A stretch of DNA of 64,000 nucleotides, from NCBI GenBank assembly GCA_045531475.1, contig JAZSEB010000024.1:88017-152016 (forward strand), given 5' to 3'. The translations under genes and the position numbers were made by a program. How positions within the stretch are numbered: the stretch's first letter is position 1; the number at the start of each line of letters is the position of its first letter. The stretch comes from Paludibacteraceae bacterium (lineage in GTDB: Bacteria; Bacteroidota; Bacteroidia; Bacteroidales; Paludibacteraceae). Below are positions 1 to 64,000 of this stretch, piece after piece. The notes below the pieces were generated by a model. It did not search any database and was not told the origin of the DNA. It worked only from the letters and a program-made list of their open reading frames with translations.

Positions 1-393
1 AGGGAGAGTAGATTCTACCAATTGTGGATTACGCTCGCCAAAAACAAATTTCATCCAATCTACATATTCTTTCCATCCGAGGTTAGTTACCTCATATTTG
101 TCCATATAGAATGGGCTTACAGTCAGAGTTCTGCGTACGCTATTGTGGGGAGCAGTGATAAACTCATCCATTTGTCCAATGGTAAATGAACCACCTGGAA
201 TAGATAGCATACCAGAAGGTATAGTAGAAGGAGCTCCAGCGTAAGCTTCAAAATTTGTGGTGTTCTTGTCAAAGGTTTTCCAACCAGTAAGGTAAGAGGT
301 TTGTGTGTTTAAATCTCCAGCGAATCCACCATTGCAACCAACTAAGGTAACAACTAGACCCAAGAATAATGTTTTTGCTACTTTTTTATTCAT
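1..393 (-). CDS. Partial lipoprotein (N-terminal part only; the gene runs off the left edge) with a SUMF1/FGE-type domain, GldJ/GldK(PorK)-like T9SS/gliding component
   Basis: Absent from the ORF track because no stop lies in the window. ATG at 393 (rc). Translation MNKKVAKTLFLGLVVTLVGCNGG..LTGWKTFDKN..IPSGMLSIPGGSFTIGQ..SPFYMDKYEVTNLGWKEYVDWMKFVF. Lipobox LVGC; the TGW and FYMD.EVTN..W.EY..W blocks match my recollection of GldJ/GldK-family proteins. Confidence 0.5.
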   Translation of the reverse strand, partial: MNKKVAKTLFLGLVVTLVGCNGGFAGDLNTQTSYLTGWKTFDKNTTNFEAYAGAPSTIPSGMLSIPGGSFTIGQMDEFITAPHNSVRRTLTVSPFYMDKYEVTNLGWKEYVDWMKFVFGERNPQLVESTLP

Positions 394-432
394 AATAAAC
401 TCTTTAAAAATGTGCATATTAGTTTCAGCCTG

Positions 433-440
433 CAAAGTTA
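433..440 (-). promoter_or_regulatory. Bacteroidetes -7 promoter box (TAACTTTG) for the GldJ-like gene
   Basis: Exact TAnnTTTG on the minus strand, 40 nt upstream of the ATG at 393. Confidence 0.5.
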
Positions 441-565
441 CAAAAAAAAAGTCAAATGACCTAAATATTTTATACAAAAAGCGTTGAAAAAGTATTTTTT
501 TAGGGAAAATGCATATTTTTGTGGTAGTTTTTTAGGAAAATTGGTATAAATCGGAATATTTTTTG

Positions 566-573
566 TAACTTTG
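566..573 (+). promoter_or_regulatory. Bacteroidetes -7 promoter box (TAACTTTG) for folP
   Basis: Exact TAnnTTTG 8 nt before the ATG at 582, implying a near-leaderless mRNA. Confidence 0.55.
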
Positions 574-581
574 CAGGTGAA

Positions 582-1400
582 ATGGAAAGGTGCATTCGAT
601 TACATGGTCGATTATTAGATGTCTCTCACCCCAAAGTGATGGCGATTGTTAATTTATCGGCAGATAGTTTTTATACTTCGTGCAATGCTTTCGATGAAGA
701 AGGATTGCTATCTTATGTTGATAATGTGCTAAAAGCGGGAGCAGATATATTAGATATAGGTGCCTGTTCTACACGTCCTAATTCTATTGCTGTAGGTGAA
801 GACGAAGAGTGGTTGCATTTATCGCAAGGACTGAGTGCTATCCGTCACCATTGGTCACATATACCAATATCAGTAGATACATTTCGTTCTGGCATTGCTG
901 AACGCGCCATTCATCATGGAGCTGATATGATAAATGATGTATATGGTGGATGTAAGGACGTGGCCATTTGGGATGTTGTTGCGAAATATAAAGTGCCATA
1001 TGTATTAACACATGCAGTGGAAAATGCACCTCAGGAAGCTTCAAACTTGATTACGAGTCAGGTGTTGCGTTTCATGCAAGAAAAACTTGACTATTTGCAC
1101 CAGCAAGGAGTAGCAGATGTGGTTGTTGACCCAGGTTTTGGTTTTGGTAAGACGTTAGAGCAAAATTATTCATTATTACGTAACTTAGAGATACTGCAAT
1201 CGCTGCATTCGCCAATTTTGGTGGGTATATCACGAAAATCAATGTTGTATAAGCCGCTCCATGCGACGCCGAGTGATGTTATTCATGCTACTGTGGCGGC
1301 CAATACTCTGGCTTTGGAACGTGGTGCGAACATTTTAAGGGTGCATGATATAGATGCAGCAGTACAAGCTATCAAGATATACGAACTCACAAATATGTAG
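582..1400 (+). CDS. folP: Dihydropteroate synthase
   Basis: 272 aa with pterin-binding-domain motifs (NLSADSFY, ILDIGACSTRP, DPGFGFGKT, GISRKS, LRVHD). Confidence 0.9.
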   Translation: MERCIRLHGRLLDVSHPKVMAIVNLSADSFYTSCNAFDEEGLLSYVDNVLKAGADILDIGACSTRPNSIAVGEDEEWLHLSQGLSAIRHHWSHIPISVDTFRSGIAERAIHHGADMINDVYGGCKDVAIWDVVAKYKVPYVLTHAVENAPQEASNLITSQVLRFMQEKLDYLHQQGVADVVVDPGFGFGKTLEQNYSLLRNLEILQSLHSPILVGISRKSMLYKPLHATPSDVIHATVAANTLALERGANILRVHDIDAAVQAIKIYELTNM

Positions 1401-1403
1401 AAT

Positions 1404-2198
1404 ATGTACATAGGGATAAAAGACATAATTGATATTTTGTTGGTTTCAACAATATTATTCGGAGTGTATAGATTGTTGCGTCGTTCGGGAGCTAGCAATC
1501 TTTTTTGGGGAATTTTAGCATTCGTCTTTGCATGGTTATTGGTTAGTTATGTCTTTGACTTGGAATTAACGGGTGTATTATTTGAGCGTTTTGTTAGTGT
1601 GGGAGCGATTGCACTGGTTGTTATTTTTCAAACGGAGATACGCTCATTCTTTTATGGTATCGGAGCGCGTTTTAATATGGAACGCATACGTACACATTGG
1701 TCGAAAACACGCAATGCTGAAGAGGCACAGCGTCAGATTGATTGTATCGTGTTGGCATGTTCTCATATGTCGGCTTCAAAGACAGGCGCACTGATTATCA
1801 TTACTAAGAATCAAGGGTTAAATGAATATGCTGATACTGGCGAGATAGTAGATGCCGCTATCTCTGTGCAAATGATTGAAAATATTTTTTTCAAAAATAC
1901 GCCTCTTCATGATGGGGCAATGATTATTTCATCAGGACGCATATATGCTGCAGCTTGTATTTTACCTGTATCCAAACGACAAGATTTGCCAAAGTCTTAT
2001 GGCCTTCGTCATCGAGCAGCACTAGGATTGGCAGAAAAAACGGATGCAATTGCCATTGTTGTTTCTGAAGAAACGGGTAAGATATCGGTGGCTCAGGGGA
2101 ATACGATAAAAACGGTATCTACCAATGAGTTGGAGCATACATACTTAGCTCCTGCATATGGTGTAGAATATAAAAAGGATAATAATAAAACAAAATAA
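1404..2198 (+). CDS. cdaA: Diadenylate cyclase CdaA (three N-terminal TM helices plus a DAC domain)
   Basis: Hydrophobic N-terminus followed by [46 protein letters not shown]. Lies 4 nt after folP. Confidence 0.85.
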
Positions 2199-2202
2199 AA
2201 TT

Positions 2203-4275
2203 ATGACATTTCAACGAACTCTTGTAACTTCGGCTCTTCCTTATGCCAATGGTCCTGTTCACATTGGACACTTGGCAGGTGTATATGTACCAGCCGATAT
2301 TTATGTGCGCTATCTCCGTTTGAAAGGCGAGAATGTACTTTTTGTGGGTGGTAGCGATGAGCACGGTGTACCTGTTACTATCCGTGCACGCAAAGAAGGT
2401 ATCACCACCCAGCAAGTGGTAGATCGTTATCATCAAATCATCAAAGATTCTTTCGAGGGTTTTGGTATCTCTTTCGATGTCTATTCGCGTACAACAAGCC
2501 AAACGCATCATCAACTTGCTGCTGATTTCTTCCGTCATCTTTATGATAATGGAAAGTTTATCGAACAAACATCAGAGCAGTTCTACGATCCTGAGACTCA
2601 GGAGTTTCTGACAGACCGTAATATCCGTGGTGAATGTCCACGTTGCCATGCTGCAGGAGCATATGGTGATCAATGCGAAAAATGCGGTGCTACATTGTCT
2701 CCAGATGAACTCATTAACCCATACAATGCTATCAATGGTAATCCTCTGACTAAGAAAGAAACCAAACACTGGTATTTGCCGTTGGATCAGTATCAACAAT
2801 GGCTTGAGGAATGGATTCTTCAAGATCACAAAGAGTGGCGTCCAAATGTTTATGGTCAATGTAAATCTTGGTTGGATGGTGGACTCCGTCCACGTGCAGT
2901 AACGCGTGATTTGGATTGGGGTATTCCAGTGCCCGTGGAGGGAGCAGAAGGCAAAGTACTTTATGTGTGGTTTGATGCGCCTATTGGCTATATTTCTAAC
3001 ACCAAAGAGCTATGCGATGCTAAACCAGAATACGGCAATTGGGAAACTTGGTGGAAAGACCCATCTACTCGTTTGATTCATTTTATTGGTAAGGATAATA
3101 TTGTTTTCCATTGTATTGTATTCCCTACAATGCTTAAGGCAGAAGGTTCATATATATTACCAGATAACGTACCATCTAATGAGTTTCTCAATCTTGAAGG
3201 TGACAAGATTTCTACCTCTCGCAATTGGGCAGTATGGCTCAATGAATATTTGGTAGATTTCCCTGGTAAGCAAGATGTATTGCGTTATGTACTTACTGCT
3301 AATGCGCCAGAAACCAAGGATAACGATTTCACTTGGGCAGATTTCCAAGCACGCAACAATAACGAGCTAGTGGCTATCTATGGAAACTTTGTCAATCGTG
3401 CGTTGGTGCTGACCAAGAAGTATTTTGATGGGAAAGTGCCTGCTGCTGGCGTTTTCAACGAATACGACCAAGCTACTATTGCAGAGTTCCAAAATGTTAA
3501 AATAGAAGTAGAAAAACTGCTCAACGATTTCCGTTTCCGTGATGCTCAAAAGGAAGCGATGAATTTAGCCCGTATAGGTAATAAGTACTTGGCAGATACT
3601 GAGCCATGGAAAGTGGCAAAAACGGATATGGATCGTACTGCTACAATCTTGCACTTGGCATTGCAAATCGCTGCTAATCTGAGTATTGTTTTTGAGCCAT
3701 TCTTGCCTTTCTCATCAGCCAAACTACGTCAAATGCTCTCGATGTCCGAACTTAAGTGGGAGGAGTTGGGTAATATCGATTTGCTCAAAGAAGGTCAAGC
3801 CCTTGGCGAGATTAGTCTGCTCTTCGAGAAGATAGAGGATGTCGCTATCCAAGCGCAACTCGATCGACTTGCTACTATCAAGGCTGCCAATGAGGAGGCT
3901 GAGAAGCAAGAAGCTCTCCGCAACTGGCAACCTGAGCCAATTAAAGAAGCTACCAATATAGATGAATTTGGCAAGATGGATATTCGCGTAGCAACCGTAC
4001 TTGATTGTCAACCTGTTAAGAAATCTGAACGTTTGCTTCAATTCCGTCTTGATGATGGAATGGGTGGTCGTACTATCCTTTCGGGTATTGCACAAAGTTA
4101 TCCAGATCCATCCGTGTTGATTGGCAAGCAAATCTTATTCATTGCTAATTTTCCTCCACGTAAGATGATGGGTATCGAATCGCAGGGTATGATTCTTTCT
4201 GCGGTAGATGCAGATGGCAAACTGGTTGTGACCACTGTTACTGCACCCGTTAAGAATGGTAGTCAAGTAGGATAA
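2203..4275 (+). CDS. metG: Methionine--tRNA ligase with a C-terminal tRNA-binding (EMAP-like) domain
   Basis: 690 aa. HIGH-type motif (PVHIGHLAG), Zn knuckle [18 protein letters not shown] (KMSKS-like), C-terminal DIRVATV..GMILSA. Confidence 0.95.
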
Positions 4276-4293
4276 ATAACCTGATATATAAAC

Positions 4294-4327
4294 AAAAAAT
4301 GAGGTCGTTCGACCTCATTTTTTTATA
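4294..4327. terminator. Bidirectional intrinsic terminator between convergent metG and the helicase gene
   Basis: Stem AATGAGGTC (4298-4306), loop GTTC, stem GACCTCATT (4311-4319), flanked by an A-run on the left and a T-run on the right. Confidence 0.7.
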
Positions 4328-6584
4328 TTCGCTCTAGTTTCGCATAGGTAACGAGCAATGTTTTCTTACCAACTTGATCAAATTGTATATCAATCTTATC
4401 GTTATCGTTTTCTCGATATACCGCTAGCACTGTTCCATTGCCGAATACACGATGGTTGACGCGATCATCTTTTTGCCATTCCGAACGAATAGCTTTCTTC
4501 TTTCCTTTTTCTTGCATACCGGTTGTACGAGTGAGGTGTGATGGGCCAGATATGCTAGGCATGTTGCTTACTACCTCCTTCTTGCTGCTGGATGACATAG
4601 GTTTTCGGGTAGGTTTTAATCCGTCGGTTTGTAGTAAGAATTGATTATCAATATCTTTCAGGAAACGCGAAGGAGTAGTGAAGTTCACTTGTCCATTGCG
4701 GAATCGTTGTCGTGCCCACATGAGGTAACAACGTTCCATGCTACGGGTAATGGCTACATACAATAATCGGCGTTCTTCTTCAATCTCACGCACGGTTTGG
4801 CAGAAAGCAGAAGGGAATAAATTCTCTTCCAGACCAACGATAAAATTAGTGTTAAATTCCAAACCTTTTGCTGCGTGAATAGTAAGTAGGGTAACACGCG
4901 CTTGGGTATCGTCAAGATGTTCATCTTGATCAGTAAGTAAGCTAACTTCCGATAGAAAATCTGCGATAGGTGTGAAGTCTATTCCTTCTTTTTTGCGGCG
5001 TTCGCAGAACTCATGGATACTGCTCAACATTTCTTCTAAGTTTTCCCAACGAGCAATACCTTCTTGAGTAGTATCAGCTTTTGCCTCGCGCATGATGCCA
5101 CTTTCGGTTAGTATATCTTTGGCAAAGTCATAGGCATTTTTTGTTGCGGATTCTTCTGCGTAGCGATGAATCATTTGTGCAAACTCCAGCACTTTTTTCT
5201 GGGTGGCAACGGATAATTCTGTGCCCAAGTTCTCTGGAGCTGAAGCTATGTTCATCAGCGAACATTTATTGCTACGGGCAGCATCATATAGTTTATTAAT
5301 AGTGGTCTCTCCAATGCCTCGTGTAGGGAAGTTTACAATACGCAAGAATGCCTCGTCATCGGATAGGTTGGTTGCTAGTCGCAAGTATCCCAACGCATCT
5401 TTAATTTCCTTTCGTTGGTAGAAACTAGTACCTCCGTATATACGATATGGAATGGATAGTTGGCGTAGCTCATCCTCTATAACGCGCGATTGAGCGTTCG
5501 TACGATACATCACTGCTATATCGTCGTAACTCAGGGCGCTGGCATTAAGGCGCATGAGCAGATGTATTTGTTGAGCTACTGCTTTGGCTTCATCGCGGTC
5601 ACTCATGTATGTAGCAAGAGATATCCGTTCGCCTATTCGCAGTTCCGAATAAACGTTTTTTTGTATTTGCCCTTTGTTGTGTCTGATTAGGGAGTTGGCA
5701 GCATTCACGATGGTTTGTGTAGAACGATAGTTTCTCTCCAGTTTGAATAGTTTAGCATCGCTATAGCCCTTCTGAAAGTTCAGAATATTGCTGATATCTG
5801 CACCGCGGAACGAATAAATCGACTGTGCATCATCTCCCACTACGCATACGCGGTTCTCAGGCGCCGCTAGTTGCTTAACCAGCAGATATTGACTATAGTT
5901 AGTATCTTGATACTCATCTACCAACACATATTCAAACATCTCTTGATATTTCTTCAGTATATCCTCATGCTTTGCGAATAGCTGATTGGTTTTCATTAGC
6001 AGGTCGTCAAAATCCATAGCATTTGCGGCTTTCAGTCTTCGGTTGTATTCGATATAGATACGTACCATATCGTACATCTTCTCAAAGCGGTCTCTCATAA
6101 GATAATCGCGATTGGCTGCGTATTGATCAGGACCTTGTAATAGGTTCTTAGCCATAGATATTCTATTGTGTACTACTGATGCTTTGTACACTTTGTCATC
6201 CAAACGAAAATCTTTGATGATATGCTTAATTACTGATTTGGAATCTGTAGTGTCATACACACTAAAATCGCGTGTGTAACCCAATACTTCGGCTTCTTGG
6301 CGGAGCATGCGAAGGCACATCGAGTGGAATGTACCCATCCATAAATATCGGGCCGTATGGTCGCCTACTAGTTGACTAATACGATTTTTCATTTCTCGTG
6401 CAGCTTTGTTGGTAAAGGTCAATGCTAATATGCGGCTTGCTGCTACACCTTGTTCCAGCAGATATGCAATCTTATAAGTTAGCACACGTGTCTTGCCAGA
6501 TCCTGCACCTGCAATCACCAAGTGAGGACCATCGTTGTACAATACAGCTTCTTGTTGAGAAGGGTTAAGTTCAGAGAGATTCAT
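4323..6584 (-). CDS. pcrA: ATP-dependent DNA helicase, UvrD/PcrA/Rep family (SF1)
   Basis: 753 aa. Walker A AGAGSGKT, DEYQDTN, FRGA, YRS, TIHAAKGLEF, VAITR. Confidence 0.85.
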   Translation of the reverse strand: MNLSELNPSQQEAVLYNDGPHLVIAGAGSGKTRVLTYKIAYLLEQGVAASRILALTFTNKAAREMKNRISQLVGDHTARYLWMGTFHSMCLRMLRQEAEVLGYTRDFSVYDTTDSKSVIKHIIKDFRLDDKVYKASVVHNRISMAKNLLQGPDQYAANRDYLMRDRFEKMYDMVRIYIEYNRRLKAANAMDFDDLLMKTNQLFAKHEDILKKYQEMFEYVLVDEYQDTNYSQYLLVKQLAAPENRVCVVGDDAQSIYSFRGADISNILNFQKGYSDAKLFKLERNYRSTQTIVNAANSLIRHNKGQIQKNVYSELRIGERISLATYMSDRDEAKAVAQQIHLLMRLNASALSYDDIAVMYRTNAQSRVIEDELRQLSIPYRIYGGTSFYQRKEIKDALGYLRLATNLSDDEAFLRIVNFPTRGIGETTINKLYDAARSNKCSLMNIASAPENLGTELSVATQKKVLEFAQMIHRYAEESATKNAYDFAKDILTESGIMREAKADTTQEGIARWENLEEMLSSIHEFCERRKKEGIDFTPIADFLSEVSLLTDQDEHLDDTQARVTLLTIHAAKGLEFNTNFIVGLEENLFPSAFCQTVREIEEERRLLYVAITRSMERCYLMWARQRFRNGQVNFTTPSRFLKDIDNQFLLQTDGLKPTRKPMSSSSKKEVVSNMPSISGPSHLTRTTGMQEKGKKKAIRSEWQKDDRVNHRVFGNGTVLAVYRENDNDKIDIQFDQVGKKTLLVTYAKLERI

Positions 6585-6619
6585 GATAAGTTTTGTTATT
6601 TTGCATGCTATTCAACGTG

Positions 6620-6627
6620 CAAAAGTA
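6620..6627 (-). promoter_or_regulatory. -7 promoter box (TACTTTTG) for the helicase gene
   Basis: Exact TAnnTTTG on the minus strand, 36 nt upstream of the ATG at 6584. Confidence 0.5.
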
Positions 6628-6689
6628 CAAAAAAAATATGAAATATCAAAATAATTAATCAAACTTATGGATATTTGCGTTTTTTTTTG

Positions 6690-6697
6690 TACCTTTG
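6690..6697 (+). promoter_or_regulatory. -7 promoter box (TACCTTTG) for the methyltransferase gene
   Basis: Exact TAnnTTTG 22 nt before the ATG at 6719. It lies inside the TTG-extended track ORF, which argues for the ATG start. Confidence 0.55.
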
Positions 6698-6718
6698 CCA
6701 CGATTTTGTGGAAAAGAT

Positions 6719-8077
6719 ATGTTGCCTACCGATTTTATAGAAAATCTTCATGAACTGTTGTCTCCTGTGGAGGTGCAGCAGTTGTGTCAAGCATTAGAGA
6801 CAACGCCTTCTGTTTCTATCCGACTAAACGACAAGGTGGAGTATCTCACTTTTGATGCGGACACCGATGAAGTTCCATGGCATGAAGATGGCTATTATCT
6901 CAGCCAACGCCCTCCATTTACTTTAGACCCTCTATTCCATGCGGGCTGCTATTATGTGCAAGAAGCTAGTAGCATGTTCGTGGAAAAGGTACTGCAGCAA
7001 TATGTCTCACGCGATAGCGTCGTGTTGGATCTTTGTGCGGCGCCAGGTGGAAAATCCACATTGATAAGTCAATATCTGGGCCGTGAGGGAATGCTAGTGA
7101 GCAACGAGGTGGTTCGCTCTCGTGTTTTTGTGTTGTCTGAGAACATCCAGAAATGGGGTAATGGAAATACGGTTGTCACTCATAACCAATCCGCAGATTT
7201 CGGAACACGACTACCAGGCGTATTTGATTGTGTGTTAGTGGACGCTCCTTGTTCGGGCGAAGGAATGTTTCGCAAGGATGACGTGGCAATAGACGAATGG
7301 AGCGAAGCAAATGTAGAGGCATGTGTGGCTCGCCAGCGTAAAATCTTGCAAGATGTATGGGATGCATTGCGTCCAGGAGGCATATTAATATACTCTACTT
7401 GCACGTTCAATCCTTGGGAGAACGAAGATAATGCTAATTGGATAGCCGAGTCTTTGGGTGCGGATATACTGGAAGTGCCCATTATGTCTGAATGGGGCAT
7501 TACGCTGGGTAATCCGGGCTATCACTTCTATCCTCATAAAACGCGTGGCGAAGGGTTTTATATTTGTGTCTTGCGCAAGCACAACAAAGGAGTGGTGGCA
7601 GATAACCGACCATTTAAGAGTCGCCTTCCTAAATTCAAACCTCAACCTGCAACGGCAGTTGAAGGAAAAGAAATCATGCGTCAGTGGCTGCACCATCCCG
7701 ATTGGTGGGAGTTGCGTCAGCAAGATAGGTTCGTAGTCGCATATCCTGCTAAATACAAAGAGTTTATCTGCATTTTGAGCAAGCAATTTATATGCATCAG
7801 TACGGGCTTTGGCTTGGGCGAGATTCGTGGCAAGAATATGGTGCCACAACATTCTTTGGCTATGGTGAAGGATTTCCGCAAGGAGGCATTCCCGCATATC
7901 GAGCTAACGCTGGAACAGGCACTTAGTTACTTGCGAACTGAAGCTCTTTCTTTTCCCGATGCACCTTTAGGTGTATTGTTGGTTACTTATCAACAAGTGC
8001 CACTGGGCTTTGTGAAAAATGTTGGCAATCATTGCAACAATCTATATCCGAAAGAATGGAGAATTCGTAAACTATGA
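6719..8077 (+). CDS. RNA cytosine-C5 methyltransferase, NOL1/NOP2/Sun family (RsmF-like)
   Basis: SAM-binding LDLCAAPGGKS, catalytic DAPCSGEGM and YSTCT motifs. Start moved from the TTG at 6695 to the ATG at 6719. Confidence 0.8.
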   Translation: MLPTDFIENLHELLSPVEVQQLCQALETTPSVSIRLNDKVEYLTFDADTDEVPWHEDGYYLSQRPPFTLDPLFHAGCYYVQEASSMFVEKVLQQYVSRDSVVLDLCAAPGGKSTLISQYLGREGMLVSNEVVRSRVFVLSENIQKWGNGNTVVTHNQSADFGTRLPGVFDCVLVDAPCSGEGMFRKDDVAIDEWSEANVEACVARQRKILQDVWDALRPGGILIYSTCTFNPWENEDNANWIAESLGADILEVPIMSEWGITLGNPGYHFYPHKTRGEGFYICVLRKHNKGVVADNRPFKSRLPKFKPQPATAVEGKEIMRQWLHHPDWWELRQQDRFVVAYPAKYKEFICILSKQFICISTGFGLGEIRGKNMVPQHSLAMVKDFRKEAFPHIELTLEQALSYLRTEALSFPDAPLGVLLVTYQQVPLGFVKNVGNHCNNLYPKEWRIRKL

Positions 8078-9084
8078 AACGTCTTTTCCCTTTTCTTATA
8101 CTCTTTTTTGCTCTCCCACTTTCTGCTCAGCAGTGGTATTTTTGGATTGACAAATACCACGAGGCAGAGCGTCCTTTTCTAAAAGAATCCAAACGGGTGA
8201 TGGTAGTCAACAATGCGGTGAACCAACCTGCTGATTTTGGCCATTCGGTGGTTGTAGATGGCGTCCCCACTTCGCAAGAAGAGGTCGCACTGGATAATGC
8301 AGCTTTGCATTGCCTTTTTGCAGCGGTGCAAACAATGAACGAGAGTCTAGAGTTAGAGCAAGTGGAATTGCAGGAAAAAAGCCAAAACACGAGTCTAGAT
8401 TTCTATTCGCGTCGCCCGCTCCCTACGAATATAGCGCAGCAGTTATGTGCTCAGTACGAGGTGGAAGCGTTGCTGGTTCTCAATCAATTAGTCCTCTATA
8501 ATATCGTTGAAAGTTATCCCTCTAAAGGTACTTATTTTGCTTACTTGCAAGCATGTGCTCAAGCCCATTGGACGGTCTTTCACCGCAATGGTCGTCAGCA
8601 TGTCTTCACGACTGCTGATACGCTTTTTTGGGAGAGTGACTTGGGGTATACACGTCAGGAGGTACTTCGTCAGCTCCCTGCTACACAGGAAGCGTTGCTG
8701 TATTTGGCACGTGAAGTGGGAGCCTCTACTGCAGAATCGCTGATAGGACAATGGTTGCCTGAAAAACGATATTTGTATGACTATGATAACGGAGTTATCA
8801 AAAAGGGTCTCAAAGCATCGCAGTACCAACGTTGGGAGGACGCTATTCGTCTTTGGTCCTCTGTCTGCGATGATGCCAATCGTAAGGTGGCAGCAGTAGC
8901 TAGTGCTAATATTGCTATTGCTTACGAGCTTTTGGGCGATTATGCTTCTGCTTGCGATTATGCCCAGCGTGCCATCCGCCTTTTCGGCGCTTGGAAGACG
9001 GCTTACGGTCGTCAGCAGCAAGTGAACATACGCTACTATCTGGAGCAGCTCCGAGACCGTCAGGCAAAGGCAAGCGCTCAATAA
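8074..9084 (+). CDS. Hypothetical secreted protein with a TPR-like C-terminus
   Basis: 336 aa. Signal peptide MKRLFPFLILFFALPLSAQQ. Its ATG overlaps the stop of the upstream gene (ATGA). TPR-like ..IAIAYELLGDYASACDYAQRAI.. No family recognised. Confidence 0.5.
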   Translation: MKRLFPFLILFFALPLSAQQWYFWIDKYHEAERPFLKESKRVMVVNNAVNQPADFGHSVVVDGVPTSQEEVALDNAALHCLFAAVQTMNESLELEQVELQEKSQNTSLDFYSRRPLPTNIAQQLCAQYEVEALLVLNQLVLYNIVESYPSKGTYFAYLQACAQAHWTVFHRNGRQHVFTTADTLFWESDLGYTRQEVLRQLPATQEALLYLAREVGASTAESLIGQWLPEKRYLYDYDNGVIKKGLKASQYQRWEDAIRLWSSVCDDANRKVAAVASANIAIAYELLGDYASACDYAQRAIRLFGAWKTAYGRQQQVNIRYYLEQLRDRQAKASAQ

Positions 9085-10180
9085 CTTTCTGCAAGAATCG
9101 CTCAATCTTATTAAAGAATTGCTTATCTTCGGGGCTCACTAGTGTGATTGCCTCGCCTTTGTTTTCTGCGCGAGCGGTGCGACCGATACGGTGCACATAG
9201 TCTTCTGCATCGCGAGGTACGTCGTAGTTGATCACGAGCGGTATATCATCTACATCTATTCCGCGGGATACAATATCGGTGGCTACTAATACATCCACTT
9301 TGCCGTTCCGGAAGTCCAGCATTACTTCGTCGCGCTCTTTCTGCTCCAGGTCGGAGTGCATAGCACGTGCATCTATACGATTCGCACGCAGCGTACGAGT
9401 CAGCTCTTTCACCTTTTGCTTCTTCCCTACAAAGATGATAACTTTTTTTAGTCCACGCTCTTTAAGCAAGAGTTTGAGGAAATCGTTCTTTTGTGGTTCG
9501 TAAATATCAGCTGCTTGTTGCTTGATACTTTCTGGCGGACGTGAGATAGCTATCTGCACTTCTACAGGATTGTGCATGATGGCTTTTGCCATTTTGCGGA
9601 TATTCGTTGGCATAGTAGCCGAGAACATAATCGTCTGGCGCTCTTTAGGCAACTTATTGACGATGGTCATGATGTCGTCATAGAAGCCCATATCCAACAT
9701 GCGGTCTGCTTCATCGAGGATAAAATACTTCACACCCGAGAAGTCAATATCATAGATATTCATTTGGCTGAGCAATCGTCCTGGTGTAGCGATGACAATA
9801 TCTGCACCCTTCTGCAAACCAGTCACTTGCGTGCCCCAAGCACCGCTATCGTTACCGCCATAGATAGCCACGGATGAGAATGGAACATAGAACCCAAAAC
9901 CTTCCATTTGTTGGTCTATCTGCTGTGCTAGTTCTCGGGTGGGTGCCATGATGATGGCATTCAGGCGGTTGGGATCGTGGTTGTCGTATTGAAGGTTGGT
10001 GAGGAGGGGCAGGATATATGCGGCTGTCTTGCCTGTACCTGTTTGCGCACATGAAATCACATCGTGTCCGTCCAGTATCACAGGGATGGTCTGCTCTTGC
10101 ACAGGTGTGCAAGTATCAAAATGCATATCCCACAATGCATCCAATACCTGATCTGATAATGCTAATTCGTCAAAATACAT
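8915..10180 (-). CDS. DEAD-box ATP-dependent RNA helicase with a basic C-terminal tail
   Basis: Q-motif TPVQEQ, AQTGTGKT, PTRELA, DEAD, SAT, HRIGRTAR. Start set at MYFDELALS (10180) because the upstream extension contains the promoter box. Confidence 0.9.
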   Translation of the reverse strand: MYFDELALSDQVLDALWDMHFDTCTPVQEQTIPVILDGHDVISCAQTGTGKTAAYILPLLTNLQYDNHDPNRLNAIIMAPTRELAQQIDQQMEGFGFYVPFSSVAIYGGNDSGAWGTQVTGLQKGADIVIATPGRLLSQMNIYDIDFSGVKYFILDEADRMLDMGFYDDIMTIVNKLPKERQTIMFSATMPTNIRKMAKAIMHNPVEVQIAISRPPESIKQQAADIYEPQKNDFLKLLLKERGLKKVIIFVGKKQKVKELTRTLRANRIDARAMHSDLEQKERDEVMLDFRNGKVDVLVATDIVSRGIDVDDIPLVINYDVPRDAEDYVHRIGRTARAENKGEAITLVSPEDKQFFNKIERFLQKVIERLPLPDGLGAAPDSSVCSLAADDRKPSSKRRKGGWHAGHNRKQKHNRPKARKQ

Positions 10181-10203
10181 ATCAAAATTTCTATAATAGG
10201 GTG

Positions 10204-10211
10204 CAAAGGTA
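10204..10211 (-). promoter_or_regulatory. -7 promoter box (TACCTTTG) for the DEAD-box helicase
   Basis: Exact TAnnTTTG on the minus strand, 24 nt upstream of the ATG at 10180. Confidence 0.55.
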
Positions 10212-10314
10212 CTGAAAAATTTACAGATATGCAATAATCAGTGTGGAAAATGCCAATTTGATAGTGAAATTAAGAGAGAGGGTAAGATAAGCTTTACACC
10301 AAATTCATAAAAGA

Positions 10315-11316
10315 CTAACCTTTCATGAGTTTAACAACTTTATAACCAATTTGACAAATAGCGGTGATAGCTATGCAGAGATATTTGTGTTTCAAGCATA
10401 ACTTTGTCCACCATGTCCAGCAATAGGCAGGTTTTGTATAGTGGGTATAGTCAGAACGAGTGATATAAGAATCTAAACGGTCGTAGAAGGCACGCACATC
10501 TGCTATTTTAGGAAGTTTCATCAGTCGTTTGCACGACATCCATATATTCCAACTACCTCCTTCCTGTATGCTCAAGGCACATGCAGAAGATTGATCTTCT
10601 AATGAGTGATAGAACTTTAACATGCGCGTTCCAAGCAAGAAGTAGTCTGAGAAATGCTTGTATGAACTAGTATGGGTAGTTGAAGAAGCATTATAATGTA
10701 CACGATATGCACATATATCGCTATACATCATGCGCTTAGCGTAATATAGATGTACTGCTACAAAATCTGAATCTTCAAATAATACATCTTCTGCAAATGG
10801 ATAATTCACTTGTTGCAAGAAAGATCTACGATAGATATAGGGCCATGGAGCACTTCCCCAATAAGGATGTTTTATCTGCATTTCAGCGCCAGAGAAAATG
10901 CCCTCTAACGTGATTGGTTCTTTATCTGTAATCACTCCTTTCTCATTCACACTAACATAATGCATCGCTACCATGTCAAGTTGGTGTTTTTCTGCAAGTT
11001 GCAAGGCATTGAGCAGACCAAAATTTGTTTCATCATCACTATCTACAAAAACTATATACTGACCTTTCGCAATACTAACACCCCTATTGCGAGCAGCTCC
11101 TTGGCGATGGTTCTCTAATTGGCGAAGTAAAGTGATATTGGTATGGGTAATCGCATATTGCTCAACTACTTGTATTGTATCATCTTTGGAGCAATCATCT
11201 ATGACAATAACCTCAAAATCTTGATCTTCTAAAGATAGATTATAAATACTATCCAAACAACGCGTGATAGTACTGCTCGCATTGTAGGCAGGGATGATGA
11301 AAGAGAGATGTTTCAT
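10315..11316 (-). CDS. Glycosyltransferase family 2
   Basis: MKHLSFIIPAYNASSTI..VIVIDDCSKDDT..FVDSDD (GT-A fold, DxD). ATG at 11316 preferred over the TTG at 11340. Confidence 0.85.
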   Translation of the reverse strand: MKHLSFIIPAYNASSTITRCLDSIYNLSLEDQDFEVIVIDDCSKDDTIQVVEQYAITHTNITLLRQLENHRQGAARNRGVSIAKGQYIVFVDSDDETNFGLLNALQLAEKHQLDMVAMHYVSVNEKGVITDKEPITLEGIFSGAEMQIKHPYWGSAPWPYIYRRSFLQQVNYPFAEDVLFEDSDFVAVHLYYAKRMMYSDICAYRVHYNASSTTHTSSYKHFSDYFLLGTRMLKFYHSLEDQSSACALSIQEGGSWNIWMSCKRLMKLPKIADVRAFYDRLDSYITRSDYTHYTKPAYCWTWWTKLCLKHKYLCIAITAICQIGYKVVKLMKG

Positions 11317-11324
11317 AAATGTAT

Positions 11325-12223
11325 TTATATTAACGGACAAACGCTCAATAATTTATCCAAATCAATGGTTGGTTTTTGCCAAGATTGTAAATGGTCTTGT
11401 ATCACTTCCGGAGTTATAGTGTCAAAATTTAGTGGCTTAGATATATCCTTGTTAACCGATAAATAATAGTCTTTGAATTTGAAATTATCATCAGGATGGT
11501 TCTCGTCTAATGAGATCCAAACATTAGGTATTTCGTAGGCATCTGCGATGATTATTCCATGTAATGATGAAGATACAATTGCTTCGCAAGAACAAATATC
11601 ATCTATGAAAGAATGCCATTGATAAAACCGCTTTGGATTGATTATCAATATATTACCCCCCCTAAAATAGTATTTAACTTAGAATATATAGCCTCGTTTG
11701 TTTTAGTGCTAACATGAAGAATTACTCCATACTTATAGCGCTTTTCTACATTAGGAGTATAATATCTTGGAAATAAGAGAGCAGGATCTCCATAAACTTC
11801 AGGACATTCAATGCCTCTCGAAAGCAATAATTGACGAGTTAATGGTCCCCGAACAGCTCGCACAGACAATGGTTTATCTATGGTATTCCAAAGAGGATCT
11901 TGTGAACTTAATGTTCCACTACCCCACACAATCGTATTTCTATCAATAGCCCATGGCAAGATAGAACCCATCATAGCGACAGTTTCTTTCTTGCAAGAAA
12001 ATTTATAAGGAATGATTGACTTACCTGAAATAAGTTCGGCTAATTTTACGTTAACAAAATCGCCCCAATTATATGGCTTGATTTTGCTGCTCCAAGTGTA
12101 AATATTAGAATTTATCCAATACTTGAGTGAGATATATTTGGGTTTGATTAGTGCAGTAATGGCATACCTACACTTAAGTACTAGTGGATATCTCCAGAAC
12201 TTGTATTTAGAGGGTATTTTCAT
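11325..12223 (-). pseudogene. Polysaccharide pyruvyl transferase split by a frameshift at a G7 tract (C7 on the plus strand, 11656-11662)
   Basis: Track ORFs 11645..12223 (N-terminal half, ..VWGSGTL..) and 11325..11648 (C-terminal half, ..IVSSSLHGIIIADAYEIPNVWI..) are the two halves of one PS_pyruv_trans-type protein. Adding one G fuses them in frame. Confidence 0.75.
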
Positions 12224-12257
12224 GATGTTTTGTGGATGATGTTTAACTCATTGACAC

Positions 12258-12592
12258 AAAAAAAGCGGTCATCTGCTAACAGAGGTCCGCTTTTGCACAT
12301 ATACAAAAAAAGCGGGACCTGCACTGTTGCTGTTCCGCTACTTGAGGCCTTCGCATTGCCTATAACTCTGAACAAGCAACACCGAAGCCCACGCCGATAT
12401 GTATGCACACATACACACCCTCATGGTGCGTATGGAGATAGATATACATATCCCGAGGACATCAAAATGCTGCAATGTGTTGGAGTTATAATTGAAAGTT
12501 GCGAAGTTTCAAGTAGCCAATCACATAGCGTGTTATGACGCCTTTATTATGTCTGTAACTACCCACCCGAAAGACATAATCCCAAGGCGTGG
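12258..12592 (-). ncRNA. Candidate structured RNA: either a stand-alone sRNA or a riboswitch-like 5' leader of the pyruvyl-transferase/GT2 operon
   Basis: Strong promoter at 12607-12614. A 10-bp long-range helix pairs 12586-12595 with 12386-12395. Internal hairpins at 12546-12580 and 12410-12434. Two tandem hairpin-plus-U7 terminators (12339-12305 and 12294-12258) lie just before the ATG at 12223. No known RNA family recognised. Confidence 0.4.
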
Positions 12593-12606
12593 GCTCATTA
12601 CGGGTA

Positions 12607-12614
12607 CAAAGGTA
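12607..12614 (-). promoter_or_regulatory. -7 promoter box (TACCTTTG) with a TTTG -33 element about 20 nt upstream
   Basis: Minus strand reads ..atTTTGctcaatccaaaataattcacTAccTTTGtacccg.. Confidence 0.6.
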
Positions 12615-12668
12615 GTGAATTATTTTGGATTGAGCAAATAAAAATTGCTTTTAAGGGCGATTTTATTG

Positions 12669-12711
12669 GTATAGGGTGTAAAGTATAGGATGTAGAGCGT
12701 AGTGGGAAAGG
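12669..12711. repeat. Low-complexity 'CACC/TACAC' module, inverted orientation
   Basis: The rc reads cctttcccactacgctctacatcctatactttacaccctatacc. Same word class as 51833-51878 and 53657-53694. Confidence 0.6.
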
Positions 12712-12760
12712 CTGGTTTTGGGAATAAGAAAACTAGCCTATCCTTATTATATTCATTGCT

Positions 12761-12818
12761 TAATCACTAACTAATCACTAACTAATCACTAACTAATAAC
12801 TAACTAATCACTAACTAA
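12761..12818. repeat. Tandem array (TAATCACTAAC)x5, 11-nt unit
   Basis: Five head-to-tail units read directly; the fourth is TAATAACTAAC. This is the exact reverse complement of the array at 37394-37448. Confidence 0.95.
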
Positions 12819-12825
12819 GGTATTT

Positions 12826-12936
12826 AGAGAGAAGAGAGAAGAAAGAGAAGAAGACGGAAGAAGAGAAGTAGGTAGAGAGAAGATAGAAGGAGAGAGTGAC
12901 GGAGAGGGAAGAAGAGGGGAGAAAGAGAGAAGGAAA
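12826..12936. repeat. 111-nt polypurine (GA-rich) tract
   Basis: Only 6 pyrimidines in 111 nt (12855, 12869, 12873, 12884, 12897, 12900). Built from GAGAA/GAAGA words. Confidence 0.95.
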
Positions 12937-12981
12937 CTATGAGTTATAACTGATAAACGGTAGTGTGGTGGACAATGTATC

Positions 12982-13015
12982 ACAAAAACAGCAGCTACCG
13001 ATGGGGTAGCTGCTG
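12982..13015 (-). terminator. Intrinsic terminator of the SDR-family gene
   Basis: Stem CAGCAGCTACC (12989-12999) pairs with GGTAGCTGCTG (13005-13015). On the minus strand a TTTTTGT run follows. Confidence 0.6.
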
Positions 13016-13069
13016 ATATAATGATTTGATAGGAGGAAAGAACTCTCTATCTCGCATATGCTAGATATA

Positions 13070-14596
13070 TTACTTCTCCCAGCCATCAAACACTTCAGGA
13101 CCATACACATTGTCTTCATTAGCGTCATGAAGTGGAGCCCATAGTTGTGCGAAAAATGGATTCTTCTTTGCCACTTTATCCCATTGCCATGGACGAGCAT
13201 TCTTCTCGCCTTTGTATGGATATGGCATACACTCCTCACACCAGTGGCCACCTAGCAATACCAATCGTGGTGTAGCGGTAAACTTATGCCCTTCAGCACA
13301 CTCCCACTCCAGTGGAGTGTCCCAATCGCCTTGCACCATGTCTTTTGACAAGCACTTGCCTCCGCGGAAAGCCGCCGCTTTTTGCATATCCTCAATGGTA
13401 AACAATGCTTTGGGCTTTTGCTCATCGTAGCCATGGTCAAGCAATACATACTCCTCGCTATTGTGCGATACATCGGTATGCTTCCAATCTGGAATGGCTT
13501 TGTATGCCTCCAAAGTGCCATAATATGCACTGATGCGTTGGGTCTTGTTGTGCTTAATCCACCATTGCGTACCATGCTCCTTGGACATCGCCATGGCGTA
13601 CATAGCGAGTTTCACGCAACGTGGGAAGAGTTTGGCAATCTTAGTCTTAGCCGCGAACTTGATACCCCATGGCACACTGTCTGCCTTAGCCATCTGCTTA
13701 AAATACTCTTTCACTGGCACGTTGGCGCGGAAGTGCAAGTAGTTCTCCAAGCGGTCGCCGTCGATATACCACATACCGTGGAAATTGCGTGTAGTAAACC
13801 ACTTCGCCTCAAAGATTTTCTCTGGGCGAGGGCAACCAATAGCATCTAGCAACAAGCACTCAAACTCATAGTTGCTGATGCGGTACTCCTTGCCCGAACC
13901 TATATTGTAGTAGTTCTTCCAGAACTCCTCTGGTACCTCATCGCGGCAGACACGCTCCAGTAGTCGTCCGCTATCTTCTACAGTAGCCCACTCCAACACG
14001 CCACGGATTGGCACATGGAACATGATTGGGTCATAGTTCTTCAAGATAGCAGGGTAGAGGATACCCGACTGACGAAGTGCAACCCATTGTTTGATAGGCG
14101 AATTGGTGATGATACGCTCTGCTTGCGCTTTGGTTAGACCATAGTGGTCATAAGCCGATACGCAGATAGGGTCGCCAGCACGTCCCCAATGGAGTGGCTC
14201 GCGGCGGTCACCCATCTGAGCGACACTACCGATATACACCACTTTAGGTTGCTTGTACTCTGGTTGCGCGAGCACCGCATCGCGGATATTGATAGCCGCG
14301 GAAATGTTGGTGCGCAAAGTAGCCTTAGGACGGTAGTCAGCCTGTGGTGAAACCATACCACCTACATGGAGTACGATGTCGGCACCTGTGACACCACGAA
14401 GGATATCTTCGTATTTGGTAAGATCGCCCCAGATGACTTCTACTTTGTCCATCAGTGGCGCAAGCAGTTCTTTGTTTTTAGCACTTGGGCGAGCCAATAT
14501 ACGCAAGTGATAGTTCTCGGGGTAGCGCAGGATCTCAGTCATGCCTGCATATCCCATTGTGCCTGTGGCACCTGTGAGGAAGATTGTTTTTTTCAT
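13070..14596 (-). CDS. NAD(P)-binding SDR/epimerase-family protein with a large C-terminal extension and Cys-rich tail
   Basis: MKKTIFLTGATGTMGYAG (Rossmann GxxGxxG). C-terminal ..WECAEGHKF..HWCEECMP zinc-ribbon-like segment. Start set at the ATG at 14596. Confidence 0.65.
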   Translation of the reverse strand: MKKTIFLTGATGTMGYAGMTEILRYPENYHLRILARPSAKNKELLAPLMDKVEVIWGDLTKYEDILRGVTGADIVLHVGGMVSPQADYRPKATLRTNISAAINIRDAVLAQPEYKQPKVVYIGSVAQMGDRREPLHWGRAGDPICVSAYDHYGLTKAQAERIITNSPIKQWVALRQSGILYPAILKNYDPIMFHVPIRGVLEWATVEDSGRLLERVCRDEVPEEFWKNYYNIGSGKEYRISNYEFECLLLDAIGCPRPEKIFEAKWFTTRNFHGMWYIDGDRLENYLHFRANVPVKEYFKQMAKADSVPWGIKFAAKTKIAKLFPRCVKLAMYAMAMSKEHGTQWWIKHNKTQRISAYYGTLEAYKAIPDWKHTDVSHNSEEYVLLDHGYDEQKPKALFTIEDMQKAAAFRGGKCLSKDMVQGDWDTPLEWECAEGHKFTATPRLVLLGGHWCEECMPYPYKGEKNARPWQWDKVAKKNPFFAQLWAPLHDANEDNVYGPEVFDGWEK

Positions 14597-14759
14597 TCTG
14601 AAAAGATTATTGTAAATATGCTGCAACGGTCATGCCGTATGTATTATTCTACTTGGTGTGCGCCATCGCCAATCAGATTCACACGACCTGGTGCGAAATA
14701 GATAGCAGTAGCAGCGTGCTGGTAAGTTGCCTCATAGGCAGATTTTAATCTGTTGGTAT

Positions 14760-15917
14760 TCATAACTTGATGCCAAATTTATAGATGGTTGTTGTTGTAT
14801 ATGTCTCTCCTGGAAGCAGGGTGGTCGATGGGAAAGCAGGTTGGTTAGGGCTATCGGGGAAATGTTGTGTCTCAAAGCAGAGACCGCTACGGCGTGGGTA
14901 CGCCACTCCATTTTTACCCATAAAACTGCCGTCCAAGAAGTTGCCAGCATAGAATTGTACACCAGGTTGGTCGGTATGAATGCGCATTTCGATACCTGTC
15001 GCAGCATCGTACAATACGCCTGCAAGGGCATTTAGATCGCCATTGGTAGCCAAAATCCAGTTGTGGTCGTAGCCACGGCCATTGACAATCTGCTGGTGGG
15101 TAGTATCGTTGATTCTCTCGCCAATGCAGGTTGGGGTACGAAAGTCAAATGGGGTGTTCTTCACCGTAGCCACTTCGCCCGTCACTGCCACATTGCCATC
15201 TACAGGGGTGTAGGCTTCGGCGTTGAGGTAGAGTATCTCATCCATGACATCGCGACTGGGATTACCACTCAAGCAGAAATAGCAGTGGTTGGTGAGGTTG
15301 ATGACCGTAGGCTTGTCGGTAATGGCTTCATAGTCAATACGGATAGCATTGTCGTCGGTCAAGGTGTAAGTCACTTTTACACGCAATGTACCAGGGAAGC
15401 CGTCCTCGCCATCTTCGCTCACGGTGCAGAAGGCAATGCTGCTGTCGCTGATGGGCTGCGCTTGCCATACGCGATTGTGAAACGCCACTTCGCCTCCGCC
15501 ATGCAGGCAGTTGCCATCGTTATTGCGAGGTAACTGGTACTCTACGCCGTCCAAGGTGAAACGGCCCTCTTTGATACGATTGCCGTAGCGACCAATGAGC
15601 GCACCGAAATTGCAACCCTGATAGCCATAGCGAATATAGTCGGCTATGGAGTCATGTCCGAGGCAGACGTCTAGCAGCTGACCATCCTTATCAGGCACCA
15701 TGATGCTGACAATACGTCCGCCGAAATTCGTAAAACATACTTCCATACCCTGTTGGTTGGTCAGCGTATAGAGGTCAGTTTGCATGCCTGCATGCTCGGT
15801 CTGAAAATGACTGCGCAGCAATCCGCTCTGAGTGGGTTGCTCACTCGGGGTACATCCTAATATAATAAGAGATAGTATGAGGGTTAGAATCTTAGCGGTT
15901 GTTTTCATAGTGGCCAT
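14760..15917 (-). CDS. galM: Aldose 1-epimerase (galactose mutarotase), lipoprotein form
   Basis: 385 aa. Lipobox LGCT. NFGGRI, GRYGNRI, LHGG, TNHCYF, GLCFETQHFPDSPN motifs. Confidence 0.85.
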   Translation of the reverse strand: MATMKTTAKILTLILSLIILGCTPSEQPTQSGLLRSHFQTEHAGMQTDLYTLTNQQGMEVCFTNFGGRIVSIMVPDKDGQLLDVCLGHDSIADYIRYGYQGCNFGALIGRYGNRIKEGRFTLDGVEYQLPRNNDGNCLHGGGEVAFHNRVWQAQPISDSSIAFCTVSEDGEDGFPGTLRVKVTYTLTDDNAIRIDYEAITDKPTVINLTNHCYFCLSGNPSRDVMDEILYLNAEAYTPVDGNVAVTGEVATVKNTPFDFRTPTCIGERINDTTHQQIVNGRGYDHNWILATNGDLNALAGVLYDAATGIEMRIHTDQPGVQFYAGNFLDGSFMGKNGVAYPRRSGLCFETQHFPDSPNQPAFPSTTLLPGETYTTTTIYKFGIKL

Positions 15918-16989
15918 TGTTTGATGGAATCATGACGCTCTGGATGGTGTTCACCTCTTCTATATTAAAAGGTGTATGGTCTTGTCGGAATATATCGTGG
16001 AACCACAATGGAGGCTCTTGTGCCTCAGGCATAGGTTCGTCCCAAGCAAAGATGGTATTCGTCTTACCGCTGACAAAACCCCAGTTGATGGCTGCCACAT
16101 TATACTCCTTGAGCAGTGGCAGAATGGTTTGAAAATAGCTACCATTGCGGCGTGCCATATACTCGGTGCAGACCATAGGGCGTTCGTGCTGACGAAGAGT
16201 GTCAATGCATTGGCGATGGTTGTCAAGATTGCTGTAATTGTGGTAGGAGATAATGTCGGAGTTAGCGAGTTGGAACTGATTGAGTTCGGGACACTCCATG
16301 AACCATACGCCTACGGTGAGCGGTTGGCTCACTTGGCACTCGCGCGCCCAACGGAAGACATTGCGCAGCAGCGGCATGGAGGTCATCTTGTGGCCCGAGT
16401 TGCCTGGCTCGTTGTACAAGTCCCACATCCAAATACGCTCGTCGTTCTTGAAGGTGGTCATCACGTCCTTGACATATTGCTCCAAGATGGGGAACAAGGT
16501 CGCGGTGTCTGCACGCAGGCTGACAGCTGGGTCTTGCACCCAACCTGAGTTATGCACACCTGGCTTAGGAGCTGGTTGCTCGCCAAAAGCAGACTCAGGG
16601 TTCCAACAGTCGTCAAAGATAACGAACAGCGTCTTAATGCCGTGGCTCTCGGCAATGGTCAGATACTCGTCCATATGCGCCTTAAATGACTCAGGTTCGT
16701 TTTGCCAAACAACGCTACTCAGATACACGCGCATGAGATTGAAACCTAATTCCTCAGCCCAACCAAGTTCGCGGTCTATGGTAGCAGCATCAAAGGTGAC
16801 GGACTGCCACATCTCAATTTGGTTAATAGCAGTACTAGGTTGAAAATTACACCCCGCACGATAGGGATGCGATATGTACCATTCTTGGGCTTTCTCTTTG
16901 GACCAAGGTTGGTAATTTACGCCTGATTGGCAGGCTGTGAACAGCGATGCTACGCATAAGCATGCGGTGAACAATGATATGTGTTTCAT
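15892..16989 (-). CDS. Glycoside hydrolase, clan GH-A (GH5-like), lipoprotein
   Basis: MKHISLFTACLCVASLFTAC lipobox and catalytic-acid motif WDLYNEPGN. Start set at the ATG at 16989. Overlaps galM by 26 nt. Confidence 0.7.
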   Translation of the reverse strand: MKHISLFTACLCVASLFTACQSGVNYQPWSKEKAQEWYISHPYRAGCNFQPSTAINQIEMWQSVTFDAATIDRELGWAEELGFNLMRVYLSSVVWQNEPESFKAHMDEYLTIAESHGIKTLFVIFDDCWNPESAFGEQPAPKPGVHNSGWVQDPAVSLRADTATLFPILEQYVKDVMTTFKNDERIWMWDLYNEPGNSGHKMTSMPLLRNVFRWARECQVSQPLTVGVWFMECPELNQFQLANSDIISYHNYSNLDNHRQCIDTLRQHERPMVCTEYMARRNGSYFQTILPLLKEYNVAAINWGFVSGKTNTIFAWDEPMPEAQEPPLWFHDIFRQDHTPFNIEEVNTIQSVMIPSNNGHYENNR

Positions 16990-17009
16990 AGTGTTGTATT
17001 GTATGTTAA

Positions 17010-18620
17010 TTATTTGCGCTTGCCAGCCACGAGTTGTTGCCATTTCTGCTTAGCAAAATCCCAAGTGTTGTTGATGAGTTGCATACCCCAATGTTTGCTC
17101 TCTTCTTCTTCTACTTCTTCACGATATTGAGCAGCTAACATAGCATCGTTGTCGGTAATGACTAATAATTGATCGCCTACTTCCAATTCAGAATGACCTG
17201 TTGGTACAAAGAAATCTTCGCCACGGCGTACCATGATAACCAAGGTCTTATCTGGGAAAATAAGATTCTTGAGCATATTGCCATGCGCAAGCATTTCCTC
17301 TTTAACCTCAATCTCAGTGGCAGATGACTCTACCTCCTCTGGCAAATCAATATCAAAGTGGGTCAGTTTCTTGAGTTCTACAGGTGGGGTAGCCAATTTG
17401 AGTTTCTTTGCCACCACCGACAAGGTTGTACCTTGCGCGATGAGCGAAACAATAGTACATAGGAAGACGATATTAAAGATAAGGTCTGCATGCGGCACAT
17501 TGTTCGCCTCACACATGATAGCGAAGATGATAGGCACAGCACCCTTCAATCCCACCCAACTGAGCAGCATCTTGTCATTGCGCTTGTACTGCTTGAATGG
17601 CAACATACAAAGGAATACCGCTATAGGGCGCGAGATGAAAATCATCACAATACTAATAATCAAACATGGCAGCAAGACCTCTAATTGGAACAACTCGTGC
17701 GGACGCACCATCAGACCCAAGACAAGAAAAATCACCAATTGACTCAACCATGTCAGTCCATCGAAGAAACTGCGCGTTTGACGCTTACGAGTGAACTTGC
17801 TATTACCAATCACCAGACCACCGATATACACTGCCAAATAGGTATTACCCTTGAGGAAATAGGTGATACTAAAGATAAAGATACATGCTGTAAGCACCAT
17901 AAGAGGATACAGCGACTCATTACCAAGATCCGACTTACGCATGATACTGACAATACCTTTACCAAAGACAAAACCAAGCACTGCACCCATAATCAGCTGA
18001 ATAACAATATCCTGTATCACAGAAAGCGCTGTCACTTGATGGCTGGTGGCAGTAACAATACCAATCATAGTAGTGGTAAGCACGTACGCCATTGGGTCGT
18101 TGGCACCCGACTCCAACTCCAACAACGGACGAAGGTTGTGCTTAAGTCCTATTTTGTTGGTACGAAGAATAGAGAATACCGAAGCAGAGTCAGTAGATGA
18201 CATCGTGGACGCCATTAGCATTGCTACAGCAATACTCACACTTGCCACTGAATGTAGCCAACCGAAAACATAGTAGGTAATCACACCTGTCACGAGCATG
18301 GTGATTAGCACACCGATAGTCGCTAAAGTTAGACCAGGCACCATCACAGGGCGGATATCCGAAAGTTTGGTATCCAAACCACCCGAGAAAAGAATGATAC
18401 ACAGCGCGATTGTGCCAATGGCTTGGGCAGAGCCCACATTCAGCATATAACCCACACCGTCATCGTTGATAAGACGTCCGATACCGTCAGGACCGAACAA
18501 CATACCCACTGCCAGAAAGAGCAATAGGGCAGGTACACCGAATTTGTAGCCGATTTTATCGGTAAAAATGCTCGCAAAAAAGAGGAGCGAAAGTACGAGA
18601 AGAATGAGTTCTACTTGCAT
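17010..18620 (-). CDS. K+/H+ (cation:proton) antiporter, CPA1 family, with a C-terminal TrkA-C domain
   Basis: 536 aa with about 12 TM segments, ESGANDP motif, soluble C-terminal RCK_C-like domain. Confidence 0.85.
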   Translation of the reverse strand: MQVELILLVLSLLFFASIFTDKIGYKFGVPALLLFLAVGMLFGPDGIGRLINDDGVGYMLNVGSAQAIGTIALCIILFSGGLDTKLSDIRPVMVPGLTLATIGVLITMLVTGVITYYVFGWLHSVASVSIAVAMLMASTMSSTDSASVFSILRTNKIGLKHNLRPLLELESGANDPMAYVLTTTMIGIVTATSHQVTALSVIQDIVIQLIMGAVLGFVFGKGIVSIMRKSDLGNESLYPLMVLTACIFIFSITYFLKGNTYLAVYIGGLVIGNSKFTRKRQTRSFFDGLTWLSQLVIFLVLGLMVRPHELFQLEVLLPCLIISIVMIFISRPIAVFLCMLPFKQYKRNDKMLLSWVGLKGAVPIIFAIMCEANNVPHADLIFNIVFLCTIVSLIAQGTTLSVVAKKLKLATPPVELKKLTHFDIDLPEEVESSATEIEVKEEMLAHGNMLKNLIFPDKTLVIMVRRGEDFFVPTGHSELEVGDQLLVITDNDAMLAAQYREEVEEEESKHWGMQLINNTWDFAKQKWQQLVAGKRK

Positions 18621-18627
18621 CGTTTTT

Positions 18628-18665
18628 AGTTTAGAGAACGCGCCTTAGGCGCTACAGTTTAGAGT
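18628..18665. repeat. CTCTAAAC-flanked GC hairpin module (rc orientation)
   Basis: AGTTTAGAG-aac-GCGCC TTA GGCGC-tac-AGTTTAGAG. Same architecture as 53843-53905 on the other strand. Confidence 0.6.
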
Positions 18666-18678
18666 TTAAAGGCGAGGA

Positions 18679-19110
18679 TTATTCCACCCCAAGAATCTGT
18701 TTGATAGCTTCTTGCCAGTAATCCAGTTCATGGTAGCCCTGTGCAATGCGTGGACTGCCTTCCATAGGGCAAAATACAACCGTAGGATAACTACGAACAC
18801 CAAAAAGGGCCGCCACTTCGGGCTCTTTCTCTGCGTCTAGCGTATAAACATATACCTTGCCCTCATATTGTTTGGCTACTTGCTCCAAGATTGGATGCAA
18901 CTTCTTGCACCAACTGCACCATGTGGTGGAGAAATCAATTAAGCATGGTTTATCGCCTATGTACTTCCATTCTGGTTGTTTTCCAGATGACAAATCATAA
19001 TAGCACACGTTCTTCTTAAAATCTTCTGTAGAGAGATACGTTACCCCTTCTGCTAATACATTAGCACAAAAAAACAGGGTAAAAATAATAAAAAAAGCCT
19101 TTTTTTGCAT
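18679..19110 (-). CDS. Secreted thioredoxin-family protein
   Basis: Signal peptide plus the WCSWCKKL (WCxxC) active site. Confidence 0.8.
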   Translation of the reverse strand: MQKKAFFIIFTLFFCANVLAEGVTYLSTEDFKKNVCYYDLSSGKQPEWKYIGDKPCLIDFSTTWCSWCKKLHPILEQVAKQYEGKVYVYTLDAEKEPEVAALFGVRSYPTVVFCPMEGSPRIAQGYHELDYWQEAIKQILGVE

Positions 19111-19130
19111 AAATTTCCTGATTTAGGGTG

Positions 19131-19138
19131 CAAAGTTA
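19131..19138 (-). promoter_or_regulatory. -7 promoter box (TAACTTTG) for the thioredoxin gene
   Basis: Exact motif 21 nt upstream of the ATG at 19110. Divergent partner of the box at 19151-19158. Confidence 0.5.
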
Positions 19139-19150
19139 CAAAAAAAATCG

Positions 19151-19158
19151 TAACTTTG
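19151..19158 (+). promoter_or_regulatory. -7 promoter box (TAACTTTG) for aroB
   Basis: Exact motif 21 nt upstream of the ATG at 19179. Confidence 0.5.
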
Positions 19159-19178
19159 CAAACTTTTTTCACATAAGC

Positions 19179-20243
19179 ATGATAATTTCTGACTTTCATA
19201 CCACCCTCTCACCTCTGTTGGACTCTGTACCTACTGAGCAAATTTTTTTGCTTGCAGACGTGAATACTGCACAATATTGTTTGCCGATTTTGCTCCAACA
19301 ATATGCTAAACTGCAGCATTCTGCACAGTTGATTTTGCCTATTGGTGAAGAAAATAAATCTATCCATTCGGTGGAAAATGTATGGAACTTCATGTTTTCT
19401 CATCATGCTACGCGTCGAGCGATATTAATCAACGTGGGTGGAGGAGTAATCACTGATCTGGGCGGTTTTGCAGCGGCTACTTATATGCGGGGAATACGTT
19501 TTATTAATATCCCTACTACACTATTGGCAATGGTGGATGCTTCTACAGGTGGTAAAACGGGAATAAATTTTTATGGCGTGAAAAATGGGATAGGTACTTT
19601 CACCCAACCTCTGGCGACATGTATTTATCCGCCTTTCCTTTCCACTCTGCCACCAACGGATATTCTTAGCGGCTTTGCAGAAATGCTCAAACATGGATTG
19701 ATAGCATCTGCTGAGCATTATCACAACTTACTGCAAACTTTAGAATCCTTTTCAGAAAGGACTTCAGGCATAGATTTCTCCGAGATAATAGAACAAAGTT
19801 TATCTGTCAAAAAAAATATTGTATTGGCTGATTTCAACGAACAAGGTCTGCGCCGAGTGCTTAATTTCGGTCATACTATTGGTCATGCTATAGAAGAAGC
19901 CTATGCGGCCCAATCCAAACCGGTAGCACATGGCTATTGCGTGATGTGGGGAATGATTGCAGAGTTATATTTGAGTGTTCTTAAATTGGGTTGCCCAAAA
20001 GCACTTATTACACAGATGTCGCATTTGATGATAGAGCATTATGGACGCCCTTCTTGCAATTGCCATCAACGCCAACAACTCATTGATTGGATGCTTCATG
20101 ATAAGAAAAATATTCTCACGAATGAAAGCGCAGAACCGCTGATATCATTCACTCTGTTGCATGATATAGCCCAACCTGCTATTGATCAGTTTATTTCGCA
20201 AACTGATATCAACGAGGCCCTCGAATATCTATTCAGTCTATAA
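19179..20243 (+). CDS. aroB: 3-dehydroquinate synthase
   Basis: GGGVITDLGGFAAATYMRGI, DASTGGKTGIN, LNFGHTIGHA motifs. Start moved to the ATG at 19179, downstream of the promoter box. Confidence 0.85.
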   Translation: MIISDFHTTLSPLLDSVPTEQIFLLADVNTAQYCLPILLQQYAKLQHSAQLILPIGEENKSIHSVENVWNFMFSHHATRRAILINVGGGVITDLGGFAAATYMRGIRFINIPTTLLAMVDASTGGKTGINFYGVKNGIGTFTQPLATCIYPPFLSTLPPTDILSGFAEMLKHGLIASAEHYHNLLQTLESFSERTSGIDFSEIIEQSLSVKKNIVLADFNEQGLRRVLNFGHTIGHAIEEAYAAQSKPVAHGYCVMWGMIAELYLSVLKLGCPKALITQMSHLMIEHYGRPSCNCHQRQQLIDWMLHDKKNILTNESAEPLISFTLLHDIAQPAIDQFISQTDINEALEYLFSL

Positions 20244-20278
20244 AGCAAGCAAGAGCGCCATGCGCTCTTGCTTGCTTT
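20242..20278. terminator. Bidirectional terminator hairpin between aroB and the convergent lipoprotein gene
   Basis: 17-bp perfect stem AAAGCAAGCAAGAGCGC / GCGCTCTTGCTTGCTTT with loop CATG. Confidence 0.7.
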
Positions 20279-20283
20279 ATAGT

Positions 20284-21624
20284 TTATTCTTCCACCACTT
20301 GATTGACCTTATACTCTATCGTTTGAGTAGGCAATATATGTGGAGAAACAATAATCAGACTATCGCCTTCATTATAACCTCTAGGGATGGATATCTCAAC
20401 AGTGTCATTAGGCATCACACAACAAAGCGATGTGCTAGATTGTGCATCCCCGATAGCGAAGTAAGCATCACGATAGATAGGTGCTATACCTGTATTGGTT
20501 ACGGCTAATCGTGTTTCTTCACCATTGGTGCGGCAGTTCATCACTTCAAAACTATAACCAACAGCCATACCAGCTTCGCGGAAACGATCTACGGTTCCAT
20601 ATATGCCTCCGGTAGCATCGTTGGCAATAATGAAGGTAAGATGATATTTTGCGGAAGCGTCTTCCCATGTCCAACCATACATACCTTCTGGATTTAAGAA
20701 ATTACGCTGATCATTTGAAGTGTAATAACTAATCTCCCCTCCGCATACACCTTTTTGCCAACGTGTGCCTTTTCCAATCTCTTGCCAGCATCGTTCATTA
20801 TATCCATCTCCTTGCTTGATTTCGTGATGTTCGTGCATAAATGAATCATCAAACAAGCCAAAACGTAAAGCCATCAGTTCGCTATCAGCTACGATAGGGG
20901 TATAGCCGCTATCTGCTGCATCAATAGAGATAGCCCAAGGAATATTCATTACATTGCTCAGATGTAGCAAGAATTCTTTTTGATATGCTTTAGAAGGGAA
21001 GTTCTCGCCTAACTTCAAACGTGTACCATAGATATGATATTCAGACCAGTGACCAAATCCTACTTCCACAAAAGCTATACGAGGGTCATTGTTGTATCGC
21101 TCTGCAAAATCTGTATAAAATTGCTTGGTAAACCATTGCAATTCAGCATTTGTCCAATCAGCATAATAGGTAGGACCATCGCCTCCTGCATTCTTGTTAT
21201 ACGTTTCGTTGTAGTTAGGCATATCTTTGATATATTGTGGCACTGCTGTGCTACCGCGATTGTCGCTATCTACTTCGCTGTTGTTCGGATACTCATAACG
21301 GAAACGCAGAACTGCCTGATGGTTACGCGATTGCATATCATTGAGAATATTCTCCAGATACGACCAGTCGTATTGTATTTTACCATCTACTTTGCCTGTT
21401 ACCACACGCGATGGCAAACAATACTGAAATTCCAATGTAATCACATCGGCATAACGTTGACGGGCTGAATGGGTGGTCCACATCACCAGTCCTGTCATTG
21501 GTTGTACTTTGGTCACCTCGCTACTAATGTTCACATAGGAAAAACCCTCCTCCAGTTTTGATTGATCTTGGCATGCATTCAATATACCCCCCAGCATGAT
21601 AAGAAGAAAAAGATAATGTTTCAT
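20284..21624 (-). CDS. Putative glycoside-hydrolase-like lipoprotein (DUF4832-like)
   Basis: 446 aa. Lipobox LNAC. VGFGHWSEYH resembles the GxWGEWH motif I associate with DUF4832; the assignment is from memory only. Confidence 0.4.
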   Translation of the reverse strand: MKHYLFLLIMLGGILNACQDQSKLEEGFSYVNISSEVTKVQPMTGLVMWTTHSARQRYADVITLEFQYCLPSRVVTGKVDGKIQYDWSYLENILNDMQSRNHQAVLRFRYEYPNNSEVDSDNRGSTAVPQYIKDMPNYNETYNKNAGGDGPTYYADWTNAELQWFTKQFYTDFAERYNNDPRIAFVEVGFGHWSEYHIYGTRLKLGENFPSKAYQKEFLLHLSNVMNIPWAISIDAADSGYTPIVADSELMALRFGLFDDSFMHEHHEIKQGDGYNERCWQEIGKGTRWQKGVCGGEISYYTSNDQRNFLNPEGMYGWTWEDASAKYHLTFIIANDATGGIYGTVDRFREAGMAVGYSFEVMNCRTNGEETRLAVTNTGIAPIYRDAYFAIGDAQSSTSLCCVMPNDTVEISIPRGYNEGDSLIIVSPHILPTQTIEYKVNQVVEE

Positions 21625-21698
21625 AAATGTAGGATAATTAAGTGATTAATATGTTGGGATAAAATGGTCTTCGATGGTGGCAGTCCTGCTATTTTATC

Positions 21699-22586
21699 TT
21701 ATCTGCGTGCACCAGTAATACTATAGGTTTGCTCTCCGTATATAATAAGTAGTTCTCCGTTGCGAATTATCTTTTGTGTGTTGGTAGTTGGTGCTATTAT
21801 ATTGTGCAATGCTGTAGGTTGCTCACTATTAATGGTCAAGCCATCTAGTGCAAAATACATCGGGGTGTTTGCTCCGAAATCCCCCATATCGGTCGTAGTC
21901 ATGCGAAAACTCAATCCTGCCGCCTTGCCTAAGGATTTTAGTGATACCTTCTCCCATCCGTTATTCTTCTTTCCGTCTACCGCCAAATAGTATGTGATAC
22001 TTCCAATTTCTTGCAAGTCGCTATCTAATGCGCTTATAATCAATGACAACGTGTCTTGCTCGCTGAATACGTTCGCATTAAATACCCCACCATGAGCAAT
22101 AGCTTCCATCGTATTGCTATTCTGGCAGATATATATGTATTCTGGATAGTAATAATGGTCGAAAAGAATGGTATTTGATGAATAACCTAAAGACTCTGTA
22201 ACCCATTCTGAGAAGTAGCCTATCACATAAGGGGTTCCCACTCCAGCTACTCCGCCTTTAGCCACGCAGCCAAATACATTGGCCGTGTCTTGTGATACCT
22301 TTGATAAGGTAAATCCTTCCCAACTCATACCATTGTACGAATTCTGGCTTGGTAGATGCGAAAGCGCAAAATGTCCATCATTGACATATATTACTCGATA
22401 ACTATCACTATCATTATAAGTATGTTCCCATACATCGGTACAGTCGTAGTATCCATCACCTGATGTGCTGTTATATACCAATGGGATAGAGAGCACATCT
22501 TCTGCCGTACTCAAATCCATGGTAATCACTTCTGCCGATGCTGTCAAAGCTACGATTGATGCAAAAAGAAATATAAGACGTTTCAT
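21699..22586 (-). CDS. Secreted DUF4465-like protein (paralog b)
   Basis: 295 aa. Signal peptide ..ALTASA. ..MSWEGFTLSKVS.. and ..MYFALDGLTIN resemble DUF4465. C-terminal KIIRNGELLIIYGEQTYSITG is shared with 22773..23738. Confidence 0.55.
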   Translation of the reverse strand: MKRLIFLFASIVALTASAEVITMDLSTAEDVLSIPLVYNSTSGDGYYDCTDVWEHTYNDSDSYRVIYVNDGHFALSHLPSQNSYNGMSWEGFTLSKVSQDTANVFGCVAKGGVAGVGTPYVIGYFSEWVTESLGYSSNTILFDHYYYPEYIYICQNSNTMEAIAHGGVFNANVFSEQDTLSLIISALDSDLQEIGSITYYLAVDGKKNNGWEKVSLKSLGKAAGLSFRMTTTDMGDFGANTPMYFALDGLTINSEQPTALHNIIAPTTNTQKIIRNGELLIIYGEQTYSITGARR

Positions 22587-22604
22587 GATTTATCAATTTG
22601 CCGA

Positions 22605-22612
22605 CAAAGGTA
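22605..22612 (-). promoter_or_regulatory. -7 promoter box (TACCTTTG) for DUF4465-like paralog b
   Basis: Exact motif 19 nt upstream of the ATG at 22586. Confidence 0.5.
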
Positions 22613-22706
22613 CAATAAAAAACGCACATTTGCAAGAAGTTTGAATGAAAGTTGAAAATCGCTCGCTATTTTTTTGCAAATGTGCTATTTTCTCCTCTAG
22701 CTTTTA

Positions 22707-22765
22707 GCGGAAGATAAGCGGAAGATAAGCGGAAGATAAGCCGAAGATAGCTTATCTTGAAGCGG
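22707..22765. repeat. Tandem array (GCGGAAGATAA)x3 plus degenerate units, 11-nt unit
   Basis: Three perfect units (22707-22739), then GCCGAAGATAG and a near-palindrome AAGATAGCTTATCTT. Confidence 0.9.
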
Positions 22766-22772
22766 ATGGATT

Positions 22773-23738
22773 TTATAGTTGTTTTCCGTCTATAGTATAT
22801 GTTTTTCCATCACGAATAATCAATATCTGGCCATTGCGAAGAACTTTCTTGCAATCAGTATCCTTAGATGGACTAAATGTGTTTGGCAATGCAGATAAAT
22901 CGTTTTTATCAAAGCGAACCGCTACATCATCGTAAGCGAAATAGCCAGGAGCATTCAATCCCCAGTCGCCATAGAGATCGCGCGAACCAATCATATTAAA
23001 GCCTACGGATACCACCTCGCCCAATACAGATAAATCCCATTTTTGCCATGTAGTCACTACACTATCTAGACCCTGGAACAGGGTAAATGATGTGCTTCCT
23101 ACTTCATTGCCTTGGGCATCGTAGCCAATTGCCAAAATTCTGAAAGTTGTTGTGTCATTAGCAGGAGGATTAAAACCATCGCCATGCACAAGCGAGTTGA
23201 GCACGTAGCAGATATTAGTGACATACATGTGGTCTATCACACGTGCTTTGCCATCTGCGAAAGTGATTTTCTGCAATTCTGGGCACATTCCTGTAGTAGA
23301 ATTATATTCATCTACATAACCCATATGCACGCAGAAATTCTTTGATCCATTATTGCCACCTACAAGGTTGGCGAACTGTAGTTCGTACCATCCCCAAATA
23401 CCCTCTGGCAAGTCCTCTGGTGCATAACCCGGGTTGGTGAAGTTGGAGATAGCATGTCCTCCGCTCCAATATGGTGCTGTAAAACTGTGAGTTAACATTG
23501 TGTTGTTTTCGTCACACCAAGTGTAAACGCCGCCAGAGGTGTAGGTTAGCGTACCGTTGTACTGCGCATCGTCCACGAGGTCGGACCATGTAGAGATGGT
23601 CTTACCGGCATAGTCGAGGGTATAAGGCGCAAACTTGGCATCTGCATCCTCGAATGTTAGGGTTCGTAACTCGTAGTCCTCAGCCATAAGGGCTACATTC
23701 ATCAGGCATAAAGCCGCAAAAAAGAATGATTTTTTCAT
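22773..23738 (-). CDS. Secreted DUF4465-like protein (paralog a)
   Basis: 321 aa with a signal peptide. LRTLTFED.., ..GGHAISNF.., ..GYFAYDDVAVRF. C-terminal KVLRNGQILIIRDGKTYTIDG. Lies downstream of cobalamin riboswitch 1. Confidence 0.6.
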   Translation of the reverse strand: MKKSFFFAALCLMNVALMAEDYELRTLTFEDADAKFAPYTLDYAGKTISTWSDLVDDAQYNGTLTYTSGGVYTWCDENNTMLTHSFTAPYWSGGHAISNFTNPGYAPEDLPEGIWGWYELQFANLVGGNNGSKNFCVHMGYVDEYNSTTGMCPELQKITFADGKARVIDHMYVTNICYVLNSLVHGDGFNPPANDTTTFRILAIGYDAQGNEVGSTSFTLFQGLDSVVTTWQKWDLSVLGEVVSVGFNMIGSRDLYGDWGLNAPGYFAYDDVAVRFDKNDLSALPNTFSPSKDTDCKKVLRNGQILIIRDGKTYTIDGKQL

Positions 23739-23772
23739 GTTGTTTGTTGTTTAAAATGGTTATACAAAAATG

Positions 23773-23812
23773 GTTTAACATTGTTCAACAGTAGTTCAAC
23801 ATTGTTCAACGA
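23773..23812. repeat. Short direct repeat AACATTGTTCAAC x2 in the leader of the DUF4465-like gene
   Basis: tttAACATTGTTCAACagtagttcAACATTGTTCAACga, read directly. Confidence 0.8.
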
Positions 23813-24039
23813 TTATTTGGTTTACGTGTATAACCACACCTCCCCGACCATCTACTTCGAATTTTCCCAAATGCAAAGTAACATGGCAGGATGATGGTCA
23901 AGGGTGTGTGGATAGGCGTTTTGACCCCCGAGAAACACACTGACCATTGGATACAACAAACGGGTGCTTGACCAATCTATCAACCACCTATACGCGTACA
24001 TGCGTACCATAAATACTATTGAAAACCTTTGCGTCATTG

Positions 24040-24240
24040 TCGTTGGCTCGATTCCCCGAGAGCGTTCAACTTCGTCAACATTTTTGTTGACGGCACGCAG
24101 CAGGTCTTCTGACTTATCGCTCCTTTGTTCTGCCTTCCCAACCTACTATAGGTCAGTGACTTTCAAGATATTGAACATTGGATTGCGAATCACAGCAGCG
24201 GGACTGTATAGGAATTACACCTATTTCCCTTGACTGAATG
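24040..24240 (-). promoter_or_regulatory. Cobalamin (B12) riboswitch 1
   Basis: Minus strand reads ..AAGGGAAataGGTGtaAtTCC..CAGtCCCGCTGCTGTga..GTCACTG..GGGAAGGC..gataAGTCAGAAGACCTGC (B12 box). About 85% identical by eye to riboswitch 2. Confidence 0.85.
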
Positions 24241-24245
24241 CGTTG

Positions 24246-24253
24246 CAAAGGTA
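24246..24253 (-). promoter_or_regulatory. -7 promoter box (TACCTTTG) driving riboswitch 1
   Basis: Exact motif immediately upstream of the aptamer. Confidence 0.55.
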
Positions 24254-24336
24254 CAACTTTTTTCTATTTTGTGCAAATAAAACGAAAGAAAAATGAAAAT
24301 TTGCAATCTTTTTTTGCAGATTCATATATTTTTCTG

Positions 24337-24344
24337 TACCTTTG
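24337..24344 (+). promoter_or_regulatory. -7 promoter box (TACCTTTG) for the patatin-like gene
   Basis: Exact motif 15 nt before the ATG at 24359. It lies inside the extended track ORF. Confidence 0.55.
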
Positions 24345-24358
24345 TACCCGCAATTCAG

Positions 24359-25213
24359 ATGATTGATAGCATGAAACTAGGACTTGTATTGGAAGGGGGC
24401 GGTATGCGTGGACTATATACCGCAGGTATATTAGATGTGATGATGGATCATCATTTTGTGCCAGATGTCGTATGTGGTACCTCTGCTGGTGTCACGTTTG
24501 GCGTGAATCTTTTGTCACAACAGCGTGGACGAGTGTTGCGCTATAACTGCCGATATGTAGGCGATAGACGTTATATCAGTTTCTATTCATGGCTTACTAC
24601 GGGTAATATGATTAACCGTGATTTTGCGTATGACCTTTTGCCTCGGGAATTAGATCCTTTTGATGAAAAAACGTTTGAGGAATCCAAAGCTGAGTTTTAT
24701 GCTACAATCACGAATATGCGAACCGGGAAAGCAGAATATGTTCGTATTACCGATACTTGGAAGCAAATGGATGTTATTCGTGCATCAGCCTCATTACCAA
24801 TTGTTTGTAAACCTGTCGAATGGCAAGGAGAAATGTATATGGACGGCGGTATTGTAGATAACATCCCATTGGATAAATGTTTGGAACTTGGATGCGACAA
24901 AGTGATTATTGTGCTCACTCGTCCACAAGGATATGTGCGAAACGAAAATATGGCGTCCATCTGCCGCTTGTTTTATCCGCGTTATAAAGCATTCTTACAG
25001 ACAATCGAGCAGCGAAGCGATACTTATAATGCTCGTATTCAGCAGATCAATCAATTAGAAAAAGAGGGAAAAGTATTTGTCATTCGCCCTTCCCAAAGCA
25101 TTCCTGTTGGACGCCTTGAAAAAGATACCAGTCGCCTTAAAGCACTCCATCAACTAGGTATGGAGGATGCTACGCGTCTATGGAATGATTTGATGAACTA
25201 TATTGCGGAATAA
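24359..25213 (+). CDS. Patatin-like phospholipase
   Basis: GGGMRG oxyanion motif, GTSAG nucleophile elbow, DGG catalytic Asp motif. Confidence 0.85.
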   Translation: MIDSMKLGLVLEGGGMRGLYTAGILDVMMDHHFVPDVVCGTSAGVTFGVNLLSQQRGRVLRYNCRYVGDRRYISFYSWLTTGNMINRDFAYDLLPRELDPFDEKTFEESKAEFYATITNMRTGKAEYVRITDTWKQMDVIRASASLPIVCKPVEWQGEMYMDGGIVDNIPLDKCLELGCDKVIIVLTRPQGYVRNENMASICRLFYPRYKAFLQTIEQRSDTYNARIQQINQLEKEGKVFVIRPSQSIPVGRLEKDTSRLKALHQLGMEDATRLWNDLMNYIAE

Positions 25214-25296
25214 TATATTGCTGTGCGATATAAATCTATTGTTCATTCATCAGATATTATAAGTGCGTAAGGCGAGTGCTTACTCGCCAAATTGGG

Positions 25297-25854
25297 CTAA
25301 AAATCAATATGGCTTTCGTTGTGAAAAAATCCGCAAACCAGCAATAGGTATTCTGGTAGGTGACCTTCTTTTCCCCATAGGAGATCCATACCAAATAACT
25401 CTTTGGTTGTCTTGCCAATATTAAAACCATAGCCTTCCAACGAAGGACGTACTAATTCGGGATGCCGGCATGGCTGGCCATTGGCGCGTGTGCATGTGCC
25501 CTCTGGACAATACAAACAACTGCCTACATATGCAGCAGAAAGGCCATTATATTGTTTCTCTAAATCCAAGAGCTTTTTTTCTAAATTAATTCTTTCTGGA
25601 CGAATGAGTTCACGAGAATTAGTAAGTGGCAAAGCGGTATCCATTGGCGTGATTTTGCATACAATCAATAGCAAATTGCGGTATTGACTTAGACGTTGCT
25701 TAACATCAAAATCAAAGGGCGGACATGCCCAACTCTTGGCATAATTGGAGCACGACTTGCAGCAAGCACCAAAGCGCTCGGCATCGCGGTAGTGAGCGAG
25801 ATATTCCGAAACGGAGATTTGCTTTATGAAATATTGTGTAGTATGGTTTAGCAT
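25297..25854 (-). CDS. DUF2284-like predicted metal-binding (Cys-rich) protein, last gene of the B12 transport operon
   Basis: 185 aa. CCKSCSNYAKSWACPP and CLYCPEGTC..CRHP Cys clusters. Confidence 0.6.
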   Translation of the reverse strand: MLNHTTQYFIKQISVSEYLAHYRDAERFGACCKSCSNYAKSWACPPFDFDVKQRLSQYRNLLLIVCKITPMDTALPLTNSRELIRPERINLEKKLLDLEKQYNGLSAAYVGSCLYCPEGTCTRANGQPCRHPELVRPSLEGYGFNIGKTTKELFGMDLLWGKEGHLPEYLLLVCGFFHNESHIDF

Positions 25855-25866
25855 TGTGTAGTGTGG

Positions 25867-26586
25867 TTAGTGGCGTATTTTGAAGAGCTGCTCAATATGT
25901 CCGCTATGGATCATCTCCTGAGTAGGGAGGTGGTGCATCGTGGGCGAATCGATGAGCGCAATCGTGTCGCAGAGCGACTGGGCAATATCCAGTTCGTGGG
26001 TGGAGAAGATGATGCACTTGTTTTCCTGATGCGCCAAATCAGCAAGCAAATGGCATACTTCATATCGATTGGGCATATCTAGAAACGATGTGGGCTCATC
26101 AAGCAAGATAATAGGTGTTTGTTGCGCCAATGCACGGGCAATCATCACGCGTTGGCACTCGCCATCCGACATCTTGTCCATGGTGCGGAAAGCATAGGAA
26201 GCCATGCCCACTTTCTCCAAGGATTGCATGACGATGGCTTCGTCTTCGGGTTGCATGCGACCAATCCAATTCGTGTAAGGTGCCCTGCCAAGAGCTACTA
26301 CATCGCGGCAGGAGAGATTGGCAATACGAATGCGTTCGGTAGTCACGAAAGCCACCTGTTGCGCCAACAGCTGAGGGGTGATATGCTGAATATCAGTTCT
26401 ATTGATGAGAATATTGCCTTTGAGAAGCGGTTGAGAACCAATAATAGCACGCAGCAATGTGGATTTGCCTGTTCCATTGCGACCAATGAGCGCAGTTGTC
26501 GTACCACAAGTGAAAGTGGTAGATACATTGTCCAATAGCAAGTGCTGAGCGTCGTATCCGAGAGATATGTTTTTGAGTTGGATCAT
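25867..26586 (-). CDS. btuD: ABC transporter ATP-binding protein (BtuD/FecE type)
   Basis: Walker A GRNGTGKST, signature MSDGECQR, Walker B ILLDEP. Confidence 0.8.
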   Translation of the reverse strand: MIQLKNISLGYDAQHLLLDNVSTTFTCGTTTALIGRNGTGKSTLLRAIIGSQPLLKGNILINRTDIQHITPQLLAQQVAFVTTERIRIANLSCRDVVALGRAPYTNWIGRMQPEDEAIVMQSLEKVGMASYAFRTMDKMSDGECQRVMIARALAQQTPIILLDEPTSFLDMPNRYEVCHLLADLAHQENKCIIFSTHELDIAQSLCDTIALIDSPTMHHLPTQEMIHSGHIEQLFKIRH

Positions 26587-26633
26587 ATTCTATGAGGCAA
26601 TTAGGTGATGAGGCTATAAGGCGAAAGGCTTGA

Positions 26634-27638
26634 TTATACAATGGATTTATTGCGAATGACTACCCAAACAACGATAGGAATACCGAGTAAGGCAGTGACT
26701 GTATTGATAGGTAATGTGAGCCATTTGGAGATAATATCGCATCCGAGCAAGACTACAGCTCCGCACAAGGCAGTGGCAGGCAGTAGGATACGATGGTCGG
26801 CATTAGAGAACAGCATTCGTGCAATATGTGGAATAGCCAAGCCCACAAAGCCGATAGGGCCACAGAAAGCCGTTACAGTACCCGCTAACAAGGTGGTGGA
26901 GAGAAATATAAGATAGCGTGAACGACGGACATTCAGTCCCATAGTGCGAGCATATTGTTCGCCAAGCAGGAGCAAGTTTAGTGGTTTGATTACAGCCACC
27001 GAAACGACTAAGCCAATCAATACCGCAGGTAATAGCAGCATGAGTTGGCTACTTGTGACATCGCCAAGCGAACCCATTGTCCAGATAACAAAGGATTTGA
27101 GCGCTTCCTCGTTGCTCAGGTATTGCAGAATCTGTACTACCGCACTCACGCCCGAAGAAATCATCATACCCAGAATAAGGATAACCATGATGTCTTTGAT
27201 TCGGGTACTGACGGAGGCAACAAAAGCGAGAATCAATGCTGCGCCTAACCACGCAGCACCAGCAGTACCGATAGACGAGATGGTGCTATTGGTGGCTATA
27301 CCCAACAGAGGCATACCTAGAATAAATATCGCTACGCCCAAACTGGCACCCGAACTGATACCCAATACATATGGACCTGCTAAAGGGTTGCGGAAAAGCG
27401 TTTGCATCTGCAAACCGCTAACCGAAAGTGCTACGCCTGCCAAGACTGCTACAATAGCTTTGATGAGGCGAATATCCAACACGATAAGGCGGGTAGATGC
27501 GTCCACATCTCCGCCAAATAGCGCACCCAAAATATCGCGAAGTGGGATATGCACAGAGCCGATGAGCAGGTCAAGCACAAACAGGATGACCAGCAGAATA
27601 GATAGGGTGATGAATAATATGGTAGAGCGCTGTTTCAT
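26634..27638 (-). CDS. btuC: ABC permease, FecCD family (BtuC type)
   Basis: 334 aa, about 9-10 TM segments, typical FecCD C-terminal GAVVLLGCDIISK..PINTVTALLGIP. Confidence 0.8.
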   Translation of the reverse strand: MKQRSTILFITLSILLVILFVLDLLIGSVHIPLRDILGALFGGDVDASTRLIVLDIRLIKAIVAVLAGVALSVSGLQMQTLFRNPLAGPYVLGISSGASLGVAIFILGMPLLGIATNSTISSIGTAGAAWLGAALILAFVASVSTRIKDIMVILILGMMISSGVSAVVQILQYLSNEEALKSFVIWTMGSLGDVTSSQLMLLLPAVLIGLVVSVAVIKPLNLLLLGEQYARTMGLNVRRSRYLIFLSTTLLAGTVTAFCGPIGFVGLAIPHIARMLFSNADHRILLPATALCGAVVLLGCDIISKWLTLPINTVTALLGIPIVVWVVIRNKSIV

Positions 27639-27679
27639 TGGTTAAAAGTTTCACGCAGTTGAACTGATTGTTTCAATGT

Positions 27680-28828
27680 TTAAGGGTTTGGAAGTTTTCT
27701 ATAATAGACGAACTCTTTGTCTGATTCTAATTCAGGATGAAAAATCTTGATTAAATCGCGCAGAACGATATCAGGATGTACCACACCTGATTCCCAATAA
27801 TCGTTGCCTCCACCTAGTACTCTGCGTTTGTCGCAATTGTACACTTCGCCGAGTTGTACGCAAGGCATTTTGGAAAACTTAGGGAATTGACGACACAAAT
27901 CGTCTACGGAATTGACATTGCCCACATTGATCCACACATCGGCTTGGGCTGTCAGTAATGCCGCCTCCTCCATATCGATTGGCAAAGAGTGGTTAGAGGT
28001 GTTTTTCTTATAAATATAATCGCCTCCTGCATCTGCAATCAGTCGTGCTACATAGCTGGTGGCGGAAGCCATAAACCACGAGTCGGCGTATGGTGTGTTG
28101 ATCATTACTTTGGGAGTAGGAGTTTGGGCTGAAGCGGCTAAAGACTTAAGATGCTCGTAGCGTTTTGGCACTTCAGAAAAATAGGTGATGCCGTGCTTTC
28201 GGCAACCAACAATCTCAGCAATGGCAATAAGCCATTCGGTCTTTCCTAATGGATCTTCTTCTACATACTCGCCAATATACATATACGGAATACCTAATTC
28301 ATCGAGTTTAGACTCCATGACACATGCACCCGTTACACCAAAGAGAAGTACAATATCAGGTTGTTGCGCCACGAGAAGTTCGAAATTCATATTGCCGTCA
28401 TACCCCACATCAGGGATAATATGTTGATTAGCCACAATATAGGGGTTGGTGATAAAATCCTTGCCCGACACACCCACTACGCTCTCTACAGCTCCTATGG
28501 CATCAAGCATAGCAATATGGGTGGACGACATACATACCACTCGCTCAGCATCGCCTTGCAGCACTTGACCATGGAAACCATCGGGCACTTTCTCGTCTCC
28601 ACGAGCGATAAAGAGCATTGTTTCCACATCGTTGGCACTTTGCCACGGATTAGTCACTCGGATGATGGTACTCTGTTTACCTTCTGCACCGACAATGCGA
28701 AAGCCTGTTGCATATGTGGGGGTATAAACCTCTAAGTTGTAATCATCAATATTGCTAGATGAAGTGCACGAACATATGCACCACACGATGGCGCTTAGAA
28801 TTAATGTATGTATGTATTGCTTTTTCAT
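27680..28828 (-). CDS. btuF: Periplasmic binding lipoprotein (BtuF / TroA-like cluster A)
   Basis: Lipobox ICSC. Lies between the permease and the surface lipoproteins in a riboswitch-controlled operon. Confidence 0.7.
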   Translation of the reverse strand: MKKQYIHTLILSAIVWCICSCTSSSNIDDYNLEVYTPTYATGFRIVGAEGKQSTIIRVTNPWQSANDVETMLFIARGDEKVPDGFHGQVLQGDAERVVCMSSTHIAMLDAIGAVESVVGVSGKDFITNPYIVANQHIIPDVGYDGNMNFELLVAQQPDIVLLFGVTGACVMESKLDELGIPYMYIGEYVEEDPLGKTEWLIAIAEIVGCRKHGITYFSEVPKRYEHLKSLAASAQTPTPKVMINTPYADSWFMASATSYVARLIADAGGDYIYKKNTSNHSLPIDMEEAALLTAQADVWINVGNVNSVDDLCRQFPKFSKMPCVQLGEVYNCDKRRVLGGGNDYWESGVVHPDIVLRDLIKIFHPELESDKEFVYYRKLPNP

Positions 28829-28836
28829 AAGAAGGG

Positions 28837-30063
28837 TTATTCCTCTATATTCAAGTCACGCGCATGGGAAATCTCAGTAGAAATCTCGCCTATCCAACCA
28901 CATTGTTGGTGTACACCCGTATAGACACGAACGAAGTCAGCACAAGGTAAGTTGGCTGGCTCGCCGTTGGCGGTAACTGCCCAAGCAATATCAAACGAAC
29001 AGTAGCTGATACTATCATTAGGATGACTGTCAGCATAGCCATAATCGTATGCAGTTTGCACCCACATATTGCCTTTCCCGCTCTTGTCCACAGCATTGTC
29101 GGGCAAGCGTGTACCGTAGAAAGTAAGCGTAGAATCGGTGAGCCAAAGGGGGAAATAGTCTTGTGAGTGGAAAGTGTTCTTGTGTACATACCCCTGCTCA
29201 CCTTGATTATTCTTCCATAGTATGTATGTGGTGTCAGAGAGTGAGTTTTTCATGTCTGCTTGTGGTGTATGCTCGGCAGGTGTACGATGGTAGGTAAGAG
29301 CATATTGGTGGATTGTAGCAGGATTGGTATATTCACTACCTGCGAGTTCATAGAACGGATCATCAGGCAATCCATTTTGATTCACATCTATACTGACCAT
29401 CACAATTCCAGGTTCACTGCTGCCATTCTTATTACTAGTCGAAGAATAGAAGGCATTGCCTTCTATAATAAAGTCAGGTAAATTAGGTATATTTACCACC
29501 GAGTGATCAAACCCAAAAGTGACATATCCTCCCCAACCACCGAGTGAAATTAGACTGCGGTTAGTGCCAGCAATGGCTTCTTCAGCCTTGCGAAGCATGG
29601 TTTGATAGGTGTCGCCTTCTTCGTATTCTGGCATGGTATTGATAAACTGCCCAGGGGCAGGATTATATTCCAGTACATGAGAAATATAAGGAGAATAGGC
29701 CACTTCTTCATCAAAAACGACCACTTTAAAGGAATGGCTTACTGGGTTTACTGCATCATGTATTTCTAATTGCATATGATATGTTCCCGCTTCGGATTGG
29801 CAAAAAATGAGATCGCGCTCTGTGCTAATCACCTTATCATCCAATCGCCAACAATAATCCTCACCATCATATTCTGGGTGTAGGATGAGCGTGCGCATGC
29901 GTTCAACGGTATAGGTATCATCTATACCGAGATTAACCATAGGTATGTCTGGCTCGCAACTAACGATAGACAAAACACATATGAGCAGGGATATCACCCG
30001 TGCGAACACTCCATTTGCGTTTGCCTTCACGCGAGTAACAATGGAGTTGACCGCTTGAGACAT
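28837..30063 (-). CDS. Hypothetical surface lipoprotein of the B12 locus; the start is uncertain (ATG at 30063 or GTG at 30030)
   Basis: Lipobox LSIVSC. The long track ORF overlaps the upstream gene by 245 nt, so a later start is likelier. No family recognised; its position matches accessory B12-binding lipoproteins of Bacteroides btu loci. Confidence 0.5.
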   Translation of the reverse strand: MSQAVNSIVTRVKANANGVFARVISLLICVLSIVSCEPDIPMVNLGIDDTYTVERMRTLILHPEYDGEDYCWRLDDKVISTERDLIFCQSEAGTYHMQLEIHDAVNPVSHSFKVVVFDEEVAYSPYISHVLEYNPAPGQFINTMPEYEEGDTYQTMLRKAEEAIAGTNRSLISLGGWGGYVTFGFDHSVVNIPNLPDFIIEGNAFYSSTSNKNGSSEPGIVMVSIDVNQNGLPDDPFYELAGSEYTNPATIHQYALTYHRTPAEHTPQADMKNSLSDTTYILWKNNQGEQGYVHKNTFHSQDYFPLWLTDSTLTFYGTRLPDNAVDKSGKGNMWVQTAYDYGYADSHPNDSISYCSFDIAWAVTANGEPANLPCADFVRVYTGVHQQCGWIGEISTEISHARDLNIEE

Positions 30064-31132
30064 AGTTTTTTGCATCTGTAACATATATATCACCATTATA
30101 AGGATTGACTTGTATACCATATGGAATCTTAATCTCTTGTTCCGTTCCGTCTGTAATAAAATGTTCGGAAACGAGTGTTTGTTTTCGGATGTCAAAAATG
30201 CCATATGTTATTTGATTTGACATAGTCTGTTCGCTCCAATGTGTTCCATAAAAATACATACTATCACCACAAATTACCATCTCTGAAACAGCTGGTGCTT
30301 TAGCCATGGGCAATATTTCTTTGGATATGAGTGAGAAGCATGTAAGTATAGGTTGAAAGTCTTTATAATCTCCGCGAGATGTAATCCACAACTGACTATA
30401 TTGGTCTTGACGCATGCGGTGAGGATTGAGGCATACGGGTATTTTTTGTACTTGACGGAAATCTTTGAGCGAAACAACTGACATAGTGGAATCATAGTTG
30501 GGCGCTCTATATCCTCCTGAGTTAACTACGTATAGATATTCTCCATTAATCACTAATTCCTCGGGTTGATAGCCAACGGTCACTTTGCGAGTAATTTGCA
30601 ACGTGGCAGTATCAATCTCAAATATCGCACCTAACTGAGCATTCGGATCAATGCTCACTGGCCCAACGTACGAACTAACATATACTTTCCCCTCGTGAAA
30701 ACAGATGTATCGGCAATTAGGAATGTCCACTTGACCAATTCTGCGACAAGTACGGGCGTCCATCACCTCCACTTTGTGCGAGCAGTTGATGACTGCATAA
30801 AGTCGGTTGCCATAGACTTGAATGTCATTGCCCACATCGCCTAACTCCTTTATTACATTCGGATTGCGCTCGCCATAGATATTACGGATATAACAACCAT
30901 TGCAGAAATCAAGGTAGTCAATAGTAGCTTTGTTGCTGCCCATATTGCCTTCGTTGAGCAGGTACATACCAATGGGCTCGTTAGGTGCAAAACTGCTTAA
31001 TTCTCTCGGTTCCATTGGCAAAACCTCATACTCCGCAGGGAAGGTAATCTCCTCGCTACGACAACCCATTAGACCAATAGCCAATAGCCAATATCCAAGA
31101 ATCCAAATCAATATGCTATACTTACCGTACAT
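29960..31132 (-). CDS. Beta-propeller surface lipoprotein (YncE-like / BtuG-like)
   Basis: Lipobox LMGC. Repeated ..LYVVNSGG.. and ..IYVTDAKNY.. propeller-blade motifs. Lies immediately downstream of btuB, as BtuG does in Bacteroides. Confidence 0.6.
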   Translation of the reverse strand: MYGKYSILIWILGYWLLAIGLMGCRSEEITFPAEYEVLPMEPRELSSFAPNEPIGMYLLNEGNMGSNKATIDYLDFCNGCYIRNIYGERNPNVIKELGDVGNDIQVYGNRLYAVINCSHKVEVMDARTCRRIGQVDIPNCRYICFHEGKVYVSSYVGPVSIDPNAQLGAIFEIDTATLQITRKVTVGYQPEELVINGEYLYVVNSGGYRAPNYDSTMSVVSLKDFRQVQKIPVCLNPHRMRQDQYSQLWITSRGDYKDFQPILTCFSLISKEILPMAKAPAVSEMVICGDSMYFYGTHWSEQTMSNQITYGIFDIRKQTLVSEHFITDGTEQEIKIPYGIQVNPYNGDIYVTDAKNYVSSGQLHCYSREGKRKWSVRTGDIPAHMCFVYR

Positions 31133-33207
31133 TTATAATTTCGTTTTGGCATTGGATAGTTGAGAATCACATCATAATCTTGTGATAGCAGATTATTCAC
31201 ATCAAGTGCCACGCGCAGCGTAAATAATCTCCTACTTTTAACCTCTGCCCTTTCAGCATTAACTTTACATATATCCCATTCGCCGAATAAACTAAGGTCG
31301 TGCGTATACCATGGTTGGGTATAATTATACAAAATATTCTCTTGTTGGTTATAACGTTCGCCAACGTAAATGAAACTATAGTTCAGTCCATACTGCATCC
31401 AATCATTTTGCCAACCAAACATACCTACTGCACTTCCCGAATGCCATGGGATATAAGGAATCTGGTCGCCATAATAGGTGTCGTTAGGGTCGGTAACATC
31501 GATAGCCGTTTGATAGGTGTATTGCATTTTGGCGGTGAGATAGAAGTCCATCGGCAACACAAAATGCAATTGTGCATTCACATCTAAACCATTTATTTTT
31601 ACTAGTCCAAGATTGAGCATCGTCCAACGGAATTGTTGCCCTTTTGGATATGCGATAATCTTATCGGATATACGGTTGTAGTAGTAATCAGCATTGATGC
31701 GAAACTCCGAACCGCGCTTCTCTGCCATGCGGAATGGCTGTGTGAAACTCAAACCCACGTTATGTTGTTTTGCCAATTCGGGCTTGAGATAAGCATTGCC
31801 CATGTCTGTATAGTAAAGATCGTTGAAAGTGGGATAACGGTAACTCTGTTTGTAGAATGCATTTAATCGAAGATCAATGAGTTGTGTAGGGCGATAAGAT
31901 AGGAAGAATGCAGGTGTCCACTTTGCTTCGTGTGTATTATTTTTTGCTGCAGGCTGATTGGTCTTGCTCTTTGAAGTAGGTTGTTGATCATTTACAAATG
32001 TTCCAAGCACACTAGCCTGTATCCGCAAATAATTTTTCACGTTAATAGCAGTAGCTGCACTTAGCCAATGTGTCCATCGGTGAGTTGACAAGAACATGCT
32101 AAGTTGGTTATATTGTATATCGTATGCTGCACTCACATCCCACCAGTCAAAAATACATACCTTATGTGACATAGTAAAATAGAACTCTTGTTGTAGGTAT
32201 TGATTTTCCACTCGAATGAGTTTATCGTCATTGTTGATATATCGTGTATAATCATTAGCATACTTCATGTTTGCTCGCACGGACCAACGATTGTATAATT
32301 CATCCTGCCATGTAACTTGTACAAAGGAGTTGCGATCCCACAAACGCTCACCATTGCGCCACACATTATTTACAATTGCACCAGGTACTCCTCGCTCTGA
32401 GTTGTAGTGATATAATTGTAGTTTCCAAAATCCAGTATTACTATAGTAATGATTGAGTGCTGTTTCCACTCGAATAGCATTAATATCACCGTTCTGGCGA
32501 ATGGCTGTGGTATCATATGCCACCTCACCTGATGGTGTAACTCGCCTATAACGGAAAGGATATTTGCCGTCGGAAGAAATGAGTTCCGCGTTTGCAGTGA
32601 GTGACATTGTTTCACTTAAACGAATATCGAATAATACACTTGGGTTAATGAGCGCAAAACTTCCAGCGCGCATTTGTGCTTTCACGTTAAAAGATTTTTC
32701 CCCTTCGAAGCGTGGTCGGCGGGTAGTTAAATAAATACTTCCTGCTGCGCCAAACTCGCGAGCAGATTGCCAAATGTCTGACTTTTGTCCATTGTATAAT
32801 TGAATTTCTTCAATGTTCTCAAGAGAATATTTTCCAAGGTCAATCTGTCCGTTTTGTGCATTGCCAAGCTGTACACCATTGTAATATACGCCCATGTGGT
32901 TAGTACCCATACTGCGGATATTTACTGTCTTCAATCCACCTACTCCTCCATAATCTTTGATTTGAACACCAGAGAAATAGCGAATGGCGTCGGCTACACT
33001 GAGGGCATTCATTTTCTTGAGTTGTACGCCCGCAAGTGTCTGAGGGATAATGATATCCTTTTCTTTGACGCGGGCGGTAATAGTGTATTCCTCCAACTCT
33101 AAGTGGCGATAAATGGAATCAAGATACAACGAATCGGCGGCATTGTTTTGAGAGAATGCTGCCAAGCACGAGAGTGCGAAAAGCCATATGAGAAACCGTC
33201 TGTTCAT
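31108..33207 (-). CDS. btuB: TonB-dependent outer-membrane receptor for cobalamin
   Basis: 699 aa with a signal peptide, plug-domain motifs (..AIRYFSGVQI.., NIRSMG) and a C-terminal aromatic (..TVSIAY). Directly preceded by cobalamin riboswitch 2. Confidence 0.85.
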   Translation of the reverse strand: MNRRFLIWLFALSCLAAFSQNNAADSLYLDSIYRHLELEEYTITARVKEKDIIIPQTLAGVQLKKMNALSVADAIRYFSGVQIKDYGGVGGLKTVNIRSMGTNHMGVYYNGVQLGNAQNGQIDLGKYSLENIEEIQLYNGQKSDIWQSAREFGAAGSIYLTTRRPRFEGEKSFNVKAQMRAGSFALINPSVLFDIRLSETMSLTANAELISSDGKYPFRYRRVTPSGEVAYDTTAIRQNGDINAIRVETALNHYYSNTGFWKLQLYHYNSERGVPGAIVNNVWRNGERLWDRNSFVQVTWQDELYNRWSVRANMKYANDYTRYINNDDKLIRVENQYLQQEFYFTMSHKVCIFDWWDVSAAYDIQYNQLSMFLSTHRWTHWLSAATAINVKNYLRIQASVLGTFVNDQQPTSKSKTNQPAAKNNTHEAKWTPAFFLSYRPTQLIDLRLNAFYKQSYRYPTFNDLYYTDMGNAYLKPELAKQHNVGLSFTQPFRMAEKRGSEFRINADYYYNRISDKIIAYPKGQQFRWTMLNLGLVKINGLDVNAQLHFVLPMDFYLTAKMQYTYQTAIDVTDPNDTYYGDQIPYIPWHSGSAVGMFGWQNDWMQYGLNYSFIYVGERYNQQENILYNYTQPWYTHDLSLFGEWDICKVNAERAEVKSRRLFTLRVALDVNNLLSQDYDVILNYPMPKRNYKCTVSIAY

Positions 33208-33209
33208 GT

Positions 33210-33400
33210 CTTAAGCCCTATACCACGAGAGCGTTCAACAAATGCATGTAGCAGGTCTTCTGACTTATCGCTCCTTTTGTTCGGCCTTCCCACCTTAGAG
33301 GCAGTGACCTAAGAGATAGTGAACATCGGATTGCGAATCACAGCAGCGGGTCTGTGCAGGATTTTCACCTGCTTCCCTTAGCGGGTCCCCGACGAGCCTC
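33210..33400 (-). promoter_or_regulatory. Cobalamin (B12) riboswitch 2
   Basis: Minus strand reads ..AAGGGAAGCAGGTGAAAATCCTGCACAGACCCGCTGCTGTGA..GTCACTGCC..GGGAAGGCC..GATAAGTCAGAAGACCTGC. The btuB ATG lies about 45 nt after the B12 box. Confidence 0.9.
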
Positions 33401-33437
33401 GTGGGCGAGGGGGGGTGCTCTTTAACTAAATGCGGTG

Positions 33438-33445
33438 CAAAGGTA
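33438..33445 (-). promoter_or_regulatory. -7 promoter box (TACCTTTG) driving riboswitch 2 and the btu operon
   Basis: Exact motif, with a TTTG -33 element 20 nt upstream. Confidence 0.6.
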
Positions 33446-33495
33446 GTGTAAAAAAATGAGATGTGCAAATTTTTGTACTTTTTTTTGAAAAATAC

Positions 33496-34470
33496 TTATA
33501 AGTTACATTCCTGACACATAGGAATGTGGTGATTCTCATGCAAAACGATACGACGAAAGGCATTTGCTTTTTTGCCATGCCAAATATCAATTAGAGAATG
33601 TTGTTTTAATGAACCATAGGTGTAACGGCTACTTTTGTCATAACAGCAGGGGAGGACTTCGCCTGTTGTGGTAATCACACATCCTGACCAAAGGCGATAG
33701 CATGGAGTGTTGGGCCAGTGACGACGTAACCAAGAACGATAAAGATAATACCTACCATCTGCTGCTTGTTGATAACGCGAGTACTTAGATTGACTAGGCA
33801 TAAGTGGATGTCCATGCTGATAATCATGCAGTTGTGCTGTCTTAAAGACTAGGCGTGTGGCACCTAATTGCTTATAATGCTGACGTACCCATTTCCACTC
33901 ATGTTCGTTGGTTTTAAGACGTAGTACTTGTAGTTCGATGCAAATAGATGATTTTAGTTCTTTTTTTGCCTGATGGAAAAAGTATAGCCCATCCAAAGCT
34001 TTCTGCAAGTCTCCTCCTATACGATAGGCAGAGTAGGATTCTTCTGAAAATCCATCAATTGATACAATAATGCGGTGCAGTCCACTCCGTACGAGTTGGA
34101 ATGCCAACTCCTTGGTAAGTGCTTGAGCATTAGTAGAAACAATGGTGAATAACCCCGAGTCATGGGCTTGAGCAATCATCTCTGGCAGTAGCGGATTCAG
34201 AAGTGGCTCGCCCTGAAAATAAAACTGAATAGTGGTAGCTGTATCTTTTACTTGATCAAGAACCAACTGGTAGGTTTCCAAAGATAGATTGTTGGCATGT
34301 CGTATTTCATGATTAGTTGCACGTTGTCCAACAGGGCACTCTGGGCATCGCAGTTGGCAATAATTAGCGGGTTCTACGCTAATGAATGTAGGCAAATGGC
34401 GTACACGAACAATACCCACTAGCGAGAGTAGGTAACTAAACCAACAACGCAGATGATTGATCAACCGCAT
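33496..34470 (-). CDS. Radical SAM protein with a Cys-rich (SPASM/twitch-like) C-terminus
   Basis: CQLRCPEC (CxxxCxxC) near the N-terminus. C-terminal ..PCCYDK..MCQECNL. Confidence 0.75.
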   Translation of the reverse strand: MRLINHLRCWFSYLLSLVGIVRVRHLPTFISVEPANYCQLRCPECPVGQRATNHEIRHANNLSLETYQLVLDQVKDTATTIQFYFQGEPLLNPLLPEMIAQAHDSGLFTIVSTNAQALTKELAFQLVRSGLHRIIVSIDGFSEESYSAYRIGGDLQKALDGLYFFHQAKKELKSSICIELQVLRLKTNEHEWKWVRQHYKQLGATRLVFKTAQLHDYQHGHPLMPSQSKYSRYQQAADGRYYLYRSWLRRHWPNTPCYRLWSGCVITTTGEVLPCCYDKSSRYTYGSLKQHSLIDIWHGKKANAFRRIVLHENHHIPMCQECNL

Positions 34471-34498
34471 GCAGAGAAATAGATTTTACTACCGAGGT

Positions 34499-34942
34499 TT
34501 ATGCTTGAACTGGAATCTTATTGATTCGGCGCTCGTGACGACCACCTTCAAACTCAGTAGTGAGGAAGATTTTTATAAGTTCTATGGCTTTTTCAGCACT
34601 GATATAATTGGCGGGTAAACCAATAATATTAGCATTGTTGTGCTCACGTGCCAAGCGAGCCAATGGCTCTTCCCAGCACAGGGCAGCACGAATACCCTGA
34701 TGGTGGTTGCAGGTCATGGTGATTCCATTGCCAGTAGAGCAGATGGCAATGCCCATATCGTTGGTACCATCTTCTACGGAAGCTGCCATAGGATGCGCGA
34801 AATCAGGATAGTCGCAACTATCGGTAGAAGGACAGCCATAGTCTGTTACTACTATGCCTTGCTCATGGAGCCAAGCTATAACGGTTTGTTTTAGAGCAAA
34901 GCCTGCGTGGTCAGAGGCGATGCCGATTTTGAGATTTTTCAT
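34499..34942 (-). CDS. rpiB: Ribose-5-phosphate isomerase B
   Basis: 147 aa. KIGIASDHAGF, CSTGNGI, ARLAREHNNANI motifs. Confidence 0.9.
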   Translation of the reverse strand: MKNLKIGIASDHAGFALKQTVIAWLHEQGIVVTDYGCPSTDSCDYPDFAHPMAASVEDGTNDMGIAICSTGNGITMTCNHHQGIRAALCWEEPLARLAREHNNANIIGLPANYISAEKAIELIKIFLTTEFEGGRHERRINKIPVQA

Positions 34943-34948
34943 ATGATG

Positions 34949-35611
34949 TTATTCAATGTTATACGGGCAGGAGAGTTGACACTCCAAGCAGTGGTGAGTG
35001 GTATATGCTATGCACTGTGTGGCATCCCATTGTGGGTGGCGTAATGCACCAGTGGGGCATGCGTCAATACAAATCTGGCAGTCGGCACACGGCTGACTCT
35101 GCGGATGTTGGGTGTCAGATAGTGGCACTACTTTGTTTATCACAATCTCGCCAGGGTGAACGAAACTACCCAATCTAGGGTGGATCAGTTGGTGATTCTT
35201 GCCAATAAATCCCAAGCCTGCTTCCACGCACCATCGCCTTTCTAATAAAGGGGCAGAGTCGCAAAAAATATGTTGATGAGTCTGCGATACAATATCTTCT
35301 CCATATGCCTCCTTCAATTTCGCTTCTAAGGTATAGAGCAACGATTTCACGCGTCGATGGTAATCTCTACCCGAGTTATCATAGGTGAGTAGACAAACAA
35401 TCACCATTTTTGCGCCAGGCACCAATACGGAGGGATCATAACGTTTGTCGCAATTACGCTCCAGATAAGTCATGTCTCCATGCAATCCTTGGGCCACCCA
35501 TTGGCTCATGAATTTGGCATCCTCTTCAAGAAAACGAACTGGGGCGATGCCGCAAGCATCAAACCCAACCTCAGAAGCTAATTTACAGATATTTTCTAAT
35601 GTCGGCGTCAA
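34949..35611 (-). CDS. queG: Epoxyqueuosine reductase, short form
   Basis: GLHGDMTYLERN, two ferredoxin-type clusters (CADCQICIDACPTGAL and CLECQLSCPYN). At 220 aa it lacks the C-terminal HEAT-like region of longer QueG proteins. Confidence 0.65.
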   Translation of the reverse strand: MTPTLENICKLASEVGFDACGIAPVRFLEEDAKFMSQWVAQGLHGDMTYLERNCDKRYDPSVLVPGAKMVIVCLLTYDNSGRDYHRRVKSLLYTLEAKLKEAYGEDIVSQTHQHIFCDSAPLLERRWCVEAGLGFIGKNHQLIHPRLGSFVHPGEIVINKVVPLSDTQHPQSQPCADCQICIDACPTGALRHPQWDATQCIAYTTHHCLECQLSCPYNIE

Positions 35612-36650
35612 GTGCTTCGAAATCTATGTATCGTCCTTGAATATTGCCTTTTCGATCGAAGAGGAAAAGGGTAGGCAGCCCTTGTACATTGTATTGCATC
35701 AGCACCGATGCTGCTGTATTCTGGTCTGCGCGTACGGTGGTCCATGGTAGATTTTCTACCGTCTGTTCCCACAAAAATTGATTGCGATCCAAGGATACAG
35801 AATAAATCTCTAGACCACGTTTATTGTAGCGGTTGTATAATTCGCGTAATTCAAAATTGTAACCTACCGACTGCTCCATCTCCGATGAAGAAAAGTCTAG
35901 GATGATTACGGAGCCACGCAAATCAGACAAGGATTGCAAATCGCCCTGTTCATCGGGCAAAGTGATGTCCAAAAATGAGTTTTCTGCTTTATCAATGAAA
36001 TCGCGCATAGCTTGTTGGTTCTTGATGTTACGTTCTGCTTGAAGTACGTCTTTCACTTGATTGCACAGCACTTTAGTGCGCTCGTAGTTTGGCATCCATG
36101 TTTGGAAAGAGGTAGCCACTGCTTGATACATACGACGGTCTGCGGGATCAAGAATGTTCCAGATATATTCTCCTCCTTGTTTCAAAAAAACTGCGTAATA
36201 TGCTGCTAATGAGCGTGGATTACTCACAATCACCTCTTGTGCTTGTTTGCGTAATTCCTCGCGCGTAGCGGTGCGAGCTGTAGCGCGCAACTGAGACATA
36301 ATCAGCGACGCTTCACTACCTTGAATAGACAAGGTATATGGCAAACTATCGCGGGTGCTAACAACAATGATTTCCTCGATGGAATCGACAGAAAGTGGCA
36401 ACGAACGCTTGCCGATACGGAGGCGATAAAAGTCAGGATGCTCTGGAGATGGGGCATGCAATTTAAATTCGCCCTCACCATCCAATACGCACGAGTCCAA
36501 GATAGTCGTCGTGGTCAACTGAGTATGTTCCAAGTATAAGGTCTCTCCATCAGCGTGAGATATTGTACCAGATACTGAAAAACGAGGCGAAGTTTGGCAA
36601 CCTGCCAGCAGCAGGACTGCAAAAAGCAAATAAAAAGATGTACGATTCAT
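35583..36650 (-). CDS. TlpA/AhpC-like thiol-disulfide oxidoreductase-fold lipoprotein with an N-terminal beta-domain
   Basis: Lipobox LAGC and a C-terminal thioredoxin-fold region (VIILDFSS..). The canonical CxxC appears replaced (SSEME). Confidence 0.6.
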   Translation of the reverse strand: MNRTSFYLLFAVLLLAGCQTSPRFSVSGTISHADGETLYLEHTQLTTTTILDSCVLDGEGEFKLHAPSPEHPDFYRLRIGKRSLPLSVDSIEEIIVVSTRDSLPYTLSIQGSEASLIMSQLRATARTATREELRKQAQEVIVSNPRSLAAYYAVFLKQGGEYIWNILDPADRRMYQAVATSFQTWMPNYERTKVLCNQVKDVLQAERNIKNQQAMRDFIDKAENSFLDITLPDEQGDLQSLSDLRGSVIILDFSSSEMEQSVGYNFELRELYNRYNKRGLEIYSVSLDRNQFLWEQTVENLPWTTVRADQNTAASVLMQYNVQGLPTLFLFDRKGNIQGRYIDFEALDADIRKYL

Positions 36651-36670
36651 ATCAAAAATTATACTACAAA

Positions 36671-37267
36671 TTATCCAGCAAATACGGTTGCTAAATTAGC
36701 AAACATCAATTTACATGCAATGGCTAATACAATGATACCAAAGAACTTACGAAGAATATACAACGTGGTTTGTCCGATGTATTTGTTCAGCCAACCTGTT
36801 CCTGTTAACACAAGGAACAAGGCAATGGTGTTTAATGTCACAGAAATAACAAGGTTGATAATGTCATACTCAGCTGTAATAGAGAGCAGAGCTGTAAATG
36901 CACCAGGACCAGCATACATTGGAAAGGCTAACGGCACGATGCTGCCAGATCCATCCAATCCTTCATTCTTAAAAATAGACACATCTAGTACCATCTCCAT
37001 GGCCATAAGGAAGATTACGAATCCACCAGCAATGGCAAAATACTCGATTTTAACGCCAAAAAGCTTTAGAACCCACTCTCCCGCAAAGAGGAATGTAATC
37101 AAGATAACGAGAGTGGCAATACACACTCTTATCGGAGAAATCTTTACTCCTCTTTTTTGCATGTTCAGCGTTACCGGGATATTGCCAAATGGATCAATGA
37201 TGGCAAAAAGGAAAATAAACGATGATAGTACTTGCCAAATGTCGAATGTTCCAAAAAATGTATTCAT
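36671..37267 (-). CDS. MarC-family (UPF0056) integral membrane protein
   Basis: Start set at MNTFFGTFDIWQ (37267). Six TM segments; FAIIDPFGNIP motif. Confidence 0.8.
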   Translation of the reverse strand: MNTFFGTFDIWQVLSSFIFLFAIIDPFGNIPVTLNMQKRGVKISPIRVCIATLVILITFLFAGEWVLKLFGVKIEYFAIAGGFVIFLMAMEMVLDVSIFKNEGLDGSGSIVPLAFPMYAGPGAFTALLSITAEYDIINLVISVTLNTIALFLVLTGTGWLNKYIGQTTLYILRKFFGIIVLAIACKLMFANLATVFAG

Positions 37268-37312
37268 ATCAACTATTTTTTTGTTTTTTCTTTGTTCTTT
37301 CCAATCATGCTG

Positions 37313-37320
37313 CAAAGTTA
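37313..37320 (-). promoter_or_regulatory. -7 promoter box (TAACTTTG) for the MarC-family gene
   Basis: Exact motif 46 nt upstream of the ATG at 37267. Confidence 0.5.
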
Positions 37321-37393
37321 GTGCTTTTTTTGCATATATGCAACTATTTCCTCGTTTTTTATGAAAGAATATCATATAACCACCCAAACCTCA

Positions 37394-37448
37394 GTTAGTG
37401 ATTAGTTAGTGATTAGTTAGTGATTAGTTAGTGATTAGTTAGTGATTA
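37394..37448. repeat. Tandem array (GTTAGTGATTA)x5, 11-nt unit
   Basis: Five perfect units. Reverse complement of the 12761-12818 array. Sits in the divergent MarC/efp promoter region. Confidence 0.95.
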
Positions 37449-37503
37449 ACCTATCTTTTCCGAAATTTTATAGGGATTTCTTGCGTATATGCAAAAAATA
37501 TCG

Positions 37504-37511
37504 TACCTTTG
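37504..37511 (+). promoter_or_regulatory. -7 promoter box (TACCTTTG) for efp
   Basis: Exact motif 86 nt upstream of the ATG at 37597. Confidence 0.5.
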
Positions 37512-37596
37512 CACGCAATTTGAAATTGGCGCTTTAGGCGCACTTTTTCAAACTTTAGAAACCTGAAACATTAATTTAATAAACTAGTTTATATTT

Positions 37597-38160
37597 ATGA
37601 TTAACTCTCAAGACGTAAAGAACGGTGTATGTATCCGCATGGACGGCCGTTTGTATTTTGTAATTGACTTCCTGCACGTTAAGCCAGGAAAAGGTAACAC
37701 CATTATGCGTGTAAAATTCAAAGATGTAGTAGATGGTCGCGTATTGGAGCGTCGCTTCAATATCGGCGAGAAATTGGAGGATGTTCGCGTAGAACGCCGT
37801 CCATACCAATACCTCTATAAAGAGGGTGAGGACTATATCTTCATGAACCAAGAGACTTTCGAGCAAGTGCCTATCGGTCACGACCTTATCACTGGCGTAG
37901 ATTTCCTCAAAGAAGGTTTTGTTTGCGACGTTGTATCTGACGCTTCTACCGACACTATCCTCTTCGCTGAGTTGCCAACCAAGGTTGAGTTGGTAATCTC
38001 ATACACCGAGCCAGGTCTCAAAGGCGATACCGCTACCAACACCCTCAAACCTGCTACTCTTGAGACAGGTGCTGAGATCCGCGTTCCTCTCTTCTGCAAC
38101 GAAGGTGAGACTATCCGCGTAGATACCCGCGACGGTAGCTACTGCGAGCGCGTTCGCTAA
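37597..38160 (+). CDS. efp: Elongation factor P
   Basis: 187 aa. ..HVKPGKG.. loop and OB domains typical of EF-P. Confidence 0.95.
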   Translation: MINSQDVKNGVCIRMDGRLYFVIDFLHVKPGKGNTIMRVKFKDVVDGRVLERRFNIGEKLEDVRVERRPYQYLYKEGEDYIFMNQETFEQVPIGHDLITGVDFLKEGFVCDVVSDASTDTILFAELPTKVELVISYTEPGLKGDTATNTLKPATLETGAEIRVPLFCNEGETIRVDTRDGSYCERVR

Positions 38161-38189
38161 TCGTTGAACAACGAATTTCAGAGATAAAA

Positions 38190-38238
38190 AGTTTCAAAGG
38201 TTTCAATCATTCAAATACTGAAGCCCTTGAAACTTTTT
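38190..38238 (+). terminator. Intrinsic terminator after efp
   Basis: AGTTTCAAAGG (38190-38200) pairs with CCCTTGAAACT (38224-38234), followed by TTTTT. Confidence 0.55.
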
Positions 38239-38254
38239 GCAATATTTAACAATT

Positions 38255-38452
38255 ATGACAACGAAAGAACTCAAAAAGCATATTGCATTATGCGCAGCTG
38301 GTGCTATTGCTGGATTATTGCTTGCATGGGGTATTTTTCGCTGGGAATTTAAAGAGTTTCTATTTAAAAGTGTAGTATTGCTAACCCCACAAGTTATTAT
38401 GCTAACTATGTTGTATCTTGGGCATAAGGAAACTCATAAAGAAGAAAAATAG
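38255..38452 (+). CDS. Small two-TM membrane protein (hypothetical)
   Basis: 65 aa from the ATG at 38255 with two hydrophobic segments. Its stop TAG overlaps the GTG start of the next gene by 1 nt. Confidence 0.35.
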   Translation: MTTKELKKHIALCAAGAIAGLLLAWGIFRWEFKEFLFKSVVLLTPQVIMLTMLYLGHKETHKEEK

Positions 38453-39852
38453 TGCTCGCCTCTCACCCTAAAATAGACCTCCCCATTCTTCACCTTGTAG
38501 GCGAAGAAGCCGACCGTCTCGGTTTGGAGTGCTATGTCATTGGCGGATATGTGCGCGATATCTTCTTGCATCGCGACAGTACCGACATTGATGTAGTCGT
38601 GGTGGGCAGTGGCATTGACCTCGCACAAGCTGTAGCCAAACGCCTCGGAAAAGGGGCACACCTCAGCGTTTTTAAGACCTATGGTACTGCCCAAGTGAAA
38701 CGTGGCAAGATGGAATTGGAGTTTGTCGGGGCACGCCGCGAGAGTTATCAGCACGATTCGCGCAACCCAATCGTAGAGGACGGCACATTGGAGGATGACC
38801 AAAATCGTCGCGACTTCACTATCAATGCTATGGCTGTCTGCCTCAACCGCGATCGCTATGGTGAACTGCTTGACCCCTTCGGTGGCATACACGATATGAA
38901 CGAGTGCACTATCCGTACACCGCTCGACCCTGACATCACCTACAGCGACGATCCGCTACGCATGATGCGAGCCATCCGTTTTGCTACCCAACTCGGCTTC
39001 TACTTAGATAGAGAAACCTTCGATTCCATCGAGCGCAATGCCGAACGCATTAAGATTATCACCAAAGAGCGTATTGTAGAGGAACTCAACAAAATCATGC
39101 TCTCGCGCAAACCATCTGTGGGGTGGATATTACTCGACAAGACTGGACTCCTTCCGCTAATTTTCCCCGAACTCTCCGCACTCAAAGGAGTAGAAACCAA
39201 AGACGGAAAAGGGCACAAAGATGTGTTCTTCCATACCCTGCAAGTGTTGGATAACCTCGCACAAAAGTCCGACAACCTCTGGCTTCGTTGGGCTGCATTA
39301 CTACACGATATAGGCAAACCTAAATCCAAAGCATGGGACGACCATGCAGGTTGGACTTTCCGCAACCATAACTATCTCGGCGCAAAGATGATTCCGCGTA
39401 TCTTCAAGACCATGAAGATGCCGCAGAACGAGAAGATGCAGTATGTCATCAAGATGGTGGACCTGCATATGCGCCCTATCAATCTCATCGAAGATACAGT
39501 CACCGATTCTGCTGTTCGCCGCCTACTCTTTGAGGCTGGCAACGATATTGATGACCTTATGCTCCTTTGCGATGCGGACATCACTTCGCGCAACGAAGAG
39601 AAAGTGCGTCGCTTCCACAAGAACTACGAACTGGTACGGCAGAAGATGATTGAACTGGAGGAGAAAGACCGTATCCGCAATTTCCAACCGCCTGTGCGTG
39701 GCGAAGAGATTATGCAGCTGCTAAATCTCGAACCTTGTGCCCGTGTGGGCGAACTCAAAAACGCAATCAAAGACGCCATACTCGACGGCATTATCCCCAA
39801 CGAGTATGAGGCAGCCAAAGCATATTTAATGAAGATAGCTAACCAAGAGTAG
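38452..39852 (+). CDS. tRNA nucleotidyltransferase / poly(A) polymerase family protein with an HD domain (CCA-adding type)
   Basis: VIGGYVRD, DIDVVV, RRDFTINA, HD motif LLHDIGKP. GTG start. Confidence 0.8.
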   Translation: MLASHPKIDLPILHLVGEEADRLGLECYVIGGYVRDIFLHRDSTDIDVVVVGSGIDLAQAVAKRLGKGAHLSVFKTYGTAQVKRGKMELEFVGARRESYQHDSRNPIVEDGTLEDDQNRRDFTINAMAVCLNRDRYGELLDPFGGIHDMNECTIRTPLDPDITYSDDPLRMMRAIRFATQLGFYLDRETFDSIERNAERIKIITKERIVEELNKIMLSRKPSVGWILLDKTGLLPLIFPELSALKGVETKDGKGHKDVFFHTLQVLDNLAQKSDNLWLRWAALLHDIGKPKSKAWDDHAGWTFRNHNYLGAKMIPRIFKTMKMPQNEKMQYVIKMVDLHMRPINLIEDTVTDSAVRRLLFEAGNDIDDLMLLCDADITSRNEEKVRRFHKNYELVRQKMIELEEKDRIRNFQPPVRGEEIMQLLNLEPCARVGELKNAIKDAILDGIIPNEYEAAKAYLMKIANQE

Positions 39853-39854
39853 TT

Positions 39855-41453
39855 ATGAAAAAGTATGATTTTCTCATCATCGGTGGCGGTGTAGCGGGTA
39901 TGAGTTTTGCGCTCAAAGTGGCTCGCACACAGAAGTATCGTATTGCACTCTGTTGCAAGACGACCCTCGAAGAAACCAACACCAGCCGTGCGCAAGGCGG
40001 TATCGCCAGTGTGACCAACATGCTCGTAGATGACTTTGAAAAGCACATCCACGACACTATGGTAGCGGGCGACTGGCTCAGCGACCCTGCTGCGGTCGAA
40101 CAAGTAGTGCGCCAAGCGCCAAAGCAAATCGAGGAACTCGTCAACTGGGGCGTGAACTTCGACAAGCAAGCCGACGGCACCTTCGACCTTCACCGCGAAG
40201 GCGGACACTCTGAGTTTCGTATCCTCCACCACGCAGATGACACTGGCGCGGAAATCCAACGCGGACTCATGGCTGCGGTACGTGCCAACCCATACATTGA
40301 CGTATTGGAGAATCATTTTGCCGTAGAGATCATTACCCAGCACCACCTTGGCGTGCGCGTCACCCGCCGCACACCCGATATCGAGTGCTATGGTGCCTAT
40401 ATCCTCAACCCAGAGACGGGTAAGATTAACACCTACCTCAGTCGTATCACCCTCATGGCTACAGGTGGCACGGGAGCAGTGTATGCTACTACCACCAACC
40501 CTAATGTGGCAACGGGCGACGGCATCGCGATGGTCTATCGTGCCAAAGGTTTGGTAAAAGATATGGAGTTTGTGCAGTTTCACCCAACTGCTCTCTATAA
40601 CCCAACAGAAACGCACCCTGCATATCTCATCACCGAGGCGATGCGTGGCTACGGAGGTATCCTCCGCCTGCCTAACGGCGAGGAGTTTATGCAGAAATAC
40701 GACGCTCGCCTCTCGCTTGCGCCACGCGATATTGTGGCACGTGCTATCGACAACGAGATGAAGATTCATGGTCTTGACCATGTATGCCTAGACGTTACGC
40801 ACAAAGACCCTGAAGAAACCAAGCACCACTTCCCCAATATTTACGCTAAGTGCCTCAGCTTAGGCATTGATATCACGAAGGAGTATATCCCAGTAGCCCC
40901 TTGTGCGCACTATATGTGTGGCGGTATCAAGGTGGACTTAGATGCCCAATCCACTATCCGCCGCTTGTATGCGGTGGGTGAATGCAGTTGCACAGGCTTG
41001 CATGGTGGCAACCGCTTAGCAAGTAACTCCCTTATTGAGGCAGTGGTCTATGCTGATGCCGCAGCCAAACACTCGCTCAGTGTAATTGAAAACTATGATT
41101 TCAACGAGAATATCCCCGACTGGAACGACGAAGGTACCATGACTAATGAGGAGCATGTGCTTATCTCGCAAGACATGCGCGAAGTAGGTCAAGTCATGTC
41201 CACGTATGTAGGTATTGTCCGCAGCGACTTGCGTCTCCGCCGTGCATGGGAACGATTGGATTTGCTCTACGAAGAGACCGAAGACCTCTTCAAACGCGTA
41301 AAGGCAACAAAAGATATCTGCGAACTGCGTAATATGATCAATGTGGGTTATCTCATCACTCGCCAAGCATTGGAGCGCAAAGAATCTCGTGGCCTACACT
41401 ATACAATTGACTATCCTAAATGTCCAAATACTAATAATAACGAGGTATGGTAG
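39855..41453 (+). CDS. nadB: L-aspartate oxidase
   Basis: FAD motif IIGGGVAG, AQGGIA, RLASNSL, ESRGLHY. Confidence 0.9.
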   Translation: MKKYDFLIIGGGVAGMSFALKVARTQKYRIALCCKTTLEETNTSRAQGGIASVTNMLVDDFEKHIHDTMVAGDWLSDPAAVEQVVRQAPKQIEELVNWGVNFDKQADGTFDLHREGGHSEFRILHHADDTGAEIQRGLMAAVRANPYIDVLENHFAVEIITQHHLGVRVTRRTPDIECYGAYILNPETGKINTYLSRITLMATGGTGAVYATTTNPNVATGDGIAMVYRAKGLVKDMEFVQFHPTALYNPTETHPAYLITEAMRGYGGILRLPNGEEFMQKYDARLSLAPRDIVARAIDNEMKIHGLDHVCLDVTHKDPEETKHHFPNIYAKCLSLGIDITKEYIPVAPCAHYMCGGIKVDLDAQSTIRRLYAVGECSCTGLHGGNRLASNSLIEAVVYADAAAKHSLSVIENYDFNENIPDWNDEGTMTNEEHVLISQDMREVGQVMSTYVGIVRSDLRLRRAWERLDLLYEETEDLFKRVKATKDICELRNMINVGYLITRQALERKESRGLHYTIDYPKCPNTNNNEVW

Positions 41454-42256
41454 AATATCTAATAGCTCATTGTACCGTTACACCTGTGCGCCAAGAACCA
41501 TCCGAAGGGAGCGAGCAACTAACCCAATTGCTCTTTGGCGAAGTATGCGAAGTACTCGATCGCCTGCCTCGTTGGACAAAAATACGCTCCACCATGGACG
41601 GACAAGAGGGATGGGTAGATTTTAAGATGTTAACGTATGTAGGCGATGAGGCGATGGGGCTAAAAGGCGACGAGGCTGTGGTTGCTTTTCCTATGGCAGC
41701 AGCTACTCCTATGGATGGCGGACCTGATCTGCTACTTACACTCGGAACACGTTTGCCCAACTACTCTCACGGCACTTTCGAAGTTCTTGGCAAACAATAT
41801 CTGATTGATCCTACAGAAGTTAGAGGTGAAAAATTACAGGTTAAAGGCGATGAGGCAATAAGGCGAGAGGATGTTTGCGCCGTTGCGCAAACATTGCTCA
41901 ACGCTCCTTACCTATGGGGCGGCAAGAACGTAATGGGTATAGACTGCTCTGGTTTCACACAAGTGGTGTATAGCGTGTTCGGCATCAACCTCCTGCGCAA
42001 TGCGCGTGAACAAATCACACAAGGAACAGCTGTAGCGTCGTTGGCAGAGGCGCAGCCAGGCGACTTAGCCTTCTTCGACCATGCCGATCGCGACCCACAA
42101 GCAACGAACATCTCACACGTGGGATTGCTACTAGATAACAAAAAAATCATCCACTGCTCGGGATGTGTGCATGTGGATGATATAGATGAAATGGGTATTC
42201 ATTTGCCCGATGGTGAACTAACCCATCATTTGGTGCAAATCAAGCGATATATATAA
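41447..42256 (+). CDS. C40 (NlpC/P60) family peptidase with an N-terminal SH3b-like region
   Basis: YLWGGKNVMGIDCSGF (catalytic Cys) and ISHVGLL (His). Confidence 0.8.
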   Translation: MVEYLIAHCTVTPVRQEPSEGSEQLTQLLFGEVCEVLDRLPRWTKIRSTMDGQEGWVDFKMLTYVGDEAMGLKGDEAVVAFPMAAATPMDGGPDLLLTLGTRLPNYSHGTFEVLGKQYLIDPTEVRGEKLQVKGDEAIRREDVCAVAQTLLNAPYLWGGKNVMGIDCSGFTQVVYSVFGINLLRNAREQITQGTAVASLAEAQPGDLAFFDHADRDPQATNISHVGLLLDNKKIIHCSGCVHVDDIDEMGIHLPDGELTHHLVQIKRYI

Positions 42257-42259
42257 AAC

Positions 42260-42292
42260 GAAACGCGAGCAGGAATGCTCGCGCTTTGTTTA
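42260..42292. terminator. Hairpin between the convergent NlpC/P60 gene and rfbB
   Basis: GCGAGC (42265-42270), loop AGGAAT, GCTCGC (42277-42282), extended by AAAC/GTTT flanks. Confidence 0.5.
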
Positions 42293-42310
42293 ACTATTGT
42301 TATAATCGGC

Positions 42311-43441
42311 TTATCTTCCTTTATACATGTCCTCGTAGTACTTCTCATATTCGCCAGAAGTGATGTTGTCCATCCACTCTTGGTGTTCGAGGTACCAGCG
42401 AACGGTTTTCTCAATACCTTCTTCAAACTGCAGAGATGGCTCCCAACCAAGTTCGGCTTGCAATTTGCGGGAGTCAATAGCATAGCGCATATCGTGTCCT
42501 GCACGGTCAGTCACATAAGTGATAAGGTTCATATCCTCGCCTTCTGTGCGACCCAATAAACGATCCACTGTATTAATCACCACCTTAATAATGTCAATAT
42601 TCTTCCACTCGTTGAAACCGCCAATATTATAAGTCTCTGCCACAGTACCTTGATGGAAAATGAGGTCAATTGCACGTGCGTGATCCTCTACATATAGCCA
42701 ATCACGTACATTTTCGCCCTTGCCATACACTGGTAATGGCTTGCGATGGCGAATATTATTGATAAATAGCGGTATCAGTTTCTCGGGGAACTGATAAGGA
42801 CCATAATTGTTCGAGCAGTTGGTCACAATAGTCGGCATACCATAGGTATCGTGGAAAGCGCGCACGAAGTGGTCACTACTTGCTTTAGATGCTGAATATG
42901 GACTATGTGGATTATACTTCGTAGTCTCTACGAAGAAGTCCTCACCATATGCCTCGTGGTGTTCTGATGATGCCTGAGTGGAGAATGGAGGCTCTATTCC
43001 CTCGGGGTGAGTCATCTCTAATGCACCATATACCTCATCGGTAGAGATATGATAGAAACGTTTGCCCTCATACTTCTCTGGCAATGCCTCCCAATAGAGT
43101 TTTGCAGCCTGCAAAAGTGAAAGTGTACCCATCACATTGGTGCGAGCAAAGGTAAATGGATCTTTTATTGAACGATCTACATGGCTCTCGGCTGCAAGGT
43201 GAATGATACCTGTTACTTGCTCCTCCTGCATGAGTGCGTACATCGCATCAAAATCACAAATATCGGCTTTTACAAAGCGATAGTTAGATTTTTCTTCAAT
43301 GTCCTTCAGATTAGCAAGATTGCCTGCATAAGTGAGTTTATCCACATTGATAATGCGGTAATCAGGGTATTTATTCACAAAAAGTCGTACTACATGGCTA
43401 CCGATAAAACCTGCGCCACCTGTGATAATGATTGATTTCAT
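42311..43441 (-). CDS. rfbB: dTDP-glucose 4,6-dehydratase
   Basis: GGAGFIGS, YSASKASSDH (YxxxK), ISTDEVYG. Confidence 0.9.
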   Translation of the reverse strand: MKSIIITGGAGFIGSHVVRLFVNKYPDYRIINVDKLTYAGNLANLKDIEEKSNYRFVKADICDFDAMYALMQEEQVTGIIHLAAESHVDRSIKDPFTFARTNVMGTLSLLQAAKLYWEALPEKYEGKRFYHISTDEVYGALEMTHPEGIEPPFSTQASSEHHEAYGEDFFVETTKYNPHSPYSASKASSDHFVRAFHDTYGMPTIVTNCSNNYGPYQFPEKLIPLFINNIRHRKPLPVYGKGENVRDWLYVEDHARAIDLIFHQGTVAETYNIGGFNEWKNIDIIKVVINTVDRLLGRTEGEDMNLITYVTDRAGHDMRYAIDSRKLQAELGWEPSLQFEEGIEKTVRWYLEHQEWMDNITSGEYEKYYEDMYKGR

Positions 43442-44190
43442 ATTACAAATCGTATTTGTTTGAAATGATATATTTGTTCTTCATTGTTTGTATTTCGTAG
43501 TATGAGTTCGCCTTGCTCTGTAATTCCAACAAATTCTGCTAAAAAGGCTCCTTCTGTATCGGTGGGAGCAATAGCTGTAGGTAAAACACTTACCTCTCTT
43601 TCTACATATTTATGCCATCCCTCGCGGCGGTAGATGCGCTGCAGATACGCTGCAGATAGTTCTTCTGTACTGCGCAACTCCCATAATTTTATTGCTGATA
43701 TCCATTCCTCTAATAGCAATTCAGGACAGTATTCTTTACCCGTAATCTGTTTCATAGAAACTGGGTTGGGCGCACTGCTGAGCCATTCAGTCTGATTTAC
43801 ATTTACTCCTACTCCTGCTATACTATAACCTACTTGATGACCACACAAACTATTTTCAATAAGTATACCTACTAGTTTCTTATCATCATAGTAAATATCA
43901 TTAGGCCATTTAATAGTTAGTCTCTCTTGTGGCAAATATGTCGCCAGCGTATCCCATATGCTAATTGCTACCAGCATGGATAGTCGCCATTGGTCTCTGG
44001 CGAGAATATTGTTATACCTCAACAAAGTGGAAAAAAGTAGATTTTTCCCGCTCTCGCTCTCCCATGTATTACCTGCTTGTCCTCTACCTGCGGTTTGAAA
44101 ATCTGTGCGTATGGTGTAGAGGTGGGGCAATGAATCGGTATATTGCTCGCGCAATAAAGAAGATGTGCTATGTGTTTCTTTGATAAACAT
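43438..44190 (-). CDS. birA: Biotin--[acetyl-CoA-carboxylase] ligase (no N-terminal HTH domain)
   Basis: QTAGRGQAGNTWESESGKNLLFS (GRGRxGRxW-like) and KWPNDIY. Confidence 0.8.
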   Translation of the reverse strand: MFIKETHSTSSLLREQYTDSLPHLYTIRTDFQTAGRGQAGNTWESESGKNLLFSTLLRYNNILARDQWRLSMLVAISIWDTLATYLPQERLTIKWPNDIYYDDKKLVGILIENSLCGHQVGYSIAGVGVNVNQTEWLSSAPNPVSMKQITGKEYCPELLLEEWISAIKLWELRSTEELSAAYLQRIYRREGWHKYVEREVSVLPTAIAPTDTEGAFLAEFVGITEQGELILRNTNNEEQIYHFKQIRFVI

Positions 44191-45547
44191 CCAAAAGGTA
44201 TTGTTCTATCACGCGTTGTATTTTTCTGGTTTTGCAATTGGCACTATTCACCATGACTGCGAATACCCAAACTCGTCCGTCGGGTAAAAACATATAGCCA
44301 GCATAGTTCTTTGTTCCACCAATGGTACCGCTCTTTGCACATACTTTACCGTGTAGAGGTGTATCACGCAAAAACGAACTGAGTGTACCGCTCTCGCCAC
44401 TACAAGGCAGCGAAGCTAGAAATACATCTTTGTGCTTCGAACCATACATATATCGTAGGAGTTGCACATACATCGAGGGCGATATAGCATCTTGTGGAGC
44501 TAGCCCACAGCCATCTAAAATCTTTCCACTGCGAAAACTAACTCCGCGGTTTTTCCAATATTCGCGCATGAAATCCGATGCATTATGAATAGTACAGGGT
44601 AATGCGTATTTAGACCCAAATATTCGGAATAGCATTTCTGCATATAGGTTATCAGATTCTTGCTCAGTATGGCGAATGATTTCAGATAGAGGTTCACTTT
44701 GATGAGTAAATAGCAATGTGCGACTTGGAGCATGCATTGGTTTCTCGCTCAAATAGGATTCTGTACTATCCACCTGAATGCCACTAATTCGCAGAATATT
44801 AGTGAAATCGCGCACCAAAATCAGTCCTGGGTTTGGCATATCTCCGCGAACACCAAAAGTCTGACGATTCGATGGTACACTTCCCACCAGATATCGCGTA
44901 TTATTGTAAGGTACACCATGCACGAATGCACCATCATAAGTGATATGCGTACATCGAATATGATTTTCAAATTCAATTTCAGGAATCTCTGGGGTAGTAT
45001 AAAGAACTTCTGCTATACTACCTACCGCACCGCTACGCAATACAATATTCATTGTATTATCTTGATATGCCAAAGAGAATATACCAGGAGCATAATAGTT
45101 TCCTACATCTTCCCATAGCCATGAAGGATTGAGGGCATTGGCATCAAAATAACTAAGATCTGCCACCACAGACCCATTAATATGCTGAATACCAGCTTCA
45201 CGCAACTTACGTACCCATTTGTACATAAAATTCGTATCGCCCACATACCTCGAACCAAACGTAGGATCACCCCGACCTTCTATGTATAAGTTGCCATGCA
45301 GTACGCCATCCTGAATAAATCCGTCATAGGTAATAGGGGTCTCAATTCGATAGTCTCCTCCCCATAACTCCAATGCTGTAGCTGCTGTTAGCAATTTCAT
45401 GGTCGATGCTGGAGGAATAACGGCATTGTGACGATAAGCTTCAATCGTGTCACCAGAATGGTAATCACATATCAACACACCTATATTTGCATCTTGTGTA
45501 TTAGGATGTGTTGTAAGAATAGATAGTATAAGTAACAATTTAAACAT
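44168..45547 (-). CDS. dacB: D-alanyl-D-alanine carboxypeptidase/endopeptidase (PBP4, S13 family)
   Basis: PASTMKL (SxxK), SDN, KSGT motifs. Start set at MFKLLLILS (45547), downstream of the promoter box. Confidence 0.8.
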   Translation of the reverse strand: MFKLLLILSILTTHPNTQDANIGVLICDYHSGDTIEAYRHNAVIPPASTMKLLTAATALELWGGDYRIETPITYDGFIQDGVLHGNLYIEGRGDPTFGSRYVGDTNFMYKWVRKLREAGIQHINGSVVADLSYFDANALNPSWLWEDVGNYYAPGIFSLAYQDNTMNIVLRSGAVGSIAEVLYTTPEIPEIEFENHIRCTHITYDGAFVHGVPYNNTRYLVGSVPSNRQTFGVRGDMPNPGLILVRDFTNILRISGIQVDSTESYLSEKPMHAPSRTLLFTHQSEPLSEIIRHTEQESDNLYAEMLFRIFGSKYALPCTIHNASDFMREYWKNRGVSFRSGKILDGCGLAPQDAISPSMYVQLLRYMYGSKHKDVFLASLPCSGESGTLSSFLRDTPLHGKVCAKSGTIGGTKNYAGYMFLPDGRVWVFAVMVNSANCKTRKIQRVIEQYLLDVYQRNT

Positions 45548-45552
45548 GGCGA

Positions 45553-45560
45553 CAAAGGTA
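45553..45560 (-). promoter_or_regulatory. -7 promoter box (TACCTTTG) for dacB
   Basis: Exact motif 6 nt upstream of the ATG at 45547, implying a leaderless transcript. Confidence 0.5.
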
Positions 45561-45622
45561 CAAAAAAAAATGTACATGCGCAAGATTTTATTGAAAAATT
45601 TGCGTATGTGCAAAAAAAACAC

Positions 45623-45630
45623 TACCTTTG
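45623..45630 (+). promoter_or_regulatory. -7 promoter box (TACCTTTG) for mdh
   Basis: Exact motif 44 nt upstream of the ATG at 45674. Confidence 0.5.
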
Positions 45631-45673
45631 CACGTTAATTGCAAAATATTGTTTAACTTTAAATACTAATTTT

Positions 45674-46615
45674 ATGTCAAAAGTTACTGTAGTAGGCGCA
45701 GGCAACGTAGGTGCAACATGCGCAAATGTGTTGGCAGTAAAGAAAGTTGCCAGCGAAGTCGTATTGATCGACATCAAAGAAGGCGTTGCTGAAGGCAAGG
45801 CTATGGATATCATGCAAACAGCTCAATTGTTGGGCTTTGACACCGTAGTTAAGGGTGTTACCAACGATTATAGCCAAACTGCTGGTTCTGATGTAGTAGT
45901 TATTACCAGTGGTCTCCCACGTAAACCAGGTATGACTCGTGAAGAATTGATTGGTGTAAATGCAGGTATTGTGAAGAGTGTAGCTCAACAAATTTTGACC
46001 TATTCTCCTAACGCTATACTTGTCGTAGTTTCCAATCCTATGGACACAATGGCTTATCTCGCACTCAAGTCTCTCGGTTTATCTCGTAATCGCGTAATTG
46101 GTATGGGTGGTGCATTGGATAGCAGCCGTTTCAAATATTTCTTGAGCCAAAAATTGGGTTGCAATGCCAACGAAGTAGAAGGTTTTGTAATTGGTGGCCA
46201 CGGAGATACAACAATGATTCCTATGACTCGCTTTGCTACATACAAAGGTATGCCAGTTAGCGAAATGATTACTGCAGAAGAGTTGGATGAAGTAGCTAAA
46301 GCTACTATGGTAGGTGGTGCTACTCTTACTGGTTTGCTCGGTACCAGCGCATGGATGGCGCCAGGTGCAGCAGCAGCTGCTGTAGTTGATAGCGTAATCA
46401 ACAACCAAAAGAAGATGATTCCTTGCTCTGCATATCTCGAGGGTGAATATGGCTACAATGATATCACTATTGGTGTTCCATGTATCATCGGTAAGAATGG
46501 TATTGAGAAGATTGTAGAGTTGCCATTGAATGAGGCTGAGCAAGCTCTCTTTGCTGCTAGTGAAGCTGCTGTTGCTAAAACAACGGGTATCTTAAAAGAA
46601 ATCAACGCTCTTTAA
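45674..46615 (+). CDS. mdh: Malate dehydrogenase (LDH-like MDH)
   Basis: MSKVTVVGAGNVG, ITSGLPRKPGMTR, GGHGDT. Start moved to the ATG at 45674. Confidence 0.9.
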   Translation: MSKVTVVGAGNVGATCANVLAVKKVASEVVLIDIKEGVAEGKAMDIMQTAQLLGFDTVVKGVTNDYSQTAGSDVVVITSGLPRKPGMTREELIGVNAGIVKSVAQQILTYSPNAILVVVSNPMDTMAYLALKSLGLSRNRVIGMGGALDSSRFKYFLSQKLGCNANEVEGFVIGGHGDTTMIPMTRFATYKGMPVSEMITAEELDEVAKATMVGGATLTGLLGTSAWMAPGAAAAAVVDSVINNQKKMIPCSAYLEGEYGYNDITIGVPCIIGKNGIEKIVELPLNEAEQALFAASEAAVAKTTGILKEINAL

Positions 46616-46635
46616 TCTTACATTAGTATAAAATA

Positions 46636-46686
46636 AATCTCCACCATTTGAGTAATCAACTCTCATGGTGGAGATTCTTTTTTTTT
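46636..46686 (+). terminator. Intrinsic terminator after mdh
   Basis: 12-bp stem AATCTCCACCAT / ATGGTGGAGATT followed by T9. Confidence 0.8.
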
Positions 46687-46695
46687 GTGTTGTGA

Positions 46696-48063
46696 TTATT
46701 GTTTGTGACTTAATTCTGCTTCTTGTACAGAATATAGTAGTTGATTGCACTCTGCAGTAGATTGGCTTTGTTGTTTTTCCAGTTTTAGGATAGTAGGCGC
46801 AATCTTCTTTTGTTGATTTACATTGCTTTCGCTATATTGCAAACGCAATTCAGCTAATTGCTCTTTATCTTGTTGTAGTTGTTTTCGCTTTTTCTCCCAA
46901 TCTTGGTATAGTTTGCGTGCCTGTGGGTTTCTAAAATCGTCCAATGATGTATAAACTACCGAGTCATTTAGAGCAAAAAAGATTACTTTATGATCTTTTT
47001 CATCTTGCATCATGCTGTCTTCTGGTATGGATTCAATGTCTTTCTCTGCTTGAATATAACTTTTCAGTTGTGCATAAGCTATCAATGAATCACGGGATAT
47101 TTCTCTCCAATATTGTTTGTATTCTGTAGGAACAAAACTATATATACGAACACCATCTTTTGCAGAGAATCTATCGGTGGCTAAATAGCCAATTTTCTTC
47201 CCTTCATCAATAGCCAATAGATATTCGTTGGCTGGAGAATTGTATGGCAAGCCCAAGTTCTCTGGATTAGTATAAGTTTCGGTACTGGTGTTATATCTTG
47301 TCACATAAAGGTCATAGCCGCCAAACCCGTTCGTGTCGCATGCAGCGTAGTAGAGCGTCACTCCGTCGCTTAAAATATAGGGATTGATTTGTTTTGAGAA
47401 CTGATTAACTACTTCTGGCATAGTGTCTGCGCTAGTCCATTGATCCAATAGTCGATGACTGGTTACGATATATGCAGTCGAATCATTCATCTCGGTCCAT
47501 AGTTTTCTATCTCCGCGTTGGTTAGTGTACATTACCTGTCCTAAACTATCATATGATAAAGCCCCAGCTTCTGCTGAAAGGGTGAATGCATCAAGCATTC
47601 TGTCTAGTGCCACATCTATCGAATCAATAACGTGTAGTTTCTCTACACGTCGTAGATAACGTTGTAGTCGCTCTGCATAATGAATTTGTTGCTGCACGTA
47701 CGTCGCGCGCGCGGAATCTATATTAGGTCGAGTCAAATATGTCTGATAAGCGGTAATTGCATCTTCGACATACCACATCTTCATACAAACTTCAGCCAAG
47801 TGGAAATGCTTCAAATCATATCGATTTCCCGATAACTCAAAGTATTTGATTGCTGTAGTATAGTCACCCAATTCTTGTGCACATCTTGCATATCGATACA
47901 AATACAAAGCGTGGTTTGGATAACTCTTTACCAATCGTCCATATTGCTCTCGTGCTTCTGCATAGTTGCCCTCTTGGAAGAGTGCATCAGCCGATGCCGC
48001 AGTTTGCCCAAAAACTACAGTGCTTGCCCACAAAAATAATATGAAAATTTGAATTTTTCTCAT
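46696..48063 (-). CDS. Secreted TPR-repeat protein with a TolB/PD40-like middle region and a coiled-coil tail
   Basis: Signal peptide; N-terminal TPR-like repeats (..GNYAEAREQYGRL.., ..GDYTTAIKYFE..); ..GGYDLYVT.. PD40-like motif. Start at 48063. Confidence 0.5.
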   Translation of the reverse strand: MRKIQIFILFLWASTVVFGQTAASADALFQEGNYAEAREQYGRLVKSYPNHALYLYRYARCAQELGDYTTAIKYFELSGNRYDLKHFHLAEVCMKMWYVEDAITAYQTYLTRPNIDSARATYVQQQIHYAERLQRYLRRVEKLHVIDSIDVALDRMLDAFTLSAEAGALSYDSLGQVMYTNQRGDRKLWTEMNDSTAYIVTSHRLLDQWTSADTMPEVVNQFSKQINPYILSDGVTLYYAACDTNGFGGYDLYVTRYNTSTETYTNPENLGLPYNSPANEYLLAIDEGKKIGYLATDRFSAKDGVRIYSFVPTEYKQYWREISRDSLIAYAQLKSYIQAEKDIESIPEDSMMQDEKDHKVIFFALNDSVVYTSLDDFRNPQARKLYQDWEKKRKQLQQDKEQLAELRLQYSESNVNQQKKIAPTILKLEKQQSQSTAECNQLLYSVQEAELSHKQ

Positions 48064-48072
48064 AATCCAGCG

Positions 48073-48080
48073 CAAAGGTA
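48073..48080 (-). promoter_or_regulatory. -7 promoter box (TACCTTTG) for the TPR protein gene
   Basis: Exact motif 10 nt upstream of the ATG at 48063. Confidence 0.5.
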
Positions 48081-48112
48081 CGCTTTTTTTTTGATATTTG
48101 CAAAAAAAATAC

Positions 48113-48120
48113 TACCTTTG
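48113..48120 (+). promoter_or_regulatory. -7 promoter box (TACCTTTG) for the LD-carboxypeptidase gene
   Basis: Exact motif 8 nt upstream of the ATG at 48128. Confidence 0.5.
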
Positions 48121-48127
48121 CAGCCAA

Positions 48128-49072
48128 ATGAAGCATATTCACATAATTTCACCTGCAAGTGCGATTGATTCGCAATGGATAAAAAGGGCTTCTCTCCGTT
48201 TAGAGCAGTGGGGCTTTCGTGTATCGGTTGCTCAGCATGCATATGGCAATATTGGTCGTTTTTCGGCTACAGATGAAGAGCGCGTGGCCGATTTGAATGC
48301 TGCGTTTGCTGATCCCACAATTGACATTATCTTGTGTAGTCGTGGTGGTTATGGCTTGCAGCGTATCATTGATAAGGTGGTCCTGCCACAACGTCCCAAA
48401 GACCAATGGCCTATGTTGGTGGGATTTTCCGACATCACCGCGTTACATAGTCTATTGAGCTTGCATGATGTTGCATCATTGCATGCCAATATGTGCAAAG
48501 ACTTATCTTTGTTGCCAGATGAAGATATTGCATTGTCTGCGGAACGTGAGTTTTTTATGGCAGATATTATTCCCTCACCACTTTCGTTCACTTCACATCT
48601 CCTGCCACTTACCTATCACCCTTCGCCACACCATGCTAATGTACCTTATACAATCCACCACACCTCTTCTTCTCCGCTCAACCGCGGTGGTGAAGTTGTG
48701 GGAAAATTGATTGGTGGTAATTTGAGTGTACTCTATGGCTTGCAAGGTACTCCTTATAGTTTGAATAAGATTATCGAACAATGCGAACAACCGCCAATTC
48801 TGTTTATTGAGGATATAAGTGAAAACCATTACCATATTGATCGCATGCTTAATAGTCTTCGTATGTCTGCCGTGTTTGATAGTATTGGTGGCCTAGTGGT
48901 AGGGCAGTTCACTGATTGTGCCGACGACCCTTCTATGGGATGCTCGTTGCTCGAGTCAATTCGTCAAGTGGTAGATGACTATTCATTCCCTATCCTCTTT
49001 GATTATCCTTCTGGACATATTGATTCGAATTATCCCTTATTGCTTTCAGCAGACTATCTTCTTTCCGTCTAA
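48128..49072 (+). CDS. LD-carboxypeptidase (peptidase S66) with a low-complexity interdomain insertion
   Basis: GFSDITALH (Ser nucleophile), GGNLSVL, FIEDISE, PSGH (His). Confidence 0.8.
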   Translation: MKHIHIISPASAIDSQWIKRASLRLEQWGFRVSVAQHAYGNIGRFSATDEERVADLNAAFADPTIDIILCSRGGYGLQRIIDKVVLPQRPKDQWPMLVGFSDITALHSLLSLHDVASLHANMCKDLSLLPDEDIALSAEREFFMADIIPSPLSFTSHLLPLTYHPSPHHANVPYTIHHTSSSPLNRGGEVVGKLIGGNLSVLYGLQGTPYSLNKIIEQCEQPPILFIEDISENHYHIDRMLNSLRMSAVFDSIGGLVVGQFTDCADDPSMGCSLLESIRQVVDDYSFPILFDYPSGHIDSNYPLLLSADYLLSV

Positions 49073-49091
49073 ACTTAATCCTATTTATAAC

Positions 49092-49118
49092 AAAAGAGAG
49101 GCTTTTGCCTCTCTTTTT
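49092..49118. terminator. Bidirectional terminator between the LD-carboxypeptidase and HMA genes
   Basis: AAAGAGAGGC, loop TTTT, GCCTCTCTTT, followed by TT. Confidence 0.65.
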
Positions 49119-49446
49119 AGTGTTGATGTGTATGCTCTTCGTGATGAGTGTGCTCTGGCTTGTTTGTGGTGGCTGGCTTGCCAATCTTGGCAAAAGCCTT
49201 CTGCAGAGTAGGCACATTGGTCTTGTTGGCATCGTAGGTCACGGTCACTGTCTGCGCTTCCATATCAAATACAATGTCTTTCACACCTTTCTCAAAGGCA
49301 ATGTTCTTCATAATTTTATCGCAGCAATCTTGGCAGTGCAGGTGCACATATAATACCACTTTTTGTTTGTTCGGTTTGGCCTCTGCGGTTGATAGAACAA
49401 AAGCCATTGGCAGGATCGCCATTAAAAAAATAATCAGTCGTTTCAT
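49117..49446 (-). CDS. Secreted heavy-metal-associated (HMA) domain protein with a His-rich tail
   Basis: Signal peptide MKRLIIFLMAILPMAFVLSTAEA; HCQDCC metal-binding motif; C-terminal EHTHHEEHTHQH. Confidence 0.7.
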   Translation of the reverse strand: MKRLIIFLMAILPMAFVLSTAEAKPNKQKVVLYVHLHCQDCCDKIMKNIAFEKGVKDIVFDMEAQTVTVTYDANKTNVPTLQKAFAKIGKPATTNKPEHTHHEEHTHQH

Positions 49447-49471
49447 ATCTTTGTCTTTAATATTATACTTA

Positions 49472-51820
49472 CTACTCATCTCGCTCTAGAGCCCAACGGA
49501 AACCTAGATACATCTTCCATCCATGGATAGGAGCCCATATCATGGATGCATCGAAATTTGCGGATTGTGGATTCACATATCTCTCGTCTTTCGCCTCTAA
49601 CCTCTCACCTACTATCGGATTATCCTGACGGAAATTGGTCATGTTCTCAGCCCCAAGATAAATGGACCATGTACGGAAAAACTTAGTAATCTGTCCTAGT
49701 AATTGTGGATACCATTTGTGGTAAATATAGCCATTATGGCTTGTATATTGACTACTGCCTTCTGGTACTACGAATCCGTCTGGCATACGACCTTCGCCAT
49801 TAAATTGTGCAGTAAGGTCAAATTGCCAAGTCTTCAGTGGCGTTTGATAACTGGTAGTAATGATACCTTTAAATTTATTTTGAAGTGGTTTATCTCGTAG
49901 TTGCCATTCATTGGCTGTTGTATTAAACGAAGTTTGTTTCACATCGGTATAGCGGAAGGCTGCAGTCATGGTCCATCCGCGCAGGATTTCCATATTCGCC
50001 TCTACTTGCCAGTTGTGGGAGAAGTATTGCGAACCATCTACATCGTGCATGTTGTATAGGGTGATGCTATGCAAGTCACGGTCCATGTCGGCAATCACAC
50101 CGTCCAAGAATCTCGTATAGTAATATTCGCCTGAAAGTTGCAATTCTCGGCTGCCAATAGGGATGTAGAACACCGTCGAAAGTCCTGTATTCATCGAACG
50201 TTCTTGCGCCAATCCGCCATTCTCCATTTCATTGCCCAATGGCCCGTCGCCAAAACAATACATTCGGTTACTTGGCAAATATGCTGCATTGTCGGCAATG
50301 GCATTAGGCGAACGATAGCCCAATCCTACTGAACCACGCAAGGTCCACCATTCGAAGGGCGCATAACGAAGGTTCATACGAGGGGTGGTAAAGAAACCAT
50401 ATTCACTGGAATAATCCTCGCGCACGCCCACGAGCAACGTCACTTTGTCTTTGTACGTATAGGTATATTCTGCGAATACACCAGGGGTCACTTCCCACGC
50501 GTCACGTATGTAGGAGTGTTGGTCAATACCGATAGGCGATAATAATTCTTCATTATAATCGTCGAAGTTCACACTCAATCCTGCCGATAAGTTATGCGAG
50601 TGATCATCCCATAGGTCAGTAGCCGAATCGTCGAACGATGTTTGGAATATGGCATTCAGATAGGCATTTGTTTGAGCTGCATTCCATTGACGAGGACCAT
50701 AGGTGTTTTGTTGGTTGTGATAGGAAGCCGCAGCAATAATACCGATTGACATTCCCGTCTCTTGATCAAATACATATCCATTCTTCATAAACCCATCGAC
50801 ACGCCATGTGTTCAAGTCAATAGTGTATGGTGATTCCATCACTTCCATAGCGTCTTTTGTCTGTCCGCCAATGCGACGATCATAAAGACCGCGTACCAAG
50901 AACTGCCCCGTATAATCACCATCTTTGATATACCAACGATTCAGCAAGTTCACGTTCGTATTTTTGGGCATATCCAGAAACCCATCATGATTATGGTCCA
51001 ATTCCAGCGACATGTTTTGTGCATGGAATAGCACACCAGTCGACACCTTGTCATTGATATCCCAACCGCCTGTGGCATTCACTTCGGCGTGTAACTCAGT
51101 ACTCAACATAGCATTCAAAGCTATCGGGTCTTGTGTTTGTGGCTTCAAGTACTCCACATTAATCTGTCCCGCTATCGCTTCATAGCCATTCAACACCGAC
51201 GATGTACCTTTGCTCACTTGTATGGCTTCCATCCATGGACCAGGTATGTATTCCATACCAAATGCTTGTGCCAGTCCGCGGATGTTAGGTGTATTCTCTG
51301 TCAACATCTGCACGTATGTACCGCTCAGTCCTAACAAGCGAATTTGTTTTGCACCAGTAGCAGCGTCCGAGTATGCCACATCTACCGATGCGCTAGTTTC
51401 AAAACTCTCTGATAGATTGCAGCATGCGGCCATACACAGAGCTTCACCCGTGAGTGTTTCTGTTGTCAGTGGTGATACGCGTGAACGGAGCACAGCCATT
51501 TTGCGCTCTACAATATCTACTTCTTCTAGCAACAAGTTGCTCACCAATACTATAGTCAGTTCGCTATGTTGCGTTACTTCAGTGGTATCATTGTGGTATC
51601 CCATGAAACTGGTTACTAGCAAATTGGTTTCCTTTACGGGCTCCAATTTGAAATGTCCGTCAAGGTCGGTAGCTACTCCCACGGTGGTATTTGCCCAATA
51701 TACGTTCGCACCCACCAAAGGATACCCTTTATCATCCAATACCGTTCCCCACGCATGCGCATATGCACCCGCCACATGCGCGAACATTAATAATACTAAT
51801 ATTATCTTTTTCATATTCAT
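49472..51820 (-). CDS. TonB-dependent receptor with an N-terminal carboxypeptidase-regulatory-like domain
   Basis: Signal peptide; ..GTVLDDKGYPLVGANVYW..; plug and barrel; C-terminal ..GFRWALERDE. The upstream part of the track ORF is translated repeat DNA, so the start is set at 51820. Confidence 0.8.
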   Translation of the reverse strand: MNMKKIILVLLMFAHVAGAYAHAWGTVLDDKGYPLVGANVYWANTTVGVATDLDGHFKLEPVKETNLLVTSFMGYHNDTTEVTQHSELTIVLVSNLLLEEVDIVERKMAVLRSRVSPLTTETLTGEALCMAACCNLSESFETSASVDVAYSDAATGAKQIRLLGLSGTYVQMLTENTPNIRGLAQAFGMEYIPGPWMEAIQVSKGTSSVLNGYEAIAGQINVEYLKPQTQDPIALNAMLSTELHAEVNATGGWDINDKVSTGVLFHAQNMSLELDHNHDGFLDMPKNTNVNLLNRWYIKDGDYTGQFLVRGLYDRRIGGQTKDAMEVMESPYTIDLNTWRVDGFMKNGYVFDQETGMSIGIIAAASYHNQQNTYGPRQWNAAQTNAYLNAIFQTSFDDSATDLWDDHSHNLSAGLSVNFDDYNEELLSPIGIDQHSYIRDAWEVTPGVFAEYTYTYKDKVTLLVGVREDYSSEYGFFTTPRMNLRYAPFEWWTLRGSVGLGYRSPNAIADNAAYLPSNRMYCFGDGPLGNEMENGGLAQERSMNTGLSTVFYIPIGSRELQLSGEYYYTRFLDGVIADMDRDLHSITLYNMHDVDGSQYFSHNWQVEANMEILRGWTMTAAFRYTDVKQTSFNTTANEWQLRDKPLQNKFKGIITTSYQTPLKTWQFDLTAQFNGEGRMPDGFVVPEGSSQYTSHNGYIYHKWYPQLLGQITKFFRTWSIYLGAENMTNFRQDNPIVGERLEAKDERYVNPQSANFDASMIWAPIHGWKMYLGFRWALERDE

Positions 51821-51832
51821 AATCCTTTTCTC

Positions 51833-51878
51833 TTCCACTTTCCACCTTCCACTTTCCACCCTCCACCTTACACCCTCC
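51833..51878. repeat. Heptamer-like low-complexity module (TTCCACY)n
   Basis: ttccact ttccacc ttccact ttccacc ctccacc ttacacc ctcc, read directly. Confidence 0.85.
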
Positions 51879-51884
51879 TTGGTT

Positions 51885-51928
51885 GTCCATGCTCTCGGCG
51901 TACATGCCGAGTATCCCTTTCTCTAAGC
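51885..51928. repeat. CTCGGC-hairpin module, copy 1
   Basis: gtccatgctCTCGGCgtacatGCCGAGtatccctttctctaagc. Stem 51894-51899 pairs with 51906-51911. Confidence 0.85.
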
Positions 51929-53653
51929 ACCAACCACCAACTGTCCCACCTGATAAATCACAAAACTCAACACCCAGGCTAGTATCAGCGACTGTGCAAC
52001 GCTAAACCATGCCCATTTGGCTCCAATCTCTCGGCGCAAGGTTGTTATGGTGGCCACGCATGGGAAGTACAGTAGCACAAACACCATAAACGCAAACGCA
52101 GTCACGGGTGTGAAGGCCGATAAGGCTGTATCGGCAGGGTAGAGTATGCCCATTGTGGATACAATGGCCTCTTTAGCGGGCAATCCTGTCAATAGGCATA
52201 CCGACATCTTCCAGTCGAAGCCTAGTGGGCGCATCACGGGCTCTATCCAATGTCCAATGCTAGCTAAGTAGCTCTCTTCCATATGGTTCATATCTCCGGT
52301 AGGGAAATAGGTCAATGCCCAAATAATCACGCTTGCCCAGATGATCACTGCAGGTATTTTCTGCAAATAGTCGGCTACGCGCTCCCAGATGTGCAATCCT
52401 GTATTGCGCAAGGTGGGGTGGCGGTAGGGTGGCAACTCACTCACGTAATCATGCTTTGGCTGACGAAAAGCGGGCATATGTTGCATCACCCATGCGAAGC
52501 AGATGCTCAACAATATACCTATTATATATAGGGAGAGCATTACCAACGCTTTTTTCTCTGCAAAGAACGCTCCAATGAATAGCATATATACTGGCAGGCG
52601 GGCCGAGCAACTCATAAATGGTACCATCATCATCGTGATCGCGCGGTCTTTCTTATTAGTAATATCACGTGCGGCCATGATAGCTGGCACATTGCATCCA
52701 AAGCCCATCAGCATAGGGATAAATGAACTTCCGTGCAGTCCAATGCGGTGCATCAGTTTGTCCATCATGTATGCGGCACGAGCCATATACCCCGAGTCCT
52801 CCATCAAACTGAGGAAGAAGAACATAATGATAATGTTCGGCAGGAAGGCCAATACCGCACCTATACCCATCACTACACCATCTATCAGCAAACTGCTCCA
52901 CCATGCTGTTGGCATCAGCCCGCGCAGCCAGTCGGCCAATGCGTTTATGCCCATTGCAATCCAATCTTGTGGATAGCTTCCTAGGGTGAAGGTACATTCA
53001 AAAATGGTGTATAGTACGAGTAATAGTATTGGTAGTCCAATCCATTTGTTGGTCAGTACCTTATCTATTTTATCTGCTAGTGTGTGCCCTGTGTCATTTT
53101 TCGCATGCTTCAGGGTCTCTTCCAATGCTCCATGTACGAATCCTCTACGTGCTTGTGCTATCAGTTTGGCTGTAGGAATGCCATACTCTTGCATCAGTTT
53201 TCTTCGCTCTTCTTGGGCTACTTTTATCAGTTCTTCCGAATGTGGCAATAGTGCCAGCATCTCGTCTGGACGTTCCAATAGGCGGATCGCCATATACCTT
53301 TTAGAGTATTTCTCGCGCACGTTGGGCAATGTTACTATCACGTCAATAATATGGGCGATAGCTTCTTCTACGTCTTTGCCATATGCCACATGCACATGCC
53401 TAAATCCTTCTCCTTCGGCTAGTATAGCAGCTTTATCTTCGATGAGTCCAATGCGTACACCGAACAGCTTGCTCAATAGTTGATAATTGAGCATGTGATC
53501 TGTATTCAGAAGCTCTTGATAATGAGTCAGTAGTACCACAAATGGCTGATGGCGGTCCATCAGTGCTGCGGTGCGTACCAGTTCATCCTCCAGATACCTT
53601 GCATCCACTTCCTGAATCTGCACTCCCTGTTCTATATACTCTTTTTCATTCAT
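51923..53653 (-). CDS. FeoB-like ferrous iron permease lacking FeoA and the GTPase P-loop region
   Basis: Helical domain and two Gate domains look intact (..KWIGLPILLLVLY.., ..GLPAKEAIVSTMG..). The N-terminus starts within the G-domain remnant. ATG at 53653 preferred over the GTG at 53668, which lies inside repeat DNA. Confidence 0.7.
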   Translation of the reverse strand: MNEKEYIEQGVQIQEVDARYLEDELVRTAALMDRHQPFVVLLTHYQELLNTDHMLNYQLLSKLFGVRIGLIEDKAAILAEGEGFRHVHVAYGKDVEEAIAHIIDVIVTLPNVREKYSKRYMAIRLLERPDEMLALLPHSEELIKVAQEERRKLMQEYGIPTAKLIAQARRGFVHGALEETLKHAKNDTGHTLADKIDKVLTNKWIGLPILLLVLYTIFECTFTLGSYPQDWIAMGINALADWLRGLMPTAWWSSLLIDGVVMGIGAVLAFLPNIIIMFFFLSLMEDSGYMARAAYMMDKLMHRIGLHGSSFIPMLMGFGCNVPAIMAARDITNKKDRAITMMMVPFMSCSARLPVYMLFIGAFFAEKKALVMLSLYIIGILLSICFAWVMQHMPAFRQPKHDYVSELPPYRHPTLRNTGLHIWERVADYLQKIPAVIIWASVIIWALTYFPTGDMNHMEESYLASIGHWIEPVMRPLGFDWKMSVCLLTGLPAKEAIVSTMGILYPADTALSAFTPVTAFAFMVFVLLYFPCVATITTLRREIGAKWAWFSVAQSLILAWVLSFVIYQVGQLVVGA

Positions 53654-53656
53654 CTC

Positions 53657-53694
53657 TTCACTTTCCACCTTACACCTTACACTCTACACCCTAC
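53657..53694. repeat. Heptamer-like low-complexity module (YTTACAC / CTACACC)
   Basis: ttcactttccaccttacaccttacactctacaccctac. Confidence 0.85.
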
Positions 53695-53699
53695 TTTGC

Positions 53700-53745
53700 C
53701 GTTCATGCTCTCGGCGTACATGCCGAGTATCCTATATCTCTAAAC
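53700..53745. repeat. CTCGGC-hairpin module, copy 2
   Basis: cgttcatgctCTCGGCgtacatGCCGAGtatcctatatctctaaac. Stem 53710-53715 pairs with 53722-53727. Confidence 0.9.
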
Positions 53746-53767
53746 ACTAAACACTAAACACTAAACA
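53740..53767. repeat. Tandem array (CTAAACA)x4
   Basis: Four perfect 7-nt units. Confidence 0.95.
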
Positions 53768-53768
53768 T

Positions 53769-53800
53769 CGCCTTATTGCCTTATCGCCTCATCACCTCCC
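53769..53800. repeat. CGCCTTAT / CCTCATCACC low-complexity module
   Basis: cgccttattgccttatcgcctcatcacctccc. Related copies at 26603-26624 (rc) and inside the CDS at 54611-54680. Confidence 0.8.
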
Positions 53801-53805
53801 TAGCC

Positions 53806-53850
53806 GTCCCTGCCCTCGGCGTATATGCCGAGTATCCTATATCTCTAAAC
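53806..53850. repeat. CTCGGC-hairpin module, copy 3
   Basis: cgtccctgccCTCGGCgtatatGCCGAGtatcctatatctctaaac. Stem 53815-53820 pairs with 53827-53832. Confidence 0.9.
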
Positions 53851-54040
53851 TCTAAACACTAGCCCCCAAGGGGCGTTCACTAAACACTAACCCTAAAGGC
53901 GCGTTAAATCGCCTGCAAAATTACTGCCATTTTTCCAATTGGGCAATACCCAAAAGTGGGTATTTTTATGTTTCGTTTTGGCAATTTTTCGTTTCAAAGT
54001 ACTGTAACTGCGTTATAACCAACTGCTTATGTCGGAAATA

Positions 54041-54050
54041 CCCCCCCCCC
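54041..54050. repeat. C10 homopolymer tract
   Basis: ggaaata-CCCCCCCCCC-gctg, about 70 nt upstream of the -33 region of the 54143 promoter. Confidence 0.95.
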
Positions 54051-54142
54051 GCTGTTTCGAATCATTTCGTCAAATGATTATTAAAAATGCCAATTCGACT
54101 ATAAAAATTTTATTTTTATTTTGTCAGTTCAAATATTTTTTG

Positions 54143-54150
54143 TACCTTTG
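54143..54150 (+). promoter_or_regulatory. -7 promoter box (TACCTTTG) for the Ser-rich protein / surface locus
   Basis: Exact motif 29 nt before the ATG at 54179, with a TTTG -33 element about 19 nt upstream. Confidence 0.55.
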
Positions 54151-54178
54151 CACGCAGTTTGTATCAAATATTTAGAAA

Positions 54179-55180
54179 ATGAAGACAAATTTTAATATAT
54201 TTATTCTATTGTTCGTGTGCCTACTAATAGGCAGTATGTGGTCTGTGCTACATATGAGTATGGATGAAAATTCCTTAGCGCATAACCCTAGCAACATAAC
54301 GGAATTGCTGGGCGAGCAGTCTGAGGATCAGTCGTTGAATGGTTCGCCGTTTACGAATGCTACCCTGTCTGGAGGACAGTCTAACAGCAGTGCTTTGTCG
54401 CTTGGTGGCTTGAGGGGGTCAACTATGTCCTTCTCTAGTCGTGCAAACCGTGCGCCCCTTGTTTCGTACGCGCGTAACGCGAGCTCGCAACCCAGTTCTT
54501 TGCCTTCTGGCTCAACTGCTGCGTCGCCTATTTCGCATTTTACCAGTGCGGGTGAGTATCATTCGTTTGGTGGTGGCGTTATGGTTGGTGGGAACTATGC
54601 TTCCTCTTCAGGCCTTATTGCCTCATCGCCTTCTAACCTCATCACCTCATCGCCAATCGCCTACAGCTCATTGCCTATAGCCAACCGCTCTGTTTCTTCT
54701 TCCCAGGGCTCGACGGGCGAAGTGATGCCTGTTGCAGACCAATCTTTCTCTGTAGCGTCGGCGTCATATACATCGCCTTTCGCTGCGGACTATGCCTTCA
54801 ACTCCTATGGCACAGCTTCCTATGGCGGCTATTCCAGCCCTAACCGCATCGGTGGCAGACAGAATGCACCTGGCTCTGGCTTGGGTAATACTTGGCTCAA
54901 CTGGTTGGATAACTATTTTGGTGCAAGCACCACTTTCGATTATGATAGTGCTTTAGCAGCATATAACGAGATGATTGCTTCTTGGAATGCAGGAATGGGT
55001 GATCCTCCTAATTTCGATGACTTCTTAGCTTGGCTTATGGCCGGTGGTGAAGGTGGATATACCAAGAACGATCACACCTACAATTACGTGCCTGTTGGCG
55101 GTATTTTGCCACTCTTCCTCATGGCTCTCATTTATGCGATAATCCTCTTTGTTAAACGAAATAAAACTGCTCAATTATGA
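54179..55180 (+). CDS. Ser-rich, low-complexity protein with N- and C-terminal TM helices (hypothetical)
   Basis: 333 aa. N-terminal FNIFILLFVCLLIGSMWSVL; about 200 aa rich in Ser/Gly/Ala; C-terminal VPVGGILPLFLMALIYAIILFVKRNK. Its stop overlaps the next ATG (ATGA). Confidence 0.5.
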   Translation: MKTNFNIFILLFVCLLIGSMWSVLHMSMDENSLAHNPSNITELLGEQSEDQSLNGSPFTNATLSGGQSNSSALSLGGLRGSTMSFSSRANRAPLVSYARNASSQPSSLPSGSTAASPISHFTSAGEYHSFGGGVMVGGNYASSSGLIASSPSNLITSSPIAYSSLPIANRSVSSSQGSTGEVMPVADQSFSVASASYTSPFAADYAFNSYGTASYGGYSSPNRIGGRQNAPGSGLGNTWLNWLDNYFGASTTFDYDSALAAYNEMIASWNAGMGDPPNFDDFLAWLMAGGEGGYTKNDHTYNYVPVGGILPLFLMALIYAIILFVKRNKTAQL

Positions 55181-57111
55181 TAAAGAAATTTTTCTCCGCA
55201 CTCCTTGTAGTGCTTTTTGCCACATCTGTGATGGCGCAATCGGGTCTTACTTGCGAGGATCCTATTCCTGTAAACAAGAATTTTACTGGCACAATCGCCG
55301 AGCCTGGTGAGTATTGGTTTACTGCATGGTCATACGATTTGCCTTTGAATGTGCACTTTGTTCCAGAGGTAGACAATAGTTCAAAATGGCCAGAGGTTTA
55401 CGTTGATTTCACATGTGTTCCTGGTGTATATGATGATCCAAAGTTGGATAGTGTCATTAATGGTTTCACAAGCTTTGGCCTTGAGTTGCCAGTCGAGTTA
55501 ACTTGTTCCAAAGTGGTACGTGGCGATAAGGTAGAATGGGACTTGTCTATCGGTTCTAACTATCGTGACAACCTCACTGAGTGCGGTATCACCCATAATG
55601 TGCAAGCTTTTGTTCGAGTATCTTTTCCTGAGGCAGGTGAGATTATTTTGAATCCTGATACCACCTATACTTCATGTATGGAGAACGCAGACTATGTCAC
55701 ATTGGGTAATACGTTTGATGTTCTCGCTAACGATTCCGACCGTGTATTTGTATTGCCATATTCCGAATGGAAGAAAGACAGCGTACAATTCGCATGGGAA
55801 GGCGATCAACCTGCTACGGTTTGGGTAGCAAGCATGGAGTGTGATTTCTATCCATCCAACGCTAGTGGATTTGTTTGGACACACTATGATGTGGCTGCTG
55901 ACAAGCCTTATGTACTTTCTAACCAAGCCATCAACGACGCTGTTAAAAACCAAGAGGGTGGTGGAGTGTTCTTTGCAAAAGTAATCAGCGAAGGCGAGGG
56001 AAAGCTAACCATTCAGAAAGCGCCTCTTTCTCCAATCCAAGGTGATGCTATTTTGCTTGAATTAGGACAGCCAGTCAAGGTGGGTGCTAATGATCAACAA
56101 CTCTTCTGCTTCCCACGCACTTGGAAGGCTACTGAGTTTGTATCTCCTACCAAGTACGTGATGCATATGTATGCTTCCAATACATCCGAGTTTACTCCTT
56201 CTGCTGATGATGCAAATGTGTTGGCATACTATTCATTCTTGCTTGATAACAACAAGCGTCAATTGCAATTGTCATACCAAGATGTTCAGCAGTTGGCTGC
56301 TTCTGCAACCGATGATTATATCTATGTTCGCTTCCAATGTAACGAGGCAACAACCATCACTCCTACGGCTTGGACATCTTCCACCTGCGCAAACCAGTCT
56401 ATCCTTTTGTGCTCAGGACAAGAGGTAAGTGTACCAAGTCTATCAAAAGATGTCCTTTATCGTCTCCGTTATGCTGATTGGAAAGACTATGATATGACTA
56501 TCAATTGGACCAACCGCTCACGTCCAGTTCCTGTTTATTTTGCTTCTGTATGCGATTTCACCCTTTCTTCTACTGCGCCAAATGTAGTTTACTACAAGAG
56601 TTGCCGCATGGGAGCAACCACGATAACTGCTGAAGAAGTCAATGCTTGGGCTGCGAATGTGGATGAAGAAGGCTTCTTGTATGTTCGTATGAACCCACAA
56701 GCGGGTGGTAAAGCAACTTTCACTACTACCAAACCTGCGGAGGAAGATCCAGAGATTATCACCAACGAGTGTGTGGAGGGCAGCATCAAACTCAATGTGG
56801 GCGACCAAATCACTTTGAACCTCGACAGTGCGTTCACCGTTTATTGCTTCAATTATGCGGAGTGGGCAGCTCAAAACGTTACTTTCCAATGGGCAGGCGA
56901 AGAAGCTTTGCATACGTTTGTAGCCGAGACTTGCCAGTTCGCAGTAGCACCATACAACAAGTATGTGGTTAATTACGTAGCTATTCCAGCGCAAGGCAAA
57001 CTCGTGCTAGACGCAGCTACATTGGCCGCTTTCGCAGATAAGGTTGACGATGCAGGTTATCTCTACATCCGCTTCCTCACCGAGAAAGAAGGCACACTAA
57101 CCATAAAATAA
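55177..57111 (+). CDS. Secreted protein built from five related Cys-containing modules of about 115-130 aa (hypothetical)
   Basis: Signal peptide ..ATSVMAQS. Module ends recur: GVFFAKVISEGEGKLTIQK, DDYIYVRFQCNEATTITP, EGFLYVRMNPQAGGKATFTT, AGYLYIRFLTEKEGTLTIK. Internal Y.EW....F.W.G and C.F motifs also recur. Confidence 0.6.
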   Translation: MIKKFFSALLVVLFATSVMAQSGLTCEDPIPVNKNFTGTIAEPGEYWFTAWSYDLPLNVHFVPEVDNSSKWPEVYVDFTCVPGVYDDPKLDSVINGFTSFGLELPVELTCSKVVRGDKVEWDLSIGSNYRDNLTECGITHNVQAFVRVSFPEAGEIILNPDTTYTSCMENADYVTLGNTFDVLANDSDRVFVLPYSEWKKDSVQFAWEGDQPATVWVASMECDFYPSNASGFVWTHYDVAADKPYVLSNQAINDAVKNQEGGGVFFAKVISEGEGKLTIQKAPLSPIQGDAILLELGQPVKVGANDQQLFCFPRTWKATEFVSPTKYVMHMYASNTSEFTPSADDANVLAYYSFLLDNNKRQLQLSYQDVQQLAASATDDYIYVRFQCNEATTITPTAWTSSTCANQSILLCSGQEVSVPSLSKDVLYRLRYADWKDYDMTINWTNRSRPVPVYFASVCDFTLSSTAPNVVYYKSCRMGATTITAEEVNAWAANVDEEGFLYVRMNPQAGGKATFTTTKPAEEDPEIITNECVEGSIKLNVGDQITLNLDSAFTVYCFNYAEWAAQNVTFQWAGEEALHTFVAETCQFAVAPYNKYVVNYVAIPAQGKLVLDAATLAAFADKVDDAGYLYIRFLTEKEGTLTIK

Positions 57112-57120
57112 CGTCTAATC

Positions 57121-57159
57121 CTTACCCATCTCCCTCCCTTTGGGAGGGTTGGGGTAGGC
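57121..57159. repeat. 39-nt hairpin module, copy 1; also the likely terminator of the 644-aa gene
   Basis: cttacccatctCCCTCCCtttGGGAGGGttggggtaggc followed by TTTTTT. Copy 2 lies at 57492-57530. Confidence 0.8.
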
Positions 57160-57247
57160 TTTTTTAGGGCATAGGCCATTGGCTTGACCTATGCTCACAA
57201 AGAAAGTGTTCTTTCAAACTATTGACCACTCGCTTGCCACTGGGTTC

Positions 57248-57324
57248 CATCGTGACCTCATCGTGACCTCATCGTGACTTCATCGTGACCTCATCGTGAC
57301 CTCACCATGACTTCACCGTAACAG
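57248..57324. repeat. Tandem array (CATCGTGACCT)x5 plus 2 degenerate units, 11-nt unit
   Basis: Units start at 57248, 57259, 57270, 57281 and 57292, then decay to caccatgactt and caccgtaacag. Confidence 0.95.
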
Positions 57325-57335
57325 CCACCTGCTAG

Positions 57336-57401
57336 CATTGGAACCTCATTGGAACCTGATTGGAATCTCATTGGAACCTCACCGAGCGATCACCGAGAGA
57401 C
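57336..57401. repeat. Tandem array (CATTGGAACCT)x4 plus 2 degenerate units, 11-nt unit
   Basis: Units start at 57336, 57347, 57358 and 57369, then decay to caccgagcgat and caccgagagac. Confidence 0.9.
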
Positions 57402-57491
57402 GACCAAGAGAATTTCCTGCAATCGGCAAGCTCCAATCGGTCCAATTTTCGGCATACTTGCCGAGCAAAACAAATATTAAAATAACAACCT

Positions 57492-57530
57492 CTTACCCAT
57501 CTCCTTCCCTTTGGGAGGGCTGAGGTAGGC
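57492..57530. repeat. 39-nt hairpin module, copy 2
   Basis: cttacccatctCCTTCCCtttGGGAGGGctgaggtaggc. Three substitutions relative to copy 1 and no T-run. Confidence 0.8.
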
Positions 57531-57586
57531 TAAAAACGAATTATAATCAACTTTTAAACATAACGCCACAAGGCGTAAAAAAGCTT

Positions 57587-60500
57587 ATGAAAAAAATATT
57601 GTCAGTTTTAGTATGTGTATTTTTGGGAGTTAGTAGCATATGGGCTCAGGCAGGTTCTGCAATTATTTCTGCTCGTGCAGTTTGCGATGACGACGGGGAT
57701 GGTGTATACACTCCAGGAGGTGGTACTGTGCAGGCGAGTGCTCAAACGTGGACATGGAAAACAGTTTCCTTACAATCCTCTGTCGTTAGTGGAGATGTAT
57801 GGGAGGCTTCATCTGCAACAGGACAAGGTGGCTATCATAAGGGTATTTTCACAACATATACCAACCCATATTATGTTCAAGCAACTCGTAAATCCACGAG
57901 CCAAAACTACTATTTTACAGGTTGGTATTCTGGAACGGACAAAGGAGTTACTCTTTCTGCGCCATTAGGAGAGGGAGATACTTATAAAAAAGATTATGCT
58001 TATAATGTCAGCGGAACAGACTATGTGTATGCTGTGTTTAAGAAGGTGATTAACCCTAACCAATCATCAATCTCTTGGACAAAAACCACACTTAATGCTA
58101 CTTTGCCAACAGAGGTCGCACTATATAAGGCAACTAATTTCCAAGTCGCTAGCATTACTTACAATGGAAATACAAACACTTCTTCGTTTACTTGTACCCC
58201 AAGTAGTACAACCACATCGGATGGCAAAATAACGCTCACTCTCTCTGCGGGTGAAGATGTGAAAGATGGAGACAAATTTGTAATCACTCTTACATCTGAT
58301 AATAATGGTTATGCAACGATTACGGTTGATATTCTAACCGAAATACAAGTGCTATTTACGCCTCCTATAAAAGGTAAAGGTTCATATACTGCTGTACGAA
58401 CCAATTCCGATGGTGGTACAACTTGTACGCTAGACCAAAATAGTTCAGCATATACGGCCACATTTGATGACATCAAACGTTTCTATCATACACTAACTGC
58501 TACACCAGATGAAGGATATCAGTTCTATCGTTGGGTAATAGAAGATGCAAATGGAGTGACTTATTATACCACTAACCCTTATGGCTATACGGTCAAGAAT
58601 GGAGATCGTATCTCTGTTGAGTTCCTGCCTGAAGGTGTTGCACAATTCATAGTGAAAGGAGTGGATGGTGTATACTACTACGAGTTAGATGCTGCTATTG
58701 CTGCGGCTCAAAATTCTACTAGTAAAACAGTTGTAGTTGCTTCTAGTGGTTCTTTGAATACAGATTATAAGACGCCTAATGCAGACGGACAATATGAGTT
58801 CACAATCCCTGCAGGCATCACGCTCCTTGTCCCAGGCGATGCTGCATATACGGTGCAAAACAATGGTGTTACAAGTGCTGAAGTAGCAGGAAGTACGAGC
58901 AAGTCAACACTGTATCGTAAATTGATTTTATTGCCAAATACCTCTATTATTGCTAATGGTAATATATGTATCTACTCTAAATTATCAAATCTTCAACAAC
59001 ATAATGGTCGTCCATATGAGTATGGACAACTAGATATGGGAGACAACTGCCATATAGTCATGAAAAATGGGGGTAGACTTACGGTATATGGATACATATC
59101 TGGAAATCCAGAGACAACTAGTGTCGTCGCTGAGTCTGGATCTACTGTTTATGAAGTATTCCAATTTACGGATTGGCGCGGAGGAACAGCAATAACAGGA
59201 GGACTAAGTCTAGGGTTATTAGGAGATAAATTTGGAGCTGTTAACAATGATCAACATATTTTCCCATTGTCTCAATATTATTTGCAGAATATTGAAACGA
59301 AATTGATTGTCTATTCTGGAGCAACAGAATATGTATCAGGTGTGATAGAGGCTTTGGATATGGTTGCTCCAGTTAATATGAAGTTGATAACAAAAGCTAC
59401 GACTGGAGAGGATCAGGGTTTTTTATGTTTGGGTGATAATACGAAGCTAACAAAATGGTATGATGCTGATAACGATAGACAAAAATATTTGATTGAAGGT
59501 GATCAAGGCATAGCAGGTGCCACCGCGAAAATGAGTTATATGTACCTTTCGCTTAAACTATCAATTAAAACAGTAACATTGGATTCTCGAAACTATGTTC
59601 TTCCTATCAATAACAATATTGATATCAGTGTCAACAATGTTACGATTATCTCCCCTTACGATATATGTTTCTTAGCTGGCTCTACTTTCACAATTGACAA
59701 AGATGCAGAATTTCAGGTGAATGAAGGATCCAAGATGTTTATTTATGATAAAGAACCCATTTATGTAGATGAATCAACTTCGTATGAGGGCTTTGTATAT
59801 CCGAATAACGTATTGATAAATCCAATCAAATATACAATAGCGAAAAAAGGTAATCGTACTGCGGCTAATACCCTAGATGCTTCATTTATTGTGAATGGAA
59901 AATTGACTGTCAATGGTGCCCTATACACTACAAAATTCGGTACGAATATCATAGATGCAACAGAACAACAACAAAATTATGGTGCAAATATTACATCCGA
60001 TGGTGGAGGTGAGGTAATTTTTAGCAAAATAGGTACAGAACAGATAACATATCAATATACCCAAAGTGGAACGACTTTAACGCCACTTACCATTCCTGTT
60101 TCTAATGCTCGTTTACGCAATGCTGATAAATCATTTTCTGCGGGTGAAAATGCGAATGTCGACGAGAATTATATTTATTATAATGATATAGAAGGAGGTA
60201 AATGGTGCTTACCAACAAATGCCTTTACAAAAAGCAATATTCCTACACTTTCTGTAACCCTTCCTACAGCATCTGATACTCAATTTGCTGAGTTCAAATT
60301 ACGCAGTACAGGTATGCTCGCAAGCAATTTTGCAGCATCTTCTGACAATGCTGCGTTCGTGACAGGAGAAATAACAATCGAGGGTGATAAACTTAAAGTG
60401 CCTATCACCTACACTGCTCAAAACAAACAAGGTTCAGTTATGGCTAACATCACACTCACATATACTCCAGAGAGTTTCAGCTTGACAGAACCTATCACTG

Positions 60501-63500
60501 CTATAGAAGATTATACTCCTGCTTTTGGTGTATCTTCTACCGAACTCGCATTTGATCCTATTGGTGTATATGCCTTTACGGAAAAATCACTTGCGATTAC
60601 GCCTAATGCAAATAATGTAACTACTCTGTTGGATAATGAAAACATGAAATGGACAAGTTCTATTTCAGGTGCAAATAGCAGCGAATTTAAGTTTACCTTC
60701 GGAGATGGCAGCAATAAGTTGTCTGGTGGCATGGTTACATACCTACCAGTTTCATCAGGTAGCAAGTCCGCTACGCTGACACTCACTGCCACTTATACCG
60801 ATGCAAATAATGTCAAGCAAACCAAATCGATAGATGTTCCTCTAACTGCAACTGCCAACCTTAATATAAATACACTAGCATTTGCAGAAGACGACTTCCC
60901 AACAGAGATAGTGGAAGGAGTTACAGATCCATTCCTACTATTCAAAGATGGTAGCGATAATGCACAAACCGAAATTCTTACCGAGCTTAGCGAGAATGGC
61001 ATAGTTGAAATCACCAAAACCGATGGCAAATACTACGTAAATGTATTATCTGCTGGTACAGTTACCATCACGGCGGTGCAATCTGCATCTACCGTTGTAG
61101 CTGGTTGCACGATTTCAACTACTATCACTGTTAAGCCAAAATCACTATTGCTTGGTCATGTAGAAGTATGTATTGATACAAAAGAAATATTCAATATTCA
61201 TACAGTTAGTGCCAATGCAGTAAGTTATTCAAGCAACAACACGATAGACTTTGCTTCTACTGAAACTACATCATCAGAATGGGTGTTCCAATTCTTGGGT
61301 ATTCCTGATCAATTGACATTTATCCCTACTGGCAACAATACTTGGAATATTGAAGAGCGTGCGTCAGATGATGATGCATGGTCTGCTGTAGTCAACTGGA
61401 CACACTTCACAGCAGGAACAGAAGTGGCTGTTTCACTCAAGCCTACCACACGCCAAGTACGCATTCAATATGGTGCAGGACAAAGTGACGTTGCTTCCAT
61501 CAGCTCTCTATGTGTAACTGCGTTTACTATCAAAGCAGATGTAGATAAACTATATTTACCTGTAAATGCTGATGGTACTACAACTTCCAAAGAAGTGAAA
61601 TTTACTCACATTACCGAACCTCTCAACATCCCAACAATTGAGGGTATCACCGCAGTAAAATCTACTTCTGAGAACAAGGGAACAGCTGAGGAACCATACT
61701 ACGAAACTATCGTTACCTTCTCTGCTACGCAAGCTAATAAAAATGCCACTTTGGAGGCATCCGTAACCTTCAACGAAGAAATCCATACAAAGAATATCGC
61801 TATTCGTACATATAACTTCCCACAAGAGTTGCCTATCAAATTAGCAACTGATGATGCAGAAAGATACTATTTCGTTACAACTGCATCTGCATATGCTCAA
61901 TGGGATGAGTCCACTCGTCAGATTAAATTCCAAAACCCTGGTGCACAATTGACTCGTTCTGTAGCCTTTGCATTCAATGGCGCACCTAGCGAAATTCGCT
62001 TTAATGTCTCTTCTGAAATTAATACTGCAGATTGGGTAATCAAAGAAAGTGCTGATGGCGTTACATTCACGGAAGCATCTGCTGATCTACGTACTATTGA
62101 AGGCCAGTTGCTCACACAACCACTTCAATATACAACACGATACCTGATTATCGAATATGTTTCTGCAGACCTTCGAGAAGTAACTCTCTCTAATCTCGTA
62201 ATAGAGGGCTATCCTATGGCATGGGCTACACCAGAGCAACTCGCCTTGAGCGAAGAACAAAAAACAGCATCTTTTGTATTAACCACCGTCAACTTGCAGA
62301 ACATAAAAGTGGTATTGAATAATACTGACTTTAGAATGACGCACGGAAGCAACACGGAAGAAAAAACAGAGATTCTTCTTTCTGCAAGCGATTATGCAGA
62401 TGCTTTAGGTGTGAATAAAGTCGGCGAGATTACTTTCAATGTGATTTGGAAAAGCACAGGCAATGTTAATCAAGGAATTATCTCTATCTACAATGCCGAC
62501 GATAATTCGCTATTGACGACTGTTAAAATTGTAGGTTCTAAAAATGCAATCACCGTTGATGATGTACTAACGGGTATCTATACTGGTATTCCTTCTGGCT
62601 ATACCTCAACCGTAGGTACAGATTATCAATATCATGAGGTTAGTCTCGCAAATGCGTTTGCTAATGATGGAACGGCATTGTTCGATTATCTCATCATCTA
62701 TGGCGAAACCAAAACTACGGATGGTTCATCTGTCATCACTACTCCTACAAGTTCTGCTGGTAGCAATGCCTTGACTCCTTATTATATATACGAGAAAGCA
62801 CTCAACAGCGAAACAAACAAGTATGATGCTTATCGTTTCGTACAACTAGTAGAAAATGCCAATACTCCTAATAAGGCAGAAATTTCGGGAGTTACAACCA
62901 CCGATGATGGTAGTCTTCCATCCATCTATATTGATGTCAATACATCATTGCGAGTATATATGACCGGTTTCTGCCCTTATGCAACAACGGGACACGATAT
63001 GGCCCAAGAAGGCGTATGGTTCTTCCGCGGCACAAATGGCGAGAAACTGGATATCTATCTCGAGGATTGCCATATTTATAGCCGTAACAAATCAGAATTC
63101 GGTACTCCTATGAGTAAATCCGATGTCAATGCATCTATCTTTACAGGAGACTATGCACTAGGTTCGGGTGGTGTACTCGTATTCGAAAATACAGAGAGAT
63201 CCGATAATATGGAAACTGCGCAACCATTGGATGTAACTATTCACACCATTGGTAACAACGTATTCAAGAGTAACTATGGTAGTTTCTACGAGATATTTGG
63301 CATGCGTGCATATCAAATCTCTGCGCCATTGCATATTCACATGAATTCTGCTAAACATGTATTCTCTTCGAAAACAGAACTCACTTTAGATGATGTATGG
63401 CCAACCGAGTTGGATGCAGACCGTGCAATTACGGATTCTACACGTACCAATGGTTTCCTATCTCTGCAAAAGCAAAGCAATAACGCACCATCCATCGACT

Positions 63501-64000
63501 TAGGTAACCCTTACTCAGTAGTGAACTTCCGTGGTGGACAGGTAGAGTTGCAAAATGCGCAGATTGTATCACCTAACTATAAAACTACACTGGCGATCTC
63601 TTATCGTTCTGGTGAATATGGTGGAGATGATACAGGTATTAAATTTGCATATGGTATTGGTACCGACTCTGTGGGTGGTACGGTGAACTTCTACGATGGT
63701 ACAACCACTGTATTACCTATGCCTGTGGATGAGAAATACCGCCAATACTATTTAATGGACGTAGATGAGAATGGAAATGAACTCACTACTACTTCTTGCT
63801 TGCGTACCCCAAGAAATACCTATGTATATGGTGGTTCACAATGCTTCATGCGTGCATGTAGTCACGTAACATCTAAGGGTGGTGCGCCTACGGATGGCTA
63901 TTCGCAATTGGGTCAATATCTCTATACGTTCAATACCGAAGAGGGAGACCAAAAAGATGAAAAGGGATTGGTAACTGCAATGCGCTTCCCTGGAAATGTT
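57587..64000 (+). CDS. Giant secreted/surface protein, partial (more than 2138 aa; continues beyond the right edge)
   Basis: Not in the ORF track because there is no stop. My codon-by-codon reading found no stop from the ATG at 57587 to base 64000 (6414 nt = 2138 codons). The first in-frame upstream stop is at 57521. Signal peptide MKKILSVLVCVFLGVSSIWAQA; FTGW/FYRW Listeria-Bacteroides-repeat-like segments; Big_2-like GTVTITAVQSASTVVAGCTISTTITVKP; Thr/Asn/Ser-rich beta-type sequence throughout. Confidence 0.7.
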   Translation, partial: MKKILSVLVCVFLGVSSIWAQAGSAIISARAVCDDDGDGVYTPGGGTVQASAQTWTWKTVSLQSSVVSGDVWEASSATGQGGYHKGIFTTYTNPYYVQATRKSTSQNYYFTGWYSGTDKGVTLSAPLGEGDTYKKDYAYNVSGTDYVYAVFKKVINPNQSSISWTKTTLNATLPTEVALYKATNFQVASITYNGNTNTSSFTCTPSSTTTSDGKITLTLSAGEDVKDGDKFVITLTSDNNGYATITVDILTEIQVLFTPPIKGKGSYTAVRTNSDGGTTCTLDQNSSAYTATFDDIKRFYHTLTATPDEGYQFYRWVIEDANGVTYYTTNPYGYTVKNGDRISVEFLPEGVAQFIVKGVDGVYYYELDAAIAAAQNSTSKTVVVASSGSLNTDYKTPNADGQYEFTIPAGITLLVPGDAAYTVQNNGVTSAEVAGSTSKSTLYRKLILLPNTSIIANGNICIYSKLSNLQQHNGRPYEYGQLDMGDNCHIVMKNGGRLTVYGYISGNPETTSVVAESGSTVYEVFQFTDWRGGTAITGGLSLGLLGDKFGAVNNDQHIFPLSQYYLQNIETKLIVYSGATEYVSGVIEALDMVAPVNMKLITKATTGEDQGFLCLGDNTKLTKWYDADNDRQKYLIEGDQGIAGATAKMSYMYLSLKLSIKTVTLDSRNYVLPINNNIDISVNNVTIISPYDICFLAGSTFTIDKDAEFQVNEGSKMFIYDKEPIYVDESTSYEGFVYPNNVLINPIKYTIAKKGNRTAANTLDASFIVNGKLTVNGALYTTKFGTNIIDATEQQQNYGANITSDGGGEVIFSKIGTEQITYQYTQSGTTLTPLTIPVSNARLRNADKSFSAGENANVDENYIYYNDIEGGKWCLPTNAFTKSNIPTLSVTLPTASDTQFAEFKLRSTGMLASNFAASSDNAAFVTGEITIEGDKLKVPITYTAQNKQGSVMANITLTYTPESFSLTEPITAIEDYTPAFGVSSTELAFDPIGVYAFTEKSLAITPNANNVTTLLDNENMKWTSSISGANSSEFKFTFGDGSNKLSGGMVTYLPVSSGSKSATLTLTATYTDANNVKQTKSIDVPLTATANLNINTLAFAEDDFPTEIVEGVTDPFLLFKDGSDNAQTEILTELSENGIVEITKTDGKYYVNVLSAGTVTITAVQSASTVVAGCTISTTITVKPKSLLLGHVEVCIDTKEIFNIHTVSANAVSYSSNNTIDFASTETTSSEWVFQFLGIPDQLTFIPTGNNTWNIEERASDDDAWSAVVNWTHFTAGTEVAVSLKPTTRQVRIQYGAGQSDVASISSLCVTAFTIKADVDKLYLPVNADGTTTSKEVKFTHITEPLNIPTIEGITAVKSTSENKGTAEEPYYETIVTFSATQANKNATLEASVTFNEEIHTKNIAIRTYNFPQELPIKLATDDAERYYFVTTASAYAQWDESTRQIKFQNPGAQLTRSVAFAFNGAPSEIRFNVSSEINTADWVIKESADGVTFTEASADLRTIEGQLLTQPLQYTTRYLIIEYVSADLREVTLSNLVIEGYPMAWATPEQLALSEEQKTASFVLTTVNLQNIKVVLNNTDFRMTHGSNTEEKTEILLSASDYADALGVNKVGEITFNVIWKSTGNVNQGIISIYNADDNSLLTTVKIVGSKNAITVDDVLTGIYTGIPSGYTSTVGTDYQYHEVSLANAFANDGTALFDYLIIYGETKTTDGSSVITTPTSSAGSNALTPYYIYEKALNSETNKYDAYRFVQLVENANTPNKAEISGVTTTDDGSLPSIYIDVNTSLRVYMTGFCPYATTGHDMAQEGVWFFRGTNGEKLDIYLEDCHIYSRNKSEFGTPMSKSDVNASIFTGDYALGSGGVLVFENTERSDNMETAQPLDVTIHTIGNNVFKSNYGSFYEIFGMRAYQISAPLHIHMNSAKHVFSSKTELTLDDVWPTELDADRAITDSTRTNGFLSLQKQSNNAPSIDLGNPYSVVNFRGGQVELQNAQIVSPNYKTTLAISYRSGEYGGDDTGIKFAYGIGTDSVGGTVNFYDGTTTVLPMPVDEKYRQYYLMDVDENGNELTTTSCLRTPRNTYVYGGSQCFMRACSHVTSKGGAPTDGYSQLGQYLYTFNTEEGDQKDEKGLVTAMRFPGNV

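Follow-up and report, generated by a model that had tools for sequence, protein, structure and literature searches.

A widespread family of large, probable leader RNAs with competing folds in gut Bacteroidales, absent from Rfam

Introduction

The closest described counterparts of the system presented here are the UpxY antiterminators of Bacteroides capsule operons, which were reportedly the subject of earlier genetic work by Chatzidaki-Livanis and colleagues. Bacteroides fragilis UpxY is recruited at pause sites with nascent-RNA hairpins in the leaders of capsule operons (PMC11685472). These pause sites precede the start codon of upxY by 9-42 nt (outliers 25 and 111 nt), and the pause hairpin ends around 9-16 nt before the pause site (PMC11685472). 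Like the UpxY/opsX leaders of Bacteroides, the RNA described here sits between a promoter and the first gene of a capsule or surface operon, often a gene of the UpxY family. As in Bacteroides capsule operons, glycosyltransferases, a flippase, and acyl- and pyruvyl-transferases are encoded among the genes that follow.

Two other systems are relevant. LoaP, which acts on polyketide operons of Firmicutes, is a NusG paralogue that needs a hairpin in the leader RNA and reads through the terminators of the leader. In the RfaH system of Enterobacteria, ops is a 12-nt DNA element and JUMPStart measures about 39 nt.

We analyzed a 64-kb stretch of DNA from a Paludibacteraceae bacterium (the window; coordinates below are window positions, and all features of the RNA and its cargo are on the minus strand). 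A preliminary description of this DNA had pointed to an unassigned structured RNA upstream of pyruvyl-transferase and GT2 genes, either a stand-alone sRNA or a large riboswitch or attenuator. Our comparative analysis shows that it is one copy of a family of probable leader RNAs that is widespread in gut Bacteroidales and absent from Rfam.

Results

Promoter and locus of the window copy

A Bacteroidetes-type promoter is found at 12607-12638, where a -33 TTTG (12638-12635) is separated by a 20-nt spacer from the -7 element TACCTTTG (12614-12607), as first described. In the alignments, every family member has the same layout at its 5' edge, and transcription is predicted to start near 12601. The same promoter profile also matches upstream regions of many ordinary genes in related genomes and loci. 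Counted from the predicted start through the first U-run, the conserved leader RNA covers around 297 nt (12305-12601). A blastn match with a homologous locus (L023:5217-5574, 80.6% identity) begins at the promoter and ends just past the first U-run, and the closest relative (L201) is 88% identical. Compared with the family profile, the window stretch gives an nhmmer E-value of 1e-57 and is the sole copy in the window, in which the only other similarities are an 11-nt tandem-repeat array and generic promoter sequence.

Open reading frames of the window in this region encode 62 and 45 aa on the minus strand and 102 aa on the plus strand. We looked for conserved counterparts of these short ORFs among the homologues and found none. 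Inside the RNA, ORFs of 25 codons or more are missing altogether from 6 of 63 members and have no conserved start position in the family. The initial view that the region contains no credible ORF holds, and a leader peptide of the trp type or a small protein was rejected on the same ground.

Downstream, Pfam divides the cargo (10315-12223) into two pyruvyl-transferase pieces (11645-12223 and 11325-11648) and a GT2 glycosyltransferase (10315-11340). The pyruvyl-transferase gene is apparently split by a frame change, so that the window copy may no longer control a working gene. UpxY or UpxZ genes directly downstream were considered and rejected because Pfam assigns this position to the two pyruvyl-transferase fragments, and a search of the 64-kb window for a UpxY-like ORF found none. 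Exact-protein database look-ups with three window proteins returned nothing on record. A TAnnTTTG box is absent between the U-run and the ATG at 12223. Together, the 846-bp spacer containing the RNA and the cargo genes form a low-GC insert of around 2.8 kb, whose two flanking genes are adjacent to each other in most related species. We read the region as the probable 5' leader of an accessory operon.

Members and distribution of the family

Using nhmmer and pattern scans, we collected at least 101 homologues, 81 of which are non-redundant (collapsed at 95% identity). They originate from Paludibacteraceae genome bins, Prevotella pectinovora genomes, Prevotella/Segatella, and human, rodent, and ruminant gut metagenomes. 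Metagenome members were found with a pattern fixing the 3' arm of helix P1 (see below), RCCUCR, and CGYUUU, which inflates the conservation of these blocks. At least 120 metagenome hits were obtained with this pattern, and a near-full-length member was present in 94 of the 125 loci fetched (120 plus 5 viral contigs). The RNA measures around 300-500 nt, with large insertions of variable length, and its conservation spans from the promoter to the first hairpin-plus-U-run (approximately 12601-12305 in the window). The 101 homologues listed are all collinear, and the inner segment is inverted in none of them. One locus (L023) holds two diverged copies within 3 kb, and in several species copies occupy cargo hot spots flanking one conserved gene, on either side of it.

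The earlier description of the RNA as unassigned was borne out, as a covariance-model search with Rfam 15 gave no match in the RNA region at the gathering threshold (best E = 0.89 for 12100-12900, far short of any gathering score). The families covered include riboswitches, RNase P, tmRNA, SRP, 6S, EAR, JUMPstart, and the Bacteroides/Bacteroidales motifs. The only matches of the window at this threshold are two cobalamin riboswitches, both located elsewhere, and 19 member-carrying loci gave no Rfam matches. In the literature on Bacteroides and Prevotella RNA surveys, UpxY, NusG, and leader RNAs, we found no description of this RNA. A catalogue of thousands of candidate RNAs includes a 109-bp palindromic Bacteroidetes motif near phage integrases (PMC8040213), and unnamed entries such as this one could overlap parts of the family.

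Helices of the leader RNA

Folding of the 353-nt RNA of the window gives -139.6 kcal/mol (z = -7.8 compared to shuffles), and the opposite strand gives z = -5.5. The long-range 10-bp helix proposed in the preliminary description (P1) is formed by a perfect repeat, AGCCCACGCC at 12586-12595 and GGCGUGGGCU at 12386-12395, with 190 nt between the arms. A perfect 10-bp repeat also arises in 106 of 2000 dinucleotide shuffles (around 5%) and is therefore not significant alone; moreover, the P1 pairing is unused in the single-sequence minimum-energy fold of the window. Features of a single sequence would thus be weak evidence on their own, and P1 is validated by comparative data only. Its family columns (160-167/652-659) are paired in 94.5% of cells. 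The 5' arm varies by C-to-U and A-to-G changes that preserve pairing as G·U. CG-to-UA double changes are seen at some positions, and they also occur in a pattern-independent set of 10 sequences. With the 3' arm fixed by the search pattern, the statistics of P1 and of P1b:T3 (below) rest mostly on the variation of one arm. The P1-like helix of the first reading is upheld in homologues. A local 5' hairpin (CCCAC/GUGGG), present in the minimum-energy fold of the window, was considered as the true partner of the P1 5' arm (P1a) and rejected because it is paired at 66-92% per column, which is weaker than P1.

Two small hairpins follow the P1 5' arm. The 9-bp hairpin P2 (12546-12580; arms 12546-12554 and 12572-12580) is present as described before; its 3' arm carries a conserved GACAUA block, while other members show a variable or enlarged 5' part. 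P3 (GGCGU/ACGCU, 12527-12542; columns 372-376/420-424) is paired in 97.1% of cells, with changes on both sides in 3 pairs.

Downstream of P3 lies a long interrupted hairpin (X). Its 5' strand (12467-12517) comprises X1a (12517-12509), X2a (12506-12500), X3a (12491-12483), and X4a (12473-12467), which pair with X1b (12345-12337), X2b (12355-12349), X3b (12368-12360), and X4b (12382-12376) of the 3' strand (12337-12382). X is present in the minimum-energy fold of the window and RNAalifold also recovers its helices. P1 joins the 5' end of the RNA to the top of this hairpin and forms a pseudoknot with it. The top of the hairpin (12396-12452) consists of helix Z (12452-12447 with 12401-12396; 94.2% paired) and a tip whose length and sequence differ among members. 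The 10-bp hairpin reported at 12410-12434 does exist, within this variable tip and outside the core.

Covariation and mutually exclusive folds

An unbiased scan of column pairs ranked X1, Y, X2, and X3 at the top, with X4, Z, P1, and P1b:T3 among the top 30 helices. In alignment A3, the X-state together with P1 is paired in 94.3% of cells, compared to 83% in shuffles and 33-43% with slid partners. It contains 360 cells with changes on both sides versus 120 in shuffles, a value reached by 0 of 500 shuffles. Both-side changes are seen in 8 of the 9 pairs of X1 and 6 of the 7 pairs of X2; X3 is poorly aligned in A3.

Helix Y (12326-12380) pairs 12380-12370 with 12335-12326, and its 11 pairs are formed in 96.1% of cells, 8 of them with compensatory changes. 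The 3' strand of the long hairpin overlaps the 5' arm of Y as well as that of the terminator-like hairpin T described below. As a consequence of common nucleotides, Y excludes both X4 (12380-12376) and the full T stem (12335-12332). By common alignment columns, X4 and Y, X1 and T, and Y and T are mutually exclusive pairs. The P1 3' arm is a further switching segment. Besides P1a, it can pair with the opposite strand of the long hairpin (helix W) or with the terminator 3' arm (PT, or P1b:T3). PT is paired in 97.2% of cells, and its columns 657-743 read GC in 58 members and AU in 5, with none unpaired. Columns 505-657 of W read CG in 49 and UA in 5, the P1 3' arm being here again the one fixed by the search pattern. 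Since the competing helices use common nucleotides, the RNA has several alternative folds.

In total, 576 cells are G·U and 59 are A·C, a difference showing that selection acts on the RNA of the minus, or leader, strand. The blocks GACAUA, GGCAAUG, and AUAUCGGCGUGGGC, which in most members fall outside the counted helices, are highly conserved, and two near-invariant A·C mismatches adjoin X1.

Equilibrium folding of transcripts ending at the terminator 3' arm gives a median probability of 0.89 for the outer X1 pair and 0.01 for the terminator base pair, while Y and P1b:T3 average around 0.05. As T covaries, it must form under some condition, though equilibrium folding rarely forms it. The X-state (via T) and the Y-state (via P1b:T3) both place a hairpin before the U-run, so termination might be constitutive, in which case the alternative folds might serve another purpose.

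The long pairing of 12517-12467 with 12382-12337, helix Y, and the covarying terminator stem constitute the dominant conserved structure of the RNA and were not seen in the first reading.

Terminator-like hairpins

Hairpin T (12305-12338) pairs GCGGAAC (12338-12332) with GUCCCGC (12318-12312) and is followed by U7 (12311-12305). In the family (columns 715-721/740-746), its stem is paired in 86.8% of cells, with changes on both sides in 6 of 7 pairs. A second hairpin plus U7, followed by GUGUC, is located at 12258-12294. Both of the tandem terminator-like elements initially proposed are present, but only the first is conserved; the second is specific to the window, and neither of the closest homologues (L023a and L201) has it. 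It lies in a direct repeat whose two copies are 47 nt apart and resembles a duplicated 3' module. The sequence past its U-run is similar to the family consensus CGCUUUUUUUGUGUC, GUGUC being conserved after the U-run in the family. The distance to the window ATG at 12223 is 81 nt from the first U-run and 34 nt from the second. A simple consensus terminator scan of the window flagged neither element; the 13-nt loop of the first and the stem mismatches of the second are the probable reasons. The U-run is interrupted in several members, e.g., CGCUUUCUGU, where it would terminate poorly.

Downstream genes and UpxY

The nearest ORF of at least 100 aa after the U-run is on the same strand in 76 of 79 non-redundant copies, at a median distance of 56 nt. 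A -7 box (TAnnTTTG) is found in just 3 of the 76 spacers between the U-run and this gene. In the other 73, the downstream gene would have no promoter unless transcription reads through. Of the two readings proposed at the outset, these figures fit the attenuator or leader and disfavour the stand-alone sRNA.

A NusG-like gene of the UpxY family directly follows the leader in 24 of the 101 members listed (18 of 81 non-redundant), so that upxY is the first operon gene in these copies and not in the window. The remaining 77 of the 101 members listed, including the window copy, have no adjacent UpxY gene, and the UpxY link may be limited to some subfamilies. With the NCBIfam model NF033644, "UpxY family transcription antiterminator" (cut-off 100), a representative UpxY-type protein reaches 123 bits, and with the LoaP model NF033641 (cut-off 125) it reaches 16.8 bits (E = 0.0055). 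Two subtypes were observed. The first, of 243 aa, is found inside integrase-bearing elements, and its start codon is fixed 45-47 nt past the U-run. The second, of 182 aa, opens a standard capsule locus, which is arranged as RNA, upxY, a 125-aa gene, and wzx.

Other genes after the leader encode GT2, DegT, MBOAT, BspA-type leucine-rich repeat, OmpA, type III restriction-modification methylase, and LytTR proteins. In Prevotella pectinovora, a run of more than 15 genes follows the leader on one strand, and tyrosine integrases are found upstream of some copies. The pyruvyl-transferase and GT2 genes emphasized in the preliminary description are indeed downstream in the window, but this link is not specific given the diversity of genes behind the family. 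A leader dedicated to these two genes was therefore rejected, no related locus carrying them.

Discussion

Given its promoter, its position ahead of a co-oriented gene, and its covarying competing helices, we lean toward the view that this RNA is a leader acting in cis to control pausing or read-through, with a functional tie to antitermination of the UpxY type. We infer the following course of events. The strong housekeeping-type promoter would start transcription near 12601, and the nascent RNA would form the small 5' hairpins P2 and P3, then the long interrupted hairpin (X0-X4, W, Z), into the top of which the 5' end could also pair (P1, pseudoknot). The decision point would be the last 25 nt ahead of the U-run, where three rivals compete for the T 5' arm: X0/X1 at the foot of the long hairpin, helix Y, and the terminator 3' arm, which could itself pair with the P1 3' arm. 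The helices present when the polymerase meets the U-run would then set pausing or termination versus read-through into the gene 25-90 nt downstream. As to direction, our guess is that the RNA folds by default into the long hairpin, which masks the terminator arm. A factor or signal that opens the base of this hairpin, or favours Y and P1b:T3, would create the pause or termination hairpin. In UpxY-linked copies, the hairpin-plus-U-run could be the site where the NusG paralogue loads on the polymerase and makes it termination-resistant across a long operon. Copies without a UpxY gene, such as the window copy, may be served in trans.

Several features relate this system to the Bacteroides leaders and others separate it from them. 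As for B. fragilis opsX, a hairpin and a putative pause-prone tract precede the upxY start codon, at 45-47 nt here compared to 9-42 nt (outliers 25 and 111) in B. fragilis. The accessible portion of PMC11685472 presents leaders of variable sequence with a short pause hairpin and a recognition site at the DNA level, unlike the family, and we saw in it no conserved 300-500-nt RNA with long-range exclusive helices described for B. fragilis leaders (PMC11685472). In contrast to Bacteroides capsule leaders, the family has no inversion repeats around its promoter, an adjacent upxY and a upxZ are both missing from most copies, and many copies reside in integrase-bearing mobile elements of Prevotella.

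With LoaP leaders, the family would share a specialised NusG paralogue, a cis-acting leader RNA with a putative intrinsic terminator, and a long accessory operon; it differs in phylum and in protein subfamily, as seen from the 16.8 versus 123 bits above, and its RNA element is far larger, with several alternative folds. As with RfaH and ops/JUMPStart in Enterobacteria, one conserved element heads many unrelated, horizontally acquired surface, capsule, or mobile operons, but here this element is an RNA structure of around 300-500 nt. RfaH serves many operons in trans as a single NusG paralogue, and by analogy a UpxY protein could act in trans on the UpxY-less copies.

The layout is also that of the trp and PyrR-controlled pyr attenuators, in which successive segments pair 1:2, 2:3, and 3:4 (here X, Y, and T), are exclusive because of common nucleotides, and end with a hairpin plus U-run directly upstream of the regulated gene. 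Unlike in those attenuators, there is no leader peptide, the regulated genes do not form a biosynthetic pathway, and the first pairing builds a stem longer than 30 bp with a pseudoknot to the 5' end. In size (300-500 nt), strong covariation, wide distribution, and frequency in mobile or prophage-like DNA, the family resembles the large bacterial RNAs OLE, GOLLD, ROOL, raiA, and HEARO. It differs from them in being consistently the 5' leader of a co-oriented gene, in its terminator-like hairpin end, in its presence in Bacteroidales, and in having no Rfam match.

Among the alternatives, a stand-alone trans-acting sRNA, i.e., an independent stable RNA of around 300 nt whose downstream genes are mere neighbours at, for example, a cargo edge, appears unlikely to us. 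Such an RNA would account for the strong promoter and the hairpin-plus-U-run found at a conserved distance in each copy, for the tandem terminators of the window, and for copies placed at cargo hot spots around one conserved gene in several species or twice within 3 kb in L023. It is at odds with the co-oriented gene in 76 of 79 non-redundant copies (median 56 nt), with the 73 of 76 spacers devoid of a -7 box, and with the fixed spacing of 45-47 nt from the U-run to the start of the gene for the 243-aa UpxY-type protein, and the interrupted U-run of several members would end it poorly.

The P1-closed fold (P2, P3, X, Z, and junctions) could instead be an aptamer for a small molecule or second messenger, whose ligand would stabilise P1, keep the P1 3' arm from the terminator 3' arm, and thereby toggle between read-through and termination. 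We judge such a riboswitch slightly less likely still. The covarying alternative partners of the P1 3' arm, P1a and the terminator 3' arm, are the usual layout of an expression platform, the highly conserved blocks outside helices (GACAUA, GGCAAUG, AUAUCGGCGUGGGC) and the two A·C mismatches beside X1 speak for it, and a diversity of downstream genes is known for riboswitches sensing global signals. However, no known class matches in the window or the 19 loci searched with Rfam, and the controlled genes share no metabolic theme pointing to a ligand. Aptamers do not usually measure 300-500 nt or carry big variable insertions, the helices with the best support make up a simple long hairpin and not a compact multi-helix junction, and the strong link to a protein antiterminator suggests a mechanism based on protein and polymerase.

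A polymerase-modifying RNA, like phage HK022 put or Bacillus EAR, would confer termination resistance directly, with no need of a NusG paralogue. It would explain the 77 of 101 members listed that lack UpxY, the large conserved structure heading long single-strand operons (more than 15 genes in P. pectinovora), and the position immediately ahead of a terminator-like site. We nevertheless consider it very unlikely. The put and EAR elements are much smaller and no similarity to an Rfam family was found; the covarying alternative folds point to regulation rather than to a single active fold, and the strong enrichment of UpxY genes in the copies that have them argues for the involvement of a protein.

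Finally, a role at the DNA level is largely refuted. In such a role, the repeats would serve as an attachment site, would bound a miniature transposable element, or would be the sites at which an invertible segment recombines. The perfect 10-bp repeat enclosing 190 bp upstream of surface or polysaccharide genes does resemble Bacteroides invertible promoters, both strands fold better than shuffles, the window copy lies in a low-GC insert, and some copies have tyrosine integrases upstream. However, the -7 box (12614-12607) lies outside the repeat (12595-12386), none of the 101 collinear homologues listed is inverted, the arms tolerate G·U wobbles, which would be mismatches in DNA (576 G·U versus 59 A·C cells), compensatory changes affect many helices other than the terminal repeats, and the single copy in the window does not fit a miniature transposable element or repeated palindrome.

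Returning to the cis-acting leader, a broader proposal is tentative, and we would sooner doubt than assert it: the family may be a new class of large, multi-fold regulatory RNA that gates, at the level of RNA, an antitermination regulon of UpxY/NusG paralogues in gut Bacteroidales at large (Prevotella/Segatella, Paludibacteraceae, and others). If so, one 300-500-nt leader would precede capsule, surface-protein, restriction-modification, and mobile-element operons and integrate a signal, the choice between the long hairpin and the Y/P1 fold deciding on the loading of the NusG paralogue and hence on the expression of a whole horizontally acquired operon. It would be the RNA-switch counterpart of RfaH/ops. 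With regard to how specialised NusG paralogues find their operons beyond B. fragilis, our data suggest RNA structure besides DNA ops sites.

It is uncommon for a large, strongly covarying bacterial RNA to lack a curated family, and such RNAs have frequently opened the way to new biochemistry. The present one is abundant in the gut metagenomes of humans and animals and occurs in Prevotella/Segatella, a dominant yet genetically under-studied gut genus. The genes behind it determine the capsule type, the surface proteins, defence against phages, and the expression of mobile elements. With a covariance model of the family, hundreds of blank intergenic gaps of 0.5-1.4 kb in Bacteroidales genomes would receive an annotation, and the 5' ends of accessory operons would be marked.

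BLAST of the RNA against phage and plasmid collections returned nothing beyond a single match of 76 nt, which links a Prevotella-type member to an unannotated "Bacteriophage sp." record.

Homologues of the structured RNA form a large family

BLAST and nhmmer searches identified a homologue of the structured RNA at locus L023 (5217-5574), with 80.6% identity in the blastn match. The similarity extends from the promoter to just past the first U-run, and the gene that follows encodes a BspA-type leucine-rich-repeat protein, not a pyruvyl transferase. Using the 508-aa protein encoded beside the window RNA as query against species-representative genomes, we obtained 80 loci (L001-L080), nearly all titled as Paludibacteraceae or Bacteroidales genome bins from ruminant and other guts. 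Iterated nhmmer brought the number of full-length copies to ten, the window copy plus nine spread over 8 of these 80 loci. L023 carries two strongly diverged copies flanking one conserved gene, at 5203-5551 on the minus strand and at 8222-8592 on the plus strand; their cargo is the leucine-rich-repeat protein for one and small ORFs with lipoprotein-like N-termini for the other.

A degenerate pattern derived from the 3' domain was used to scan viral and metagenome contigs. It matched 5 viral contigs, three of which carry true members, and at least 120 metagenome contigs. A near-full-length member was present in 94 of the 125 loci newly fetched from the viral and metagenome matches listed. The family comprises at least 101 members (81 at 95% identity, 63 at 88%) with a length of about 290-490 nt. 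The Rfam search proposed in the preliminary description returned no match among Rfam 15 families, either for the RNA region of the window or for any of 19 member-carrying loci.

Features and predicted folding of the window copy

The elements previously described from the sequence are all present on the minus strand of the window: a promoter (TTTG at 12638-12635, a 20-nt spacer and TACCTTTG at 12614-12607), a perfectly complementary long-range repeat (AGCCCACGCC at 12595-12586 and GGCGTGGGCT at 12395-12386), a 9-bp hairpin (12580-12572/12554-12546), a 10-bp hairpin (12434-12410) and two hairpin-plus-U7 elements in tandem, the second ending 34 nt, and not 35 nt, from the ATG at 12223. Folding of the 353-nt RNA yields -139.6 kcal/mol (z = -7.8 against shuffles; z = -5.5 for the opposite strand), and in its minimum-energy fold 12517-12425 and 12337-12419 pair into a hairpin of about 180 nt. 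Because this fold leaves the 10-bp long-range helix unused and a perfect 10-bp long-range repeat also occurs in 106 of 2000 shuffles of the region, single-sequence evidence settles nothing.

The second terminator has no counterpart in the closest homologues. It contains another copy, 47 nt away, of the 13-nt core of the first, and the GUGUCAAU trailing it matches the family 3' consensus, so that it looks like a duplicated 3' module.

The RNA lies upstream of diverse co-oriented genes

We analyzed the context of those 79 non-redundant listed members whose downstream sequence extends for at least 400 nt, counting ORFs of at least 100 aa. The nearest ORF is co-oriented with the RNA in 76 of them, its start lying at a median distance of 56 nt past the U-run, and a TAnnTTTG box is found in only 3 of the 76 spacers. 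The RNA itself, said at first to hold no credible ORF, contains none that is conserved among family members. This close, co-oriented arrangement, with few promoter boxes in the spacer and no internal conserved ORF, is the signature of a 5' leader. The preliminary description had proposed either a stand-alone sRNA or a riboswitch/attenuator; the gene context favors the leader/attenuator side, with a stand-alone small RNA as a rival.

Downstream genes are widely diverse and encode GT2, DegT, MBOAT, LytTR, type III restriction-modification methylase, BspA-type leucine-rich-repeat and OmpA/DUF5723 proteins, as well as products starting with lipoprotein-like signal sequences. GT2 is also found behind the L201 copy, the closest relative of the window copy among the members listed (88% identity).

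Covariation supports a long hairpin and alternative helices

An unbiased scan of all alignment column pairs, from which the top 30 helices were listed, ranked four helices highest: X1 (12517-12509/12345-12337, minus strand), the alternative helix Y (12380-12370/12335-12326), X2 (12506-12500/12355-12349) and X3. Lower in the list, the scan recovered X4 (12473-12468/12381-12376), a further helix Z, the long-range helix P1 and PT, in which the P1 3' arm pairs with the terminator 3' arm. The window copy keeps X1, X2 and X4, whose 22 of 22 pairs form in its minimum-energy fold, and likewise Z, P1, P3 (another helix) and Y.

In a tool-made alignment of 63 sequences (A3), the nested X-state with P1 as a pseudoknot is paired in 94.3% of cells, compared to 83.0% in shuffles and 33-43% when partners are slid. 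Changes on both sides affect 27 of its pairs and 360 cells, against 120 cells in shuffles, and none of 500 shuffles reaches 360. Helix Y is 96.1% paired (8 of 11 pairs compensatory) and the local terminator stem T 86.8% (6 of 7 compensatory). PT is 97.2% paired, one position reading GC 58 times and AU 5 times with zero mismatches; since the P1 3' arm was constant in the metagenome search pattern, the figures for P1 and PT draw mainly on changes in the partner arms. Nevertheless P1, the 10-bp helix originally noticed, also shows CG-to-UA double changes among the ten copies found via the protein anchor, independently of the pattern. RNAalifold on A3 gave the long hairpin, lengthened by X0 and W.

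Between X1 and X2, two consecutive A·C mismatches are nearly invariant (62/63 and 58/60 sequences; A3 columns 444-445 with 707-708, window 12508-12507 with 12346-12347), and a conserved GGCAAUG block adjoins X2. Both are candidate protein or ligand recognition sites.

The helices compete for the same nucleotides

Several of these helices are mutually exclusive. X4 and Y have five alignment columns in common, Y and T three; the terminator 5' arm is common to T and to X1 (and X0), and the P1 3' arm has three possible partners, namely P1a, W and the terminator 3' arm. As they share nucleotides, the RNA is a device with several folds around the 25 nt preceding the U-run.

Equilibrium pair probabilities were computed for transcripts ending at the terminator 3' arm. 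The long hairpin is favored: the outer X1 pair reaches a median of 0.89, against 0.01 for the base pair of the terminator, and Y and PT seldom form; with Y forced, PT usually forms unprompted. Because its stem covaries, T must form under some condition despite this low probability.

A UpxY-type NusG paralogue is the commonest downstream gene

The commonest downstream gene encodes a NusG paralogue (24 of 101 listed members, 18 of 81 non-redundant), a representative of which scores 123 bits against the NCBIfam UpxY model (cut-off 100). In Prevotella pectinovora genomes, the leader RNA lies 44 nt upstream of a gene named "UpxY family transcription antiterminator" by NCBI. One form of the paralogue, of 243 aa, starts 45-47 nt past the U-run in Prevotella elements; a tyrosine integrase lies before it, and a sigma-70-like gene and then a long single-strand operon come after it. 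The other, of 182 aa, stands at the head of a standard capsule locus arranged as RNA, upxY, 125-aa gene, wzx.

The 243-aa proteins (L082:1554-2285 and homologues) are extended N-terminally, by about 65 aa ahead of the NusG N-terminal domain. A profile HMM iterated from them also matched leucine-rich-repeat proteins behind other RNA copies (L023:3954-5186), reflecting either a common N-terminal region or profile drift. In P. pectinovora GCA_041323955.1 (L207:7095-20650), a tyrosine integrase, the leader RNA, a upxY-like gene and a 209-aa gene, in the place of the sigma-70-like gene of L082, are followed by more than 15 same-strand genes, including dynamin- or septin-like GTPases, a Sel1-repeat protein and a radical SAM protein; this unclassified integrative element adjoins a capsule locus. 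In the L127 capsule locus, ACGTACGT-type motifs (1926-1961 and about 2660-2672) flank the promoter-plus-leader segment. They resemble the inverted repeats of Bacteroides invertible promoters (ARACGTWCGT); if they are such repeats, this whole 0.7-kb unit might be invertible.

A putative attenuating leader linked to UpxY

In the best-supported reading, the RNA would be transcribed as a cis-acting leader whose competing helices set pausing, termination or read-through into the downstream gene at the hairpin-plus-U-run, some trigger switching between the folds. UpxY-type processive antitermination would act with this leader in at least two lineages, and copies lacking a upxY gene, including that of the window, would plausibly be served in trans, as many operons bearing ops are by RfaH. 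The family, its helices and their exclusivity, the neighboring genes and the identity of the partner protein come from computation; transcription, termination, the switch with its trigger and the part played by UpxY are inferred. The UpxY proteins of Bacteroides fragilis are loaded onto RNA polymerase that has paused at ops-like sites, aided by hairpins of the nascent RNA in the leaders of capsule operons, 9-42 nt upstream of the upxY start (outliers 25 and 111 nt; PMC11685472). The passages of that study on these leaders describe no large conserved leader RNA.

A riboswitch for some ligand and a put/EAR-like RNA modifying polymerase directly are rivals to the attenuating leader. A DNA-level element is largely excluded. 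G·U cells outnumber A·C cells (576 vs 59), so that the selected molecule is RNA, read in the direction of the downstream gene, and not DNA.

Transcription-attenuating leaders linked to a NusG paralogue are already known as a kind of element. New are the RNA itself, its size, its long-range several-fold architecture and the range of unrelated accessory operons and mobile elements over which it has spread. We found no description of it in the papers searched on Bacteroides/Prevotella RNA surveys, UpxY, NusG and leader RNAs; some of the thousands of unnamed candidates from human-microbiome surveys (PMC8040213) may be fragments of it.

Genomic setting of the window copy

In the window, the 508-aa SDR/epimerase-like gene (13070-14596) and a DEAD-box helicase gene (8915-10234) are separated by an 846-bp spacer, a frame-split pyruvyl-transferase gene and a GT2 glycosyltransferase gene. 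The two flanking genes are adjacent in most of the 80 loci, 12-50 nt apart, and the window therefore has an insert of about 2.8 kb, low in GC, where several species have other cargo. This junction (window 10235-13069) is a hot spot for inserted cargo, with inserts of 1.7-4 kb and differing genes in L001, L023, L024, L036, L037, L050, L055 and the window.

A one-base frame change near 11645-11648 divides the pyruvyl-transferase gene behind the leader (11325-12223, minus strand) into two ORFs, of 192 and 107 aa, with Pfam profile positions 86-189 in the first and 237-279 in the second. Possible explanations are a pseudogene, an error of sequencing and a programmed shift. Since this gene is frame-shifted, the window copy of the leader RNA may be a relic.

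An 11-nt tandem repeat, GTTAGTGATTA, occurs in 5-6 copies at 12750-12815 and 37395-37449, both arrays sitting just upstream of unrelated TACCTTTG promoters, one being that of the leader RNA and the other preceding an ORF (37597-38160) that resembles elongation factor P. The repeat may serve as an upstream promoter element or as a protein-binding array, or it may be a tract prone to slippage. Between the array at 12750-12815 and the terminator of the 508-aa gene lies a pure pyrimidine (CT-rich) tract of about 130 nt with extreme strand skew (12830-12960, minus strand; GC skew 0.56, AT skew 0.52). The window also contains two cobalamin riboswitches on the minus strand (24082-24253 and 33233-33416; 85.9 and 77.9 bits, Rfam gathering threshold 31.5), and the promoter region upstream of the first (24303-24354) is 75% identical over 52 nt to the leader RNA promoter.

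Follow-up and report, generated by a model that had tools for sequence, protein, structure and literature searches.

In the window, as we call the whole 64,000-nucleotide stretch of Paludibacteraceae DNA analysed here, a cobalamin riboswitch (riboswitch 1) is followed by a conserved and structured leader RNA with a short open reading frame, and the leader by J1, a gene for a predicted secreted corrinoid-binding protein of the BtuJ type. What is demonstrated is the riboswitch, the fold family to which J1 belongs, the limits of the surrounding cassette and, for the leader, its conservation, its structure and its open frame; translation of the leader ORF and its coupling to J1 expression are what we infer. 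The best model, to which we assign a probability of roughly 0.55, is that the riboswitch gates translation of the leader ORF and that this translation is coupled to transcription of J1. Riboswitch-controlled capture by BtuJ proteins is a known system, and the novelty lies in the expression platform. The features are listed in Table 1.

Table 1. Positions of the features in the window.
Feature	Position	Strand	Basis
Cassette of ~1.67 kb (promoter, riboswitch, leader, J1, 11-mer array)	22639..24309	-	blastn vs L081
Bacteroidetes-type -7 promoter box TACCTTTG of riboswitch 1	24246..24253	-	pattern search
Riboswitch 1 aptamer (RF00174)	24082..24253	-	cmscan, E 9e-20
Variable hairpin 3' of P1, GTCAAC AAAAAT GTTGAC	24074..24091	-	alignment A1
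Invariant hairpin GUUG-aac-GCUC-ucggggaauc-GAGC-caa-CGAC	24039..24070	-	alignment and RNAalifold
Conserved structured leader RNA, ~240 nt	23831..24070	-	nhmmer, pattern scan, covariation
Leader ORF, 61 codons, MTQRFSIVF...	23852..24037	-	open frame in all copies
Segment S1 (AATGGTCAGTGTGT)	23935..23948	-	RNAalifold
Segment S2 (CCACACACCCTTGACCATC), C-rich 5' arm of main helix	23893..23911	-	covariation
Near-invariant unpaired bulge A(N)CCUGCCAUGU	23881..23892	-	alignment A4
Segment S3 (GATGGTCGGGGAGGTGTGG), 3' arm of main helix	23834..23852	-	covariation
Tandem repeat GTTGAACAAT x3.7, spacer between leader and J1	23773..23810	-	TRF and alignment A1
J1, secreted DUF4465 (BtuJ-type) protein, 321 aa	22773..23738	-	PF14717, 122.8 bits, E 2.6e-35
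11-mer x4 tandem array, 3' cassette edge	22706..22749	-	TRF score 81
-7 box TACCTTTG of the J2/446-aa unit	22605..22612	-	pattern search
J2, divergent DUF4465 protein, 295 aa	21699..22586	-	PF14717, 79.8 bits, E 4e-22
DUF4832-like lipoprotein, 446 aa	20284..21624	-	homologues

The minus strand of the window contains two RF00174 matches in cmscan, riboswitch 1 at 24082–24253 (85.9 bits, the gathering score being 31.5, with model positions 1–189 covered) and riboswitch 2 at 33233–33416 (77.9 bits). The P2 hairpin is absent from the riboswitch 1 aptamer. An earlier note on this DNA had described riboswitch 1 as a paralogue of the btuB switch (riboswitch 2), and this is borne out: the core CCCGCTGCTGTGATTCGCAATCC and the B12-box region are identical in both, and AGTCAGAAGACCTGC and the CCCGCTGCTGTG core match the btuB switch exactly. 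As the note also stated, no TonB receptor was found downstream. Boxes of the type TACCTTTG are located in the window at 24246–24253, 22605–22612 and 33438–33445, the first of these at the identical position in 13 of 13 aligned relatives. An RF00174 aptamer is present 5' of the J1 orthologues in all 13 scanned relatives that have upstream DNA, and upstream on the same strand at 11 of 11 distant DUF4465 loci. Judged by its RF00174 score, its B12 box and core and its synteny, riboswitch 1 is classed as a genuine cobalamin riboswitch.

The aptamer is followed by two hairpins. In relatives, the first of these has the form ACCAAC..GTTGGT, or insertions of 100–150 nt are found there (alignment A1). 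The second is the same in all 35 copies, is also predicted by RNAalifold and ends 1 nt 5' of the leader AUG; it is presumed to be the ligand-controlled, P13-like platform hairpin. Riboswitch 2 has a homologous hairpin, located 15 nt 5' of the btuB AUG. Measured from the element GAACGCTCTCG(G/T)GG, of which riboswitch 2 has a copy with one mismatch (GTGG), the start codon lies 16 nt downstream in riboswitch 1 and 15 nt in riboswitch 2; the one-base difference given in the earlier note is thus correct, its values of 19 and 18 nt are not. When the aptamer was searched by eye for a conserved complement that could form a kissing loop with the UCGGGGAAUC loop of the platform hairpin, none was found. 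During this search a GUUGAAC/GUUCAA complementarity was seen, the partner role of which is unproven.

Copies of the leader were collected from 41 Paludibacteraceae loci, 22 in genomes (nhmmer) and 19 in metagenomes (pattern scan). Its median DNA identity is 92%, versus 75% for the J1 coding sequence, which at the sequence level indicates strong purifying selection across the 41 loci. Aptamer and leader together precede the J1 orthologues in all relatives having upstream DNA. The fold of the window copy has a free energy of -81.8 kcal/mol (z -2.67). In an alignment of 20 sequences, the 64 base pairs of the structure are 97.2% paired, and 17 pairs show compensatory changes, versus 5.1 in shuffles (0 of 500) and 1–4 in slid controls; with 35 sequences, double changes are found in 63 cells versus 23.5 in shuffles (0 of 500), with the support residing in three helices, namely hairpin 86–107, S2:S3 and the inner hairpin. 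A 5'–3' closing helix (1–9 with 251–260) was predicted with 20 sequences, lost with 35 and dropped.

The main helix is formed by S2 and S3, the pairs of which swap between CG, AU and GC from subtype to subtype, and the near-invariant bulge is located between S2 and the inner hairpin. In one locus (L017), S3 is found about 110 nt further downstream. According to RNAalifold, the AUG region and S2 are alternative pairing partners of S1. The S1:S2 alternative is compatible with 93.8% of cells and has zero independent compensatory changes, so that it is a candidate antiterminator-type switch at most; the AUG:S1 helix is likewise compatible, but independent covariation was not found for it. The C/G ratio peaks at 2.1 over S2 and the bulge, and values of 1.5–2.1 are confined to 23953–23854, a stretch that is partly paired in S2:S3 and is short for a rut site. 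Directly 3' of S3 the sequence is UUAUACACG or UUAAUAC, without a U tract, and no intrinsic terminator (GC-rich hairpin plus U tract) is predicted in 23740–24080 or after J1. The spacer between leader and J1 start differs among relatives (alignment A1). A contig from an RNA library (23666–23888, 0 mismatches) joins the leader to J1. The RNA runs consist of assembler contigs only, the deepest pieces being 31–51-nt fragments of the riboswitch and leader that are invariant across species; an apparent 5-fold drop in RNA depth after S3 was set aside as confounded by this cross-species conservation.

A multi-helix RNA of about 200 nt, with an invariant unpaired CCUGCCAUGU bulge and the UCGGGGAAUC loop, might serve as a second sensor, either as a tandem aptamer or by binding a protein, adding to B12 another signal, for instance a different corrinoid, a lower ligand or a regulatory protein. 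In keeping with this, the leader matches no Rfam family: at a relaxed threshold, 23650–24300 returns the riboswitch and a noise match (greA leader, E 7.3). However, the gene context shows no ligand link other than B12 capture, the invariant loop belongs to a hairpin shared with the plain btuB switch, and a second sensor does not account for the open frame. We consider it improbable.

The 61-residue ORF is present where the earlier note had placed it. Its stop codon TAG occupies 23852–23854, and the G of this codon is the first base of S3. The frame is open from the same AUG in 37 of 37 distinct copies, for 50–66 codons and through at least five diverged subtypes with indels, while in shuffled sequences it is open with P about 0.04 per copy. 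In most copies the stop is located between -1 and +5 nt from S3; the exceptions are early stops in L002 and L102, and stops 72–83 nt before S3 in L017 and L088. Variable sites are distributed over the three codon positions as 10, 17 and 16 of 61, that is, with no excess at the third.

The leader may act purely as RNA, in that riboswitch 1 would control a structure formed by S1, S2 and S3, be it a long-range RNA switch, a terminator of non-canonical type or a site of processing, and the open frame would follow incidentally from sequence conservation and an origin in a coding 5' end. The covariation reveals selection on structure, a codon-position signature is lacking, the ORF has never been annotated as a gene, several copies have a second reading frame open along part of the leader, and the two early stops fit as well. 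Against this, the frame is open in the diverged, indel-bearing subtypes (L044, L038, L090 and L017 types), for which the joint chance is estimated at roughly 1e-3, the stop still abuts S3 in spite of a 14-nt deletion (L007, L038), and the spacing of the AUG to the platform hairpin is exactly that of real gene starts. We regard the RNA-only account as possible, though doubtful.

The least likely explanation, with very little probability, is that the ORF encodes a functional small protein. Most copies are 61 residues long, and the motifs MT(Q/D)RFSI and PDHHPAM recur; however, these conserved residues fall where the RNA is paired or invariant, substitutions are mostly non-synonymous, and the carboxy-terminal third is swapped or deleted in several subtypes. 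No Pfam or NCBIfam family matches the peptide, and no homologue, nor any annotation as a gene, was found among 5.8 billion proteins.

Comparison of the 5' end of the leader with true gene starts points to its origin. The btuB gene behind riboswitch 2, at 33207, begins with MNRRFLIWLF, and the likeness to the ORF start that the earlier note had pointed out extends to about the first eight codons; past about codon 29 no btuB likeness is left. The leader AUG and the first eight or so codons also match an AUG fused in frame to a BtuG-like lipoprotein (L001, L003 and L097), so that the AUG is a bona fide start elsewhere. In sister genomes, the start of a btuG-like lipoprotein gene gated by a riboswitch is matched by the first ~115 nt of the leader, which is thus an old 5' gene stub put to new use. 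The earlier note had instead suggested a btuB deletion that left its 5' stub and brought DUF4465-like genes under B12 control. In its full form this would be a recent event, with a decaying stub and direct control by the riboswitch of one operon of four genes (the ORF, J1, J2 and the 446-aa gene). The btuB-like first codons agree with such an event, the lack of a predicted terminator after J1 would allow read-through into J2, and one locus (L092) has a J2-like gene after the J1-like gene behind the leader. A deletion scar is contradicted by the occurrence of the leader at 41 loci, with 92% identity across species in which J1 is 75% identical, by the btuG-like character of its 5' part, which is not the body of btuB, and by its position ahead of full PKD-BtuG-BtuB-DUF4465 operons, which include a BtuB-like receptor. 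We consider this history very unlikely.

The genes further downstream argue in the same direction. In the syntenic relative L081 the cassette is missing: L081 181–981 corresponds to 25113–24310 of the window and L081 1011–5613 to 22638–18004 (blastn). The 11-mer array at the 3' edge is present as had been described, and the cassettes of relatives are flanked by other short arrays. In relatives, J1 orthologues with this riboswitch and leader before them are found in different genomic contexts, and the next genes are on the opposite strand in the loci checked (L016, L017, L001, L003, L004 and L009). The second promoter that the earlier note saw before J2 is confirmed, its box being conserved in the riboswitch-free L081, and the 74-nt gap before the 446-aa gene (21625–21698) contains no TACCTTTG box, again as stated. 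J2 and the 446-aa gene thus have a conserved promoter of their own and occur as a pair, without riboswitch or J1, in L081 and L105/L106 (in L083/L084 and L107/L108 the 446-aa gene has no J2-like partner), which contradicts a single four-gene operon. We infer that they are an older, separately promoted pair beside which the cassette was placed later; at most, the pair may receive read-through from the riboswitch promoter. The 446-aa lipoprotein is co-transcribed with J2, and any link of it to B12 is hypothetical. Its DUF4832 label holds for close homologues, one of which, at 64% identity, has PF16116 (P0056) and another, at 65%, bears the DUF4832 name (P0058); the protein itself, with 1778 homologues, has no significant Pfam or NCBIfam match (nothing in Pfam at E<0.01, DUF4874 at E 0.11).

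Both DUF4465-like assignments made earlier stand, the PF14717 scores of J1 and J2 comparing with a cut-off of 25. The AF2 model of J1 (pLDDT 80.2) has its best Foldseek matches with BtuJ2 (9I2L) and BtuJ1 (9FCT, 9QPM), at E 1e-12 to 1e-14; for the top set of 9I2L, 9FCT, 9QPM, 9HMU, 4JQR and 4E9K the probability is 1.0 and the TM score by target 0.65–0.74. The model thus assigns J1 the augmented beta-jellyroll fold of BtuJ1 and BtuJ2. In BtuJ proteins, an HI-loop motif (N/G)TPAYF contains a binding tyrosine, and a further tyrosine is located at the amino-terminus of the DE-loop helix (PMC13398666). The J1 binding-loop motifs NAPGYF (Y266) and NICY (Y178) are conserved among orthologues. J2, for which the PDB sequence matches are 4E9K, 9QPM and 9FCT, keeps the HI-loop tyrosine (NTPMYF) and lacks the helix tyrosine and the GGHAISN motif. 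Both proteins have SPI-type signal peptides (MKKSFFFAALCLMNVALMA/ED in J1, ..ALTASA/EV in J2) and no canonical lipobox, with a carboxy-terminal tail of 24 residues instead; Alistipes homologues carry a lipobox and acidic residues. DUF4465 proteins, catalogued as PF14717 and IPR027828, are BtuJ, with corrinoid binding proven for BtuJ1 and BtuJ2 (PDB entries 9FCT and 9I2L; PMC13398666, PMC13616437). The corrinoid capture postulated in the earlier note is therefore already published for this family and does not constitute a new module. On sequence and model, J1 is a predicted secreted corrinoid binder of the BtuJ type, presumably supplying BtuB-BtuG, the transporter encoded 1 kb upstream.

The J1 start region is its own, A-rich and unstructured, and control of J1 must therefore act at the transcript level. 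In the proposed mechanism, the platform hairpin abuts the AUG of the short leader ORF and not that of a structural gene. When corrinoid is scarce, the AUG would be open and ribosomes would cross the 61-codon leader, including S2, up to the stop that touches S3; the translated leader would stay covered and unfolded, and RNA polymerase would continue into J1. With corrinoid bound, the AUG would be occluded and the untranslated leader would fold into the S2:S3 helix, the inner hairpin and the invariant bulge, after which the transcript would end or decay upstream of J1. The likeliest route would be Rho-dependent polarity on the naked C-rich stretch; alternatively, S2:S3 might be a ribosome-sensitive terminator.

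More tentatively, and with less than even odds, the 240-nt element may represent an undescribed class of riboswitch expression platform, in which a gated leader ORF serves as a relay. Bacteroidota initiate translation without a Shine-Dalgarno sequence. In the relay reading, a B12 aptamer in this phylum would gate only one fixed AUG context, to which genes could be recruited in two ways. In the first, the gated AUG would be fused in frame 5' of a lipoprotein signal peptide, as in the BtuG of the L001 type, which possibly also explains the 35-residue extension of B. thetaiotaomicron BT_1486. In the second, a former 5' gene stub would become a stand-alone translated leader, with ribosome traffic deciding on S2:S3 termination. 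In Alistipes the AUG about 16 nt past the aptamer is conserved, but the short frames that follow it differ in length and in where they end, and the relay model is therefore not extended to that genus.

If true, the relay would be a general rule for how such riboswitches recruit new genes. On the protein side, our analysis adds just a non-lipidated, tail-bearing BtuJ variant from ruminant-gut Paludibacteraceae; on the regulatory side, a sharply defined, covarying, ORF-bearing leader is new. Control by cobalamin riboswitches in Bacteroidota is unsettled, with both translational repression and premature termination reported in the literature, and the leader offers a testable model in which translation of its frame would link ligand sensing to downstream transcription. 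The riboswitch module appears to be copyable as a 1.7-kb cassette, new genes being recruited via a reused 5' gene stub. For annotation, amino-terminal extensions of lipoprotein genes close to riboswitches may have a regulatory role and not be errors.

The closest known system is that of the Bacteroides thetaiotaomicron btu operons, which encode BtuJ1 (BT1491) and BtuJ2 (BT1957) and in which the first riboswitch of operon 1 precedes btuK1-btuK2-btuH1 (PMC13616437; bioRxiv 10.1101/2025.07.31.667871; PMC13398666). In both systems, corrinoid-binding accessory proteins that are extracellular or on the surface are controlled by a cobalamin riboswitch that no transporter gene follows directly, the binder has the DUF4465 augmented beta-jellyroll fold, and a BtuB-BtuG-BtuFCD operon nearby is preceded by a paralogous riboswitch of its own. 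They differ in that BtuJ1 and BtuJ2 have lipoprotein signal peptides and are displayed on the surface or on vesicles, while in J1 and J2 the signal peptide is of the SPI type and the 24-residue tail is present; the 240-nt ORF-bearing leader is not described for B. thetaiotaomicron, where the annotated extension of BT_1486 may be a related feature.

Among leaders of enterobacteria, the mgtA Mg2+ leader contains mgtL, and Rho-dependent termination takes place at the ribB, mgtA and thiM riboswitches. As there, a ligand-sensing 5' leader would gate translation of a short upstream frame or start region, and untranslated RNA is proposed to be exposed to premature termination ahead of the structural gene. 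The phylum, the initiation without Shine-Dalgarno sequence and the ligand B12 are different, and the role of Rho in our system is hypothetical. Unlike in the mgtA/mgtL type, the ORF is long (50–66 codons), overlaps all of the structured region and terminates at the base of a covarying helix. With the trp leader and tnaC our system shares a short leader ORF 5' of structural genes, a stop codon adjoining a regulatory element as in tnaC, and candidate competing pairings (AUG region:S1 plus S2:S3 versus S1:S2), of which only S2:S3 covaries. Regulatory codons, a conserved stalling peptide and a U-tract terminator are all absent, and the input would be a riboswitch that gates initiation, not the speed of the ribosome.

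The cobalamin riboswitch (RF00174) and the BtuJ-type binder of this locus are ordinary elements that have already been described. The new part is the ORF-bearing structured leader between them, which suggests a mechanism, open to testing, for how riboswitches exert control in Bacteroidota. By their sequences, riboswitches 1 and 2 are clear paralogues, with identical core and B12-box regions; their similarity extends through the hairpin GAACGCTCTCG(G/T)GG... to the ATG and about eight codons further. The layout and paralogy described in the earlier note are confirmed, but its ATG spacings are not: the distance from the hairpin element GAACGCTCTCG(G/T)GG is 16 nt for riboswitch 1 and 15 nt for riboswitch 2. 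The riboswitch 2 operon encodes a complete uptake set (TonB-dependent receptor, BtuG-like DUF5074 beta-propeller, PKD-domain protein, BtuF, BtuC, BtuD and DUF2284).

Features of the window and of related loci (window numbering unless a locus, L, is named; A4 is the alignment of leader copies; S2 and S3 are leader pairing segments)
Feature	Position	Strand	Remark
Riboswitch 2	33233-33416	-	77.9 bits
TonB-dependent receptor	31108-33207	-	first gene behind riboswitch 2
Riboswitch 1	24082-24253	-	85.9 bits
Invariant hairpin	24070-24039	-	runs to one base short of AUG; common to btuB switch
61-codon ORF	23852-24037	-	first feature listed behind riboswitch 1
Hairpin within ORF	A4 columns 86-107		covariation
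Long helix S2:S3	C-rich S2 23911-23893 with S3 23852-23834	-	covariation
Unpaired bulge CCUGCCAUGU	between S2 and inner hairpin	-	near-invariant
Inner hairpin	just 5' of S3	-	covariation
GTTGAACAAT x3.7 repeat	23773-23810	-	between leader and J1 start
J1, DUF4465 protein	22773-23738	-	behind 61-codon ORF
11-mer x4 array	22706-22749	-	between J1 and J2 promoter box
Promoter box TACCTTTG	22605-22612	-	ahead of J2
J2, second DUF4465 protein	21699-22586	-	
446-aa lipoprotein	20284-21624	-	behind J2
C-terminal tail coding regions	J1 22776-22850; J2 21702-21775	-	
J2-type / DUF4832-like pair	21699-22586 + 20284-21624; L081:1022-3364; L105:3083-5332		
Flanking arrays	22706-22749; L011-L015; L005, L012-L014		L011-L015 downstream of J1; L005, L012-L014 upstream of riboswitch
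Tandem operons	L093:28-2311 then 2633-5986; L099:2-4093 then 5648-8211		
Extended BtuG-like starts	L001:12740-12930; L003:6850-7053; L097 ~7230-7320	-	

The relatives are ruminant-gut Paludibacteraceae MAGs. In all of them the spacer from aptamer to J1 start measures 290-474 nt, and its first ~240 nt (window 24070-23831) are near invariant, with a median DNA identity to the window of 92% versus 75% for the neighbouring J1 coding sequence. Copies are present in 22 genome loci (profile search) and 19 metagenome contigs (exact-pattern scan); an Rfam search of the leader, even at E 10, gave no match. The RNAalifold structure for 20 sequences has 64 pairs, and in 97.2% of cells the two bases do pair. 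Compensatory changes affect 17 pairs, versus 5.1 ± 1.7 in shuffled alignments (0/500) and 1-4 in slid controls. With 35 sequences, 63 cells are changed on both sides (23.5 ± 3.6 shuffled, 0/500) and the covariation score is 0.185, versus 0.126 for shuffles and 0.03-0.05 for slid controls. Three predicted helices are well supported by this analysis: the hairpin within the ORF, S2:S3 and the inner hairpin. Segment S1 (23948-23935) has two alternative partners, the AUG region or S2; both are compatible with the alignment, which gives neither pairing independent support. The ORF-bearing structured leader is well supported as a conserved element, and the 61-codon ORF is part of it.

Read from the common AUG, all 37 distinct complete leader copies, which span at least five diverged subtypes, keep an open frame of 50-66 codons; in shuffled leader sequences the frame is open with P about 0.04. 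Copies of the L044 type contain non-triplet indels that together preserve the frame, while in the L007 and L038 types indels make a new stop just 5' of S3. In most copies the stop is located -1 to +5 nt from S3; premature stops occur in L002 and L102, and in the L017 type the stop is 72-83 nt 5' of a displaced S3. The homologous AUG context is a true gene start elsewhere, for btuB in the window and, through 15 codons in frame with the signal peptide, for a BtuG-like lipoprotein in L001, L003 and L097. Variable ORF sites are distributed 10/17/16 over the codon positions, most differences alter the residue, and no homologue of the ORF was found among 5.8 billion predicted proteins. In our reading, selection would act on translation of the leader ORF, not on its peptide.

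Neither the leader nor the region after J1 has a predicted intrinsic terminator, and the C/G ratio of the leader's C-rich stretch reaches 2.1. The most economical model of J1 control is a relay, in which leader-ORF translation would link the riboswitch to J1. Binding of B12 would occlude the leader AUG; left free of ribosomes, the leader would fold with its C-rich stretch exposed, and transcription would then stop, or the RNA decay, ahead of J1. At low B12, leader translation would carry the polymerase through. The stopping agent might be Rho or the S2:S3 helix itself. One transcriptomic-library contig covers 23666-23888 with 0 mismatches, so leader and J1 can share one RNA. Conserved fragments from other species confound the RNA depth profiles. 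In runs X25 and X30 (presumed RNA), fragments of 31-51 nt from 24017-24126, where the riboswitch 3' end and the platform hairpin are invariant, have assembler depths of 100-450 versus 3-4 for J1; this may reflect either sequence common to many species or a leader RNA that is stable and abundant.

The GTTGAAC heptamer of the spacer repeat recurs at the start of the invariant platform hairpin (24070) and has a complement in the aptamer, GUUCAA (about 24176-24171). In relatives this spacer is swapped for other modules, such as a CCCCGAAAAATC..GATTTTTGGGG hairpin. The J1 start region is unstructured, A-rich and conserved in all relatives.

One reading in the earlier note took the ORF for the stub left by a btuB deletion. 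The leader's first ~115 nt and the 5' end of a riboswitch-gated btuG-like gene in L001 and L003 are homologous (nhmmer E 5.8e-10; alignment), and the L044/L087-type ORF peptide still has the look of a decayed lipoprotein signal peptide (BLASTP E 4e-4), so the idea of a stub is right in kind. The stub is old, however, under strong constraint today and probably derived from a lipoprotein gene start; a recent deletion is unsupported. The same leader also heads operons containing a BtuB-like receptor (PKD-protein - BtuG-like - BtuB-like - DUF4465 in L038, L041-L043, L089, L093, L095, L098 and L099), so its presence does not signal transporter loss. L093 and L099 have a tandem layout, a btuB-btuG-PKD operon with, directly behind it, a second riboswitch and leader at the head of a PKD-BtuG-BtuB operon. 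In sister genomes (L001, L003 and L097) the riboswitch 2 orthologue has no btuB behind it; the gated AUG and 15 codons (MTNCFPYDCRYANAY) run in frame into the signal peptide of a BtuG-like lipoprotein. L097 has no btuB within 6 kb upstream. The outcome is a btuB-less operon (BtuG-PKD-BtuFCD-DUF2284) with an N-terminally extended lipoprotein.

A single four-gene operon under riboswitch 1 is not supported by the relatives. The 74-nt gap between J2 and the 446-aa gene has no promoter box. J2 has its own box, conserved in the syntenic relative L081, where the order is patatin, J2-like, 446-aa, DHQ synthase, thioredoxin and Na-H exchanger. Its alignment covers window 25113-24310 and 22638-18004; the intervening 1.67 kb, absent there, are exactly the promoter, riboswitch, leader, J1 and 11-mer array. 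The J2-like/446-aa pair also occurs without riboswitch in L105/L106, and more distant 446-aa homologues (72-75% identical) have housekeeping or glycosyltransferase genes as neighbours. Relatives with the closest J1 have the cassette in another location, where it either converges with the DUF2284 end of the btu operon or has different surroundings, the genes next downstream being on the opposite strand. ORF, J1, J2 and the 446-aa gene do not, judging by gene order, form one designed operon. A divergent J2-type protein (lacking two of three conserved BtuJ motifs) and a DUF4832-like lipoprotein are paired in three genomic contexts, always without riboswitch; together they may form a unit for constitutive capture, or they may serve a purpose that has nothing to do with B12. 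Short tandem arrays of 8-11-mers lie at or near the cassette edges in several genomes (GCTTATCTTCC in the window, while relatives have CATCGCCT or CTCTACACT types).

The DUF4465 proteins make up the BtuJ family. Binding of B12 is known for BtuJ1 and BtuJ2 of B. thetaiotaomicron and for six to eight distant members, and there are crystal structures (9FCT, 9I2L and 9HMU; PMC13398666; PMC13616437; bioRxiv 10.1101/2025.07.31.667871); the HI loop (N/GTPAYF) and DE helix contribute the conserved binding tyrosines (PMC13398666). An AlphaFold2 model of J1 from 28 sequences (pLDDT 80.2) has BtuJ2, BtuJ1 and other DUF4465 structures as top structural matches (E 1e-10 to 1e-14). J1 and its orthologues retain GGHAISN, IDHMYVTNxxY and PxYFAYDDVAVR, while J2 and its orthologue retain only the HI-loop tyrosine; a prediction of B12 binding thus has a good basis in J1, while for J2 it is less certain. 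Neither has a lipobox. A C-terminal tail of ~24 aa, K.(I/L)RNG(Q/E)(I/L)LI.RDGKTY...G, is common to J1, J2 and all Paludibacteraceae orthologues (also without lipobox) and, within the window, is present on J1 and J2 only. At this length it cannot be a T9SS C-terminal domain; it may serve to anchor or sort the proteins.

That DUF4465 genes follow cobalamin riboswitches, a survey suggested by the earlier note, is clear: RF00174 lies upstream on the same strand in 13/13 close relatives (those scanned with upstream DNA) and in 11/11 distant loci (Alistipes, Rikenellaceae, Muribaculaceae, Bacteroidaceae). In Alistipes loci (L029, L032, L021, L025 and L028; aptamer-gene distance 150-220 nt), the lipoprotein genes are preceded by a conserved AUG (GCGAATGGGC) ~16 nt past the aptamer, then short frames of varying length, and a conserved hairpin (GTTAAAG..ACGGAGAATGAC..CTTTTAAC) ~10 nt 5' of the gene start. 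This arrangement is a different long-range expression platform. The Bacteroides and Alistipes DUF4465 forms are lipidated, unlike J1 and J2 with their C-terminal tail. The lipoprotein extension in L001, L003 and L097 is reminiscent of the extension of 35 residues in the annotation of B. thetaiotaomicron BT_1486, and the tandem layout of L093 and L099 resembles the two-riboswitch operon 1 of that species, in which a riboswitch before accessory binder genes, with no transporter behind, provides a precedent for the riboswitch 1 arrangement.

What the first reader, a model, noticed from the sequence alone, without database searches (positions are those of the whole stretch)
57587..64000. Giant ORF of more than 2138 codons, open to the window edge and invisible in the ORF track
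The frame opening at the ATG at 57587 (first ATG after an in-frame TGA at 57521) stays open for all 6414 remaining nt. The track lists no plus-strand ORF at all between 57968 and 64000, as expected if one frame never closes. The product starts with a type-I signal peptide. It then shows two segments resembling Listeria-Bacteroides (InlB B-type) repeats (NYYFTGWYSG.., GYQFYRWVIE..). A stretch with parallel-beta-helix-like character follows (ITLLVPGDAAY.., NTSIIANGNICIYS, DNCHIVMKNGGRLTVYGYISG). It also has at least one Big_2-like Ig segment and several about 100-aa beta-sandwich-looking units (..WNIEERASDDDAWSAVVNWTHF.., ..DWVIKESADGVTFTEAS..). I see no catalytic or toxin motif. A GldJ/GldK-like gene at the left edge suggests the organism has a T9SS, so a giant T9SS-exported adhesin in the style of SprB or RemA is one hypothesis. 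The domain order matches nothing I can name.
Basis: partly seen in the sequence, partly recalled or inferred. Interest (0 to 1): 0.7.

Follow-up and report, generated by a model that had tools for sequence, protein, structure and literature searches.

The report
Giant T9SS surface protein, uncharacterised family
The open frame is real: it is the first ~80% of a ~2,700-residue protein that an uncultured gut Bacteroidales (Paludibacteraceae-like) bacterium most likely exports to its surface through the type IX secretion system. The family has no described relatives, and its function (probably strain-variable adhesion) is inferred, not shown.

Summary
The frame from the ATG at 57587 stays open for 2138 codons to the window edge and begins with a Sec signal peptide. 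Full-length orthologues (2,650-2,900 aa, up to 85% identical) show that about 560 residues are missing.

The family occurs almost only in gut Paludibacteraceae/Bacteroidales MAGs, often twice per genome. It has no Pfam, NCBIfam or PDB sequence match.

AlphaFold models of two slices are confident (pLDDT 84-86). Foldseek finds only generic Ig-like domains and, at the extreme C-terminus, the fold of T9SS C-terminal sorting domains. That tail falls below the TIGR04183 cutoff. It is, however, linked by profile comparison (99% probability) to tails of distant relatives, all of which hit TIGR04183 and three of which pass its cutoff.

The gene sits in a conserved locus of at least six genes. This locus includes a second giant protein with a canonical T9SS domain.

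The N-terminal ~850 residues are a recombining mosaic. They contain a ~500-residue module shared at ~30% identity with Firmicutes surface and dockerin proteins.

The SprB/RemA likeness is only functional. The beta-helix and Big_2 calls are not supported. Adhesion remains an inference.

The parts
57587..64000 (+). Giant ORF (here called GIANT1), first 2138 codons of a ~2,700-codon gene; it runs off the window
   Evidence: Open frame. Full-length orthologues are 2661-2918 aa. The window ends at the position matching residue 2109 of the 2671-aa orthologue P0001, so ~562 aa are missing.
57587..57649 (+). Sec (signal peptidase I type) signal peptide, aa 1-21, predicted cleavage IWA|Q
   Evidence: Read from the sequence. 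The N-terminus is conserved in orthologues. No predictor was run.
57650..58636 (+). N-terminal strain-variable beta-domain region (aa 22-350). It ends in an InlB B-repeat-like domain; the Flg_new_2 match covers aa 302-341 (nt 58490-58609).
   Evidence: Pfam sub-threshold hit. The AlphaFold model shows a beta-sandwich at model residues 1-97. Identity to close orthologues swings from 16% to 98%.
58637..60139 (+). N-module (aa ~351-851): ~500-aa beta-rich module with no Pfam or PDB match, shared with Firmicutes surface proteins
   Evidence: Model pLDDT 86.5, with no structural match beyond Ig-like domains. About 30% identity to Oscillospiraceae/Clostridia proteins. Polar residues invariant across phyla: E523, R531, Q563, Q567, E570, D630, D721, D764, N845.
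58852..59875 (+). Recombinant cassette inside the N-module. It has no megablast-level DNA similarity to the otherwise ~94%-identical strain represented by locus L002.
   Evidence: blastn of the window against L002. Protein identity is 40-65% here against 93-100% downstream.
60164..62545 (+). Stalk of Ig-like/beta-sandwich domains (aa ~860-1653). It includes a tandem duplication of a ~215-260-aa unit at about nt 61166-61804 and 61742-62530.
   Evidence: Ig-like Foldseek hits for model residues ~609-724. hhalign self-match at 98% probability.
62546..64000 (+). First half of the C-module (aa 1654-2138), the most conserved part of the family. The rest of the module, plus a linker and the T9SS C-terminal domain, lie beyond the window.
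   Evidence: Conservation profile. Model of P0001 aa 1625-2671 has pLDDT 84.4. The module occurs in only 265 of 1.84 billion representative proteins.
54179..55180 (+). ORF1, first gene of the locus: 333 aa, with an N-terminal hydrophobic segment, a Ser-rich low-complexity middle and a C-terminal transmembrane helix
   Evidence: Translation. Conserved upstream of ORF2 and GIANT1 in many loci. No Pfam or NCBIfam hit.
55177..57111 (+). ORF2: 644-aa secreted protein made of three ~200-aa modules. Its start overlaps the stop of ORF1 by 4 nt.
   Evidence: Translation. 46-77% identical homologues lie upstream of GIANT1 in about 25 loci. No family hit.
57121..57531 (+). ORF2-GIANT1 spacer. It holds two copies of a 40-nt palindromic hairpin (57121-57160 followed by a T run, and 57492-57531) flanking 11-nt tandem repeats (57237-57401).
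54143..54150 (+). TAccTTTG, a match to the Bacteroidetes -7 promoter consensus TAnnTTTG, 29 nt upstream of ORF1. No such match lies directly upstream of GIANT1.
   Evidence: Read from the sequences. The consensus is taken from my own knowledge. Its function is inferred.
1..417 (-). N-terminal part of a GldJ/GldK-like T9SS/gliding lipoprotein gene, running off the left edge. It is context for the finding, not part of the locus.

Best explanation
The ORF encodes the first ~80% of a ~2,700-residue cell-surface protein of an uncultured gut Bacteroidales (Paludibacteraceae-like) bacterium. It belongs to an undescribed family.

Proposed mechanism:
1. The signal peptide takes the protein across the inner membrane (inferred from sequence).
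2. A ~70-residue C-terminal beta-sandwich, a diverged type A / DUF6383-like T9SS sorting domain, directs it through the type IX secretion system. It probably stays attached to the cell surface by its C-terminal end. This step is shown by homology and fold for orthologues, and is inferred for this copy because the tail lies beyond the window.
3. The highly conserved ~950-residue C-module would then be proximal to the cell.
4. The tandem Ig-like/beta-sandwich domains would form a stalk.
5. The N-terminal ~850 residues, made of B-repeat-like domains plus a 500-residue module with a conserved polar site, would form the distal head. This head is exchanged between strains and would bind, or possibly cleave, an external ligand, most likely a glycan or envelope polymer.

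The protein is made together with five conserved partners: a membrane protein, a 640-aa secreted protein, a Cys-repeat protein, a second giant T9SS cargo and an OMP-like protein. It probably forms a multi-protein surface structure with them. Topology, ligand and partnership are all inferred.
For: - The open frame and signal peptide are real.
- Full-length orthologues exist, but only uncharacterised ones.
- Taxonomic range is Paludibacteraceae/Bacteroidales gut MAGs. At least 10 MAGs carry two copies.
- C-terminal tail: Foldseek gives prob 1.00 to the NucA CTD in the T9SS translocon complex and 0.99 to the RgpB CTD. The tail follows a low-confidence Gly-rich linker.
- Sub-threshold TIGR04183 and DUF6383 hits on the tails. 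DUF6383 is described as the putative T9SS targeting domain of P. gingivalis PG2216 (PMC9722745).
- Tails of nine distant relatives that carry the same C-module all hit TIGR04183 first, three above cutoff. They are homologous to this family's tails (hhalign 99.1%).
- A GldJ/GldK-like gene lies in the window.
- The locus ORF1-ORF2-GIANT1-Cys-repeat protein-GIANT2-OMP-like is conserved, and GIANT2 carries a canonical TIGR04183 domain at 30.7 bits.
- The N-terminus is a mosaic whose identity pattern fits no single tree, and a ~1-kb cassette has been replaced between strains that are ~94% identical at DNA level. This is what is expected of an exposed, selected tip.
- The N-module also occurs in Firmicutes proteins anchored by other means: dockerin, choline-binding repeats, Flg_new/Fn3. 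That marks it as an autonomous extracellular functional module.
Against: - The sorting domain is not in the window.
- The tails of the closest orthologues do not reach the curated TIGR04183 cutoff (best 16.2 bits against 23).
- Those tails show no profile similarity to the canonical CTDs of the neighbouring GIANT2 (hhalign 2.6%).
- A 63-71-residue beta-sandwich match with TM 0.53-0.57 is not strong evidence on its own.
- Nothing tests adhesion. The invariant Glu/Asp/Arg/Gln/Asn set in the N-module would suit an enzyme as well as a binding site.
- The family is depleted in the Bacteroidetes O-glycosylation sequon (2 observed against ~10 expected). This is unlike well-studied T9SS surface glycoproteins.
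- No gene expression or protein data exist.
Confidence: 0.6

Rival explanations
1. Surface coat / S-layer-like lattice. GIANT1 and GIANT2 would be the two building blocks of a T9SS-exported surface layer, as TfsA and TfsB are in Tannerella forsythia, with the other locus genes serving assembly or anchoring.
For: Two very large T9SS cargo proteins are encoded side by side in one conserved locus. Both are rich in Ig-like/beta-sandwich domains. The C-module is highly conserved, as expected for lattice contacts. The TfsA/TfsB comparison comes from my own knowledge.
Against: S-layer glycoproteins of Bacteroidetes are heavily O-glycosylated, whereas GIANT1 is depleted in the sequon. Two divergent copies of the locus per genome and cassette exchange confined to the N-terminal head fit a binding tip better than a lattice. 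No sequence comparison with TfsA/TfsB was run.
Confidence: 0.15
2. Surface-tethered enzyme. The N-module, the C-module or both would be a new catalytic domain (glycan- or envelope-polymer-active, or a peptidase), displayed on the surface by the T9SS.
For: An invariant set of charged and polar residues is kept across Firmicutes and Bacteroidales at only ~30% overall identity. Homologues carry dockerins, as cellulosomal enzymes do. Firmicutes homologues lie next to LicD, acetyltransferase, Lgt-like and NAGPA phosphodiester-glycosidase genes. The C-module has an invariant C-x14-C-x4-C set and a CxxC motif.
Against: No match to any catalytic family in Pfam, NCBIfam or PDB, by sequence or by fold. 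Replacement of the core of the N-module between close strains is unusual for a housekeeping enzyme.
Confidence: 0.15
3. Mobile gliding-motility adhesin working like SprB, with the flanking genes playing the supporting roles of SprC, SprD and SprF.
For: A GldJ-like lipoprotein gene is in the window; its best match is GldJ TIGR03524. The giant cargo sits in an operon with accessory genes and an OMP-like gene.
Against: No SprB repeats, no type B CTD, and no PorP/SprF signature in the OMP-like protein. The GldJ match is only an N-terminal fragment, which also matches GldK. Motility of these uncultured organisms is unknown.
Confidence: 0.05
4. Contact-dependent polymorphic toxin or effector-delivery protein.
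For: Giant size, strain-to-strain cassette variation and several copies per genome.
Against: The variable part is N-terminal, while the C-terminal ~1,000 residues are the most conserved. That is the opposite of CdiA/Rhs-type toxins. No toxin, immunity or Rhs/filamentous haemagglutinin domains were found. The extra genes found between ORF2 and GIANT1 in other loci are unrelated ATPases and nucleases.
Confidence: 0.03

Closest known systems
SprB and RemA, giant T9SS-exported gliding adhesins of Flavobacterium johnsoniae
   Same: A giant Bacteroidota protein with a signal peptide and a C-terminal T9SS sorting domain. It is built largely of beta-sandwich repeats and encoded with accessory genes. 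Surface exposure is likely.
   Different: No sequence homology. No SprB repeats and no lectin domain. The tail is type A/DUF6383-like, not type B. There is no PorP/SprF-like neighbour. The host is an anaerobic gut lineage with no known gliding.
TfsA/TfsB, the S-layer glycoproteins of Tannerella forsythia (my own knowledge)
   Same: Two large co-transcribed T9SS type A cargo proteins rich in Ig-like domains, in a Bacteroidales organism.
   Different: The proteins here are about twice as long. GIANT1 is depleted in the O-glycosylation sequon. The locus has four further conserved genes. No sequence comparison was run.
PG2216 of Porphyromonas gingivalis (T9SS cargo with a DUF6383 tail; PMC9722745)
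   Same: The C-terminal tail gives its best Pfam (sub-threshold) matches to DUF6383. The paper describes DUF6383 as a putative T9SS targeting domain.
   Different: [quoted passage not shown] No pectin-lyase-fold match was obtained for GIANT1.
Firmicutes 'InlB B-repeat-containing' and 'dockerin type I repeat-containing' proteins of ~1,000-1,450 aa (uncharacterised)
   Same: They share the B-repeat plus ~500-aa N-module at ~30% identity, with the same invariant polar residues.
   Different: They lack the stalk, the C-module and the T9SS tail. They are anchored by dockerin, choline-binding or other repeats. Their genes are preceded by an Lgt-like gene.

Membership tests
T9SS type A cargo protein | N-terminal Sec signal peptide | tested here: met
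   MKKILSVLVCVFLGVSSIWA|QAG has the n/h/c layout and is conserved in orthologues. Judged by eye; no predictor was run.
T9SS type A cargo protein | C-terminal ~70-80-aa sorting domain recognised by TIGR04183/Por_Secre_tail | tested here: inconclusive
   The domain is not in the window. Orthologue tails score at most 16.2 bits against a cutoff of 23, and full-length scans give nothing. However, hhalign links them at 99.1% to tails of distant relatives. All nine of those hit TIGR04183 first, and three pass the cutoff.
T9SS type A cargo protein | CTD fold (small beta-sandwich at the extreme C-terminus, after a linker) | tested here: met
   AlphaFold model of P0001 aa 1625-2671: a low-confidence linker at model residues 966-983, then a beta-sandwich at 986-1047. 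Foldseek: 8glk_D NucA CTD prob 1.00, TM 0.57, rmsd 2.4; 7pq4 RgpB CTD prob 0.99, TM 0.53. Tested on an orthologue, not on the window copy.
T9SS type A cargo protein | T9SS machinery encoded by the same genome | tested here: inconclusive
   One component fragment only: a GldJ/GldK-like lipoprotein N-terminus at nt 417-1, - strand (E 4e-17 and 5e-15). The neighbouring GIANT2 in related loci carries a canonical TIGR04183 domain.
T9SS type A cargo protein | Secretion depends on the T9SS, with the CTD cleaved by PorU | not testable with these tools
   Needs proteomics or genetics.
SprB-type gliding adhesin | SprB repeats (PF13573) | tested here: not met
   No Pfam hit in the window ORF or in full-length orthologues.
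SprB-type gliding adhesin | Type B CTD (TIGR04131) and an adjacent PorP/SprF-like outer-membrane protein | tested here: not met
   No TIGR04131 hit on full-length proteins or tails, even at E<=10. The 444-aa OMP-like protein gives only a weak OMP_b-brl hit and no PorP_SprF hit.
InlB B-repeat (Flg_new_2, PF18998) containing protein | Score above Pfam's gathering threshold | tested here: inconclusive
   Window ORF: 20.2 bits against 23.6. P0001: 21.2 bits. P0003 and P0004 carry a precomputed PF18998 hit. Firmicutes homologues pass at the equivalent position with 25.2 and 27.5 bits.
Right-handed parallel beta-helix (pectin-lyase fold) | Structural match to beta-helix proteins | tested here: not met
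   None among the top 50 Foldseek PDB matches listed for either confident model, nor in BFVD for the C-terminal model. Caveat: whole multi-domain models were searched, not single domains.
Big_2 (PF02368) Ig-like domain | Pfam match | tested here: not met
   No hit at E<=0.01. Generic Ig-like folds are present by Foldseek.
Polymorphic toxin (CdiA/Rhs type) | Variable C-terminal toxin domain on a conserved delivery scaffold | tested here: not met
   The C-terminal ~1,000 aa are the most conserved and the N-terminus is the variable part. No toxin domains were found.

The most novel reading that the evidence does not exclude
The conserved locus would encode a previously unseen T9SS-dependent surface organelle specific to gut Paludibacteraceae. 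Its genes are a membrane protein, a 640-aa secreted protein, GIANT1, a Cys-repeat (probably O-glycosylated) protein, a second giant T9SS cargo and an OMP-like protein. GIANT1 would be the organelle's strain-variable receptor-binding fibre. Its N-module and C-module would be new folds or new binding or catalytic domains; the N-module is shared across the Gram divide with Firmicutes surface and cellulosome-type proteins.
Probability: 0.25. Interest if true: 0.65.

Novelty: new variant of a known kind. Interest (0 to 1): 0.42.

Why it matters
Paludibacteraceae are common but uncultured members of human and livestock gut communities, and how they attach to substrates, hosts or other microbes is unknown.

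This family would be a major surface component. It is encoded in one or two copies per genome, in a large conserved locus, and its exposed head is swapped between strains.

It also defines two large modules, about 500 and 950 residues long, that are confidently modelled but have no counterpart in Pfam, in the PDB or (for the larger, the only one searched there) in the viral structure library. One of them is shared with Firmicutes surface proteins.

The finding gives T9SS research a new cargo class and a diverged sorting-domain variant. It does not overturn any concept: giant T9SS surface proteins of unknown function are an established category.

Tried and rejected
- Pfam and NCBIfam scans of the ORF, its two upstream genes and three full-length orthologues returned only a sub-threshold B-repeat.
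- PDB sequence searches found nothing credible. I ran the single sequence and profiles of the whole family, of the C-module and of the N-module including Firmicutes members.
- tblastn against plasmids gave no match.
- Foldseek of both models against the PDB, and of the C-terminal model against viral structures, gave only Ig-like and CTD-size matches.
- GIANT2 was tested as a paralogue of GIANT1 and is not one.
- Direct profile comparison of GIANT1 tails with the canonical CTDs of GIANT2 was negative. The link had to be made through intermediate relatives.
- Recovering the real 3' end by an exact 40-nt search of JGI metagenome contigs gave no match.
- Literature searches for Paludibacteraceae plus T9SS, giant Bacteroidales adhesins, and Paludibacter plus gldJ found nothing on this family. 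The McBride & Zhu survey is not held in the library.
- The 40-nt hairpin was checked as a dispersed repeat. It occurs only twice in the window and in none of the fetched loci.
- The toxin and SprB-family readings were rejected on domain and conservation grounds.

Full report
**Observation**

Translating 57521-64000 gives a single stop (the TGA at 57521) and then 2138 sense codons from the ATG at 57587 to the last base of the window. The five other frames of the same stretch contain 81-196 stops, so the open frame cannot be chance. The ORF lister leaves out ORFs that run off the source and shows no long + strand ORF after 57968, which explains the 'invisible' gene. The start is supported by orthologues that begin with the same MKKILSVLVCV.... 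The N-terminus has the layout of a signal-peptidase-I signal (IWA|Q); I read this from the sequence and did not run a predictor.

**What the protein is related to**

A search of 5.8 billion proteins found 38 relatives. The closest are 66-85% identical over the whole query and are 2,661-2,715 aa long. More distant ones (39-52% identity) are 2,780-2,920 aa. None has a name beyond 'hypothetical protein', and none carries a Pfam domain other than an occasional PF18998. The window ends at the position matching residue 2109 of the 2671-aa orthologue P0001, so about 562 residues are missing.

A scan of one genome per species found the full-length family in about 40 loci. All are from Paludibacteraceae or unclassified Bacteroidales MAGs from faeces, rumen or caecum. 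At least ten MAGs carry two copies, and in one case both lie on the same contig.

Pfam, NCBIfam and PDB sequence searches gave nothing except a sub-threshold Flg_new_2 (InlB B-repeat) match at aa 302-341. This covers both single sequences and family profiles.

**Architecture**

The family alignment and its conservation profile show a variable N-terminus, a moderately conserved middle, and a highly conserved last ~1,000 residues.

I modelled two slices with AlphaFold, using the family alignment as input.

- Window aa 252-1003 gave pLDDT 86.5 and pTM 0.80. It contains a small beta-sandwich (the B-repeat-like domain), a ~500-residue beta-rich core with few helices, and an Ig-like domain. Foldseek against the PDB returned only generic Ig-like matches such as Fabs and Dscam. 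No beta-helix structure appeared.
- P0001 aa 1625-2671 gave pLDDT 84.4 and pTM 0.68. No match reached E<=1e-3 in the PDB and none was credible in the viral structure library. The exception is the last ~65 residues, described below.

The middle region contains a tandem duplication of a ~215-260-aa unit at about window aa 1194-1406 and 1386-1648 (hhalign 98%, E 4e-14). A weaker duplication lies further upstream.

The parallel beta-helix and Big_2 calls are therefore not supported. One caveat applies: whole multi-domain models were searched, not single domains.

**The C-terminal tail and the secretion route**

In the model, the last ~65 residues form a beta-sandwich that follows a low-confidence Gly-rich linker. 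Its only high-probability Foldseek matches are T9SS C-terminal domains:

- the NucA CTD bound in the T9SS translocon complex (8glk_D: prob 1.00, TM 0.57, rmsd 2.4 Å over 63 columns);
- the RgpB CTD (7pq4: prob 0.99, TM 0.53);
- the C-terminal part of a GH2 glycoside hydrolase, CapGH2b.

By sequence, the tails of the closest orthologues stay below curated thresholds. The best TIGR04183 score is 16.2 bits against a cutoff of 23, and DUF6383 gives E 0.016-0.037. DUF6383 is described as the putative T9SS targeting domain of the P. gingivalis cargo PG2216 (PMC9722745).

A direct profile comparison with the canonical CTDs of the neighbouring second giant protein was negative (2.6%).

The link came from intermediates. 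A profile search of 1.84 billion representative proteins with the C-module (tail excluded) found only 265 relatives. These include a class of ~1,500-1,750-aa proteins in which the same module again sits just before an ~80-residue tail. Nine of nine such tails hit TIGR04183 as their best family, three above the cutoff. Their profile matches the GIANT1 tails at 99.1% probability (E 4e-19 over 70 columns).

Two further facts fit. The co-operonic giant protein has a canonical TIGR04183 domain at 30.7 bits.

I conclude that the family is T9SS cargo with a diverged type A sorting domain. For the window copy this remains an inference. The orthologue's DNA is ~94% identical to the window over the shared 3' 4.1 kb.

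**The locus**

ORF1 (54179-55180) encodes a membrane protein with a Ser-rich middle. ORF2 (55177-57111) encodes a 644-aa secreted protein of three ~200-aa modules. Both precede GIANT1 in about 25 loci.

Downstream, in the two closest contigs and many others, come three further genes:

- a 320-1,165-aa Cys-repeat protein;
- a second giant protein, 2,928 aa in the closest species. It is unrelated in sequence to GIANT1 and is built of modules resembling those of ORF2 plus Cys-containing C-terminal repeats;
- in five loci where the sequence reaches that far, a 444-aa protein with a weak OMP beta-barrel signature.

None of these has a family assignment.

A match to the Bacteroidetes -7 promoter consensus lies 29 nt upstream of ORF1 and none lies directly upstream of GIANT1 (read; the consensus is from my own knowledge). 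The 475-nt ORF2-GIANT1 spacer holds two copies of a 40-nt palindromic hairpin flanking 11-nt tandem repeats. In other species the same position holds inserted ATPase and nuclease genes.

**Variation**

Identity between the window protein and its nine closest orthologues forms a mosaic:

| Orthologue | aa 121-420 | aa 421-840 | aa 900-2138 |
|---|---|---|---|
| P0001 | 90-98% | 40-65% | 76-100%, mostly 93-100% |
| P0003 | 28-63% | 60-83% | 78-100%, mostly 93-100% |

No single tree explains this pattern. At DNA level the window and the P0001 contig are ~94% identical on both sides of a ~1-kb gap (58852-59875) that has no detectable similarity. The N-terminal head is therefore exchanged by recombination between closely related strains.

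**The N-module outside Bacteroidales**

Residues ~300-870 match, at ~30% identity, proteins of ~1,000-1,450 aa in Oscillospiraceae, Lachnospiraceae, Ruminococcus, Anaerotruncus and other Firmicutes. There the module again follows a B-repeat, which in those proteins passes Pfam's cutoff. It is combined with Flg_new, Fn3, choline-binding or dockerin domains.

Across 34 sequences from both phyla a set of polar residues is invariant or nearly so: E523, R531, Q563, Q567, E570, D630, D721, D764 and N845. This points to a conserved binding or catalytic site.

**Interpretation**

Shown:
- a real, very long gene;
- an uncharacterised family with a narrow taxonomic range;
- a conserved multi-gene locus;
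- a CTD-like tail in orthologues;
- a recombining head;
- a head module shared with Firmicutes surface proteins.

Inferred:
- export by the T9SS and attachment by the C-terminal end;
- the conserved C-module at the base, the Ig-like domains as a stalk, and the variable head outermost;
- a ligand-binding (adhesin) role;
- co-operation with the other locus products.

Rivals are an S-layer-like coat (compare TfsA/TfsB), a surface-tethered enzyme, a SprB-like gliding adhesin, and a polymorphic toxin. The last two fail on tested features.

**Novelty**

The kind of thing (a giant T9SS surface protein) is known. The family, its two large modules and its locus are not described in any library or paper I could search. 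I rate it a new variant of a known kind, of moderate interest.

Noticed in passing
window 57587-64000; orthologues P0001-P0036; L001:17986-20529: The Bacteroidetes O-glycosylation sequon D[ST][AILVMT] is strongly depleted in GIANT1. The window ORF has 2 against 10.3 expected, and most orthologues have 0-2 against ~12 (z -3 to -4). P0010 and P0025 are exceptions. The next gene's Cys-repeat protein is enriched instead (19 against 4.8, z +6, one 'DTT[IL]C' per repeat).
   Followed up: partly
window 57121-57531: Two copies (93% identical) of a 40-nt palindromic hairpin flank 11-nt tandem repeats (CATCGTGACCT about 6 times, CATTGGAACCT about 4 times) between ORF2 and GIANT1. The first hairpin is followed by a T run, like a terminator. 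The hairpin core occurs nowhere else in the window or in the 76 fetched loci.
   Followed up: partly
window 54040-54050: A C10 homopolymer lies ~130 nt upstream of ORF1, just upstream of the putative promoter. It could be a slipped-strand phase-variation tract (read).
   Followed up: no
window 53666-53905: The FeoB-ORF1 intergenic region is packed with short tandem repeats (CACCCTA x4, CTAAACA x4, ATCGCCTT x4, and a 28-nt unit x2).
   Followed up: no
L006:6747-9552; L037:8143-9483: In other species the ORF2-GIANT1 spacer holds inserted genes for AAA/DUF234 or AAA_14/DUF4143 ATPases and a YhcG PDDEXK nuclease. The position looks like an insertion hot spot.
   Followed up: partly
L044-L076 (Firmicutes loci), e.g. 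L074:8748-9422: In at least 17 Firmicutes loci the N-module gene is immediately preceded by a ~220-aa Lgt-like (PF01790) membrane-protein gene. It is often flanked by LicD, a hexapeptide acyltransferase and a large NAGPA/choline-binding protein.
   Followed up: partly
window 51923-53668 (- strand); L001:4551-6278: The FeoB-like ORF (581 aa) matches only the second half of the FeoB_N G-domain profile (positions 80-138 of 156, E 0.0015). The orthologue in the related MAG has the same length (575 aa).
   Followed up: no
C-module, P0001 aa 2042-2062 and 2452-2455 (window aa 2071, 2086, 2091): An invariant C-x14-C-x4-C cluster, plus an invariant CxxC (FPYCTGCW) beyond the window, in the otherwise Cys-poor protein. 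This may be a metal or redox site.
   Followed up: no
L001:17986-20529; L037:18540-19502: The Cys-repeat proteins downstream of GIANT1 end in a shared motif of the form NG-x-IYI-x-R-x4-Y-x3-G (e.g. ENGMIYILRGNHKYSIMG). It is not a type A CTD by NCBIfam.
   Followed up: no
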